Under the pieces are notes generated by a model. That model saw only the letters and a list, made by a program, of their open reading frames with translations, searched no databases and was not told the DNA's origin. 64,000 nucleotides of DNA, taken from NCBI RefSeq assembly GCF_006345805.1, contig NC_043014.1:46934001-46998000 (forward strand), in the 5' to 3' direction. The position numbers were made by a program, and so were the translations under genes. This DNA comes from Octopus sinensis (taxonomy: Eukaryota). Shown one piece after another: positions 1 through 64,000 of the stretch (its first letter is position 1; every line of letters begins with the position of its first letter).

Positions 1-2501
1 GAGAAACTCTAAAGTAAAATGGTGAAAGCTGTTTCAAGCAGTGAAGGAATATCAGAAGTGAATACAAATGTCTGGCAGTCTAATTCCTATGAATCAACTT
101 AGACTGAAAATATGGTTTTGCTACATTTCCAAAAGGCTTATCATTGGCTGTTTGTTTGTGCTTCTCTTAATATATTCAAATATTTATTTTTCTACTCTCA
201 ATTCATTTGTTTTTATTTAATTTGAGACAATTGTCTCACTTTCACATTTAATTTGCTAAATATCTAACTTTGCTTCTCTTATTTTATCTGCTCCCCATCC
301 CTATCAGATGAAAGTCTCAGATACCGAAAGACATTTGTTGTCTCTGACATAAGATTCTGTCTAACAATCAATTGATGGAAAATTGTGTTAAAGCGCTTTA
401 TATATGTATATACTGATATGTATATTCCTGTTATCCATGCTCAAATATATCTCTAATTATGTATAAACAACTGGGATTGTGTACCAAAATACAATGTATT
501 TATAGCTTTGTCTATGTAAGAGACTAACTGTAAAATATAACCAAACTATAGAGTTTATCTGAAAGTGTATGTATTTGAACTGTATTTGAGTATATGCCAG
601 ACATAGGTCAAAGAGGTTTTATTTCATGTGAGGTCTGTATGCTTGTAAAAGATTAGTAAGGACAAATATCCTCAGATTCAGTAAACAACTTCTTTCATGT
701 ATGTCCCAGTCATAAAACCAATTTATGCATAACATGAAATGCATACACCAATAACATAAACATATATGTGAATATTGTATGTATGTGTAAATAATTGTGT
801 GAATGGTTTGAGATCAAGATAACTTTCCTGCATGAGTTGGCTGTTCTTTTTGGAGCAGGTGATATAACCCTGTCTTGACCTGACAGCAATAGAATAGCTA
901 CAACTGAAGTTGTATTTATGACCGAATATCTTTACATACGTTTATGCAAGTGTGGGATGGTTTTGTCATGCATATTTCTTATGAAACTATTCTCTGAAAT
1001 ATTGATTCTAACATTTGCACTCAGACACAGAATTCTTGAGGAAGTGGAGAATATAGCAGATTCAATCAGCCCCACCAGACTGATCACTTATTTTATCGAC
1101 CCTAGAATTAAATACTGGGAAACAAAGCATGACTTCTAAAATTCTAGGATTCTATACAGTCAGCTTTGTCTCTGGAATACTCATTAGCTTAATAAACTCC
1201 TTAAGTTTTATGTGTATGATATATTATCTACAATGCATGTATGCAGAGTAGAGAGAGGAGAATGGTTCAATGACTTCAGATTTTATAAATAGTATGATAA
1301 TGAGGCTAAAATTTAGTAGTGAATCTCTTCAAAATTATGTATACAAAGCTTATAACATTAGCACCAACAAAATTAATATTGCCAAAATTCCAGTTTATAG
1401 CATAAACAAATAGTCATTTAGTATGGAAATAAGCTGATTAATTAGTTGCTTGGATTTACATTTTATAAATATTAATATTTTGGTATTTTTATTTACAATA
1501 ATTTAATGGCAATTTTTGTTATTTTTCTTTGATATTATGGGAAATGTCTCATCTTTGTAGAATTTTATCAATATTGTTGTTGTTGCTGTTGCTGGTGGTG
1601 GCGGTGGTGGTGGTGGTCGTCGTGGTCGTGAGAGTGGTGATTTTGCAGAAATGAGAGATTCATGTCTTATGTTAAGTTTCATTCATGTGGTGAGAGTTCA
1701 AATCACACCCACCAGGATTTATTGTTTTCCATCCCACTAATGACCAGTACAAATTCTTGTATTGGATTTATTTGAGTATAAACTTCTACAAATATGTAAC
1801 CATGGGTTGTTGTCATTAAGGTAGATTCTAATCGTTGTCACACATATCCCACAAGTTTGTTATTGTTAACACTAAACCACTCCCTTTATAGATTATAGTA
1901 TACAAGACAACTATTAACCCTTTCTTTCACATATTTCCTGCTCTTTTTAAAACCTTAACTCGTTTATACATAACTTTTATGTGTTACAATAATTCATATA
2001 TCCTGTTTCAGTGCACATGATAAGGTTTTATACAGAGGCGGTAGCTTTACCACAATCCTTACCATGATCAGTTAATGTTCTATTTAAATTATAAACTATT
2101 TGCATGTGTGAAAGAACTGGTTGTGTAAGGCAAATGTAAAATGATTCCATGCCATGTCAGTGAAAGTGGATTGTAAATATAGATGATCTGCAATCTAGAA
2201 ACAAAGAAAATAAAGTTCTGATATGAATGACATGTCCAGCTTCAATTTTGGGAGAGAATCTGAAATTGTTATCATTTGTTTCCTACAGGTCAGAGAAACC
2301 AGAAATATGAGTGTAGGAAGAAAATAAAACATGAATGACTTGAAACGTGTTTTATTTTACTTATTTTCTGCCCCTTTTTGAAACAGGGAATGAAGAGCTG
2401 ATTGAAGTTCATTGTCCTGTATATTTGCATAATAATCTATGTTTGTTAATATATATATTTGTAGGGATGCTCAGTATTAAATAACATATTCATACCTATG
2501 A

Positions 2502-2504
<3 letters not shown>

Positions 2505-2552
<48 letters not shown>

Positions 2553-2555
2553 CAT

Positions 2556-2608
<53 letters not shown>

Positions 2609-2612
2609 TACA
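2505..2612. repeat. (TA)n/(CA)n compound microsatellite
   Basis: Directly visible. Confidence 0.95.
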
Positions 2613-4504
2613 TAGACACACATAATGTTTGTTGCATGTGTATCATATTATTCGATATGTGTGGCTTAATAAGTTAACGTGTGCAAATTTTGGTATACAA
2701 GTGTGTACTAGTATGTATGTTTATGCGCATACAATTAGTGATGAGATTTCCATATGGCAGTTGTGTATGCATTCTTTGGTATATATTTGTATGCATGGGT
2801 GTTAATTGAACGTGATATTACATTTAGTTCAAATATTGTACACACGTATATATTTCTCTGTATGTCAGTACATGTACTGAATGTACAATCAGTTCTGATT
2901 GTAGAAGAATAAAAACTATATGTATAGCCTACCCTGCTGACCCCTCTTGTGCTGTTGTATATACTGCTGTGTTCTTTCTTGTGATATTTTGCATATCTTC
3001 TTAATTTTCCATTAACAATCTCAGAGCATTTTGTCTTCTTGCCGCATCTAATGCTACTGGCCTCATGCTCTCTGTTCCTCTGCTAACTGCCTCTCTTTCT
3101 GGCCAGTTTTCACACTAGCTTGCAACATATCCGCTCGTGTTTGCATCTGAAGCCATGTCATTTCTTGTTGCTTCTTGCTTTGCATTGTTTGGCAACTTTA
3201 CACTCGCCTTTATATCATGATCTCATTGTCTTGGCTGGAACCTGCTTACATGCTGTTTTTGCAGTGCACATATGTTTATAATAAATCGCAGCATATTTAG
3301 CTTCTTCACATCCTTCATGTGAACAGTGTATGAATTTATAGATGTAATCATGTATGGGTATATTATATGTTGTAAGTCTATATACATCATACATACAGTC
3401 AGAATTAGATGAAAATTAACACTGTACACACACACACACACACACACACACACTGGAAATACCTCAAAAATATAAACCTCATCTAAAATCTAGAATATAT
3501 TCAACAATTTTGAACACAGAGGTTCATACATCTAGAAAAACAGAAAGGTTTTCCTCACAGGAAAAATATTAACCAATATGGCCTTTGATATCCCCCCACC
3601 CCACCCCCTAACTGAAAACATTTTGTCTAATAAACATTCTACTTCCTGTTCAAAACTTTAACTAGAAAAATTATCTTGTTAGGCAATATTAATATTATGC
3701 TGTTTCAGTTAGAAAACTATGATAACATTTTGCATGATTTGTCCAAAATGTTGGATTTTTCTGTCTATGATAAAAACTCGTTTTTATGGACAGTGATGTA
3801 TTGTCTGCTATCATTGTTAGCTTGATATCAATATCAACAAATAAATTTTTAGGAATGTTTCTTTTATTATAGCATGATAATGTTCCTTTGTCCCACAACA
3901 GTGAAACTTATAAATGGTCATGCTACAATTTCTATATTTATTTAGAAACAGTTTTCAAAAAATATTAAAACTTGTTAGTCATATCAGCCAGCTCTGTGCT
4001 TTAACACTGATATTTTGTTGTAAAGTGTTTGCTATAATTTCTGAAAATGCAGCTCCATTTTGTAGCTTGTTTAATTTGTGTGATGGCAAGTGAGATTAAC
4101 TTCAAGGATTTCTGGATTTAACCTCTGAACTCTAACTTTGATCTCCACCTTGGAACTTTAAATTGGATTGCTGCCTGGATTACATTGGATGTCTTTTTAC
4201 TGCTTTTTAACTTACAGGACAATCTACCGACTATTTTCAATTTAGAGAATACATCAATATGCTGACATATTGATGCTTGGTATCTGTAGGCTTGAAGAAA
4301 CCTAAGCATTAGCTTCATTATCTACTCAACATAATTTTATTTTCAAGTTTGGCTATTTTCCTAATTCAAGTGAATTGGGTCAGAAGTAACAAACTTAGAT
4401 TTACAAAAGTAAATGACACTTAGAAAAAGTGATTACAAGTAGGTTAAAACAGTTCCTTTTTTATTTACAGCATCATTAATGCATGAAATATATATTAAAC
4501 ATCT

Positions 4505-4532
4505 CTTTCTCTCTCTCTCTCGCTCTCTCGCT

Positions 4533-4592
<60 letters not shown>
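4505..4592. repeat. (CT)n microsatellite
   Basis: Directly visible. Confidence 0.95.
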
Positions 4593-4596
<4 letters not shown>

Positions 4597-5024
4597 ATTC
4601 CATTAATCATGTAACAATTAATGAATCTCAATTAAACTTACAGCCTTGCCTTTTTAAAATGATATCCTGATAACATTATAACTGTGAACTATTTCATTTT
4701 CAAATATTAAATATATTTAATTGTGAAACGTTTTTAATTTTTGTTAGGTAAAACATAAAATGGTTTGTCACTTTGATAATGGTCATTTTTCTTATAATAG
4801 ACACTCCTAGACATTCAAAATTGCATTGATACAACTTCTGGTATAGTTAATCCTCCTCAGGATTGACAATGACTTTCTGTTTGTGTTGACTTCATCTTGT
4901 CAATAATACAATATGTATCAATACTATTTCTTGTTCACTGATAATTTTTTCATAGTTCTTTCAGAATCTTTGGTTCAATCTCTTTCAATTACAACTTTTA
5001 CTCAATAGAACAAAATTTCAGTGA

Positions 5025-5190
5025 TGTGCAGATATGGTTGCACAGTTAAGAAGTTTGCTTCCCAACCACATGGTTTTGGGTTCTGTCCCACTGTGTTGCA
5101 CCTTGGGCAAGTGTCTTCTACAATAACTCCAGGCCAATCAAAACCATGTGAGTGAACTTGGTAAATAGAAACTAAAAGAAACCCAACATA
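5025..5190 (+). mobile_element. Older 5' fragment of SINE family B (tRNA-like head plus CORE-like domain)
   Basis: Diverged copy of the head of the adjacent 5196 element (accacatggttttgggttctgtcccactg...ccttgggcaagtgtcttcta). Confidence 0.75.
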
Positions 5191-5195
5191 TATAT

Positions 5196-5595
5196 AGGCG
5201 CAGGAGTGGCTGTGTGGTAAGTAGCTTGCTAACCAACCACATGGTTCCGGGTTCAGTCCCACTGCATGGCATCTTGGGCAAGTGTCTTCTGCTATAGCCC
5301 CGGGCCGACCAATGCCTTGTGAGTGGATTTGGTAGACGGAAACTGAAAGAAGCCTGTCGTATATATGTATATATATATAAGTGTGTGTATATGTTTGTGT
5401 GTCTGTGTTTGTCCCCCTAGCATTGCTTGACAACCGATGCTGGTGTGTTTACGTCCCCGTCACTTAGCGGTTTGGCAAAAGAGACCGATAGGATAAGTAC
5501 TGGGCTTAAAAAGAATAAGTCCCGGGGTCGATTTGCTCGACTAAAGACAGTGCTCCAGCATGACCGCAGTCAAATGACTGAAACAAGTGAAAGAG
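5196..5595 (+). mobile_element. SINE family B, near full length
   Basis: Pol III A/B-box-like head (ggctgtgtggtaag...ggttccgggttcagtccc), CORE-like cttgggcaagtgtctt, internal (TA/TG)n, and 3' body ending gactgaaacaagt. Close reverse-complement match to 6106-6510. Confidence 0.9.
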
Positions 5596-6105
5596 TATAA
5601 GAGAGTAAAGAGTATATATATATATATATATATATGTTTATACATATGTGTGAGGGCATGTATGTTTGTGTCTCCTTGTTTTGAAATAATTTGATTGTTG
5701 TAAACAAATGTCATTCATTTCGAATACTCTGCAAAAATCTGTCTGGCCATGGGAAAATATTATCTTGCTTGGAAACAAATAAGGACTGGTAAAAGGAATG
5801 GTATCCTGTTGTAGTCAATCTGCCTCACTAAACTTTGTCTAATCCACTCAAGCATTTGGAAAAATGGAGATTAAAATGATGATCATCATCATTTATAATA
5901 TTGTAGAGCCTTTCTAAACTACAAGCTATTTTCTTTGGTTAGTAAATTGTCTTCAATCCTTGTCACACTCAATATATCAATCTTTTCATCTTTCATAGCT
6001 GTCTGCTTCTATACCAGCCACCAACTCCAGTCTATATTCTCCATCTGACTTGACTTAGTTAACTTTATTCTCTTACGTTTATTTTTACAGATACTTGTTT
6101 AACTT

Positions 6106-6510
6106 ACTCTCTTTACTTGTTTCAGTCATTTGACTGCGGCCATGCTGGAGCACTGCCTTTTAGTCGAGCAACTCGACCCCGGGACTTATTCTTTTGTAAG
6201 CCCAGTACTTATTCTATCGGTCTCTTTTGCCGAACCGCTAAGTAACGGGGACATAAACACACCAGCATCGGTTGTCAAGCGATGCTAGGGGGGGCCAAAC
6301 ACAGACACACAAACACACACACGCATATATATATATACATATATACGACGGGCTTCTTTCAGTTTCCACCTACCAAATCCACTCACAAGGCTTTGGTCGG
6401 CCCGAGGCTATAGTAGAAGACACTTGCCCAAAGTGCCATGCAGTGGGACTGAACCCGGAACCATGTGGTTGGTAAGCAAGCTACTTACCACACAGCCACT
6501 CCTGCACCTA
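6106..6510 (-). mobile_element. SINE family B, near full length, inverted relative to the 5196 copy
   Basis: Reverse complement aligns end to end with 5196-5595 with few mismatches. Confidence 0.9.
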
Positions 6511-8289
6511 TAACTTCTTCATAATTTTAGAAACTTTTATTTCACAGGTTACATGCTGTGTCCTCGTTGACTGATTGATTTGTCTCGTCATTCTTTTATA
6601 TTAATAAGATATAGGGAAAGGTGTTTTTTAGGTTTCTCAAAACAAAACAAGATATACCTCTATATATATATATATACAACAATTGATCAGTACTGAGATA
6701 AATTCAACTAAATCAATGAATATGAATTGTGTTCCATTATAATACTTCACCACAACTGTTGCACATAATCTAATTGAATTCAAAATAGTGGCTTTCTCAT
6801 CTCAGATATCTCAATCAGCTTTGCTGCATCATTACACAACATGATGTTATATAAGACGATAGTTGTGTGACCAGTAGTTAGTTAACTGCATGTGATAGCT
6901 GCTCCTTAGTTCTTTAGAACAGTTATGACTATGTTAGAGCATTAATCAATGTATGGGTATAGTAGTTGCTTATGTGTGTAAGGTATATAGAAATAAAATT
7001 CACCTGCAAATAGTTTCCAAATTATGTAGTAACCTTAGCAACCATATTGAATAGACACATGAAATAAGCTACATCACACTCACAGATCAAAGCAAGTTCT
7101 GTCCTATTTATCCATAAAAATCTGCAGAAGATGCCTAAGCAATAATACAAAATGATTTTCTTTCTTTCATCATGTTTAGCATTTTCCTTTCAAATAAGGA
7201 TTGAATTCCTCTCAAATGAAAAATATTTCTAAGCAACTACAATATCTGTGAATAATCTTCTAAAAAACCGTTCGTATAATTGCTATAAAAACAGATTTAT
7301 TGGAAACCATTGAAATATTCCTGGCAAGTGACCCATATTTAAATGATTTGAAATGTTGCACTGAAGACATGAGACTTAATACAGTCAACACATTACCAGC
7401 CTACAATATTCACTTCAATCTCCATTACTAAGATTTTGGTTCACTACAATCATACACCAATCATATTGCAAATTCTGATATTTGCCTGAATCACTGATGC
7501 AGATGTGTTTTCAACAACACATTTATGACTCCTTGAAATAATAATAGGATCATATGGCAGGTGTGTGACTGAAGTTTTTTGAAAGGTTTTATAACTATAT
7601 GTCTCATAAATTGACCACTGAAGGAATGGAGCAGTGATGGACAAGAAATAAAAATGAAGAAAATTGAAAAAGGAAATATAAAAATAATACTCTGGCTGTG
7701 TGGTGTGAATTGTTCGTTAAGAACATATGGTAACTGTAAAGTATGATGGGGAGAGAAGAAAAAGCTTATTAATAACCTTGGTATAGTTGGATCAGAGATC
7801 AAAAGGAAACTACTAGCAACCTCTCAGGAAAATATATTTCCTTCATTTTGTAGCATAACATATTCCTAGTAAATGTAATGGAGTTATTTACACCTCTATT
7901 TTTTTATCACATACCAATATTCAATCATGATAAATGGGAAGAGAAATCTTTCAATTTTTCACCACATTGGTCAAATCAATGTCTCCTTATTGTGATCAAC
8001 TCACCATTTAAGTTCAATCTCACCTTACTGCTGACATTTTTGTAAATTTTTAATTTACTACTGAACTGTTATAGTATATTTTTGGAACTTAACATTTGTT
8101 TCAACTTAGTACTTCAAACTCCAAACATTACAAAATACAAAGTTTATTTCTATACTTTTCACAAGCTTAATTCTATGTAATTTATGTACACATTCTACCT
8201 ATGTGATGTAATATATTATATCTATGTTTGTATTTTTCTTATTCTTGCTAAGTCAGGAGGAAGGAGCAGTGTCCATGGCCATCTTAGAC

Positions 8290-8865
8290 CCTCCAAAACA
8301 GCAAACGTCATGGCATTAATGTTCCATTTAAATTGTTGTGGGGTCAACACCTACAGGAAAGACAGGGTCAGGGAAAAGATTTTAAAAGACTAATGCTCTT
8401 GGGTGGAAGGACTAGGCATACTGGTTAGTGGGGGTGGGGCAGTTGGATGTACCTGGAGTGAAGACATATAGAGAGTAAGTGGGTCAGCGATGGCTAATTG
8501 GAAGAGATATGAGACCAGTCAACTCCAATGATCAGAGGCCATTAAAGTAATCATAGAAAAGACAGAGGAGACAGCTTACCTGTGAACCTGAGGTTGGAGC
8601 ATGTCTGTTTACAACTTAAGGTCAATCAGTCAAGTGACCCTTCTCGGTTGTACTCCAGAATATTTGTTTATTTAGCAGTAGCATTGTCCCAGATGTGGGA
8701 GCTGAGCTCCATCGTGGGCCTTGTTTGAGCCTTATAGAGTGTCAACTGACATATTTTCTGATCCTAAAGAAAAGGGCTTTTCTTTGGGATTCAATCCTAA
8801 CTATATTACAGATGTGGTTTTACTATGAGAAATCCTCAATGATAGTAAGGTCCAGCATCTAGAGT
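8290..8865 (-). mobile_element. Decayed CR1-group LINE, C-terminal RT region
   Basis: Minus-strand translation LDLTIIEDFS**NHICNIVRIESQRKALFFRIRKY, then YKAQTRPTMELSSHIW, typical of the post-RT region of CR1-like ORF2. Multiple stops and frameshifts. Confidence 0.75.
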
Positions 8866-8946
8866 GCCCCTTCTCTTGTATTTATATTTATGTAATATGT
8901 AATGTATGTATGTAGTGCATCTATGTAATGCAGGTATGTAATGTAT

Positions 8947-9034
<88 letters not shown>

Positions 9035-9044
9035 GAGAGATTCT

Positions 9045-9600
9045 GTTTCCTTAGTGACCTTAGTAGCAGAAGAGAACATTCTGAAAGTATAGAAGCCAGG
9101 CTGAGAACAGACGGGAGAAAGTTCAGAGACTAATTACTTCTGTATGTTAAAAAAGGCCTGTCTCTCAGAGCAAAAGATAGCTTGTATGGTGCTTGTATAT
9201 GAACAATAATGCTACATGGCAGTGAGAGATGGACCCTGAATGTAGAGAATTTATTAAGACTAGAACGTAGTGAAGTGAACATGCTTTGCTCAGTGTGCAA
9301 TATCAGTGTGGTCATGAATGATGAAATATAACTATATTGACAGAAAAACTGAGCATAAGCAGAATCAAATGTGTACAAGACAGAATACGGCATTGGTATG
9401 GGCATGTGATGAAAATTAATGAGAGCAAGTGCTTATCGTTTAGTGTGGATGGAACCTAGGAAGATGTTGGATACCTAGGAAGATGCTGACAAAAAAAACA
9501 GTGAAGGCTGATCTCAGGATGTTGAGCCTCACAGAAGAGATAACAAAAGACTTGGATATTTGGTGATATGTGATGCCCAAGAAGACCTGCCATCACAGTG
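9045..9600 (+). mobile_element. Decayed RTE-clade LINE, ORF2 3' region
   Basis: Plus-strand translation SESIEARLR...KGLSLRAKDSLYGAC...MLHGSERWTLNVENLLRLERSEVNML, then WYGHVMK, typical of RTE ORF2. Interrupted by stops. Confidence 0.8.
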
Positions 9601-10220
9601 AAACAGGTTCTAAAAGTATTATGTATATACACACCACTGTACCCTCATTCAGTTTGTCCCCACCACTTTATCTCCCAATCATTCATTTAAGTATTACATT
9701 ATTCTTCTGCTGTAATTAAATGAGAGCAGATCTACATATTTCATCATCTTTCTGTGCTATTAGTTATCTCTTCCTCTCCTCTGTATCACTGCCTTTTGAT
9801 ATCCATCCCTCAACCGTTTCCCTGCCCCACTTCATATTTTCTATTGTTTACCCTTTCTGTGCAACCAGCTATCTCTCCTCCTACCCTGAACTGCTTCATA
9901 TTGATACCCATACCTTATTCTTAACATTGTCTCATATCTACAATCAACTACCCTCCACCCTTGTTCACCACCCATATCTCTGACCTCTTCCACTTCTATC
10001 ATTATATGTCTCTCATTCTCCCACTCTTGCCCTCTTTACTCACCCATCCCTGCCTGCCATAGCCCTATCTCTCATCTTTCCTCCTTTACCTACTGTTTTA
10101 TTATTATTCTGCTACTCTTCATCCTTTCTCTAATGCCAGTCATCACCTCCTCACCCTTGAGTCACTTCTATTGATATCCATTCCTCATTCTTATCATCTT
10201 CCTTCAACTCATATTTACCA

Positions 10221-10546
10221 TCGCCCCGACTGCCTCCGTGCCAGTGGCACGTAAAAAGCACCATCCCATCGTGGCCGTTGCCAGCCTCTGTGCCGGTGGC
10301 ATGTAAAAAGCACCATCCGATCATGGCCGTTTGCCAGCCTAGTCTGGCACCTGTGCCAGTGGCACGTAAAAAGCACCCACTACACTCATGGAGTGGTTGG
10401 CATTAGGAAGGGCATCCAGCCATAGAAATATTGCCAGATCAGACTGGGCCTGGTGCAGCCTTCTGGCTTCCCAGATCCCAGTTGAACCGTCCAACCCATG
10501 CCAGCATGGAAAGTGGACGCTAAACGATGATGATGATGATGATGAT
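10221..10546 (+). mobile_element. 5'-truncated RTE-type retroposon 3' end with (GAT)n tail and three internal tandem copies of gtgcc[a/g]gtggca[c/t]gtaaaaagcacc
   Basis: Three ~25-bp direct repeats, the conserved gtggttggcattaggaagggcatccagcc block, and aacccatgccagcatgg before (GAT)7. The same 3' end recurs at 10895-11098 and 63705-63752. Confidence 0.75.
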
Positions 10547-10894
10547 ATTCCTCCACCCCCTTCCTTCACCGTTCACTGCATTTACCCCTACATTCTTCTC
10601 TAACCATCCTTTACTTACCTCACAGACTCTTTCAACCTTTACTCACCTGCTCTCCCTTCCTGATCTTCTGTCCCACATTCTCTTCTATTCACCTTCTTAT
10701 CCCTTGAGGGCACATTCTGACACCTCACCGTTACCATCTTTATCTCCTTCAGTTACTTCACCCACACTTATACAATGTAAGGCAACCACATAACTCCTCT
10801 ACATCCAACAAAACTGTTCTTGATCTTTCTTTCATTCTCTAACAATGCTGCCTCCCATTCTGCTGTACCCCAACTCAGTTGAGGGGCTTTTTTG

Positions 10895-11098
10895 TGAGGA
10901 TCTCACTTATAGTGGTGCCATGAAAAATACCCCCAGTACAGTTTGTAAAGTGGTTGGCATTAGGAAGGGCATCCAGCCATAAAAACCATGCCAAAGGAGA
11001 CATTGGAACACAACACATCTTCTGACTTGTCAGTTCATGTTGAACCAGCCAACCCATGCCAGCATAGCAGATGGATGTTAGAGGATGATGATGATGAT
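10895..11098 (+). mobile_element. Second RTE-type 3' end with (GAT)n tail
   Basis: Shares gtggttggcattaggaagggcatccagccata and aacccatgccagcat with 10221-10546 and ends in gatgatgatgatgat. Confidence 0.75.
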
Positions 11099-11889
11099 AA
11101 TACACACACACAGTTCTTAAAGAGGACATTTTTTAACTGGTATTTTACTGATGGTTACAAACATTGTATAATAATTTCTTTTGATGCCCCCACAGAATGC
11201 TTCTTAATTCATTCATGGTTGCTGTCATAGGTCTAGGGCCATCACCTTTACTATATAATAGTATACCCCTATATTTATAGATGAAAAGCATCTCATCATA
11301 ATACATCAGAGAATCATTCACAAAATTAATTAGTCATGTATCATGGACACAACATTTCCTGATTCCATGGACTAGATGTATCAAGTCCCTTTCTTTTTTA
11401 TTAGAATTGTTTCAATTTTCTGTATATTTATTTTTCTTTAAAAGCTGTTTGTGACAACTGTGACACATGGTGCTGAAGAAGATGCAACCACCTGTGCAAG
11501 ATTGGCAAAGTGAATGCAAAATTGTTTGTAATGGTGGAGGTTGAGAGACAATATGTATATTTCTTATCGACTCCCACACACACATATCTGCAGTCAAGTC
11601 TACATCTGCTGCATATTTGGAACTCTCTCATCTCCCCATCACACATTTCTCTATCATTTGTGCTGCCTGATACAGTAACTACCAGTATTCAATCTCACTA
11701 CCAATACCCTATCGTGAGGCCTGGGTATAAGGGAGTGCATTGGACCTGCCTCTACCACTACTCTCAACTATTACCCTTTTGCTGCTGTAATTCATTAATC
11801 ATAACATTTATTCACCATGTTGACCACATTGTCTTGAGTACATATATTAGTGTAATAAAGATTCTTTAATCTTACATTGTACAAGGTGA

Positions 11890-12230
11890 CCTTCTTGTGC
11901 TGGTGTCATATTTAAGTGCACCCTACACACTTTGTGAGGTTGCTGGCAAATGTGGAGAAAAGCATAGGGTTAAGACCTTTTAGCATTGTCATGTGAAAAA
12001 CATGAAAACTTCATTAGTGTTGGTGCCGTGATAAAACGCACCTAACACATTCAACAAAAAGGTACAAATTAACAGGGTAAGTATAGGGTTGAGAGGATCC
12101 TTTAGTTTTGTCTTATTAAGGACATAACAAACTCTAGAGCTGGTTCTATGATAAAATGCACCCAGAGTGTTTTGTAAAAGTGGTTAATGATAGGAAAGGT
12201 TGCAACTGCAGAAACCAAGCCTAAAGTACA
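11890..12230 (+). mobile_element. Three degenerate copies of the RTE 3'-UTR repeat unit
   Basis: gtgctggtgtcatatttaagtgcacc, gtgttggtgccgtgataaaacgcacc and gagctggttctatgataaaatgcaccc resemble the unit at 10221-10546. Confidence 0.5.
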
Positions 12231-13170
12231 AGTGTGACATGATCCTGTAATCTATCTAGGAGAGTAGTAACTCTTGATAAAAACTGACTTGGACTTTGAC
12301 AACCTGTCAAACCTATACCAGTATAGAAACAGAATACAAAATGATGGTAATGATATGTATGAGATTCCATAATAGTTGGTATTTAATCTTCCAAACACTT
12401 CTAAATATCCTTCACTATAGTGACACAACCTGGGCTTCATCAACCCTAGCTGAGTCACCTGGTGAGGGTGTTTGACATTGAAAGATCTGAAACACTTATG
12501 ACACCAGAAAACATTATTGATGATGTTCTTTAGGTGCATCACAAAATAATGTATAGTAAAACTATACCATCACATTAATTTAGTTATCTATTTTTTTTTT
12601 ATCTTTCCAGTATTAAACATCTGAACTAATGGTCACTTTTACTATTTTTATTAACTTAAAACCTTAATGTATTGATGAGTGACTCTTTCACAAGTTGTAT
12701 CTTTATGCAGCTCAGCTGTAACTCACTTACTTTCTTCACTCACACTTGTCTTCCAGAGTTTTACTATTCCATCTTTGATTCACCATGTCACTTAAATAGA
12801 ATGTGAATTCACAAGTCAATCATAAACTGGTCATATTACAACTTGATGTGTGAATGTTGTGTCTATTAGTTTCTTTATGTCTTCCTAACCAGGCAATTTT
12901 TGTTGCAGTGTTGCAGTGAGTATAAGAAATATTTTAGATTTCTTTTTGTTCATATTCTTTCGATCTTTTCACTGTTGTTTCTTTATTGTCATGAGGTTAT
13001 ATATTTCAAATTTTATTCTCTGATTTTTTGACTTTTCATTAATACTTCTGGTTAGCTTCATCAATCTCAGTTGAAATTCTAAATTTTGTTGTCCATTTAA
13101 AGAAATTTATGTGTAGTTTATTTATGTATCTGCATATATGTGCCTATATACATACATACATACATTCATA

Positions 13171-14437
13171 TTGGGTCATCCCATAAATAATGTGGTTTTT
13201 TATACTTTTTTTTATTTTTCAAAATTAAGATAAACAAAGTTCTTTTTTAATCTAAAATATACTCTCTTTCATTTTCTACAATGCCCTTCCATCTATCTGG
13301 TAGACTTGCAAGGTTCCTCTGCCAAAATTCACTTGTCTGTGACAAAAATTACTCCTCCAGTACTGTTCTGATCTCGTCTACAACATTCACATTTTTCCCA
13401 CCCAAATGATTTTGAAGACTGCAGAATAAATGATGATCAGATGGTGAATATGGTGGGTGGGGTATCGTTTTCCATTCTAACTGCTCCAGCCTTTGGAATG
13501 TCATCCTTGCAGTATGTGGCTGAGCATTATTCTGATGGAAGAACACCTTTCGTCTTGAAACCAAAGATGATCGCTTTTCTTCTAGTGCTGACTTAAGCTG
13601 CTCAAGCTGCTCACAGTAGATCTCCTTTGTTATCATTTGGTCTGGGTTTAAAAGTTCAAAGTGGACTAAACCTTTCATATCCCACACAACAGATAACAAC
13701 ACCTTACATGGGTGAAGACCTTCTTTAGCCTGAGGTACTGGTGTTTCTCCTTTCTCTACCCACTGTCTTCGGTGCTTGACATTTTTATAGAGAACCCATT
13801 TCTCATCGCCAGTCACTATTCAGTCCAAAAAAGGTTCATTCATGAGATGTGACAGCAAAGAAGAGCACACATTCACTCTCTGCATATAATTAGACTTAGA
13901 AAGTTTGTGAGGAACCCATTGACCCAATTTGCTGACTTTTCCAATGGCACACAGGTGTCAATGAATGATTGAATGACCAAATCCAAGCTTCTCTTCTAGT
14001 TCCTCAACAGTTACGATGGGATTTTGTTCCACCAGGGTTTGCAGGACGTCTTCATTGAGCTCTACAGATCTTCAAGAATGAAGCTTGTCTTCTAAGCTGT
14101 AGCTTCCAGCTTGGAGTTTCTGACTTATGTTTATTGTCTGATCCCCATATATTGCATTAATATTCCTTGCACTTCCCCTTGCGTTGTTGCCTTTATTGAA
14201 CTCATGAACCAAAATATGCCGAATATGCTCCTTTATCACTTCCATTATAACTTTGAAAAAAATAACTGTTAAAATCGAACTGCACTCTTCAAAACTTGTA
14301 CTAAGAATAAGGACAAGGTAAAATTACTACCTGCTTTTATAGTAAGTTGATGCAGGTAGTCAAGTAGTTTATCCCATCACCCTCCAACTTTTAGCTTGTT
14401 CAATTGAAAAAAATGCATTATTTATGGGATGACCCAA
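13171..14437 (-). mobile_element. Full-length, inactivated mariner (DD34D-type Tc1/mariner) transposon, 1,267 bp
   Basis: TIRs ttgggtcatcccataaataatg (22 bp identical, about 28 bp imperfect) at both ends, flanked by TA (13169-70 and 14438-39). Minus-strand transposase runs from ATG at 14245 (MEVIKEHIRHIL...) to about 13247, with TGDEKW and GLHPCKVLL motifs. The second catalytic D is changed to N (HQNNAQPH), YSPDLAPSD is shortened to YSPSD, and stops and frameshifts are present. Confidence 0.95.
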
Positions 14438-16206
14438 TACATACATACATGTGTAGATAGATAGGCAGATGTGTCTATATATATGGTAATTAAGAGCTCA
14501 ATTGATATACATCATGTTATAACAAAACAATTTAACTTAAAACTGAAAAATTACTTAATACTTTTTTGTAGAGTACATGTTTATTAAACTTATACAAGAG
14601 ATGTGACAATGACTTTGAGGTTTTAGTCTGATAATAAGCATGTGTGTGTGTGTGTGTATGCACATGCATGTGTGCGTGTGTTTGTGTGTGTGTGTAGTTA
14701 GAAGAGATGGCTATGACTGTGTAGGCTTGTTTCCTAGGTTACTAAGACTGATGTAGTTGATATTTTCTGCTTGAGCTTCTGTTTAAAAAAATCAGATCAC
14801 GTATTCCATAAGAGTTCAGTTTTAGGAAAGAAGTATTTTGTGCAAAGTTGGAAGGTGAGATACATTCTTAGAAATATAATGGAAGCAACATCAATTTGGA
14901 GTGCACTGATCAGATAAAAGTCACCCAGTGCATGGACATTCAATATAACAATATAACTTTATTTTAAATGATGGAAACTCTATAAAACAGAACAAAGATA
15001 TACAGTTGCAGTCACAGGCTTTGTTCTAAACATCAGGTTCATTTTCTCACAACATACAAACTTCTTTAAATTCCAGAATTTTATTGTACAATTTTTGCCT
15101 ACAGCAACCACTGCCAGTTCCCTCGGATTCTGCTTTTTCAATTACATTTTTTTTTACAGAATCATTTACCATTGAACCTGCAAATGAGTTTGGGTTAGTT
15201 TGGAGAAGTGAGCTAAATATTAAAAACAACTGGAGGAAAATAGCTGTTTGAAAAACTTGATAAATTTTTTGTTTAATTTGTCCATGAATGTTGTTCTAAA
15301 TACAATTGGGAATGTTAGAATTTTGGAAGATGGCTTACCATTATATCTAGCAAATGAATTTACAACAGCTGCGAGATATTTTGAATCTTTAATCAAACTT
15401 TATAGCTCCCTTCTGTGAATGAGCAGATGAAAGAGGTTGCTGGTTGTGTGTATCCCTGTTCTTCACATACACACACAAAAAATACCACATAAAAATATAT
15501 TCATGGTTAGTTATATGGATTTTTATTTGATGTGCATACACATTAGCAATATAAAAATCTGCTCATAACATTATAATGTTAAATAGGGAAATCAAATGAA
15601 GGTAGTGATTTAATCTACTGCAGATTTTTTTATGAAATATTTAAACTGTTCTACAAAAGTAGATGCTGCTGATATTTTCTTGTTTCTATATTGTTCTATG
15701 AAATCATTGAAGTAATGTACAGTTCTTTGACCATAATTTGTGTGAAGAAAAATTGTTAATTATTGTTGCCAATAACAAAATTTATGAGCTTTTTTTCTCC
15801 TTTCTTTCTTTTCCTTTTGCTAAACTATATTGTATAATTTTCTGTGCTGTGTGAGTTTCTTTCCTGGAAACTCCCCATGTGATGTGCTATTGGCTCAAAT
15901 GCTTTTCTCATTTCCTCGTAGATTTAATAAGTGGAATATAAAGTTGTACCACTTTCCATTAATTACACATTTTTCTTTCCTTCTTAACTAATTACAATGC
16001 TAGAGTAGACATATCGATGCTATTGTACTAGGTGAGTTTGAGTTCTCTGTCTCAATGAAACAGTTATTGTTATTTCTTTTGAAAGTTTACAAATTTTCTT
16101 TTTGCAATTTTGTAAATTAAAATAATCTCATGTGTCTTGTTCAAAAATGGTTAACAGTTATGTGATCTGTATTGATTTCTTTATTTGTTACTCCTTAAAC
16201 AAGCAG

Positions 16207-18711
16207 CGGACCTAGATGTATTGCAGCGCAATGTCAACCATGCAAGCTCAATTCGAGAGGGCCAGTATGGTGATGTATCATTGTCTACAACAAAGGGCAA
16301 AAATGGGAAACAGGCAAACAGCAAATGTTTCAAACAGTCCAAAACTGGCAAACTGTATTATTCTCTACCAGATGTCGTGGCTATTACAAAGAAACATCAA
16401 TCAGATATTGGAACCTCCCCGTCTATGCCCAACATAAGAAACCTTGGAAAAGATAGATCCAGTTCTCTCCGAAGAAAGAGTTCCCAAGCCAGTACACAGT
16501 CACATGAAAAAAGATTAACAGGCTCATCAAAAAGTCTCGCAACTTTCTCGATCAAGCGTCAAGTTGATGGGACTCTACAGCTGGAAAATGTCAGTAACAA
16601 GATTTCAGAACAATGTAAGGGTGAAAAGTCATTTTATTCAGTCCCAAATGTTGAAAAACTCGCAAGCGAGGTACAACAAGTGGGTGGGAAAGTAACGACT
16701 TCACTCGTTGACATTAGAAACAGTAAATTCTCGCTGTTGACTGATTTTCCCCGGTTTGATTCCAATCTAAATACAGATAAAACTGATCAAACACAAAGCA
16801 GTAAATGTGTGACCTTTTCTAAGTTTTCGACTGAGCAGGACATCAAAAGTTCGTGGGCATCTCTTTCATCGGGGACAAAAGTACTCCCTAAAGCAACCTC
16901 TGTGGAACTGAAGCATGGTGTGCTGCCCAACTCACAAGTCTACGTTCAGTGTACAAAAGATAAAAAATCCGTGCCAGAGAAGTGTGAAAAACTCTCCAAT
17001 TCACTTCTTGACCAGATTACCGATTACTGGAAACCACCTGCTATATTCAAACAGTTGTTCAACCCACCTATCTTTATAGAAAGTTCCACAGATCCTATAC
17101 CCTTACAAGAAAACTGCAGGATTCCAAACCTACCTGAGATTGTTGAAAGTCTAAAGAAACCTCAACGCAAAAAATCTAAGAAATTAGGAAGCTCCTATGC
17201 CATTGTAGACCAAGCATTGAAGGACATGAAGTACAGGAATTTGTTGAACACTTATACTGATGAAGATCTTGCAGTCCTTCCTTCCCTTTCGAATCAGTCC
17301 GTACAAGGAGAAAGAACCTTACTTTCGTCTGTTGATGATGTTAATCTCAGCAACATGGAAAATATTTATGAAGAAACAACTATAACAAACACATATGGCA
17401 CGCCCGTTGACCTTCTAGCAACCCAGCAAGAAAAATTCACATTTCAACAGCCCTTTGGAAAGCCATCACAGCTGATAGTCGTTGAATGTCCCAAAAATGA
17501 TTCTGTTTCTAATGTTGATTCCGGTCTCATTGTAGATCCATCTAGGTTCAACCAAGAAAAATCAAAATCTACCGATTTTCATATCAAATTTGATAGAGCT
17601 GAGAAAACACCCTCAGTATTTCGATCCCTTCCAACATCTTCTTTAAACAATAATTACAATGTACATGTAGACAACAGCCCAGATCCAGACCAACAACGGC
17701 GAATTTCTTTACCCCACTGCAACATCCGAGATGTGTCTGGGACAAATGTGGATACTGACAGCAAAATTTTGCAGCAGCAACAATTATTACAGCAACATCT
17801 CCAAAGATATTTGGAGCCATCAAGCTCAGGCAGTATTGTTGAAGTAGCAAGTGATGAAGATCTCAAATCTAATGACAAATCACCTAATTTCCCTTATATT
17901 GATGTTGAAGCTACTGTTAGACAATCTTATGAAAATCAGAATCAACCCCATCAACAGCCAAGGTTTTCGACAAGGTCTACATATTATGAGAGCTATGAAG
18001 AAGTGAAATACCTCACGTCACGGAAACTATCGTGCTTACCCCCCGTTTCAGAAGTTGAAAGTGATGAAATATCTACAGTGTCCGAAATAAGCAATTCTTC
18101 TACACAACAAACTACATCTGCCATCGATATGGTAAAACCCACTTTGAAAATCTTTACCTCTGCTGAACCTCTGCCTACTACAAAAACGTCCAGAGAAGGA
18201 TTGACAAAAAACATGTCCAGAAAGAAAATACATCAATCAACCAGAAGTATGTCAACTTTTTTGGCCGAAACAGCACCCAATAAATGCCCTCCAGCCTATT
18301 ATGTCCGTAGTACTGGCAATCTGCAAAACAAGGCCACCTTTGCAGACGTTGTACTTGCTAGTACGAAAATGCTTCGTCATCAGAAACCAGGATTATCGTC
18401 AAGCTGTATTGATATGGGGATGGTTGTTAGTAATCGAATATATGATCAGCAGAGAGAGTTTGGTGCACCTAAAACAGCCATTTCTTTATCAGATATGAAA
18501 TATATTGGAAGCAGGACAAGTCAATCAAGCCCAAGTAATAGATCAAATTCAATGGCTGATGTGGGTTCGGTGTGCAACAAGTTATCAAAAAGCGAAGGCA
18601 GAAGATATTCATATTCGATGTCAGATGTAAAGAATCTGAAGAATTCAATGTCTGGAGGCAACAAGGGGTCAACCAAGTCGCTAAGTAGGATTGGCTCTGC
18701 CATCATGAAAG
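16207..18711 (+). CDS. Giant internal coding exon (2,505 nt, 835 codons, phase 1 to phase 1), most likely part of the cytoplasmic domain II-III linker of the Nav2-type channel
   Basis: Stop-free 848-codon ORF (16185-18731) in very AT-rich DNA, with no true start Met. It begins at a polypyrimidine tract plus tandem acceptor (tttctttatttgttactccttaaacAAGCAG, 16201-16206) and ends at a donor (AAAG|gtaagc, 18711/18712). Exit phase 1 matches the entry phase of exon 53781. The protein is Ser/Thr/Lys/Gln-rich and low-complexity, with no transposon domain. Coding status is strong; assignment to the channel gene is inferred from strand, position and phase. Confidence 0.8.
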
Positions 18712-19358
18712 GTAAGCCTTTTTTTGTATAATTTTAATCTTTTATTGAAAAAGTTGAAAGTTAATGATTCATTGTTAAAAATACAAACCCTTTTAGACCT
18801 CTCTATCTTTGATCTTTCTACTGTTATCTTAATGTTAAAAGCACTTGACTACTTCACTGAATTAAGATTATAATAAAACTTTACTCCGTTTCCAATGTTC
18901 AATAAATTCTATTGATTATACACAGAACACTTGCTTTATTGTAAGTATTACAGCAATAGGAGGTGATATGTTGTATGTTGGCAAAATATTATTGGAATAT
19001 TATTACTTTTTAATTATTTACATGTGCTTAAAATTACCTCCATTCTCTTATTTAGTCTTCTCCCTCTCTTCTCTTTCTCTCTCTCTCTCTTTTACTCTGT
19101 TTATCTCTCTCTCTCTTTCACTCTTTCTCTCCCTCTTGTCCATCTTTAAGAAGGTAAAAGGAGTTTATAATTTCTACATAGTTTTTTTTTTGCTTTTTCA
19201 GTTGGATTTGCATGTCAGCCTGAGAGATCTTTAAAAATATGTATACCTATCTATCTATATCTATAATAAAAATACTCAGCTATGCATAAGTTACAAAGAA
19301 CAAACAGTGGTTATGAGGGGTTGAGATAAATGATAAGGATGGTGATGATGATGATGAC

Positions 19359-19395
<37 letters not shown>

Positions 19396-19396
19396 G

Positions 19397-19606
19397 TTTC
19401 TTGACACTAGGTCATAAATTTGTGGGTTGGGGCTAGTTGATTAAATTGACCTTGGTACTTGATTTGTACTTTATCAACCCTGGAAGTATGAAAGGCAAAG
19501 TTAGCCTTGGTGGGATTTGAACTCAATAATGTAAAGAGCCATAACAAATATCCCAAGGTATTTTGCCTGACACACTAAAAATTCTGCCAATCCTCCACCC
19601 TTAATA
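19397..19606 (-). mobile_element. SINE family A, diverged
   Basis: Reverse complement contains gagttcaaatccc...ctttgcctttcatac...gggttgataaagtac. Its 3' end abuts the (AAT)n tract at about 19363-19395. Confidence 0.8.
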
Positions 19607-20707
19607 ATATCTGCTCAGGCCACAGAAATATTTTGATGAACATACCTGGACACTAATTTTGTTTGATTTTTTTTTAAATATTGTTAGTGCAACTTGCAAA
19701 TTGCGCTTTAGAACTATATTTATGTATGTATTTAATTCCATGTTAGACTCTTATTTCTCAATGCCATCATATATCAAAGTCTTCTACAGCTTCTAGATGA
19801 GAAACTGTTATGTTGCTATTTAAACTTTTTGTTTCAATCATCCGCATAGTTTTCCTAATATTCCTAGCTTGATGTTAGACAATAGCATAGATACAAAGCT
19901 ACATAATAAAACCTAATCATTCCTCATGCTTTCACTTTGTATTTTATGCAATGAAGGCATTGCTTCTCTTTGGAACTTGCTTCCTCTTTTAGAACTTACT
20001 TCCTCTTATCTTTTTGTGCTACTTATATTTAACTAGAATTTTTGCCTCATAAAACCTAAAAGCATTTTTAGGTTATAGATCTGACTCTATCTTTTCTTTC
20101 ATTGATAAATTATGTTGTTTTCTTTTAAAATCTCACTGTACATTTTTAAAGTAATACTCCCAAACAACAATAAAAATAATTATTATAATTACATCAATCA
20201 ATTCCATCTTTTGAATAGGAACGGGATTTTCAGTTCAGTCTTTATAAGTGTCGGTTAAAAGATTACTATTGTTCGCCATTCAATTTTTGCAATTTTTTCT
20301 GAGACATCTTATTTAATTGATTTTCAATTAATATTTTTTAAGTAAACTAAAATATAATTTTGCTTGACTCAAAATATCTAACCATTACAAGCTATTTATG
20401 CAGTTATAGGAATAGATTATACTTTAGCTTTTTCAAAATATCCCATTCTTAATTGTTACATTGTTAGGAATATATCATATTCCTACTACTGTAGAAAGTC
20501 CAATTTCATTTTAGTAATCTAGTTTATCAACCTACAAGATTTTACTGACTGGTATTTACTTGAGATAATAGACAAACCTTTTTCATATAATATAATCTAT
20601 CTTTAGTGTTTGGCCAATACAAGGTAATCAGTGCTTGATGGTCTTCAATTATTCTCAAACAGTACACTTGAGAGTAAACACCTTGTCTCACCAAACTCTT
20701 CACTATT

Positions 20708-20759
<52 letters not shown>

Positions 20760-22763
20760 TGCACTTGGACATCAACCATATCAATGTCACTAATCTGGGA
20801 GGGCCTACAAAAATCATAGGTGTTTCTCCTCTATCTGTACTGATTAGTATTATTAATTTTTAAAAAATGAAAGAATGTCCACAAAATATATTCTTTTCAG
20901 CTACAGGCCATCTACATACCATTTTGACTTATTTTGCTTAGTGTTATATTATAGTAAATTGGTCTCATTTATTCAACTTTTTTTTTTAAGTTAAGGAAAT
21001 AATTTAGTCTGTTCTTTATTTTCATATTTTTATGTAACCTCTTGCTTCCTCTATTCTCTAAGGAGTTTTTTTTTTTCTTTCATTCAACCTTGTTCAGTAG
21101 TTTTTCTTTGCAAATTAACACATTCTTTATCATATTAACTAAGAAAGTCAGAATTTGTAGGAGTGAAAACTTTTACTAGCAAAAATAAGCAGATAATTTC
21201 AAATTTGTAGCATTATTTCATTTGTTTGCACATTTGTTATACTTTAATCAATAAATTAATGAAATCATCGTTTCATTAAGTCAAAATTTGCAAACACTTT
21301 CAACTTGAACATAATATGATATTTCAAAGAAAAGAAAAGCAAGTAAAACAAACCTTAATCATCAACATTGTTGTCTTTGTAGATGATGAAGGAAATAATG
21401 AGAATAAGGGTCACTTCATCAAATTTGTATAACAAAATATTCAAAAGTCATTTCTAGTATTTTCATTCGTACTCATGAAACAATATAAGAAATAACGTCA
21501 ATGTATCATAGAAGGTAATAACAATGCAGATATAATTTTAATTATCAGTATTAACTACTACAAAGATATTGAACTGTTACTTTCAAAATATTTGATTAGT
21601 CTTGATATTTCAAGAAGAGACACATGTAAATTGTATGTCCATTCACAAGGATTTCACATGCCAACAGAATGGACATGGACATACAGTTTATATATCTTAC
21701 TTTTCCTTTAAAGTCTTTATAAAGGAGTTTTAACACAAAATATCAAGATTAATTAGATATTTCTAAAGTAAGATTTCAATATCTTAGCTATTGCCATTAT
21801 CAATATTTAATATCATATCTACATTGTTATCACCCTCAATAACTCGTTAATTTTCTGCATATTCTGCAATGCTTCAAGCCAACTACAACATTCTTCTAAA
21901 AAAAGATATTAGTAATCATTGAACAAGTGTAGAACCTTTTATATTTTCTGTGTAATTGTGTTATGTAGGTTTTAGCTAATTTGTGTAGTGGTGACTATTT
22001 AGCGGTAGAGAACTCTTTTTTATATATATATTTAGGTTTCCTTTAGCAAAACAAAAAGATTTAACATAGTTGTGTTGTCCCATGTGTATAGAAAAACAAT
22101 CTTCTAAATAGATTTCATAGAAATTTCTTTCTATTTCTATACATGGTTTCAACATTTTACATGGTTTGCAATGTTTTCTATTAATATTATGAAAACTAAT
22201 TTGACTATTTCTATTTTTATGACTGTTTTAAAGTACAGTATGCTGCTAATATCCTGAAGTTGAGTGACTTTGAACGAAGATTGTGAAATGTTTATTATGA
22301 ACCCTACAAGTTGAAATGAATTGATAAATTCTTTAAAATGATTGGAGATAAGACAGAAATGGAAATAGTCAGAAAGTTTCATAATACCAAAACTGTATTG
22401 TTAGTAAAGTTGAGTAGCTTAGAGTAGAAGTCATGTCTATAATAGATGGTTGCTAGTAGAAATTAGTTACTGAGACCTTTTGTAACAATCATACTATTGT
22501 GAAATATTTCAGTATAATTTGTTTTTGTCTTTACATCCAATACTGGAAGCCAATTACGATGGTGGCATATTCATATAGACATATGACACAAGGGTGAGTT
22601 GAAAGCTTTTAATTTCCAAATGGGAAAATATGACACCAATATCAGAACTTCTATTCCAGTTAACACCTTTTATAAAACAGTTTTACCATTCCATGAATTA
22701 TAACAATGCAACAATGTTTTTGTGTGTTTTTCTTCTTGCAACCAAACATCTGTATTTTCTCTT

Positions 22764-22764
<1 letters not shown>

Positions 22765-22847
<83 letters not shown>

Positions 22848-22858
22848 TCTCTCTCTCT
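22765..22858. repeat. (CT)n microsatellite
   Basis: Directly visible. Confidence 0.95.
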
Positions 22859-23542
22859 TCATTATCATAGTTAAGTAATAGGCTGTATTAGCACCTGTGC
22901 AAGTAAGTCTGATCTTCACATGAAGTATCTAACAATAAATGCTATATAGTTTGACAAAATCATTCAATCAATACCAAACCAAATTATATGTGATGTGAAT
23001 TTAAAACTCTTCACCTAGGAATGGCAATATTTTTTTCTCACTTGTTAGTTTGTCAGTAATTAGTGAACTCGTTAATACATTTAAATTCTCAACCACAAAG
23101 CCTCTATGTAATTATCAATTTAACAGACCGCTTGCATTCTCAGAGCGATGCGATTCCTGATTGTTGGGTAAACATGGCACCGAAGTGCAATAAATGTATT
23201 TCAGTTCTACACAGTCATCTGTTGTTGTTGCTGCTGTTGTAATGGTGGCAGTGATGGTGGTTGTTCAGGTTCACTGGTTCAACCAGTAAAACAACTGACT
23301 GCTAATTAGCAGCTTGACAGTTTGTTTTCTTCATTATTACATCACATAATCTGAAATACTATTAGAAACTCATACATAACACACACACACACACACACAT
23401 GCACTCAACACTTATTCATATATGACAATTCACAATATTCTTACATACTGAAATTCATTTTTACACATGTACGCATGCGTGCACACACACACACACATAC
23501 ATGCAAATATGTATATTTATACATGTACAAGAGTGTGCTTGA

Positions 23543-23574
<32 letters not shown>

Positions 23575-24482
23575 ATTTATGAATGTATAATATGTATATA
23601 TATTTATGCATGCATATATATATATGGATGTACATATGTAAGTATGTATCAGTATATATATATGTATATGTTTATAAATATCAGTGTATGTGTATATAGA
23701 TATATATATTAAGTTAGAAAGAAAGTCCTGTCACATTTCAAGTTGGGTAAGAAATAAATGTTTTTTCTGGTTTTAATTGATATATTTAATCATGATGATA
23801 TTTCGCGTCATTATTGATAACATAATCCCATCTATTTGGAAAATTATTGATCCCTCAGATGTAAAATTCTTAAGATTTTAAAGCAGATTTTTCACAATTA
23901 AAAAACTGTTTTCTCTCTAAATAATGTCGCAATGATCTGGAAAGATGATAGTCAGAGCAAAGTGAGAAGACTAAGGAGGATGAGACAAAACTTCTATATT
24001 TTGCTAATTCTCATGCAGTTTGCTTTAGATTTTCCTCAACTATAGTTTTCAGAAGTTCTATACTGATAGAACATGGTCATCTAGATCAAGAGGTCTATGA
24101 GAGAAAAATTTGCTGAGTTAAACTGACCAAACTATTTTCGGCATATCCCCAGACACTTAAAGCTTCACTTCCATAGACAGAATGACTATTCTTTGTTGCT
24201 TCCATTGCTGAAGAGCCCTTTTTAAAATTCATACAGCATGCAATGTCTGATATGGATCTGATCTAAACTCATTTTTAAAGGGTAAAATCAATATGAATTT
24301 AACCACTATAGTATAAAGTAATCTGGTAAGAAAGAAAGAAAAAACATTAGAATGTAAAAATTTATGCTTATTTTATTGTAAGTATTGAGAAAGTACCCTC
24401 AGAGTGACCATGTCAAAACAGGACAGAACTTTCTTTCTAATTTATATATGTGTATATGTGTGTGTGCGTGTGTGTGTATGAT

Positions 24483-24698
24483 ATTGGTTTCAAATTTTGA
24501 CACAAGGCCAGCAATTTCAGGAAAGAGGGTAAGTCAATTACATTGACCCCAGTGGTCAACTGGTACTTATTTTATCAATCCTGAAAGAGTGAAAGGCAAA
24601 GTCGACTTTATTAGAATTTGAACTCAGAGTGTAAAAGACAGACAAAATGCTGCTAAGCATTTTACCCAGTGTGCTAATGATTCTGCCAGCTCACCACC
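24483..24698 (-). mobile_element. SINE family A
   Basis: Reverse complement ggtggtgagctggcagaatcattagcacactgg...ctctgagttcaaattct...gtcgactttgcctttcac...gataaaataagtaccag...gtgtcaaaatttgaaacc. Confidence 0.85.
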
Positions 24699-26122
24699 AT
24701 ATGTGTGTATAATATTTATAATTGTTTTCATGCGGAGTTATCTATAAAAATAATTTAACATTAAACTGAAGGATCACTCAGTGGTTGCTGGAGATAGGGG
24801 GCGTGGTATGTTCAATATGCACAAATTCAGAGTTTTCCTCTTAGTTACAAGTAGAAGAGATGGGAGTGTATAGAATGTATGTATGTATGTATTTGTGCAT
24901 GTATGAGTGTATGTATGTACATATGTATGTACATATGTGTGTACTTAATAACAGGTTAACTCAGCTGTTTGTACTCTGACTACTTCATTATCAGAACATT
25001 CTCCTCCATTCCTTCACTGATAATTAAATCAGTTAGGTAAAAGTCAAAATAATTTATCTTTCAGTATTTTTTTCAAAAATTCCTTTTTAATCAGATAGAA
25101 ATAGTTGCTTTAGTTCAAAACTTGAAACTGTGTCTGTCGTAGATGTAAATAATATTTTGATTATATCGGTACTGCAGAGTCAGAGTTAAAATCCTGATGA
25201 CTAGATTTTAATTTAAGTTTGAAATCTGTTCTCTTCATTTGGAAAGGCATAAATGTCACAAATATCCATCTTTCTTGCCTTGAAAATGTATATTGCTTTC
25301 GTAAAGACAAAGAAAGCAATATTTTGTTTTATAGAGTTTGTTTCTTATTGAAACTGAGATAGCTTAATGGGACAGATGTTTTCATAATGTAATTATAATA
25401 CTTCTGTTATGAGATACATCTAGACTCCAGTTAATGTAGTGGTGGTGGCAGTGATCATACTAATACAAATTATATTAGCTCTTAAAAAGAAAATGCTATA
25501 TTACTTTGTATGTAACCATTGATTTTTTATTATTATTATTATAAAAACTAATAGAATTTATTGTTTTATACAAGAAATGTTGACTCTATTCCCAGCTGAC
25601 TGTTTTGTGTCAGTTTTCTGATATAGGCAAAATATCTCTGGCAACACTGGCGCTATGATTGTGGCTTCCTGTAAGTGCTAACTTAGTTAATGTGACCAGC
25701 ATTAATTAATTAGCAACACTATGTTAAGGTGAACATTGTTGAACAAAGAAAGAATTTCACTTGCTGTTATATTTCAATGTACTGCAGGGTTTATCTTCTT
25801 TAACTGAAACACCTCATCTAAATATGGATGTAAAATAGAATGGTATAATCTTCCATTAAAGGCAAATAGTCTTTCTCGTAATCTTGAAAGATTAATTGCA
25901 AGGTCTTAAGGAAATGTACAATATGGAGACTTGTACTTTGAGGAAATAAAGAGGTATTAAGTAATGTAGACTTAAAGTCGAAGATTGAACTTAGAAAGTA
26001 AACTGAATCTTAGTTTCTAACAATTAATGCCTGATGTGTTGTTGAGGTTCAGTAATTGGCTATGACTATTAAAACAAATTCGCTCGTGTCATCTTTAAGT
26101 ACAATCAAAGCATTTTCCTTCA

Positions 26123-26154
<32 letters not shown>

Positions 26155-26164
26155 ACTCTCTCTC

Positions 26165-26199
<35 letters not shown>

Positions 26200-26245
26200 A
26201 CTCTCTCTCCTCTCTCTCTCTTTCTCTCACTCTCACACACACACA
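26123..26245. repeat. Interrupted (CT)n microsatellite with an internal ~44-bp duplication
   Basis: ctctctctttctctctctctctc(tc)actctctctcctct occurs twice in tandem. Confidence 0.85.
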
Positions 26246-27367
26246 ATAATTACGTATTATATCTCCACAACACCTCACTCACCCATGTGATATTGACCTC
26301 ACTGTGCCATACATCTACAGAACACAACCGAAATATCTTTAAATAAATAAAATCTTCGCAAACTATTGCTTCTCACTTTCTGCAAGCCAGTATTAGATGT
26401 ATTGTAAATAGCAACAGGACATGATTAGGAAATTTTATATAGCTGCTGAGTGGCCTTCAAGACACAAGTGCAAATGGTTTTTACTACACTGGTGTTGTAG
26501 TTATAGCCAGCAATTTGTTTTAGATGAGAAATGTGAGACTTGTATGAGCTGAGAAGAGCATAAAGAAGGTGTTCAACGGAGGAGAGTCAAATGTTTTACT
26601 GACAAAGGTGAAACATAGTTGCTAATAGTCAACCACTCATAAACTTTACTAGGTGTGGTGTTGTGAAAGAAAATAAATGTCAGATTATTGTACTACATTC
26701 TTTCTCATGGAGGTGTTGGAGCAGTAAGTTGAATCATTCATTCAGCTAATAATAATTTATTTTTTCTAATTTCAAACCCTTTCTATAAAAAGATCGACCC
26801 TGGTACTTCAACAACCTTGAGCACAAAATGAGGATTTGAAACCAGAACAGTGATGTACAGAACTCTGGACATTGAAAAACATCTAATGTCTGTTCTACTC
26901 TCTTAGGTTCTACAAAGTTCCACCACTACTTCCCCATTCCAATTTTAATAATGATTAAAAACTTGTACTAACATAGAACAGTGGACAATACGATAAAAAT
27001 GGGGTTTACTGGGATACAAGAGGAAGGAATATAGATTATTGAATATCAACATGTTAATGATACTGACTTTCCTCAGCTTCTTTATTGGGAATTTTTCAAA
27101 CCTATCTCTTTACACTGATCTTTCTCTCTTCTTTTTTTACATATTATTAATTCCATCGAGTATCATGATTTCAAATCCTGGTTATAGTGATCTCACTTAA
27201 TAATAAATCTATCCTACACCCTATCCCAATCTATATATATATATGTCTATGTGATGTGGTGTTAAAGTAAAAGCAAGTTCCCAATAAAGTCGTTCTTAAT
27301 TAAAGCCAACTATTTTATTTAATGATTTTACAATGAACTACAAGTGGCACCAGCATTACTCAGGGGG

Positions 27368-27369
<2 letters not shown>

Positions 27370-27401
<32 letters not shown>

Positions 27402-27430
27402 GCATATATGCATATACATACATACATACA

Positions 27431-27464
<34 letters not shown>

Positions 27465-27518
27465 CATACATACATACATACATACATACATGCATACATA
27501 CATATATACATATATATA
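27370..27518. repeat. (TA)n/(TACA)n compound microsatellite
   Basis: Directly visible. Confidence 0.95.
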
Positions 27519-28139
27519 TTTCTATACTTCATAATGTTAGAAACGTAAATATATGAAAAAATATATATCTCAGAGTGCAAACTCAATATATTGGGTACGT
27601 TTACTATATCAAAAGCTGACAGTCTACTCAGAGTTTTACTCCAGGCTGGACTGCTCAAGATACTGAGATTAGAGTAAATTGTTTGCAGTTTATATGAGGG
27701 TATGTTGACCTTGGAAGCTTATGTAAGAGTAGTGAGATAAGTGTCTTCAAAAACTAATTTCAAAATGTAAGCATTATGATGGAAAGTTATTGTTAATGTA
27801 TGTGCTAGTAAGAATGGGTCAGGACAATCCTTGGATTTAGTTGAACTTATTAGAGGAAGGAGGTTAAATCATTAAGATGACCTTTGTACTGGCTTGAGTG
27901 ACATGACTTAAATGATATTGTTACAGAGAGATTGATTTTGGTGATTGGTTATTCTTTTTCAATATTGTAGTTCAGAGGTCAAATTTCAGCAAATTGAAGG
28001 CTGGCTTTTATTGTGAATTGGATATGTACAGACAAATATTTGCAAATATGTATTTATGGAAATACATACGGACACACAAAATATGAATATTTTAATACAT
28101 ATATTTATTCATATGTGCGCGCACGCACACACACACACA

Positions 28140-28177
<38 letters not shown>

Positions 28178-28654
28178 CAATTAAGCCCTGTCATTTGAAC
28201 TAGTATAAAAGTCATCCTAATAATTTAATCTATCGATAATGATTTTAGTTAAATCTATTTATAATGCAAACATGTGTAGAGTTAACGATTATTCCAATCC
28301 ATTCATAAAAGACCTTAACAATAAAATTCCATTATAAATTCTACGTCTTTAAATTAGTTTTCAATGTTATTTACCACCTCATCTCCACATAAACCTCCAA
28401 GGTTAACACAGTGTTATATATAACCTGCAAACAAATCATTCTATTCCATAGATATTGGACAACATAGAACAGGATGAAACTCTAAGTAAATTGTTAGTTT
28501 TTTATTTAATGAACAGATGTGTGCGGGTATATGTATGAAAATTCTTGAATCAAAGACGAAGGAAACCAAAAATCCAAAGACTCTACAAGAGTTAAAGATA
28601 ACTGTAGATCACATAGCTATATTTTATATTTTATCATTAGATCTATAAAATACA

Positions 28655-28656
28655 AC

Positions 28657-28700
<44 letters not shown>

Positions 28701-28839
28701 CAACTACGTATATAGATAGATAGATAGATATGCATATATATATATACATTCATACATACATACATATATATACATATATATACATATATATACATGTATA
28801 TATATGTACACACACACATACATACATTACATAAATGCA

Positions 28840-28870
<31 letters not shown>

Positions 28871-28876
28871 CATACA

Positions 28877-28909
<33 letters not shown>

Positions 28910-28945
28910 GCATGCATGCATATACACACATATGCGCACACACAT
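28655..28945. repeat. (TA)n/(TACA)n compound microsatellite
   Basis: Directly visible. Confidence 0.95.
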
Positions 28946-29649
28946 ACTATCTCAATAGAAGGAGTGAGGAATAGGGATAGATCTATGAAAAACAAATTTT
29001 GTTCATAAATATTAAAAGCAAAAGAGAATAAATTTATTATGCAGACGAAAATTTGCTGTGTGACATTTATGTCATATAATGTTGTAAAACAAAGAAGCTA
29101 ACTATTTTTCCCTCTTGTTCTCTAAGCACACATATTCATTAGAAGTGTATGTATATGTGTGTGTGTTTGTGCATGTGTGCCTTTGATATTAATGTCTTGG
29201 CTCAGTGTCTAAGTCTTGTAAGTATGTATGTTTGTAATTCCTCTGCATACATGCATTATTTTCTAAATGTCATTTATCCAGCAATATGGAAAAAACTTGC
29301 TTAATGTATCTATCTAATCATAAACTATATTTTTCTATCATTGGGGTTCTTGAGTACAGAAATGCTGGAAATTATTTTAGGCAAAAGGGTTTGTCTGTAA
29401 GAGTACTTTAGGTAAACCATTCTATCATAACTATTTTTTTTCTAAAATCCAGTTACATACACACACAAACAGATTTTTGAATTTTAGTATTATACAGATA
29501 AATGTCACAATTTCTCTTTTTGTTTCTACAAAGAACACAATTTAATCTCCCTATGTAAGAAATAGATATTTTTTCAGTTAATGATTATCCATTGATAAAT
29601 CTTCCAGGGTTTCAATATTTCTAGTATGATTAGTTTATTTTTTATCCTT

Positions 29650-29914
29650 TCTCTTACTTGTTTCAGTCAGTGGACTGTGGCCATGCTACAGCACCACCTT
29701 GAAAGGTTTAGTCAAACTAATCTACCCCAGTATTTATCTATTTAAAGTTTGGTACTCATTCTATTATTCTCTTTTGCTGAACTGCTAGGTTACAGATACA
29801 TAAATAAACTAACTGCAGTTATCACATGGTGGTGGGCAACAAATAACACAAACACATGCACACATGCGCACACACACACATACACATGCTCATAGATAGG
29901 TGTGTGTGTGTTAT

Positions 29915-29965
<51 letters not shown>

Positions 29966-30250
29966 TATATAATACAAATAAGAAAATGGATAAACAAATT
30001 TAGTTTGTTCATCAACTTACAGATATTATCCCATAGTGGGTTACACCTATAACCCCTATCTTACTTTGTATTATATATATATATATGATAGGTTACTTTC
30101 AGTTTCCATCGACCAATTCTACTTACAAGGTTTTGGTTGACACAGGGTTATAGTAAAAGACACTTACCCAGAGTAATGTACAGTGGGACTGAACCCAAAC
30201 TACGTGGTTGAAAAGCAAGCTTCTTATCCCCACAGAACCACACCTACACC
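29650..30250 (-). mobile_element. Older SINE family B copy with expanded internal microsatellite
   Basis: The 3' half (acttgtttcagtca...gtggccatgct, 29650-29830) and the 5' half (ttcagtttcc...gacacttaccc...cagtgggactgaaccc, 30080-30250) match family B in reverse. Confidence 0.75.
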
Positions 30251-30684
30251 TTCAAGAAATAAAATTTCTTAAATGTTAATTGAACCAAAATAAACTTAAA
30301 ATGCTAATTTGATTGATATTCTGATGTCAGCGGTTACAGAAGTAGCAACAGGAAATATTGTTAGTTATAAATATCACAATTACTTCAACTTCTTACCTAT
30401 AAATATGAGGTTTTTAAGTCTGTAGTCAGGTGATTGTTAAATAATTTACAAGTTCAACTTCACTCAAACCTCTTCAACTATTTATACTCAATTTATAACC
30501 TCATACAGCATGATATCACTGAGTGAAAAATAGCTAACCTAACCATTTCAATATGGTCAGTGTTAACAATGGGGTCCTACTCAGTATTACATGCAGATAG
30601 GAATCTTCAGAACTCAAATAATTATTATAAGATATATTTTAATTCATGCTGAATTTTGCTTTACATACTTTTTCATGTAGTACA

Positions 30685-31345
30685 CGTGTGTGTGTATGCT
30701 TGTGGTAACATTTACTCAGTGTATGTATGTATGTGTTAGTATTAAGTCAATGCATATATGTATGTGTTAGCATTCATCCAGTGAGTGTATGCTGAAGGCA
30801 CATAGCTTAGTGGTTAGGATATTTAGCCAGGATCGTATAGTCATGAGTTCAATTCCTGGCAGCTTGTTGTGTCCTTGGACAAGACACTTTATTTCACATT
30901 GCTCCAGTCCACTCGGCTGGCAAAAATGAGTTGTATTTGTATTTCAAAGGGCCAACCTTGTTATACTCTGTCATACTGAATCTCCCTGAGAATTACATTA
31001 AGGGTACAGGTGTCTGTGGGGTGCTCAGCCACTTGTGCATTGATTTCACAAATAGGCTGTTCCACCAATTAGATCAGTTTAAACACTCATCGTCATAACC
31101 AACAGAATGCCAGAGTGTGTGTGTTAGTATTTACTGGATGTGTGAATGTATGTGTTAGCAATTTATCAGTGGGTGTATTTTAACTGACATCAGACTATGC
31201 TTTACATCCTTCTGTGTGTATGCATGTGTTAACATTCACCCATTGTGTGTATGCATGTATTAACATTCGCCCAGTGTATGTACGTGTTAGAAGCCATTCG
31301 GTGTGTGTGTATGTGTTAGCATTATTCCATGTGTGTATGTATGTA
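30685..31345. repeat. Degenerate ~30-bp minisatellite (gtgtgtatgtatgtgttagcattcactca-like), interrupted by a SINE
   Basis: About 10 recognisable units on both sides of the 30794-31112 SINE. Confidence 0.75.
30794..31112 (+). mobile_element. SINE family C variant inserted into a minisatellite
   Basis: tRNA-like head (tagcttagtggttag...gagttcaattcc) and CORE-like gtgtccttggacaagacac. The 3' body gtatttcaaagggcc...ctgaatctccc...gtgctcagcca...catcgtc.taacc is shared with 57374-57757. Confidence 0.85.
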
Positions 31346-31710
31346 TTAGCATTCACTCAGTGTCAGATACCGCCATAAAGTACATTATTTGGGGCTAAGA
31401 TAAATCTGGAGTCAAACAGTTTCTGGCTTAACAATCCATAATTTTGATGAGGTTTGGACTCTGCAATGTTCACAAACATTGAGTCCAAGTGAGCTAAAAA
31501 AAATTTTCTTAGCATCAGAGGCAGTGTTGATATTCTGTAAAACTAAAACAAATACATTGTGATGTGAATAATTGATGTATAGTGGTGAAAAGAGGTACTC
31601 TTGTTAGAGGTTGGTCAAAAAGGAGGCCTTGGCAGAAAGTTGCTTGGTAATAATCAAAATATTGCTCCTAACAGATGAGATGACAATGATCAACATCGAG
31701 GGGTACTATA

Positions 31711-31942
31711 TGGCGGCGAGCTGACGGAAATGTTAGTGCACTGGGCGAGGTGCTTGGTGGTATTTCATCTGTCATTATGTTCTGGGTTCGGGTTCCGCCG
31801 GGGTCGACTTTGCCTTTCATCCTTTCGGGGTCGATAAATAAAGTACCAGTTATGCACTTGGGTCGATGTAATCGACTTAATCCCTTTGTCTGTCCTTGTT
31901 TGTCCCCTCTATGTTTAGCCCCTTGTGGGCAGTAAAGAAATA
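31711..31942 (+). mobile_element. SINE family A (variant with ccctttgtctgtccttgtttgtcccc 3' end)
   Basis: Colinear and highly similar to 55983-56216. Confidence 0.9.
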
Positions 31943-32614
31943 TATATTGCAGGTCTGTTAAACCAGTATAGGGAAAACAGGAATTGAAATGGCGATTTAA
32001 GTTGACAAATCTTTCATTAATGTAACAGCGACACAGAAGTGCTATGCTAAAACTTATTGATTCATCATCGACAGAACTCACAACTGTTGCAGACTAATAC
32101 AACCCTGCTCGATAGAACAAGAAAACCTCAGCAACATAAAATGTGATTTGGTGTCTCTCTCAAAAATACATGCATATTTTCTCCTATTCACATTTATATG
32201 CACATGCATATACACACCCATGCATACACTCATTCACACATACATTGATGCACATGTACCACAATCATACACAAATGCACATATCAATACTCATACAAAG
32301 AATAGTATGCATATCCATGTCAATACATATAAGTATGCACACTTTCTCATACACACAAAAATAGTTTGAAACGTTCTATCAAATATGAAGATAACACAAT
32401 ATCAATAAGACTCCAGTAGGGTACCATTTGCTAGTATTACCACTGTTGGACATGACTAAAGTTAATGAAGATGCTGCAGCTTTTTCAAGTCAAGTTAACA
32501 TGAAATTCTTCCTCTACTTTTTATCACTTCATTTATGCTAAGACAGGGAATCATTTTTCACACCAATGACAAATATTTTACTTTTTTTTTCAATTTCTAT
32601 GTTCTTAGAGGCAA

Positions 32615-32965
32615 TTTCATAGAGTTCATAATATTATGCAATTCATACAAATTTCAAAATTTCGTAGACATAATTCTATAAATAATACAGATTTAATATA
32701 GATATAATTATGTAATTCACATAGATTTCGTAGGTGGTATTTAGGAACTCAAACAAGTTTTACAAAAGAAATTTTGTAAATGATACAGATTTCATATAGA
32801 TGTAATTATGTAATTCACATAGATTCCATAGATGCTGTTATGTAATTCATATAGACTCCGTAGAGGCTATTATGTAATTTGTACAGATTCCATAGATGCT
32901 ATTATGTAATTCATAAAGATTTCATAAAAAGTAATTATGTTATTCACATAGAAGTAATTATGAAA
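32615..32965. repeat. 32-bp minisatellite (tagatgctattatgtaattcatatagattcca-like)
   Basis: Four near-perfect adjacent 32-bp units at about 32797-32924, plus more degenerate units on each side. Confidence 0.85.
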
Positions 32966-33143
32966 TTTATATCATCAATTTCTTGAGACCTTATCTGGTA
33001 ATTTTTATTATTTTTATTACAAAACACAAAAATTGCAATAAGTATTAAGTCAATATCTTTGGGTTCTCTGTTTCCTCATTTTATTATTATTATATTAATA
33101 TTATTATTATTATTATTATCATCATCATCATTATTATTATTAT

Positions 33144-33440
33144 GAGGACACATGGCCTTGTGGTTATGGTGTTGCACTCATGATTGCAGGATTGTGGTTT
33201 CAATTCCTAGACCAGGTGGTGTTGCTGTGTTCTTGAGAAAAACACTTCATCTCATATTGCTCTGCAATCACTTCAACACCTGATGCATGGTACCCCAAGC
33301 TCCTGTTCAAACAACGTCAATTTGATGAAGGGAGTGTGTTATTATGCAGCACATACATTTGATCACTATAAACAAATCATTTGTACAAGCCATTCAGCAA
33401 AAGCTGAACACTTTGACATCGTCTTCAGTAGGAGAATCCA
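33144..33440 (+). mobile_element. tRNA-derived SINE with a family C-like head and a different 3' body, ending in (CAT)n/(ATT)n
   Basis: Head gaggacacatggccttgtggtta...ggattgtggtttcaattcctagacc...gtgttcttgag.aaaacac parallels the 57376 head. The downstream body differs. Confidence 0.7.
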
Positions 33441-34054
33441 TCATCATCATCATCATCATTATTATTATTGTTGTTATATCTTTAGCTTTTACTTTGTATT
33501 TGTACAAGTTGACTCCAAGTCTCACCCAGAGACTTCAAGAGACAGCAAGTTAGAAGTTCAAGTTGGTGTTATGATTAGGGTGTCATAATTTTGGTTTTGC
33601 ACAGAGTATTGTTCTAGAGAATGTCTGTCAAAACTAGAAAATTAGAAATTTGTTTTAAAAGTAATTTGATTATAAGATGATAGTGTGATGTTAAGATGAC
33701 AGTAAAAGACGTTTGCTATTATGTACATTTAAAAGTAATTTTGACAATGTTTACAGATTAAAATATTTCTGGGATTTATTATTATTACTACTACTACTAC
33801 TACTACTGCTGCTGCTGCTACAACTACTACTAAGAAGGCAGCAAACTGGCAGAATTGTTAGCATGCCAGACAAAATGCTTAGCAGTGTTTTGCCTGTCGC
33901 AACCTTCTGAGTTCAAATTCTGCTGGAGTCGACTTGCCTTTCATCCTTTCAGGGTCGATAAATCAAGTACCAGTTGTTTACTGGGGTCGATCAAATCAAC
34001 TTCTCCACCACCAAATTTCAGGCTTTGTGCTAATAGTAGAAAGGATTATTATTA

Positions 34055-34103
<49 letters not shown>

Positions 34104-34430
34104 CATTATTATTATTATTATTATTATTTTATTATTATTATTATTATTATTATTTTCATTATCATTTTCTTTCAATTTTGTTTCCATTTCTTGCCAAGTG
34201 TCTTCCTGACACCTAGGGCAGAGAAACGCACTGTACACATTGGGAGGCCATTAAAATGAACACGCCAAATTGTCCAATTACAAAGTCATGTGATAGAGAA
34301 AAAAGGGAAGAAAGACAGAGAAAAAATAAAAATAGAAAGCAAACAGAGAAAATAAAGGGGAAAAGGGAGATTATTTTTATCATCACCATCATTATTGTTA
34401 TTATTATTATTATTATATTATTATTATTAT

Positions 34431-34828
34431 AGACAGTATGCACAGTATGCAATATTGTGAGGTTGATGATTGAAGATATTGTATCTACTGGGGGTTTGTA
34501 CTGTTTGTCAAGTCACAACAAGGACCTCAGACAGACAGTACTTTATGCAATATGCATGTAGTTCCAAGTAATGCCAACTTTTGCAATACATCTAGATTGT
34601 AGGATATATCTAAGGTTTGGAGATTTTTTTTCAGATTGGGTGGTATTGAACCCAATGCTCTGATGACAATAGGGATAACCTTTACGTTCAACTCTTGTAG
34701 CTGCCACATCTTAGCAATCTCAATTCTCAGGTCTTCATATTTATTAACTTTTTCTCTTTCATTCATGATGATATGTTGATCTCCTGGCACTACTACATCG
34801 ATTATTAGGTACTCTTGTTTGTTCCTCC

Positions 34829-34829
<1 letters not shown>
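34431..34829 (-). mobile_element. 5'-truncated R4/Dong-clade non-LTR retrotransposon: C-terminal restriction-like endonuclease region plus 3' UTR
   Basis: Minus-strand RRNKQEYLIIDVVVPGDQHIIMNEREKVNKYEDLRIEIAKMW...VIPIVIRALG..., the IIDV..P.D.....E.EK..KY..L...W...V.P.V.GALG pattern of RLE-bearing elements. Flanked on both sides by (TAA)n on its sense strand. Confidence 0.8.
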
Positions 34830-34867
<38 letters not shown>

Positions 34868-35329
34868 TAGGCAGGGAGCTGGCAGGATCATTAGCACACT
34901 GGGCAAAATACTTATCAGCATTTCATCCATCTTTACGTTCTGAGTTCAAATTCCGCTGGGACCGACTTTGTCTTTCATTCTGTTTGGGGTCAATAAATTA
35001 AGTACCAGTCAAGCACTAGGGTTGATGTAATTGACTAGCCCCCCTCCCACCTTCTCCAATATTTTAGGCTTTATGCCAATAGCAGAAAGGATTATTATTA
35101 TAATTAAGACTGCGAGCTGGCAGAGTCATTAGCACACAGGACAAAATGCTGAGCAGCATTTTGTCTGTCTTTACATTCTGAGTTCAAATTCCACCAAGGT
35201 CAACTTTCCCTATCATTCTTTCAGGGTCGATAAAATAAATACCAGTTGAGACCTGGGGTCAATATTATCAACTTACCCCTTTCTCAAACTTGCTGGCTTT
35301 GTGCCAAAATTTGAAACGATTGTCTAATT

Positions 35330-35348
35330 ATTATTAATATTATTATTA

Positions 35349-35381
<33 letters not shown>

Positions 35382-35382
35382 T

Positions 35383-35426
<44 letters not shown>

Positions 35427-35493
35427 TATTATTATTATTATTATATTATTATTATCATTATTATTATTATTATTATCATTATTATTATTATTT

Positions 35494-35530
<37 letters not shown>

Positions 35531-35556
35531 CATTATTATTACTATTATTATTATTA

Positions 35557-35617
<61 letters not shown>

Positions 35618-35720
35618 CATTATTATTACTATTATCAATATTATCATTATTATTATTATTTTCATTATTATTATTATTATTATTATATTATTATTATTAT
35701 TATCATTATTATTATTATTA
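35330..35720. repeat. Long (ATT)n microsatellite (~390 bp) within the SINE array
   Basis: Directly visible. It is the source of the poly-Ile, poly-Tyr and poly-Asn ORFs in the track. Confidence 0.95.
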
Positions 35721-36101
35721 AGGTGGCAAGCTGGAAAAATCCTAGCTGTCATTGTCCATCTTTACATTCTGAATTCTGCTGAGATCAACTTTGCCTTTCC
35801 ACTTTTCAGTGTCAATAAAGTAAGTACCAGTCAAGCACTGGGATCGATGTAGTCGACTTTCTCCCTCGACACAAAGTTTCAGGTCTTATTATCATTATCA
35901 TTATTATTAAGGTGGCAAGCTGGCAGAGTCGTTAGCATGCTGGGCAAAATGCTTAGTGGTATTCGCCTGTCTTCGCTGAGGTCGGCTTTACCTTTCATAC
36001 TTTTGGGGTCAATAAATTAAGTACCAGTCAAGTACTGGAGTCGATATGATCAACTTACCCCCTTCCCACAAATTTCAGGACTTGTGCTTATAGTAGAAAG
36101 A

Positions 36102-36133
<32 letters not shown>

Positions 36134-36157
36134 CATCATCATTATCATTATTATTAA

Positions 36158-36193
<36 letters not shown>

Positions 36194-36224
36194 TTTTTAT
36201 AATTACTTTTTATTATTATTATTA

Positions 36225-36264
<40 letters not shown>

Positions 36265-36505
36265 CATTTACGGTGGTGAGCTGGCAGAATCGTTAGTGTG
36301 CTGGATGAAATGCTTAGCAGTATTTCGCTTGTCGGTACGTTGTGAGTTCAAATTCTGCCAAGGTCGACTTTGCCTTTCATCCTTTCAGGGTCAATAAAAT
36401 AAGTACCAGTTGAACACTGGGGGTCAGTGTAATCGACTCATCCCCTCCCCCCAAATTACTGCCCTTGTGGCAAAATTTGAAACCATTATTATTATTATTA
36501 TTATA

Positions 36506-36564
<59 letters not shown>

Positions 36565-39500
36565 CATTATTAAGGTAGCAAGCTGGGTGAATCATTGGTG
36601 TTATTGGATAAAATGCTAAGTGGCATTTTATCCATCTTTACATTCTTCCAACTCTTTATGTTTTAAGTTCAAATCCCATCCAGGTCAACTTCACCTCTCA
36701 TCCTTTTGAGGTTGATAAAGTACCAATCGAGTACTGGAGTTGATGAAATCAATTTGCTTCAAAATTGCTTTCCCTCAAAATTGCTGATTTTGTGCCAAAA
36801 TTAGAATTACTTTTATTACTAATATGGCAACAAGGTGGCAACATTGTTAGAACATTGGGAAAATGCTTTGCAGTATTTCTTCAGGCTGTTTACATTCTGA
36901 GTTCAAATCCCACTGAAGTAAATTTAATCTTTCATCTTTCTGAGGTCGATAAACTAGTGCCAGTTAATTACAGAGGTTGGTATAATCTACTTGCACCCTT
37001 CTCTCTCAAAACTGCTGACACTTTGTTCCAAAATATGAAACAGTTGTTATTATAACTATCATTATTGTCATTATTGAAGGTGGTGAGCAAGCAGAATCAG
37101 TGGCCTGCCAAGCAAAATGCTTCTTTACATTCTGAGTTCAAATTCCACTGAGGTTGACTTTGCTTTTCATCCTTTTAGGAGCAATAAATAAGTACCAATC
37201 CAGCACTGGGGTTAATGTAACTGACTTTCATCTCCTCCCAGACCTGCTGGCCTTGTGCCAAAATTAGAAAGAAGTATTGTTGTTATCATTAATATGATTA
37301 TCATAAATAGTAAGAAGGAAAGATTAGTATAACATTAGACTAAATACTTATAGTATATGTGTTATTTCTATATGTTCTGAGTTCAAATTATACTGAGGTC
37401 AACTGTTTTTCTATTTTTCTTTTTCTTTTTTTTCTCCATCTTGCCATACTTGATGAAGTTTGGCAGGATGAAGGCCATCAATAATATGTTGGAAGTTGAT
37501 TCCATTTGACTGTACTCCTATAATTGTTTTGATGTTGCTCCAGTGTAAGGAGTTGACTGTACTCCTCTATGATTATGTTGGTGTTATTTGAATGTAAGAA
37601 ATTATTATTGCTATTTAGACAGTGAATAGCAGTTGTGCTATTTAGTAATGTCCCTTTATGTTCTGAGTTCAAATCCTGCTGAAGTCGACTTTACTTTTTA
37701 TCCCTCTGGGGTCAAATTATCAACTGTGTCTATGCCAGAAATCGTTAATATTAGGTAAATGTTCTCAGTAAACTGTATAATAAGCATAATTTTCAGCTTC
37801 AAAATCTTAAGGTGGCAATGACTTGCTCACGCACACACACACACATACACACACACACATTAGATTGTGTGATGCTCTTTAAGCAAAACATTATGCTGTT
37901 TCTCTAACTGAAAAAATATTGTGGTGTTTTGGCAATGTAAAGAATCGTTATTGTTGTTCAGACATCGTTTACACTACAAAAGGATTCCCCCAACCATAAA
38001 TCCTTTACTTCAGTAATTTGTACAAATATTTAAATTTACAAAACAGCCAACCCGTTCCACTAGAGATATCTACTTTCATATAGATATTGATGTCTTAACA
38101 AGATAGTTTTTGGAGGGTATAAACACAGTAAATTGTGTTAAGTTCTGTGAATTACTGGTCGTGCTTGCCTCGTTGATTTTGAAGGATTCGTACAGACAGG
38201 TTAATGAGCTTTGGGGCTAACAATGATGGAACTAAGTACTGTAAAATACTTGATCTGCTATTGTAATATTTCTGCCAACCCTAATGAGAAATAATATTAA
38301 TAGTGTATTTTCTGAAATTATGTAGCTACAAGAATACCATTAATTTGACTTTAGCTAATTATTATTTCTTAATTATATTAAAAAAATTTGTTTAGTGTAG
38401 TAGATAGGTTGTAGACAACTCAGCCTCATTTTATTGCTCTGTCAGTATTGGAGCTTTGAAAGTCAACTATAACTGTTTGAACTCAGAAATATGAGGCATT
38501 GAACTAGATAGTGTTGCATCTGTCTACCCTTTAAATCAATTCCTTGATATTTTAATATAGAGTACCTATTTCAATACTTGAGCCGAGCCCCAAATTTTAT
38601 TTACTATTTATTAGTGTCATTCTATTTCATTTTTGAGAAAAATAAAACAACTAGCACTCAATCTCTTTTCTTTCTCCTGTCTCTTATTCTATAAATCTTG
38701 AGATCTTATACTTTGGTCAGTGTTGACTAATGAGTTATTAATTAGTGATAAATGTAACTTTCTAATTTTAATTTAAGGGAAACACATTGCCGAAATTGTT
38801 TGTATAACATTGATTAAATAATTTGGTATGATATATTACTTTCCTTAAAGATATCTTCTATTAATTACAATTTTCAACTAAAGAGAAGTATTTGGTATTG
38901 CTGTATTTCTCTTGATGTTTAATGCTCATTTTTTTTCCTTTTATAATGAACTACTTCAGTTAATGATATTGTCCACTAATTACTATATAACTTACCTTTA
39001 AAGAGATTTAGCCAACTATTTCCCATAGCTAATTATGTATAAGATGGTTTACTCAGCTGTTTCTCTTTGGTGACCCATTAAAATAATATTTGTTTTTCTT
39101 AGCAAAATAGATTTCAAAAAGTAAACTGGTTCTGCCACTTCTGAAAAACTGATTTCAAATCCTACCAGTTCTTTATCTGTCTTATATTGATTTACTTATT
39201 TTTACAAAGATAAGGAATAAATATTTTTACTATACTTCAGTAACCTACATAGGAGGCAAGTCACAAAAAAAGATGAAAATATCTTTACATTTTTTTCATT
39301 CTTTCAAAAACAGTTTTGCTTTTAGAATTGCATTGCTTAAAATAAATACATCTTGAATTTGACAAAGAAATCGGCAAAAATGAATAGAAGAAAAATATAA
39401 GTTTATTAGAAATATTTCTTTACTTTTACTCTTTAAACTATTTAGTTTTAGTCATGAATTTAAGTTTATTTATAAATATTTAATAGAATTATTTATAGAG

Positions 39501-42500
39501 ACTTCAGATGAAATTATACAATATATTTTTTTTTAAAACATCTTTTAAACCAAATATTGCATTCTTAAAAGAGTGATGCAAGCTTGCTTTTAGATTCAGT
39601 GTTTACAGCAAAATGAATATTTTAACATAAACCAAACTATAAAAGCAATAAGGAAAACTCCAATTTCTACTAAAAAGAACAGATAACTAAAGAACAATTT
39701 TTGAGGTTTTTTCTCTATTTTCGAAATAAAGAAGAAATCTCCTAATTTACTCTATGCTAACATGGCCCAATTTAAATTAACTATATCTTATCAGAAGGCA
39801 AAAGAAAAATGTTTATATGAACAAAAATAGCATCATTTATTAAAATGTGTTGAAACTTAGTTTACTAAAATGTTTCATTAAACCAAAATTAAAGTAACAT
39901 TCATGCAGATTAAAATTTCAATGTACACCCTTATTTTTGTTTTCAAATTCAGGTAAACTATATAACTTACTTTTATATTTTGTAATTAAGTCAGCAATGT
40001 TCTGTGGTAAACAATTAATTAATGATAAACTCTCACAAGTTAGAAGGGTGAAGGTTGATTTTTTTTTTTTTATGTACTCTCAGATATATTTAATTTATTT
40101 TTATTTGATTTTTATTCCATCTGATGTTCCAACTCACTGTCTTTTCATTGGCTCCTTCCTTTCTCTACTGCTTCGCTGACTCAGTTATGCGCCACCATAA
40201 AACATAAACATCCATTCAATTTAATTATGCTGGCTGTCATTTTTCAGTTCAGTATCAATTTATTTATTTATTATTTTCTATTCTGCTACTTTTTCTGATC
40301 GCCTTTCTTTCCTTACATTAAACTAGTGAATGTGCTTTCCCTATTCAATGACTGATTGATAAATCCTTAACTGATTGGGGCCAAGTATCATTTTTTTATC
40401 ATCACATCACTAGTTCGATGATATAGCATGGCAACGGCAATATATTTCCTAATGGTAATCTTTTTATTTCTATTCATCAACTCAGTTGTTTATTTGCTAT
40501 CAGCGCCTTTCTTTAGACCAGCTAGCTATTTCTTTTCTCCTTCTTTTGTATTGTGCAATGCTATACAACAACAATTCCTTGCTGCACACAAACTTGCACA
40601 TGTTTAAAACATCAACTTTTCTACCTATAAATCTATATGATTTTCTTATAATGACACATAATTGTTAGTGCATATGTGTTTGTATGGTCTGTATACATTA
40701 TGTACATATAAAGAATGCATATTTTTATTCAAATATTTTTACAATTTCATAGGAAACTTGTTTCATAAAAATTTACAATATTTCATGTTAGGAATATAAT
40801 TTATATATTTTAAAGGTAAGCAACATTATGCACGCATGCATACATAAACATATACATCCCAGTTTCCTTATTTCTAACATATATATATATATATACGCAC
40901 ACATGCACACATACACACTTGCACACATACACACTTGCACACATACACACTTGCACACATACATACATATTTATGTAGAATGTATGTATGATAGAGGAGT
41001 TTCAATAGAAATATAAATTTGAGGTGTTAATATTTTTTTCAAAAGAAACTGAGTATATAGTCTAATATAAGTACAAGAAGCAGCGAGGATCAAAACAAAG
41101 GTACACATCTTTATTTTGAGTGAATAGTATATAAGTTTATGAAAAACATTTTCTTAAATAAAATTATTCAAGTAACGTCTTTTTTTTTTTCAATAGATAC
41201 TTTTTCTTGAATTTTTACCTGCAAGACTATGACTGGATTGCGTGTAGTTTTCAATAGATTCCAACAAATAACTAGACTTAAATTATAAAAGAAATTAATC
41301 TTGGTTTTTTTTTAAGCTGATATTTACTTGGAAATACGAATATATAATGATGCATCATGGCTGAAACAGGAGAATAAAATTGTTTTCAACTTTTGATTCA
41401 ATACATTGTCAAATAGATTTTGTTGGTATTCCTACATGCTTTTTCACTAGACTTATCCACCCCATCATCATTAACATTTGTACATTGATGTTTTTGTGCT
41501 GGCATAAGCTCTACTAGTTTACACTATCACCACTATTAAACTCTGGGTTTCCTCTTCACTTGATCAATCTTGTTTAAAGTTTTCTTAAACTTCATTTTTG
41601 TCTCATTTATTTTTTATCCATGGCCAACTCATGATGACACTTTTCATCAAGTTCACTTAGTCATATCGCTTGTTCTTTTCCAGCAATAATCTTAACTTGC
41701 TCTCTTAAATTCACTCAAACTCTATTTCTTAATTATTCATTACTAATGATTATGTTCATTTATGCCTATTCTTTATTCTTCCTTCACTGACCAGTTTCTC
41801 CTGTAGTTTAATATAACATTTCTAGAATATAATTGTCTTTTTAAAGAGAATCATCTAACTGAGTCTGCTGAAATCCTCAATTTCATCAAGTTGCTTCCAA
41901 ACTACTGTTGTCTTTTGTTACCAGCTTTGTTTAAACTTTCTCTTTGCTTAATTGATCCAAACATCCAGTATGTCTGTTCTTTCAATACACTTAAGTTGAG
42001 TGTTATATTATAGCTATCTGACTTGTTTCTATGATATAGCTCATGAGGATTTCTAAGTTTTTCACAATCTCTCACATCCCACATGCATTCTTATCTCTCT
42101 GGGTGACGTATAGATATTTTCGCTCTCTACTGATGTAAGAGGGAAAACCTAAGGGAACTGAAATAATGATTCCAAAAATGATTTTTACAATTAAAAGTAG
42201 TAAAAATACCAATATATAACTATGATTGATGGTATAAAATATTTATAGTAACAATATAAAAGGATAACACAAGCATTGCTGTTTTATGGAAATGTCTATA
42301 CAAAGCAAAAAAATCCCCAACTATATATTGTTAGTATCTGCCATGATCAATTACTTTAGTGGTGGTATAAACATAGCACAATAGTAGGTTATATCCGAAA
42401 CAAATATTAGGATGCTACTAAATCAACTTAAACCTTATACAGACAGATAGGTATGTATATATATATATATATAACATAGTGAAAGTCTTAAACAATACAG

Positions 42501-42917
42501 TTCATAGAATAAAACCTGTCTGATGAAGATGACTAACTGCAAGAGAAAAACAGGTCATGTCTATTTTTTAGAAAAACAAAGTTAATATATTCTATTTGAT
42601 GTAAAAGATCTTAGTTTTAAAAAAATTAAGGCCTCTTGTAAATATAATTATAATTGGTTGACAGATTTTATAAAGTCTCATTTTAACTGCTCAGTTTAGA
42701 TTGTAAATATTTTCTATGACTAAATCCTTTAGAAATAATTGATTTTAATTGTAATTGGAGTCAATTTCCAACAGCAAAATAGTGTGTTGTTTTATAAAAG
42801 ATAATCATGTCCATATACATGTGATTATGTTAACTGCTCAGAGTTCTTTTGAAAGACCAACAGAGATAGTACAGGTTCTGACAGTTCTCTATAAGATCCT
42901 TTAGATGCCATATGATG

Positions 42918-42973
42918 GTGATCTAGCAATTATAAAAACCTGGAAACAGGTTTTTATAATTGCTAGCTATCAC
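42918..42973. repeat. Perfect 20-bp inverted repeat with a GAAA loop
   Basis: ctagcaattataaaaacctg (42923-42942), gaaa, caggtttttataattgctag (42947-42966). Extends by gtgat/atcac across a 2-nt bulge. Confidence 0.95.
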
Positions 42974-45900
42974 TAAGTTATCTTAACTACTATATTGTTG
43001 TTTATAAATTAATAGAAACAATGCTTTTTTTTCCTATTTAGACAGAAGAATTGGTTTATTTTTGCAATTGGATTACAATAAAAATTATATAAACGTCAAA
43101 ATATTTGTTAGATGATGTAATTTGAATATGATTTCTAAAACAACTAAACTCTTATGTTTCAGTGAATCTATAAGTCCATTTCATAAATATTTTTTTATCT
43201 TTAATCATATTCCTATGCGTCATGCTAACTAAAGCAATACCAATTAAAAGATTAAGTTTCATTACATTTGTTGCTTTTCCATTTTCTTTGCATCAAAGAT
43301 AAGATTGATAATTTTAAACTACAGCTGAATTATGGAAAATGTTAGCTCATATCATAACAGCACAAGTTATATATGAAAGCAAACAATGCTTAACTAATAC
43401 TTTAAATTCTTATATAACCTACCATAATATTTTCTGAAAAGTTCTGTTTGATGTTTCGCACTGTAGTTTTTGAAAGGTTCTAAACCCTTAGAAGACCAAT
43501 CATTTAAGAAACATTTAAAGGACTGCATATTTGCACAAGCAGCTTGTCACTACTTCATCACCTTAATCTATCTCATACAGCCTCATTTATTTAGTTTTAT
43601 CCACAATAAATAGTTTTATTCTTGGTAATCAAAGAAAACACTTGTAATATGAAAATAACTATTAAAAAAACAACATTAAATTAGAAACTAACTTAGTGAT
43701 TAAATTAGAGACTATCATAATATTAGAATTAATACCTGTAGTATTTTCAATTACATAAAATATACTTAAAATAAACCCACTTTTCATTTCTACCTCTCCT
43801 AATCTTTCCCGCATTCATTTGAAGTTGATAATTCAGTCTGTTGCTACCACAAGTTTCTTCACCCACATAAAATGATGCAGTATAGAAGTAATGTTTATAT
43901 AAATGAAAGCGTGCTGAGATTATTAGATCAATGAGGTAATGGCATGTGATAAAATTGGGTGGAGGAGCGTTATATATTGATTAGCTAAAGAACATGGATA
44001 AAGGGGTTATGAGATTTGGGTGAAATGTTTTGATAGTCATAGTGATGGTAGATCAGTGTTTTCTGGAACAAATAATATAAATATTGATATCAGGAAGAAT
44101 GATGACCTCTCTAAGGATTTACTCGTCTACAGAATATTTCATAAACATGAGAAAAACAATCATTATTGATTTTGTATTTTGATTAGATGCACATCAATAA
44201 AAACAATCTTTACTGGCATTGCTTATATATCTATTTTTAAATAGATTAATATTGAAGTTGAAATCACATCCAAATTGCTAAAAAATCATTTGGGGTAGAC
44301 TTTGTTAATATTTCATCAAATTGATTCTTGTCATTTTCCAATCATTTTACTAAAATTGGCAAACCCTGTTACACTTCAAAGTATACATAGCATTGTTTTA
44401 ACCTAATGGTTTCTTATCAATATACTTTCCATTTAGTCTGAACAGAGACCTTAAGAAAATATTGTGCTTAAACAAAAATCTTTTATTTATTATAAATGCC
44501 TTTTGTTTAGTCAGTTTTAAGTGGATCAATGGAAATGAAAGTACAGAGTTGGTTGTGAGACTAGTATTTCAAACACATACACACACACACATATACACTC
44601 ACTTTAAGCTTTCTATAGAGATAAAGAAATAACAAGTAGCAGGATGTTGTGTAATGTATGTTTATGAATATATCTTAATCTTGTCTGTTTGAAGCAATCT
44701 TTTAGTCAATGAAACCAGATTTTACTTAATAACGCACCTCCTCCACCTCTCTAACTATGTGCTAGCTTTCTATAGAACAAGCAGGCAAAGATGAAATGAC
44801 ATATTTTGATGAGATCTTGCAGTGGCTTACTTACAAACATTATTTTGCATTTGCTTGTCGTTTCCTTCACTAAACTCGAACATTTGTTGGAATTAAGGTC
44901 TATTGAAGTATAGGAATGCATTGTGCTGTGAGGGGATACATTAAGAGTTAATCGGAGAATGACGATGGGAGAAAAAGAGGCAGTTGGCAATATAAATCAG
45001 CACATTGAGTGAGTGAACTAGATAAAGTCAATGCTTATATACGCCATCAATTATTAGAACAAATAGTGCAGTATCATCATAGAGAATATAATGGCTAAGA
45101 GAGAATGTGAATTACTTAGTGGAAAGAATACTCATTTAGTTCTTAAGCCAAATTTACGTATCAATTATTTATATGAGAAGGGTTTAATGACGTTTAGCTA
45201 TATTTCATTGCTAAAACTATATAAATGCTTTAAATTTCACATAGGAAACATATATGGAAGAGATTAATGAATGATGCTAGTATTCTATCATCATTCACAC
45301 TACCACATCATAGGAGGTAATGTACCTGGGTATTAATTCAACCTTTTCTAAATAGTTATCACATGATTGTTATTTTATGTAATACAATTGCAGCATTACT
45401 ATATTACTGCTATAGTACTAATCATTACTCCTATAACACTAATCATTACTACTTTAACACTAATCAATATTGCTATAATATTAATCATTACTATTACTAT
45501 AATACTAATTAATCATTATCATTTCTATTATTACTGTTATAGTATTAATCATTATTGTTACTATGTTGCTGCTGTAATTCTAATTAATACTTATCATTAC
45601 TACTTTAATACTAATTATTATTACTACTATTACTGCCAGTATAGTAAGCATTATTGTTACTTTTATAGTGAATACTATACTTATTAATATTGCTGGTATT
45701 TTAAAATTCTAAATTTGTTAGTTTACCATTGAGATAGTCAAAATACCATTGAGATATATAGTTAAAATAACTAAACACAGATGCAACAACAGTTAGGTTA
45801 GTATTGCTTTTGACAAAGTCTCCATGTAATGTGAATGTTTAGCATAGATCTAATTTTGAAACAATGCAAGAGAAATTAGTTTTAGTATTGTAGAGTGAAT

Positions 45901-46069
45901 GATGATAGACAGCAGATAGTTGTGTTGTTTGATCAACTGAACTAGCAACTCGTTACATTAGAATGTAAGTAACTGAGCAGACAACAGATACATGTATCCC
46001 ATCATGCTGAGAATTAGCATGATACAGTGTGTGGGACAAGACCAGAACTTTAAACCACAATCCATCCGA

Positions 46070-46190
46070 TGAGCTTCTACTATATTTCTGTCTACACAAT
46101 GTTACTCATAAGGCTTGGATTGATCTAAGGCTATGTTTGGGTAAAGGACTTGCCCAAGATACTGCACAGTGGGATTAAACCCAGGACATT
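46070..46190 (-). mobile_element. Old SINE family B fragment
   Basis: ctcataaggcttgg...gacttgcccaagatactgcacagtgggattaaaccc matches the family B head in reverse. Confidence 0.6.
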
Positions 46191-49100
46191 ATCTATTCTC
46201 AGTGATAAAATAATGTTTAATATCATAATTCCTCATGCTGCTTATCAATGACCCTCAATATCTCCTTCACTTTACTATAAAAGCCTTCTTTCTATAAGTC
46301 CTCTTCACCACCACCACCTCAAACAACTTGTTTAATGTACCTTGTTGTCAATATAAAGGGATCTGAGCAGCACTGCCATGTTTCACATAATGTTGACTAT
46401 GTTAATTCTTCAAATAACTTATTGCTAACAGACAGCATAGAAGTAAAGAAATACTCAAAACTTTAGATTAGTTTTATGTTGTTGCCATAAAACTTATATC
46501 AACCAATTGTCATTAGTAAGTCAGAATTATTTGATTATCTTCGTGTTGGTATTATTTGCCATCATAAAAATGGTATTATGAGACATTTGCTTTGAATGTA
46601 GAAAATTAAGCTAAAAATTACATGTAGTCTTGCCTGTATTCTTTTCAAAGTAATTAATGGGTTATTTCAATGACTAAATGAAGGTAACAGTATTTTCTTG
46701 AATGATTTATTTCAGTAAGTAAATCTCCATACGATAATAATTTTTATATCTTCTTAAATTGGTCCAAAACCATAAGAGTGTAAAGTCAATCATCAAAAGC
46801 TAGGAGAAAGGAAAATATGCAATAGAACAGGATCTGCTTAGTGAGGAGGCAGGAATCTATGGCATTCATATAGTGTAGGCATCGTTTGATTGTGGATATA
46901 ATATTAAAAAAATGTCTAAATCTTGTCAAGTATTCAGCTAGCAATAAACGTAAGAGTATAATCAACATCAAAGTAGCAGATATGGACTGGTATCACAGGA
47001 AGCTTCTAAAGTGTACACAAACATTATATGCTGTACATAGTTTCATGTTTCTGGTAAAGAACATAAATAGAATTGGTCAGCTTTGATAAATATCATAACA
47101 AAACCAGATCATAAAAGTATTGTAGTTGTTGTTGTTGATGTCTCTTGAACGTAAAAATTTAATACAGTTTGAAACTGGATCAGGGGAAAGTGTTTTGGAG
47201 CTTAAGAACAAAAGAAAATGAAACTTATCTCTCCAACATTGCGGTATCTCACAAAGAGAGATGTCTTTTATTTAAAGCAACCCAAGAATTTCAATATTTT
47301 GACCATTTTGAAGGTTGTTATGAAATTAGTAAAATGTTATACATCACAGTCGATGTTTTTTGTTTTACATTTGAAGAGAACATTACCAAAATTGCATTAA
47401 GAGTTAAGTCGATAACTCAACAATTTTTAAATGCTGATCACCTGCTTCTTGATAATTTTGACAATGTAGGTACTGGAAGATGGTTGTAATGAAAAGAGAG
47501 GTGTAACTAGGGTAGTATAGTGGTAAATGGTCAGGAAGTTGCTAACAAATACAGAGTTTTGATGATGTGTGGTAGTAAGTGATAGGTACTAAATATAATT
47601 TGTTGGATGTTGATCAGATATGTGTTTCAAATGGCTGGCGGGAACTAGTAGAGGTTACTTTTGACAGAAGCAAACTAGAAAATGAATGGGTTGAAGTGGG
47701 ATAAGATAATATGGTAGATGATACAAGGTTGTGAACAATAGTGGAATTCTGCAGATTCCACATCTAACCCATGTTTTAAGCAATAATGATGATGAACATA
47801 AAATTTTAAAAAAACATTGTAGCAGAGCGAGCCCAACTAGAGAGCAAAGTAAGTCAGAATCATTATATTTAAGGATCTAAAAATAATTGAACTAAAGCTG
47901 AAAGATATGTTATAACTAAAATTAGCTGAGTGTATAATATAATGAAAGATATATTGACCACTGTTGCTCTTAATTGTACTATATAATCACTTGATATACT
48001 AAAAGTTCTACAGCAAACCCTAACTTTAAATATTTTTGATAAATTATGGGCATGAAAGATTGATTATTCGATCATGGTCTAAAAAAATTGTAAACTGTTT
48101 TCTCTATTAGTAATGTCACTAAGTGTTTGTATTTTCTAAAATAAATTTCAACTGGTTTAAGGGAGTGTTTAATAGTGTCAAATTTGATAGCTATATAATT
48201 GTGTAAGAGAGAATTCAGTTTGTCAGAAAAGAAAGTGCTAACATTTCTAATAAAACCACCACCAATTGACTGTATTTCATAAGTTTTGCATGTATGAACA
48301 CTGGTGGGATTAAAGGTAATCCTAACAGAATTTGAACTCAGAACATTAAGGTATTTACTCTGGCTCTTTACCATCTTGGTCACCTCTAACTTTCATTGCT
48401 TCTACCATTAACCTTATTAATAATTTCTACTTGTGATATTCATGCTTTTCATAAGGCATTTACTAAGTGAAACAGTCCTGAATTGAAACCTGCTCGCAGG
48501 TATAGCTCTCTGAGGATTTGTGGTACTGTGTTTGCTCTAACGATAATAGTAATTTCTAATTAAGTCTGATGTTTCAGTTGTTTTCTCCCACATGAAATCA
48601 AAACTGAAGCTCAATGACGATTGTGCTACTTTGATATGGGTGGGTAAACATACTTTCGGAACCACCTGTTTTTTCAGACTCTAAAACAGCCATAGCTAAA
48701 ATGATAACGTCATGTCATTTCTATCTGTAGCTCATTGGAATGGGCTTTGAAATGAAATAGAAAGCTTCCTATATTATTATGGAACAATGATAATATTAAT
48801 AGAGACTTTATTTAAATGACATCAATAACCATTGTGGGTGGAATATCTCAGCATTCATAATAAAGTATATAATGAAATTATGATACAAGTGTGTATACTG
48901 ATAAATATCAGAACATATTGCATATGTATGTGTGTACTTGACGTACATATATTTTTACTTATATATTTATCTCATGGTGATATATTATCTGATTGTCCTA
49001 GCTAAATTAAGTCTTCTCTGGATTCATGTTACCATGTGGTTGTCTATCGATCATTTATGCTTTTGTTGCTTAATCTAGCAGAATAATAGCTTTGAAAAAG

Positions 49101-52100
49101 ATTAATACTTAATTATTAATTTTGTTGATATTTTAGAAAATATTTCCTCATGTTAAATAGATTTTTTTTATTCATTTATTATATAATATGTCAAAGATTA
49201 TACTTCCTATGTCATTCAAACAGTTTATATCATTGTTAACTGAAGCATTTCTCTCCTTCCATCACCATTTCACTCTCTTCATTCTAACATGCATGACTAA
49301 TTGTTGTTAATTCTCATTTTAGCAGGCTATACACCAACACCATGGGGCTTCAGGTCCCAATAGAAGAACATGCCAGATTTGTCAGGGTGCACCTTGCAGT
49401 TTCTCACTCCACCCAGTAGCTGTATGTCACTCAAACATTGACAATTGACTTGATAGAATATCTTTTGAAAGAAAATTACACACATATATATATACATATA
49501 TATGATATATATATTATATATATATATAACATGTAGCTAATTTGCATTTTAAAATTTTTAAATGCAGCCATTGATATAGTTTTTTACAAAGATATTTTAT
49601 AAATTTCATGTCCCCCTCAACAGGCAGCTCGTTACATTTTGACTTTGTTATTTGGATTTTTATAGGAATTATTGAATTGCAGTATTGTATGATAGGACTA
49701 TCTTCAACGACTATAGAAACAAAACTATTGGTCAGATATAAATAATGCCAAGATGTTTCACTAATAACAGAAATATTCCAAATTTAAATAAGGGCTTATG
49801 ACGACATTATTATTATTATTCCACAATTTAAACACTCCTTTGCTGCTTTCAATATAACATATTCAGAGATTAACAAGCAGATGCATTAATATTATAAATG
49901 TCCAGCTTATAATAGCGGACCTCTAAAACACCCAACACACGAATTGCTTTGGGCACAATACCTGTTCACTTATCGACTCACCCTGCTGTGGCATATTTTC
50001 TTATCAAACAATAAAATAATTCAAATGCAATATTGAATAAACTATTTTCTTTACTACATAACAATATTTTGATAGTACATAGTTATGGCTGACTCAATAT
50101 CATTATAGTACTCACCTGAAGTGAAAATCATTGTCTGTTATTTTCTATGTAGACTGTGTTTTAAACAAAATACAGCCTGTCAACAATGACATGTAGTCTG
50201 TACTTGACTAAGTATAGTTTATACACCATAAAAACAGCATACTATTGCTTTGGTGCACCAATGGTAGCAGGCCCAATAACATATATTTCAACTTACATTA
50301 GGGTTAGGGTTATGGATAGTAGCTCAAAGCAAAATTCTCTTTTGCAGATGTTTCCTTATAGTCAATTTTACAAAGCTACCAGCTTCTGAAGGACGCCACC
50401 TGTTTGGGGGCAATAGGATTGAATGGTTTTGTTGATTAGCCCCAAATTTAAACCATTAATCCAGCACTACAATGGCACTCGAGATGACTATTTGATAAAC
50501 TGGCACTGAAAGTTGCAAATCACAATTGATTTGCTTCCCTCTTCAACTCCTCACAGACAATTGTTAACAACTGGAGCTACACTCTTTCAAAACAATCAAT
50601 TGTTTCACCATTTTAACTCTTCTCACTTTCCTCATTATTTCCTCATTATAATCTTTATTCCCATATTAATTAGAATAATAATTTCTCCAATAGTCTTAGT
50701 TTAATCATCACAGTCTATTTTGATATAATTTTGAACGATTTCATCTTTATTATTAAACATGAGGTCTTTTTTTATGCTAATTGTTACAAAGAAATCATTA
50801 TTTAGTAATCAAGCACTTTATAATTCATCAGGTTTACTCATATTATACAACCATAATTATGCCATTCTTGTCTTAAATCGCAATAAGGTCTATTGGCAAT
50901 TCCAAATTAGAGAGTGATATAGACTTCCACAAATATCGTTTGAAGCTACATACTTTACAAACAAAAGTATGAGTGCAGACCCATGTTATCCTAAACTATA
51001 ATTATATTTCTTTAAACACCCTTTCCTACATCCAAAATTTAAATTAAAAGATGTTTTCATTCATCTTCTGCTTATTCTAATATTTTTGCATTTTCTTTTT
51101 CACCACTTTTTCACACTCACACACACACGCATTTTAAGAATTTCTTCACTCACAATTTACAATAATATTGAACTGATAGTTTTATAGGAAGTAACTAGTG
51201 TGTAGCTAGACTACTTCTTTCTAATGACCAAATCTTGACAAAACATTACTCCACTCATCATTGTTTCGGTCAAGTATATAACAAGCAATTATTAACAAAA
51301 CTTAATACTAACACTTTTTACTTTATAAAAACTAACAAATCTGTATTAACTAACATTAGTGATGCTAACTTTTTACTAACTCCATCCTCTTAACAATGCT
51401 GCTGTTTCTATGACTACTATTATTCTACAAATACTATTATTACTGCTGCTGCTGCCACTGCTACTTAATACATTGTCTCTCCTCCTCCTCCTCCTCCTCC
51501 TCTTCCTACTACTACTATTACTACTACTACTACCACTACTACTACTACTACTATTTTAGTCACCAACAGCAGGCCACCCCAAGCACCAGCTGGCAATACC
51601 GACATCAACAGACCAGCATCTTTGCAAGTACAACACCACATCTTATGGCTAGTCTTCACAATAAAGAACACTTTCAAAAACTCAAAGAAGGTAGTTTGCA
51701 ATGCATGAATTTCATGGATTGGTGAAGTATATATATTCCTGTTTGATGTATATGAAAAAAAAAAAAAAAAAAAAAGAAAGACAGAAACAGGATGATTGCA
51801 AAAATATGTTTTAATTCTGCTGCTGCTACTACTACTACTACTGCTACTGCTATTGCGCTTGCATGAATTTTGTCTTCAGCTTTGGCTTCAAACACTCTGC
51901 ATGATCTGTTTTTTGAAAATAAAACAATGTTCAAATTGCATGTATGCATCATTATTTTTTATATTATTATTTTTTTTTTTATTACAACACATCAAAATAG
52001 TATTTTTCTTGAAAGTAAACTACAAAATGTCTTTCTGCTCTAGGTAGATATTTTCCAAGTGACTTTAGGTTATGATTCTCTGATGTTCTATGTTTGGAAA

Positions 52101-52426
52101 GTCTTCATAAAGATAAAACTGATCTTTCTTAATTACCCATTTTCTTCACAGAACACAAAACTGAACAATTATTGATTCCTCCACCTGCTAAATGTCCACA
52201 ACTGTTCAGTATTTTGGGGGTTTTTGGGGTTATTGTATTTTTTTTTTCCTTTTAATCTTTTTCCTTTCATAATTCCACTGTTTTCATTGGTTTAGAAATT
52301 GTGTTCAGCCAATAAAAATTCTCTTTTTCTTTTATTAATGTGTTAAATTAATATTTCTCTATTCCACAAGCACATACATATATAAACAAACATATACACA
52401 TTAATATTTCTCAGTTCTGCAAACAC

Positions 52427-52470
<44 letters not shown>

Positions 52471-53780
52471 AATTAATATTTCTCTGTCCCACAAACTCAC
52501 ACACACACACACACACACATAAATCTCTTGTTATTGTAACTTCATATACAGTTGAGAATTACCGTGAGACAGTTGCTGTGTAGAGTCATCAAAGAACTCT
52601 TTTCGCATTTAATGTTTGAACAGAGCTAAAAAACAAAGTTAATGATATTCTTAATATGAATATTGATCCTTAATTATTGGTTTCTGGAGTATTCATGATG
52701 ATAAATAATCATTTAAAAATCAATCAGTCATTTCTCATTGATACCACCACCATCCTCCTTTCCCTGTGACTGTTCTGTTGTTGCAAACATGAAATGGCTC
52801 ATACTTTGTCTCAGATATTACAATTTGATGAAATTGTAATTCATATTCAGATTATTGGAATATTTCACCAAAAATTATAGATTTAATGAAAAATAAAACC
52901 AAAACTATGTTAAATTTGCCATTTCTTAATGCTATTCTGTGCTTAGATGTTTTTGGAAGAGCTGCCATGTTCAGAACTATACATTCTGTCCAATTACAGT
53001 CTTCCCCAGCTCTTTTGTTTTGATAATGAGGTATATTGCTATATATTACCTATATCTATTGGTTATTTAATGAAACATACTATTCCTTTCTTTGAGACAC
53101 CTCTCTTTATGAAGCTAATACTGTGTGAGCAGTTAAAATCATTCATGTTACTCTTTGTAGCAATATTAGATTGTTTCACCAAGTGAATAATTTGTATAAT
53201 ATGGTAAAAACAACCAAGAAATCTGTTCAGATAATTTTCCTGAAACACTCTATTTTCTAGATTAGATTTACAAAACTTACAGAATAACTCGACACCAAAT
53301 ATATTTGTCCCCATAGTAATTATGCATTATCTCTACTCTTACATATTTGTAGCTGTCTACATCTCCACACATGTTGATAGAGATTGCAATAAGAGAGCAA
53401 TATATTATTATCAGACATGCAGCCTTTGTATACCATTATTTGTTTCTCAGCATTTTGCATACACACACTTCTTGAAACATATAAATTTCTATTTCATTTT
53501 ATATGCAGTACACACCTTTAAGATTTTCTTTATTTAATTATTTACTTTGAATTACGCAAGAACCAAATGCTGGTTTTTCTCAATTTGTTTGATACAAAAA
53601 CATTATAACATTGAGTTTCCAAGATAATTAAGAAACAGTATTACAATGAATTTTGAAGTCATTTGTATGTAGAGCTAAAAAAGAGTACTCTCTGAAATAG
53701 CTTGTTTGTGCATTTACTTTAACGTTACTTGCCAACTGACTGTCAATTATCTTTCTTATATTTCCATTTTTGATCCACAG

Positions 53781-53842
53781 TTCAGCAGAACTCAGAAGAA
53801 ACCAAGATAGACTTGCGGAATAATTTAAAAAAGTCTAAACTG
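53781..53842 (+). CDS. Nav2: Nav2-type channel, II-III linker exon (62 nt, phase 1 to 0): xQQNSEETKIDLRNNLKKSKL
   Basis: Acceptor tttccatttttgatccacag and donor CTG|gtaagt. Only one frame is open, and its exit phase 0 matches the next exon at 58069. Confidence 0.7.
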
Positions 53843-55982
53843 GTAAGTAAACCAAACAGTGACATCGGTGAAGCCTCTTAACTACATTAACAGGAAAAAA
53901 ATCTTTCCAATAAACTCTACAACACTGCTACAGCCAATATTGCGATTATCATTTTTTTTTCTTTTTTGTGATGTAAATTAATGTGTGTGTTTTTTTCCAC
54001 CATTGCTACTTTAAAAACTAATCTTCCATTATTTATTTTGATTAAGATTTTTTTGTTAGTTTTTTTTTTATCTGTTATTAGAGGATTGATAGAAGAGTTT
54101 ACTGGAAACACATCACAAAGGGAGGGGGTGCAAATATAATCAATGAATGACTACAATAATAACAGAGATCTATTAGTCAGTAGGTGTCTTTTAAGATGTT
54201 CTCCATTGTTCTGCTTATAATGGAGTTAAAGGTATAGATTGGCATTGTTTTATATGTGTCAGAGAGAGAGGGTGAGAGAGAAAGAGGCAGAGGTTACCAG
54301 TAGCTTCAAGTGTAGGGGTTAAAGAAGGTAAGGTGAATAAATCAATTAATGTGAGATCCTCAGACATAGAAGTGGGTTGAAGTGACACTAGTCGTTTACA
54401 AGGTGCTGGCTGATTTAGCAGCAGCAGCCGTATTAATTGCTGTTGAGGTAATTAGAGAGAAACTGCACTAAGGTCTGAAGATAATATAGTACAGTGTATT
54501 GAATAAGACAGGATTTAAAACAATGAATGGTGCATTTCTGACAAGCGGTACTTTACAAATAACAATCATCTTTCTTTAGTTGATCTTGAGAAAGGTATTG
54601 ACATCCTGTCATGTTATATAATGTAATATATAGTAAATGGTTCCAGGACAGGGTTCTCGTAACACCTGCATTCAACAGATAACCTCAGCCACTAGATATT
54701 AAATGAAAAAACAATTGTTTCAGAGACAAAATATGTATAAATGAAATATCAAAATAAAAAAAAAATTTTTAATTACCATAAATTTGTGAAAAAAAATCTT
54801 AAAAGCAGATAATAGTAAGAATATGTTGTTTATTGGACTCTAGTAACCTTTGAAAAGATTTGGCTTAATATTGGATAATTGAAATGTTGTGCAGTATCTA
54901 GTTTTCTGTAATATTTAGTTTTTATTCTTAGAAAAGCCCAATTCACACAAATATGTTGTTGCAAACAGTAATAGATCTCAAACAGCCAGTTTTGATAAAT
55001 ATGGATATTTGCCAAATATACCACACCATATCAGAATTCTTTCAAACTTAGCCTTCAACTGACTCTCTGAATAATTTTAAATTTTTGTAATCCATTTACA
55101 GAAACTCTCTTGGCTTTTCTTTAACTTTGAACAGAATTTGTATGTAATAATTATCAGTGTTCTTCAAATTTGGGAAATACTCAGAGGTTTTAATAAGCCA
55201 CAGAGATGATTGTTAATTGTGGATATCAACTATAAAGTCACTAAGAATTGGAAACATTCAAATGTGCTTTTTTCCACAATTGAAATCCAGTATTGCAATT
55301 TGTAATATCATTCACCTTCAGCTTGGAAAACACTCATTTCTTTCTCTTGCAGAGATAAACAAGATTTATACAGTTTTGTAAATATATCAGCTAAATATGC
55401 AATTTTTGATAGCTGTATCATATTTGTTAATCTGCTGGATAATCAAAATTTATTAATTGATAAAAATATGCCATGCAAATTCAAACAAAATATTATTTGA
55501 ATTCTTTCCACAATTCAATCTTGCAATAATATTACCTCATAGCCATCGAATTTTTATATGTCAAATTGAAATGATTATAAAGACAAGCCATATCTTCACA
55601 TAAGCCTTTAGGAAAAAAAAAAGCAGTTGCAAGAGCTGAGATTCAATAAAACTGATAATTAGCACTGTTGTATCCAAAAGTCACTTTAATCTGATATCTT
55701 TTCTGTTAGTAATCCACCTGTGTGAAGGAAGTAGAGTATGATTAGAATTGTTGGCAACTTGGCTGCCAATCACTTTCCCTAAAATATTTCCTTTGCCCCT
55801 CTACTGCATACTGCAGTATATTTATCCAAGCATATATCATGGGTTTTCATTAAATTATTGATGCAATTAAACCTGTTATTTCCCATGATATGTATTTTCA
55901 AATTTCACATAAAAGTAAATCTTCGATTTTTTTAATGAAATCATAGCAAGCAAAACCAAATTACCAGTCTAGTAATGTTTGT

Positions 55983-56216
55983 AGTAAGGCGGCGAGCTGG
56001 CAGAAACGTTAGCACGCCGGGCAAAATGCTTAGCAGTATTTCGTCTGCCGTTACGTTCTGAGTTCTAATTCCGCCGAGGTCGACTTTGCCTTTCATCCTT
56101 TCAGGGTCGATTAAATAAGTACCAGTTACGCGCTGGGGTCGATATAATCAACTCGATCCATTTGTCTGTCCTTGTTTGTCCCCTCTGTGTGTAGCCCCTT
56201 GTGGGTAGTAAAGAAA
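55983..56216 (+). mobile_element. Young SINE family A copy with 13-bp target-site duplication
   Basis: CpG-rich and intact. The direct repeat tagtaatgtttgt occurs at 55970-55982 and 56217-56229. Confidence 0.92.
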
Positions 56217-56329
56217 TAGTAATGTTTGTGGACTGTTCTAGTTGTATGTCACACACATGTAATTGTTGCCATCTAGTGATCTATTCTAACTGTATACCAC
56301 ATTCATGCAATTGTGAAATAATTTTTGTT

Positions 56330-56465
56330 CCCAATCATGCGGTCTTAAGTTCAGCCCCAGTGCACAGCACTTTCAGCAAGTGCCTTCTACTATAGTCCTG
56401 GCCTGGCCAAAGCCTTGCGGATTTAGTAGACAGAAACTGAAAAAAGCCTGTCGTGTGTGTGCGTG
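56330..56465 (+). mobile_element. SINE family B 5' fragment
   Basis: aagttcagccccagtgc...gcaagtgccttctactatag...ggccaaagccttg.ggattt.gtagacagaaactga matches the family B head. Confidence 0.7.
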
Positions 56466-57373
56466 AACCCTTGAGTAGACATCACATAATGGTTGTAAAT
56501 GAGAATCATCATTAAACAAACAAGGTTGTTTGCTTCCAGTCTTCCATGAAAATATATATCTAGCTATGGAAAAACATTATATTTCTTGGAAACGGGTGAG
56601 GCTTTTTATCCCCCTTCTGCTAGTCAAAGGCACAAAGCTCAATAGACTTTGTAAATTTCAAAGTATCCTACCTGAAGTTTTGGATATAAACATTTATAGA
56701 AATATTATTTATTAATAAGATTACGTTTTTAAAGTGTATTAAGATAAGAACTATAATGCTGATAATAGTTCAAGCACCTTTTCTGGATCTGTCCTCATTT
56801 ATCATCAAAAACATTTAGGAATTAAGAACAAGTGTATATGATTTATAAATATACAGATAATATGATTGAAAACACATGGCATCTTATACAGACAGGCTTT
56901 TTCTACTAATCTAAGAGGATAACTTATCCAGATTTGATTAATTCCCACATGTGTCAACTGAGGTTTTTGTCATCTCTAGATCAATGAGTACTGCTACACT
57001 GAGGTCAATTACTCCTCTCCTTCAAATTTATATGTCTGCTTTTCTAATAAACTATTTTATTTTATTTCTTTATATATTGTTCATTCATCTTTGTCTGTAG
57101 GATGGAATCGCAAAAAGTTTGTGGTTTTACTTTATCAATCTTGATTTATTTTTATTGACAATAATCTCCAGTTATATAGGCACCAATAATCAGAATTTTG
57201 ATCCATAGAATTCATGCTTTTGTGTGTGTGTGTATGTGTGTGTGCGCACGCGTGCGTGTGTGTGTGATGAAACCAAAGTGCAAGAAATTTAGCACCTCCT
57301 CTTTACATTTACCATAATAATGGTGGTTATTCAATTTTGTGAAGTATGTGGAACAAACGGTTATATTGTACAC

Positions 57374-57757
57374 GTGGAGGCGCAATGGCCCAGTGGTTAG
57401 GGCAGCGGACTCGCGGTCGTAGGATCGCGGTTTCGATTCCCAGACCGGGCATTGTGAGTTTTATTGAGCAAAAACACCTAAAGCTTCACAAGGCTCCGGC
57501 AGGGGGGGGGGTGAACCCTGCTGTACTCTTTCACCACAACTTTCTCTCACTCTTTCTTCCTGTTTCTGTTGTACCTGTATTTCAAAGGGCCAGCCTTGTC
57601 ACACTCTGTGTCACGCTGAATCTCCCCGAGAACTACGTTAAGGGTGCACGTGTCTGTGGAGTGCTCAGCCATTTGCATGTTAATTCCATGAGCAAGCTGT
57701 TCCGTTGATCGTATCAGCTGGGACCCTCATCGTCGTAACCGACGGAGTGCTCCTATA
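57374..57757 (+). mobile_element. Young full-length tRNA-derived SINE (family C) with 13-bp target-site duplication
   Basis: A box tggcccagtgg, B-box-like ggtttcgattcc and retained CpGs. The direct repeat ttatattgtacac occurs at 57361-57373 and 57758-57770. tRNA-derived octopus SINEs (OK/OR types) are known, but I cannot assign this copy to one without a search. Confidence 0.92.
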
Positions 57758-58068
57758 TTATATTGTACACACCTGTCACAGTAAGATTCACTCAACTATG
57801 ACTCTGCTGAGAAGCTAAAGTTGCACCATCACACTATATGGCCACTGTATTACAACTTTTATTTTTAGAAGATTTTCTTTCAATAAATCAACTCTTAATA
57901 TTGAATATTTAATTAAAATGAACATTCTAATTTTATCTTAGCTATTTGAGGAAAGTAAACAGTAAAGCATCTTGCTATCCTATGATGATTTATATCAGAT
58001 ATTTCACTCCAGTAATGAGAGGGACAAAAATATTACTAATTTCCGTTATTATTTTTGCTCCTCCAAAG

Positions 58069-58232
58069 GATGATGTTATAATGGAGAACAACTGTAACAA
58101 TGAAAGTCTTGGTAGCTTAGGTTCCCTGGGTAGCATCCCTGACATTATGGACAACTCAAGTGTAGAAGAAGACGTATCATCATGTCAACAGAAAGATATA
58201 ACACCTTGCTTACCACTTTTTATCTCATCCAG
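58069..58232 (+). CDS. Nav2: Nav2-type channel, distal II-III linker exon (164 nt, phase 0 to 2): DDVIMENNCNNESLGSLGSLGSIPDIMDNSSVEEDVSSCQQKDITPCLPLFISS(R)
   Basis: Acceptor atttttgctcctccaaag and donor CCAG|gtgagt. In frame with both neighbouring exons. The SLGSLGSLG..PDIMD...SCQQKDI.PC.PLFISSR stretch matches my recollection of the squid SQSC1 channel (unverified). Confidence 0.9.
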
Positions 58233-58886
58233 GTGAGTATTGCTAGCATTTCAACAAAACCCTGTTACCATCTTTTGAATTACTGTTTTAATTTAATGCT
58301 GACCTTGAGTTGAATAGCTTTACTGTAAATTGAACTAATAATCGTTTTCAAAAACTTTCATGTCAGTGTTGCTAAGTTGCTATCATGACTGTAGACAAAT
58401 CAGTATTCTCAAACTGTTTATTCTAATAAGTTTTGAGACCAAATTACTTGCTTCTTCAATCAAGAAAACAGAAATAACCAGCCAACCTATAATATCAATA
58501 ATGAATACAAAATCATTTTTTTTTTCAAATCCCAGACAATGCATATTCTACATTATAGTTTATCTTCCTACTTCTCACCACATACCCCTAAAAGTCTTGC
58601 CATAATCAGTCTTCTTTGTCTTCCCTTTTCAGTAATTAATTAAGTTTCTGTTCATTTCTTACAACTAATCATACCAGTAGGACACTAATCTCCAGGAGTA
58701 TCCATGAAGTAAAATGCTCTATTCTCCTCACCTAATAAATATATATGCAAACAAAATACAGTATATTGAAATATTATATCTCCCAATGACTTCCAATGAT
58801 GATATTATGGTTTTAGTCTAAATAAAACTCATTACTGCATTTCTATTTTAAAGCAATTAATCATTTTATTGTTGTCAACATTTCAG

Positions 58887-59028
58887 GTTCAAGTGTCTTC
58901 GAGAATTCGATGACACGTCCCATGGAAAAAAGTGGAATAATTTTCGTCGTCGTTTAATGATGGTTTGTGAAAACAAATATTTCGAAACTGGTGTGCTAAT
59001 AATGATTTTTGCAAGTAGTATTTTATTG
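58887..59028 (+). CDS. Nav2: Nav2-type channel, linker end plus IIIS1 (142 nt, phase 2 to 0): (R)FKCLREFDDTSHGKKWNNFRRRLMMVCENKYFETGVLIMIFASSILL
   Basis: Acceptor caacatttcag and donor TTG|gtaagt. The W..FR......E.KYFE......I..SS..L pattern is the conserved pre-S1/S1 of domain III in Nav channels. Confidence 0.95.
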
Positions 59029-59164
59029 GTAAGTAATGAAACAGCCAAGTTTCTATGTTGATATTGAAAGATGTGAGAACAAAGTAAAACGTAAGAAAAA
59101 TCAAGCCAAAAGACACCTCTCTGAAAAATGACACACACACATTCAGTTAGAATGTGTATGTCCT

Positions 59165-59720
59165 TTCCTTTTATTGAAGGAACAGGCCATCCAATAAAAC
59201 TGATCTCAGCTACAATGATGGCACCAATGTGAGCATTGATGTAACTGCATATCAAAATCAAGTCACACTCAGCTATGCCACTCATGATGACAACCCTCAG
59301 TAAGTCCTTGGCTCCACAGGGCTGCCAGCCAGTTCCTTCCACCCACACCAATGATGTCTTAGACACAGCAATCCAGAAAGTTCAAATCATGCAAGTTAGG
59401 AGATCACATGATCACACAATTCTCCTAGATCTTGTTGGATATTAACTGCTCTTTCTTCATCATGTAGATTTTGTTTCTGATAGTGGACTCCATCTCCTTG
59501 AATTACTTGGCAATGGTTCTCGTTGACCGGCTAGGGTTGTCATTAATAATGTTCTGGACCAGCTTAACAAACTGAATATGTCTGACCGTTGAGAATGTTT
59601 CTTTCCCTTGGCTACAGATGATCTGTCTCAGCCAAAAGCTTTCGACTATTTCTCACAAAGGCCCAGTCACATTCAAGAAGCTGGCAAATTCAGAGTTGCT
59701 ATTGTTGGTAATTTGAGTCA
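59165..59720 (-). mobile_element. Internally deleted Tc1/mariner-superfamily relic (maT/DD37D-like)
   Basis: Minus strand gives N-terminal SNSEFASFLNV...AKGKKHSQRSD and C-terminal SPNLHDLNFLDCCV...AIIVAEISFI, resembling WPPNSPDLNPLDY...IEAEGGFIE. Many frameshifts, and no TIRs identified. Confidence 0.6.
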
Positions 59721-61415
59721 CAAGTACAATGTGTCTTTTTATTTCCTATGTCAGATAGGAATCTATCATGCTGATACATCTGAAAGATGAATTAGAGAGT
59801 TAAAATTTGGCACATCCCACATAACACTATATTAGCTTTTGTTCACTTAGCTTATCAAAGTATGTTCACAAATATCCAATGCATGCTGTACATGTTATAT
59901 CAATGTGACTGGAATAATATTCATCTATAGCAGACACATTTGAAATAGACTCTTAATATAAAGAAATGGTTGCGTGTGTACAATAGACACATTTCAATAA
60001 AGAAACAACTTTGAAATATTGATTCAACATATTTACATTTTAAAAATAACATATTTTCTTTCTTAGAATTACTTGAAATAGATTTTTATCTCATTTCAAA
60101 ATTAGTACAATATGTGGTTATCAGTTTTGCTGTTAACATTGTTGGCTGCATGCTTCGAACACTCTCCACAATATGTGGTCCTGAATGTTTTAAAATTTTT
60201 ATTTTGTGGTTAATTTAATGCCTTAAAACTCCATTACTTGATTTCATAGATTTTGTCTCATTACAAGAATTTGACACATTTCAATGACATTGGATGATGT
60301 CACACTAAAAGAGAGTATGTAAGATACTTCTGGATATAAAATTGTGGTATGGATTCTTCAATTCTTTGTCTTCCAGACAATCTCTGTGATTCATGGATTT
60401 CACTGAACAAATAATCCTTTTACACTTCCTTCTTATTACCACATTGTGTTCCAGCCACATAAATGAATGCCAAATACCTATAGACAACACAATAAATAGT
60501 AAACATATTGTTTACTATTGTACATTTACAATATGCAATTGTATATTTGTGTATTGGCAAATATTGATGGCTTTAGGATGCCTTTAGATTGGAATCTGTA
60601 TCAAAACATTGAACAGTAAATATACCTGTTGGCAGTTACTTCTGAAATTGTCAACAGCATTCATGGAATTTAATCATCAATCTAAACTAGCTATTGAAAC
60701 AGTAAATAAATTAGATTAATGTTCTTCACAGATTCCTGTACTAGACCTTTAAAAGTCTGTAATTCAAATGATGTTCCACTTTTTACTACAGTCTTATTCA
60801 CAAGATGAGATAGTCATTCAGAAACCAACCTTTCAAAATTTTTATTTAAGGCACTCATGTTTACAGTGTAAATTGCTTGTGAATATGTAAGTGAAGCTTC
60901 CATAACAGCATTATCTCAATTGACTCTGCTTCAGTGGTCATAGTGGGTGTATATAGTTTGTGCATATGTAAAAATTATCATGGCCATAACAAAGAATGCT
61001 TTCATGCAAAATCTGTCAAAGCAAACAGCCAAATTATAACAAGACTAATTATATTCCTAAGCATCTCATTCTCTATGGGTATTTTTACGCAAATCCAGAA
61101 GGAAGTAGTGGGATCTCAAGTGTATAATAGAATTATTAACCTATTTTATGCATTGTTTAAAAACATTTGTTTTTGGCATTATTATTATTGAAAGTATCAT
61201 TAGGAGCGAAATAAAACTGTTTTGTCTATTAGTATTTTTAATCTTATATTTTGTTCCTTCACTGTAGTCAATTTCTCAGATAAATTAGTTAACTATACAA
61301 TGTATTGCTTCCTTAAGTATCTTAGCCTAATACCTAATTATATTTTATCTCTCATAATTGATCAATTTGTTAGTGTATCTCTTCTTGAGTTAACCTATTT
61401 TATAAGTCTATTTAA

Positions 61416-61576
61416 CCCTTTAGTGTTCACATTATTATACCAAAATTAATCCTTTTTTATCCACATTGCCTTGAACTAATCATGCATTATCTTGTAGCTG
61501 AGAGATTTTGATGAGGTAGCTGTTAATTTTTAAAACGATATTGAAGGGTTGGTGTGAGAGACCAGATCTGGCCATT
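61416..61576. mobile_element. piggyBac-type MITE (161 bp)
   Basis: TTAA|CCCTTTAG...CTAAAGGG|TTAA: 8-bp perfect TIRs beginning CCC, flanked by TTAA duplications (61412-15 and 61577-80). No coding capacity. Confidence 0.8.
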
Positions 61577-61825
61577 TTGAACATAAAACAGGCTGAATAT
61601 TTTTGGCCGGATTTGGCCGGTTTAAATGCTAAAGGGTTAAATCATATCTCATAATAAATCCTGACATATTCTAAAACTACTTTCTATTGGTATTCTTTAA
61701 ACCTTAATAACACTATTTCTAATTATTTCTTGCAAATACTCTGACAAAACTGTTAGAGGTGTATTTCATAAGTTTCAAACACAATTTCTAATATCAAGTC
61801 ATATTTTGCTCTTTCATTTTTGCAG

Positions 61826-61999
61826 GCATTTGAAGATATTTATTTACATGAAAAGCCTTACTTAAAACTTGCACTTTTTTACTTGGATATTACATTTTGT
61901 TTGCTGTTCTTCCTTGAAATGGTTCTAAAGCTTTTAGCGCTTGGGTTCGTCCATTACTATACGCACTTCTGGACCATACTTGATTTTACCATTGTTTGC
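61826..61999 (+). CDS. Nav2: Nav2-type channel, IIIS1-S2 loop, IIIS2 and start of IIIS3 (174 nt, phase 0 to 0): AFEDIYLHEKPYLKLALFYLDITFCLLFFLEMVLKLLALGFVHYYTHFWTILDFTIVC
   Basis: Acceptor ctttcatttttgcag and donor TGC|gtaagt. Contains AFEDIY, the S2 F..EM.LK motif and the S3 W..LDF motif. The exon boundaries correspond to the conserved AFEDIY...LDF.IV exon of animal Nav genes. Confidence 0.97.
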
Positions 62000-62656
62000 G
62001 TAAGTAAAATATTTACATTATTCTATTTCAACTGTTAATTTCATTTTTTATTTATTCACTAATGTTTGTCATCCTGTCAATTCTTGTTATGTTTAAACTA
62101 AAGCATTTAACTTTAATGTATCATTAACAACATTATGGTTATTATCTACAATATCAAATCATACTATATTAAACATTTAATCCGTAATAGAGACATCAGA
62201 CAGCAACATTATTTTCTCACTCAGCCTTTTTAGAAATTAGGTAACATTCCCATTTAACAAAAAACTGATTCTTGGATATTTCAACTAATTGTTTGCAGGT
62301 TTATCCATTTAATGTTAACAGGAAACAGACAAATGAGAAAATACTAAAAACTAATGAGGCAAAACCACATAAACGTTTTTTTTTTGTTCCTCGTGTTTTT
62401 CATATTTTGTAACTTGAACTATGAATTAAAATCATTTTGAAATAATTCTTTCTCGGATAGTGGATACAACTCTAGTAAAAAGTGAACAATAGCATTAAAT
62501 ATTGTAAAAGATTTGGTGAAAACATAAACGATCTATACAACAAATTAATTTCTTTAGCATTTCCACTGAAATAACTTATACACACACACACACACATGCA
62601 TATATACACATACACACACACACATATATATACATACATATATATGTGTGTGTGTG

Positions 62657-62706
62657 TGTTCTGGAATCTTTCACAGCCTTGGATTTTTATCACATTCTGA
62701 AAACTT

Positions 62707-62785
<79 letters not shown>

Positions 62786-63097
62786 GTATGTGTCTGTATG
62801 CATATGTATGCATATATATATATATATGTATGTGTCTGTATGTATATATGCATGTATGTATGTATTCATGTATGTATGTACACAAGCATACATATGATTG
62901 GACATGCTCAATGCATGACAATCAAACCACTCAGGTTTTGACTCTAATGCTAATCACATTAAATTCCCACTGTTACTTGTACACACAGGTCATCCATATT
63001 CAAGGGTGGGCTACGAAGTATAACATAGAGCATGGCAATAACAAGAGAAAAGAGCATTGACTTGATACTCTTTTAGATATATATGTATATGCATGTA

Positions 63098-63141
<44 letters not shown>

Positions 63142-63190
63142 ATTTTTCAGAATGTGATAAAAATCCAAGGCTGTGAAAGATTTCAGAACA
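62657..63190. repeat. Fold-back inverted repeat: ~47-bp unique arms plus (TA)n(CA)n inner arms around a ~270-bp core
   Basis: 62657-62703 (tgttctggaatctttcacagccttggatttttatcacattctgaaaa) is the reverse complement of 63144-63190 with one mismatch. The adjacent microsatellites continue the symmetry inward. Confidence 0.9.
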
Positions 63191-63470
63191 TTTATGAAGA
63201 GAAGGTCTTACAGCTGTTTCCAGGCTATTCTATATATCCCTTCATCGGAGACGGTGTGAGAAAATGGTTAAGCTATAGTTATTCTAGATAAGATATGAAG
63301 CAGAGAGTGAAGTGGAGGAATTAAAATAGACGTGAGATATGCAGGGATATTGTATCTGCAGTTCCATTATTTAGGCAGAATGGTATACATATAAGATTCT
63401 TGTACCTTGTGTGTAAGTTCCAATAGTATTTAAAATTGGTTGTTCCAAGCATAGAGTTTATAAACAGTGT

Positions 63471-63532
<62 letters not shown>

Positions 63533-63704
63533 GACGATGATGACAATGATAATTAAAATCACGATAAGGGTGAAAAAAATTGAATATTAATTAATAACAA
63601 GTAATAAGAGAGAGACCACATGTGGTCTCCCTCTTATTACTTATATATATATATATATATATAATGTGTGTGTGTGTGTGTATATGTACACACACATGCA
63701 TACA

Positions 63705-63752
63705 TACATCATCATTTAACGTCCATGTTACATGCTGGCATGGGTTGGATGT
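63705..63752 (-). mobile_element. Extreme 3' end of the RTE-type retroposon
   Basis: catcatcatttaacgtcc...catgctggcatgggttgga is the reverse complement of the 3' end at 10490-10546. Confidence 0.7.
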
Positions 63753-64000
63753 GTGTGTGAGTGTATATATATACATATATATATATATATCATCACTTAA
63801 CATACATATATATATAAATATATAATATATAAACTTTGGTTTAAAATTAACCAAATTCCTCTTACATTAGTGTCTGTTATTTGCATGAGCTTTGCTTATT
63901 TAAATGTTACTTAGAAAAATGTCAATTTTTATTAATGGAAGATGCCATGTATGCCAAAAACAATTTTGTGAACATCTTCTAAGGCAGCTGTCAATTTATT

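Follow-up and report, generated by a model that had tools for sequence, protein, structure and literature searches.

What does a single uninterrupted exon of 835 codons do in a four-domain channel gene, and what would it add to the protein? This question is raised by a locus of Octopus sinensis (contig NC_043014.1, positions 46,934,001 to 46,998,000 of the forward strand; hereafter the window, 64,000 nucleotides in full length), in which a very long stop-free frame precedes exons encoding domain III (DIII) of a Nav-type channel. The Nav2/CaV4 channels are the least understood branch of the sodium/calcium channel superfamily and are absent from vertebrates. With a probability of roughly 0.85, we propose that the giant exon is an internal Nav2 exon, located between upstream domain II exons and the exons of the distal linker and DIII, which would add about 835 disordered residues to the II-III loop, where a regulatory or docking role is likely. 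The exon and its intronic flank are as follows (a slash marks splice junctions throughout).

16207-18711, + strand: giant internal Nav2 coding exon of 835 codons (2,505 nt), entered and left in phase 1; putative disordered insertion in the II-III linker
16170-16206, + strand: conserved intronic flank 5′ of the acceptor, a pyrimidine-rich tract and CAAGCAG; the Sepia blastn alignment begins 37 nt before the exon

The exon is contained in a stop-free stretch of 851 codons (16176-18728, + strand), for which the chance expectation computed from the base composition of the window is about 1e-28 to 2e-28. Its acceptor reads ...caagcag/C, with 16207 as the first exon base, and its donor, AAG/gtaagc, is found directly past 18711. 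A second AG at 16225-16226 (ttgcag/C) is likewise conserved; we favour 16207 as the acceptor because, over the 20 nt between both AGs, octopus and Sepia differ mainly at codon position 3. The pyrimidine tract is weak close to the acceptor AG, and conservation extends into the introns over about 35-37 nt upstream and 10 nt downstream.

Orthologous exons were identified in Sepia pharaonis (L001/L003) and in a second sepiid (L002). They are stop-free, 2,514 and 2,517 nt long, and share about 50% protein identity with the window, so that the exon has a length divisible by 3 in all three genomes although several indels have occurred. Both sepiid orthologues share the acceptor CAAGCAG/C and the donor ATGAAAG/GTAAG with the window; conservation starts at the conserved AG and stops at the conserved GTAAG. 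Between the two sepiids, dN/dS is 0.22 at a dS of 0.18, and the open frame is kept between octopus and cuttlefish though dS is saturated. The original prediction described a stop-free 2,505-nt exon with good acceptor and donor and phase 1 at both ends, and called for a check of conservation and dN/dS in relatives; the frame, the splice sites and the comparison with the two sepiid genomes bear it out. Altogether, these results show that 16207-18711 is a real protein-coding exon under purifying selection, common to coleoids. Each Logan contig in which the cuttlefish exon occurs (L001, L004-L008) runs on into the adjoining introns and represents genomic or unspliced sequence.

Downstream of the giant exon, four exons lead from the linker into DIII.

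53781-53842, + strand: 62-nt linker exon (VQQNSEETKIDLRNNLKKSKL), phase 1 to 0; boundaries found in both species, 59 nt in Sepia
58069-58232, + strand: 164-nt distal II-III linker exon (DDVIMENNCNNESLGSLGSLGSIPDIMD...CLPLFISS), phase 0 to 2; 84% identity to the Sepia model
58887-59028, + strand: 142-nt exon with the linker end and DIII S1, phase 2 to 0; 94-96% identity to Sepia, match to Nav domain III in the PDB
61826-61999, + strand: 174-nt exon from the end of DIII S1 to S3 (AFEDIYL...HFWTILDFTIVC); Pfam Ion_trans, 3e-10

For the last exon, the PDB match is to residues 1035-1148 of Nav1.4 (E-value of 4e-30 for the whole query). As had been predicted, the giant exon lies on the same strand as the DIII exons and upstream of them, and the chain from 16207-18711 through 53781, 58069 and 58887 to 61826 reads in one continuous frame without a stop. 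If the giant exon is spliced straight to 58069, the join G/GATGA creates a TGA; an intermediate exon of 2 mod 3 length is therefore required, and the 62-nt exon fits. The latter shows 90% amino-acid identity to residues 824-843 of the Sepia model, and conservation extends 35 nt before it and 18 nt past it. Moreover, the anticipated in-frame join of the giant exon to 53781 recurs as the same junction in an independent gene model of Sepia pharaonis (CAE1265172.1, 'DSC1 [Acanthosepion pharaonis]'), in which the giant exon is followed by VQQNSEETKIDL..., DIII and DIV. This entry is a non-representative member of its protein cluster, the representative being the exon ORF alone. The Sepia exons have the same order as in the window and a similar spacing, with an intron of 31 kb after the giant exon versus 35 kb in octopus. 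When the spliced peptide of the window (linker and DIII) was compared with protein records by a word-indexed search, no match was obtained, a result that is uninformative on full-length Nav2 annotation; among the matches listed in a later search with the Sepia DIII-DIV query, all were about 1,000 aa or less.

No domain I or domain II exon was found anywhere in the window by motif scans and tblastn (with approximate Nav1.2 segments as queries); in Sepia, the 10 kb upstream likewise showed no domain II exon. The rest of the Nav2 gene should therefore begin upstream of the window. A weak tblastn match at 32556 was considered as a domain I/II exon and rejected, as it is not an exon. Phase, conservation and the one gene model point to the junctions on both sides of the giant exon, that from an upstream exon to 16207 and that from 18711 to 53781; we infer the junction with domain II.

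The Sepia model begins at an ATG within the giant exon, and we regard it as truncated. Its start, together with the 10 kb upstream in Sepia in which no gene is called, would also fit an internal promoter with the giant exon as first coding exon, which would yield a half channel of two domains (DIII-DIV) preceded by a long N-terminus. We consider this very improbable: start candidates are not conserved, the first in-frame ATG being at 16425 in the window and about 60 codons earlier in the Sepia alignment, and both amino-acid and wobble-type conservation run up to the conserved AG acceptor. We give almost no weight to the proposal that the exon is a separate nested gene on the same strand, a non-functional ORF or a transposon relic. 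While no Pfam, PDB or non-cephalopod homologue links its peptide to channels, its phase matches the next Nav2 exon, the gene model splices it to Nav2, neither species has a further conserved coding segment in the vicinity, and its frame has survived a dS-saturated divergence with a dN/dS of 0.22. An intronless gene would also be at odds with the lack of a conserved start and with a conservation bounded by the AG and GTAAG. The giant II-III linker that had been proposed for cephalopod Nav2 is thus supported by the orthologous exons, the phase and the Sepia junction leading to DIII-DIV.

The window contains DIII S1-S3 only, without a pore exon, and this region by itself separates Nav2 from para/Nav1 types poorly; the channel type was therefore read from the Sepia model, which covers DIII and DIV and, in the stretch DIII S1-S3, has 94% identity to the window. 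In CAE1265172.1, the filter reads TFEGWMEIM in DIII (E) and TSAGWNDIL in DIV (A), and the III-IV linker carries the MFL(T) motif (...YLDMFLTPTQQ...), an inactivation motif also described for AmCaV4 and LbSC1. Among the matches listed for the DIII-DIV part of the Sepia model, scores are 525-633 bits for Nav2-like mollusc proteins and 60E-like proteins versus about 460-478 for para-like proteins, and the best non-cephalopod relatives listed are NaCP60E-like proteins and partial mollusc proteins with FEGW. The DIII S3 reads FWTILDF (Nav2-type FWTxLDF), as in the FEGW-bearing matches, whereas para/Nav1-type matches have NAWCWLDF. The Nav2 assignment made beforehand thus holds in the cuttlefish orthologue: because its model has E in DIII, A in DIV and MFLT, the gene is, as judged from these signatures, a cephalopod Nav2, orthologue of insect DSC1/NaCP60E/BSC1 (also called CaV4).

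What kind of peptide is inserted? An exhaustive profile search against 1.84 billion representatives found no homologue outside cephalopods, the cuttlefish cluster alone being matched, and the peptide has no Pfam match and no PDB match. The window ORF, taken from its first ATG, matched no record in an exact look-up. It is basic (pI 9.2), serine- and lysine-rich (15% Ser), with a GRAVY of -0.72. AlphaFold predicted no domain, with a mean pLDDT of 30.7 from a shallow alignment of three sequences, and only short helices in the core (residues 257-273, 309-312 and 331-339). From these predictions, the segment of about 835 residues is probably intrinsically disordered. Conservation within it is concentrated in three regions.

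16923-17288, + strand: best-conserved core, residues ~239-360, at least 68% identity to Sepia (25-residue sliding windows)
16317-16658, + strand: N-terminal conserved islands, with motif copies YYSLPDVVA, SPSMPNIR and FYSVPNVEK and a conserved RRKS/KRKGS site
18549-18698, + strand: conserved island near the C-terminus (SMADVG...KSEGRRYSxSMSDVKNLK...KGSTKSLS), containing two copies of the motif and a conserved RRYS site

The core reads ...KCEKLSNSLL.QIT..YWKP..KQLFNPPIFIESSTDPIPL..NC..IPNLPEIVESLKKPQRKK...QALKD.KY.NL.NTYTDED. The recurring motif S-[LVMI]-[PSAV]-[DN]-[VIM] (S-hydrophobic-x-D/N-hydrophobic) occurs in 8 copies, 7 of them at aligned Sepia positions, against 0.1 expected, a shuffle statistic that is inflated because the motif was defined after inspecting the sequence. 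The peptide also holds four conserved basic-basic-x-Ser/Thr sites of PKA/CaMKII-type consensus. Selection targets short islands and not a fold, namely the core (about 120 residues), a helix rich in glutamine, the 7-8 motif copies at conserved positions and the four kinase-consensus sites.

Is the giant exon always included? Skipping it keeps the frame, as originally predicted: both ends are in phase 1, and all three genomes have an exon length divisible by 3. It may thus be a cassette, switched by tissue or cell type between a short Nav2 (about 1,500 aa, exon skipped) and a giant one with some 835 further residues, a reading to which we give a little under even odds. The preserved symmetry in spite of indels, the weak pyrimidine tract near the acceptor AG and the conserved 35 nt or so of upstream intron are in its favour, but symmetric phases are also common in constitutive exons. 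The squid brain cDNA SQSC1 (Q05973), which we take to be 1,522 aa long, would be too short to contain the giant exon and also speaks for skipping. Moreover, three alternative exons are found in the same linker of insect DSC1 orthologues (PMC3805903). Inclusion in all coleoid Nav2, the short cDNAs and models being partial or the product of lineage-specific loss, is also possible, at somewhat less than one chance in two. Purifying selection over the entire exon, the strong conserved AAG/GTAAG donor and the presence of the exon in the sole gene model found argue for constitutive inclusion, as does the fact that the main isoforms of insect Nav2 have long linkers (PMC3805903). Against it, few internal exons reach 2.5 kb, and those that do are sometimes skipped. 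Constitutive inclusion would also clash with the squid cDNA, if its length is 1,522 aa.

The downstream intron adds a further argument for the cassette, as it holds a conserved element bearing a GCATG.

49290-49425, + strand: single-copy conserved intronic element, 80% identical in nucleotides to the orthologous Sepia intron; it carries a conserved GCATG and TTCTCATTTTAG/CAGGCT, which resembles an acceptor

Against the cassette, no GCATG was found within 400 nt of the giant exon, on either side, in the three species. The element, present in one copy per locus, sits in the 35-kb intron about 30.6 kb downstream of the giant exon and has an exon-like start at 49323; read in phase 1 from there, a conserved in-frame TAG is met after 13 codons. 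It matches no Rfam family and has no stable fold on either strand, no frame that is consistently open and no conserved good donor. A repeat and a tRNA were considered for this element and both rejected. It may be a splicing-regulatory element or a stop-carrying exon. We can tentatively combine these observations into a more speculative and rather doubtful picture, in which a coleoid-specific, disordered II-III module of 835 residues is subject to regulated inclusion or skipping and 49290-49425 controls splicing or carries a stop. If true, different neurons would make from one gene either a compact channel or a giant one with the scaffold, and possibly truncated forms as well.

Long II-III linkers had been put forward as a feature of insect Nav2 (DSC1/BSC1), and the literature confirms it: the length of DSC1 orthologues is due mainly to this linker, which has many predicted PKA and PKC sites (PMC3805903). 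In the booklouse Liposcelis bostrychophila, the linker is alternatively spliced and a stop-carrying exon leads to two-domain products (PMC3805903; PMC4969797); we propose the 49290-49425 element as a possible parallel to this exon of the booklouse DSC1 orthologue. Since insect Nav2 is already known to have II-III linkers that are long and alternatively spliced, the giant linker is not a new kind of system. The cephalopod gene resembles insect Nav2 (DSC1/NaCP60E, BSC1, LbSC1 and honeybee CaV4) by its DEEA-type filter residues, by MFLT in the III-IV linker and by an unusually long, basic II-III linker rich in kinase consensus sites. It differs in that its insertion is a single 2.5-kb exon with no detectable similarity to the insect linkers. 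Closer to octopus, SQSC1 (name and accession from PMC4794918) is presumed to be the orthologous gene of a loliginid squid. A literature search returned no description of a cephalopod Nav2 linker, no cephalopod giant exon and nothing under 'SQSC1'.

The giant exons of vertebrate ankyrin-G and ankyrin-B and of Drosophila giant Ank2 also come to mind, since there too one multi-kilobase, frame-preserving exon encodes a long disordered segment of an excitable-membrane protein; here, a single exon of more than 2 kb (2.5 kb) encodes a segment predicted to be unfolded. However, the sequences are unrelated and the host protein is different. The peptide shows no resemblance to ankyrin sequences and contains neither an ankyrin-binding motif nor a conserved SxIP motif; as regards function, the ankyrin analogy is speculation. 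In CaV2, the II-III loop carries the synprint site. That of chordate Nav1 holds an ankyrin-G motif (PMC6259924), and in both cases the same cytoplasmic loop serves localisation and partner binding, but the motifs there are short and the linkers of usual length. The giant-exon peptide lacks the Nav1 motif [VA]P[IL]AxxE[SD]D.

By analogy with the II-III loops of other four-domain channels, the most likely role of the insertion would be that of a regulatory and docking loop. When the giant exon is included, about 835 residues would enter the cytoplasmic II-III loop and offer phosphorylation sites and short binding motifs, through which trafficking, localisation or gating could be controlled.

Since the split from the cuttlefish lineage, the 835-codon exon has stayed open and evolved under purifying selection, which argues that coleoid Nav2 would possess a large cytoplasmic regulatory or docking module without counterpart elsewhere. 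The conserved motifs, the positions of the phospho-site consensus and the exact junctions provide handles on channel localisation and regulation in cephalopod neurons. Finally, Nav2 proteins may be larger than short cDNAs or split gene models suggest.

The giant exon (16207-18711, + strand) lies within a stop-free run of 851 codons (16176-18728), whose probability of arising by chance is about 2e-28 given the base composition of the window; indeed, at 32% G+C, stops should occur about once in 14 codons. It follows the acceptor ...caagcag|CGGACC, ends at the donor ATGAAAG|gtaagc and measures 2,505 nt (835 x 3), and these boundaries and this length bear out the phase 1 at both ends given in the original prediction. 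A second AG, also conserved, is found 20 nt within the exon (ttgcag|C). Most of the substitutions in the interval that separates these AGs are at third codon positions, which makes 16207 the better acceptor.

We found two ORF-type matches to the giant-exon peptide in a large protein collection, each with 46% identity and 98% query coverage. Both derive from genomic sequences of cuttlefish, a 2.7-kb Logan contig (L001) and a 516-kb ENA contig (L002), which retain the CAAGCAG|C acceptor and the ATGAAAG|GTAAG donor. The orthologous exons, of 2,514 and 2,517 nt, are stop-free, protein conservation extends fully to both splice sites, and all of the several indels between lineages keep the frame. 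The L001 exon is identical to that of the Sepia pharaonis locus (L003). The proposed check of the peptide in relatives thus gave an open frame in cuttlefish, with dS 0.18 and dN/dS 0.22 between two sepiids; sepiids and the window share 50% identity (dN 0.40, dS saturated). These comparisons indicate that the giant exon is a coding sequence under purifying selection, common to distant coleoids.

Downstream, four exons continue the reading frame:

53781-53842, + strand: linker exon of 62 nt (59 nt in Sepia)
58069-58232, + strand: linker exon of 164 nt, encoding DDVIMENN...FISSR
58887-59028, + strand: exon of 142 nt with FKCLREFDD, domain III (DIII) match
61826-61999, + strand: exon of 174 nt with AFEDIYL...HFWTILDFTIVC, DIII match

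The spliced chain reads without a stop as ...SAIMK-VQQNSEETKIDLRNNLKKSKL-DDVIMENN...FISSR-FKCLREFDD...AFEDIYL...HFWTILDFTIVC. Joining the giant exon directly to 58069 creates a TGA, so that an exon whose length is 2 mod 3 must come between them; to judge from the frame, the 62-nt exon fills this place. The last two exons match sodium-channel DIII S1-S3: human Nav1.4 residues 1035-1148 align to them (whole-query E 4e-30), and Pfam Ion_trans is detected in this region (3e-10). No DI or DII exon was found anywhere in the 64-kb window, so the remainder of the gene would lie upstream of it, with the giant exon inside the gene span. In the region 53746-53860, the intron sequence on either side of the 62-nt exon is conserved as well, over about 35 nt before it and 18 nt after it (GTAAGTAAAC.AAACAG); most neighbouring exons have conserved flanks no longer than these.

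Decisive for the gene assignment was the member list of the matched protein cluster. It includes CAE1265172.1 / A0A812CEW2, 'DSC1 [Acanthosepion (Sepia) pharaonis]', a model of 1,476 aa, truncated at its 5' end, with Pfam Ion_trans in two stretches (6e-91). This protein begins at an ATG within the giant exon, reaches ...SSVIMK and continues as VQQNSEETKIDLRNNDKQSK-DGMILENNCNN...FISSRFKCLREFDD..., followed by DIII and DIV. The predicted join of the giant exon to 53781 is therefore found again in an independent annotation. In the Sepia locus (L003, GCA_903632075.3), the exons have the same order and similar spacing, the intron 3' of the giant exon being 31 kb long compared with 35 kb in the window; the small exon is 90% identical and the 164-nt exon 84% identical, while values for the DIII exons range over 84-96%. 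The Sepia model is filed in a 90% cluster represented by an 831-aa exon ORF, and the Nav matches listed in the collection are all about 1,000 aa or shorter, so full-length channels are effectively invisible there and negatives from this search should not be over-read.

The Sepia protein also bears out the Nav2 identity. Its DIII pore reads TFEGWMEIM, with E where Nav1 has K, its DIV pore reads TSAGWNDIL, with A, and its III-IV linker contains MFLT; all three are features described for DSC1/CaV4 channels (PMC4969797; PMC3805903). Outside cephalopods, a search with the DIII-DIV region of this protein ranked mollusc FEGW partials and 'sodium channel protein 60E' of arthropods highest (525-633 bits), above para-like proteins (about 460-478 bits). 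The window itself reads FWTILDF at DIII S3, as do retrieved matches with FEGW (E) at the DIII filter, whereas retrieved para/Nav1-type sequences read NAWCWLDF. Octopods carry a single gene of each type, Nav1 and Nav2 (PMC7656900).

As drawn, the Sepia model could represent a half-channel transcribed from an internal promoter and beginning in the giant exon. This is unlikely, because conserved start codons are absent and coding conservation extends up to the conserved acceptor. We consider it very unlikely that the exon forms a nested gene of its own or is a relic ORF: its phase fits the Nav2 exons, no other conserved coding segments were found near it, the Sepia gene model joins it to Nav2, and it bears a signal of selection.

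Within Nav2, we give roughly equal weight to a cassette and to a constitutive exon. A cassette would be favoured by the symmetric phase, with a length that is a multiple of 3 in 3/3 genomes, by the weak pyrimidine tract beside the acceptor AG and by the conservation of about 35 nt of 5' intron. At only 1,522 aa, the squid cDNA SQSC1 would also fit a short form. Moreover, the booklouse DSC1 orthologue splices the same linker alternatively, with three alternative exons (PMC3805903). Against a cassette, or neutral, are the intron flanks shown by all Logan contigs with the exon, the absence of GCATG within 400 nt of it in three species, and the confirmation of SQSC1, which covers its accession (Q05973) and name.

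The 35-kb intron contains a further candidate:

49290-49425: single-copy intronic element (orthologue L003 34096-34226)

With 80% nucleotide identity to the orthologous Sepia intron, it is conserved to the same degree as the DIII S1 exon. Its sequence includes a GCATG that is conserved, together with a strong acceptor-like TTCTCATTTTAG|CAGGCT. In phase 1, where the frame stands after the giant exon and also after its skipping, a conserved TAG follows 13 codons in both species. No Rfam match, stable fold or conserved good donor was found. The element may act in splicing control or be a poison (stop-carrying) exon of Nav2, comparable with the stop-carrying exon 13B in the booklouse orthologue of DSC1.

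Other features of the window are repeat-like:

13352-13819 and ~14075-14323, - strand: mariner-type transposase remnant (Pfam Transposase_1, 5e-25)
5005-5448 (-) and 6257-6510 (+): related open-frame pair
10154-10600 and 10878-11227; 63594-63866: related open frames
35300-36650: A+T-rich trinucleotide-type and TA/CA-type microsatellites
2450-2680, 23350-23730, 27300-27550, 28650-28970, 62500-63300: the many other sites of such microsatellites

The mariner-type remnant sits in the intron that precedes the giant exon and has a related copy at L003 3283-3629. The paired open frames, on opposite or same strands (e.g. ...THQHRLSS.ARG...GTEPGTMW; ...PCQHGKWTLNDDDDDD), look like interspersed-repeat copies, and the long microsatellite tracts create spurious long open frames (poly-I/Y/N, YIYIYI). 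A 69-nt match (81% identity) between window 63642-63709 and L003 41320-41253, on the opposite strand and non-orthologous in position and orientation, is probably a shared repeat.

The giant-exon peptide matched no Pfam family and no PDB entry, and an exhaustive profile search, covering 1.84 billion cluster representatives, returned only the cuttlefish cluster. The AlphaFold2 model built from the alignment of three sequences has a mean pLDDT of 30.7 and no domain, with only short helices predicted at residues 257-273, 309-312, 331-339 and 516-533, the last glutamine-rich. The peptide is rich in Ser (15%) and Lys (9%), with a pI of 9.2 and a GRAVY of -0.72. Conservation is patchy, being concentrated in islands near the N terminus, in a core that spans about 120 residues (239-360) and in one island near the C terminus, and includes four basic-basic-x-Ser/Thr sites (RRKS, RRIS, RKLS, RRYS). 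S-[LVMI]-[PSAV]-[DN]-[VIM] occurs in 8 copies against 0.1 expected, 7 of them at positions aligned in Sepia; as the pattern was picked after viewing the sequence, this positional conservation is sounder than the enrichment. The peptide lacks the chordate ankyrin-G motif and any conserved SxIP motif.

As the original prediction stated, insect Nav2 II-III linkers are unusually long; they are also basic, phosphosite-rich and alternatively spliced (PMC3805903), but the coleoid exon has no sequence similarity to them. Its likeness to the giant exons of ankyrins is in form only. Fux et al. describe the I-II and II-III linkers as the most divergent Nav parts, with fewer linker introns in Nav2 than in Nav1 genes (PMC6259924). 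The giant exon is already part of a public gene model (Sepia DSC1), and our literature search found no paper describing it. What appears to be new, from these genomic comparisons, is a single, coleoid-specific exon of 2.5 kb that has remained open since Octopus sinensis and cuttlefish diverged. Given its anatomy and the II-III loops of related channels, it most likely provides a disordered insertion in the II-III loop of Nav2, which would serve in regulation and docking.
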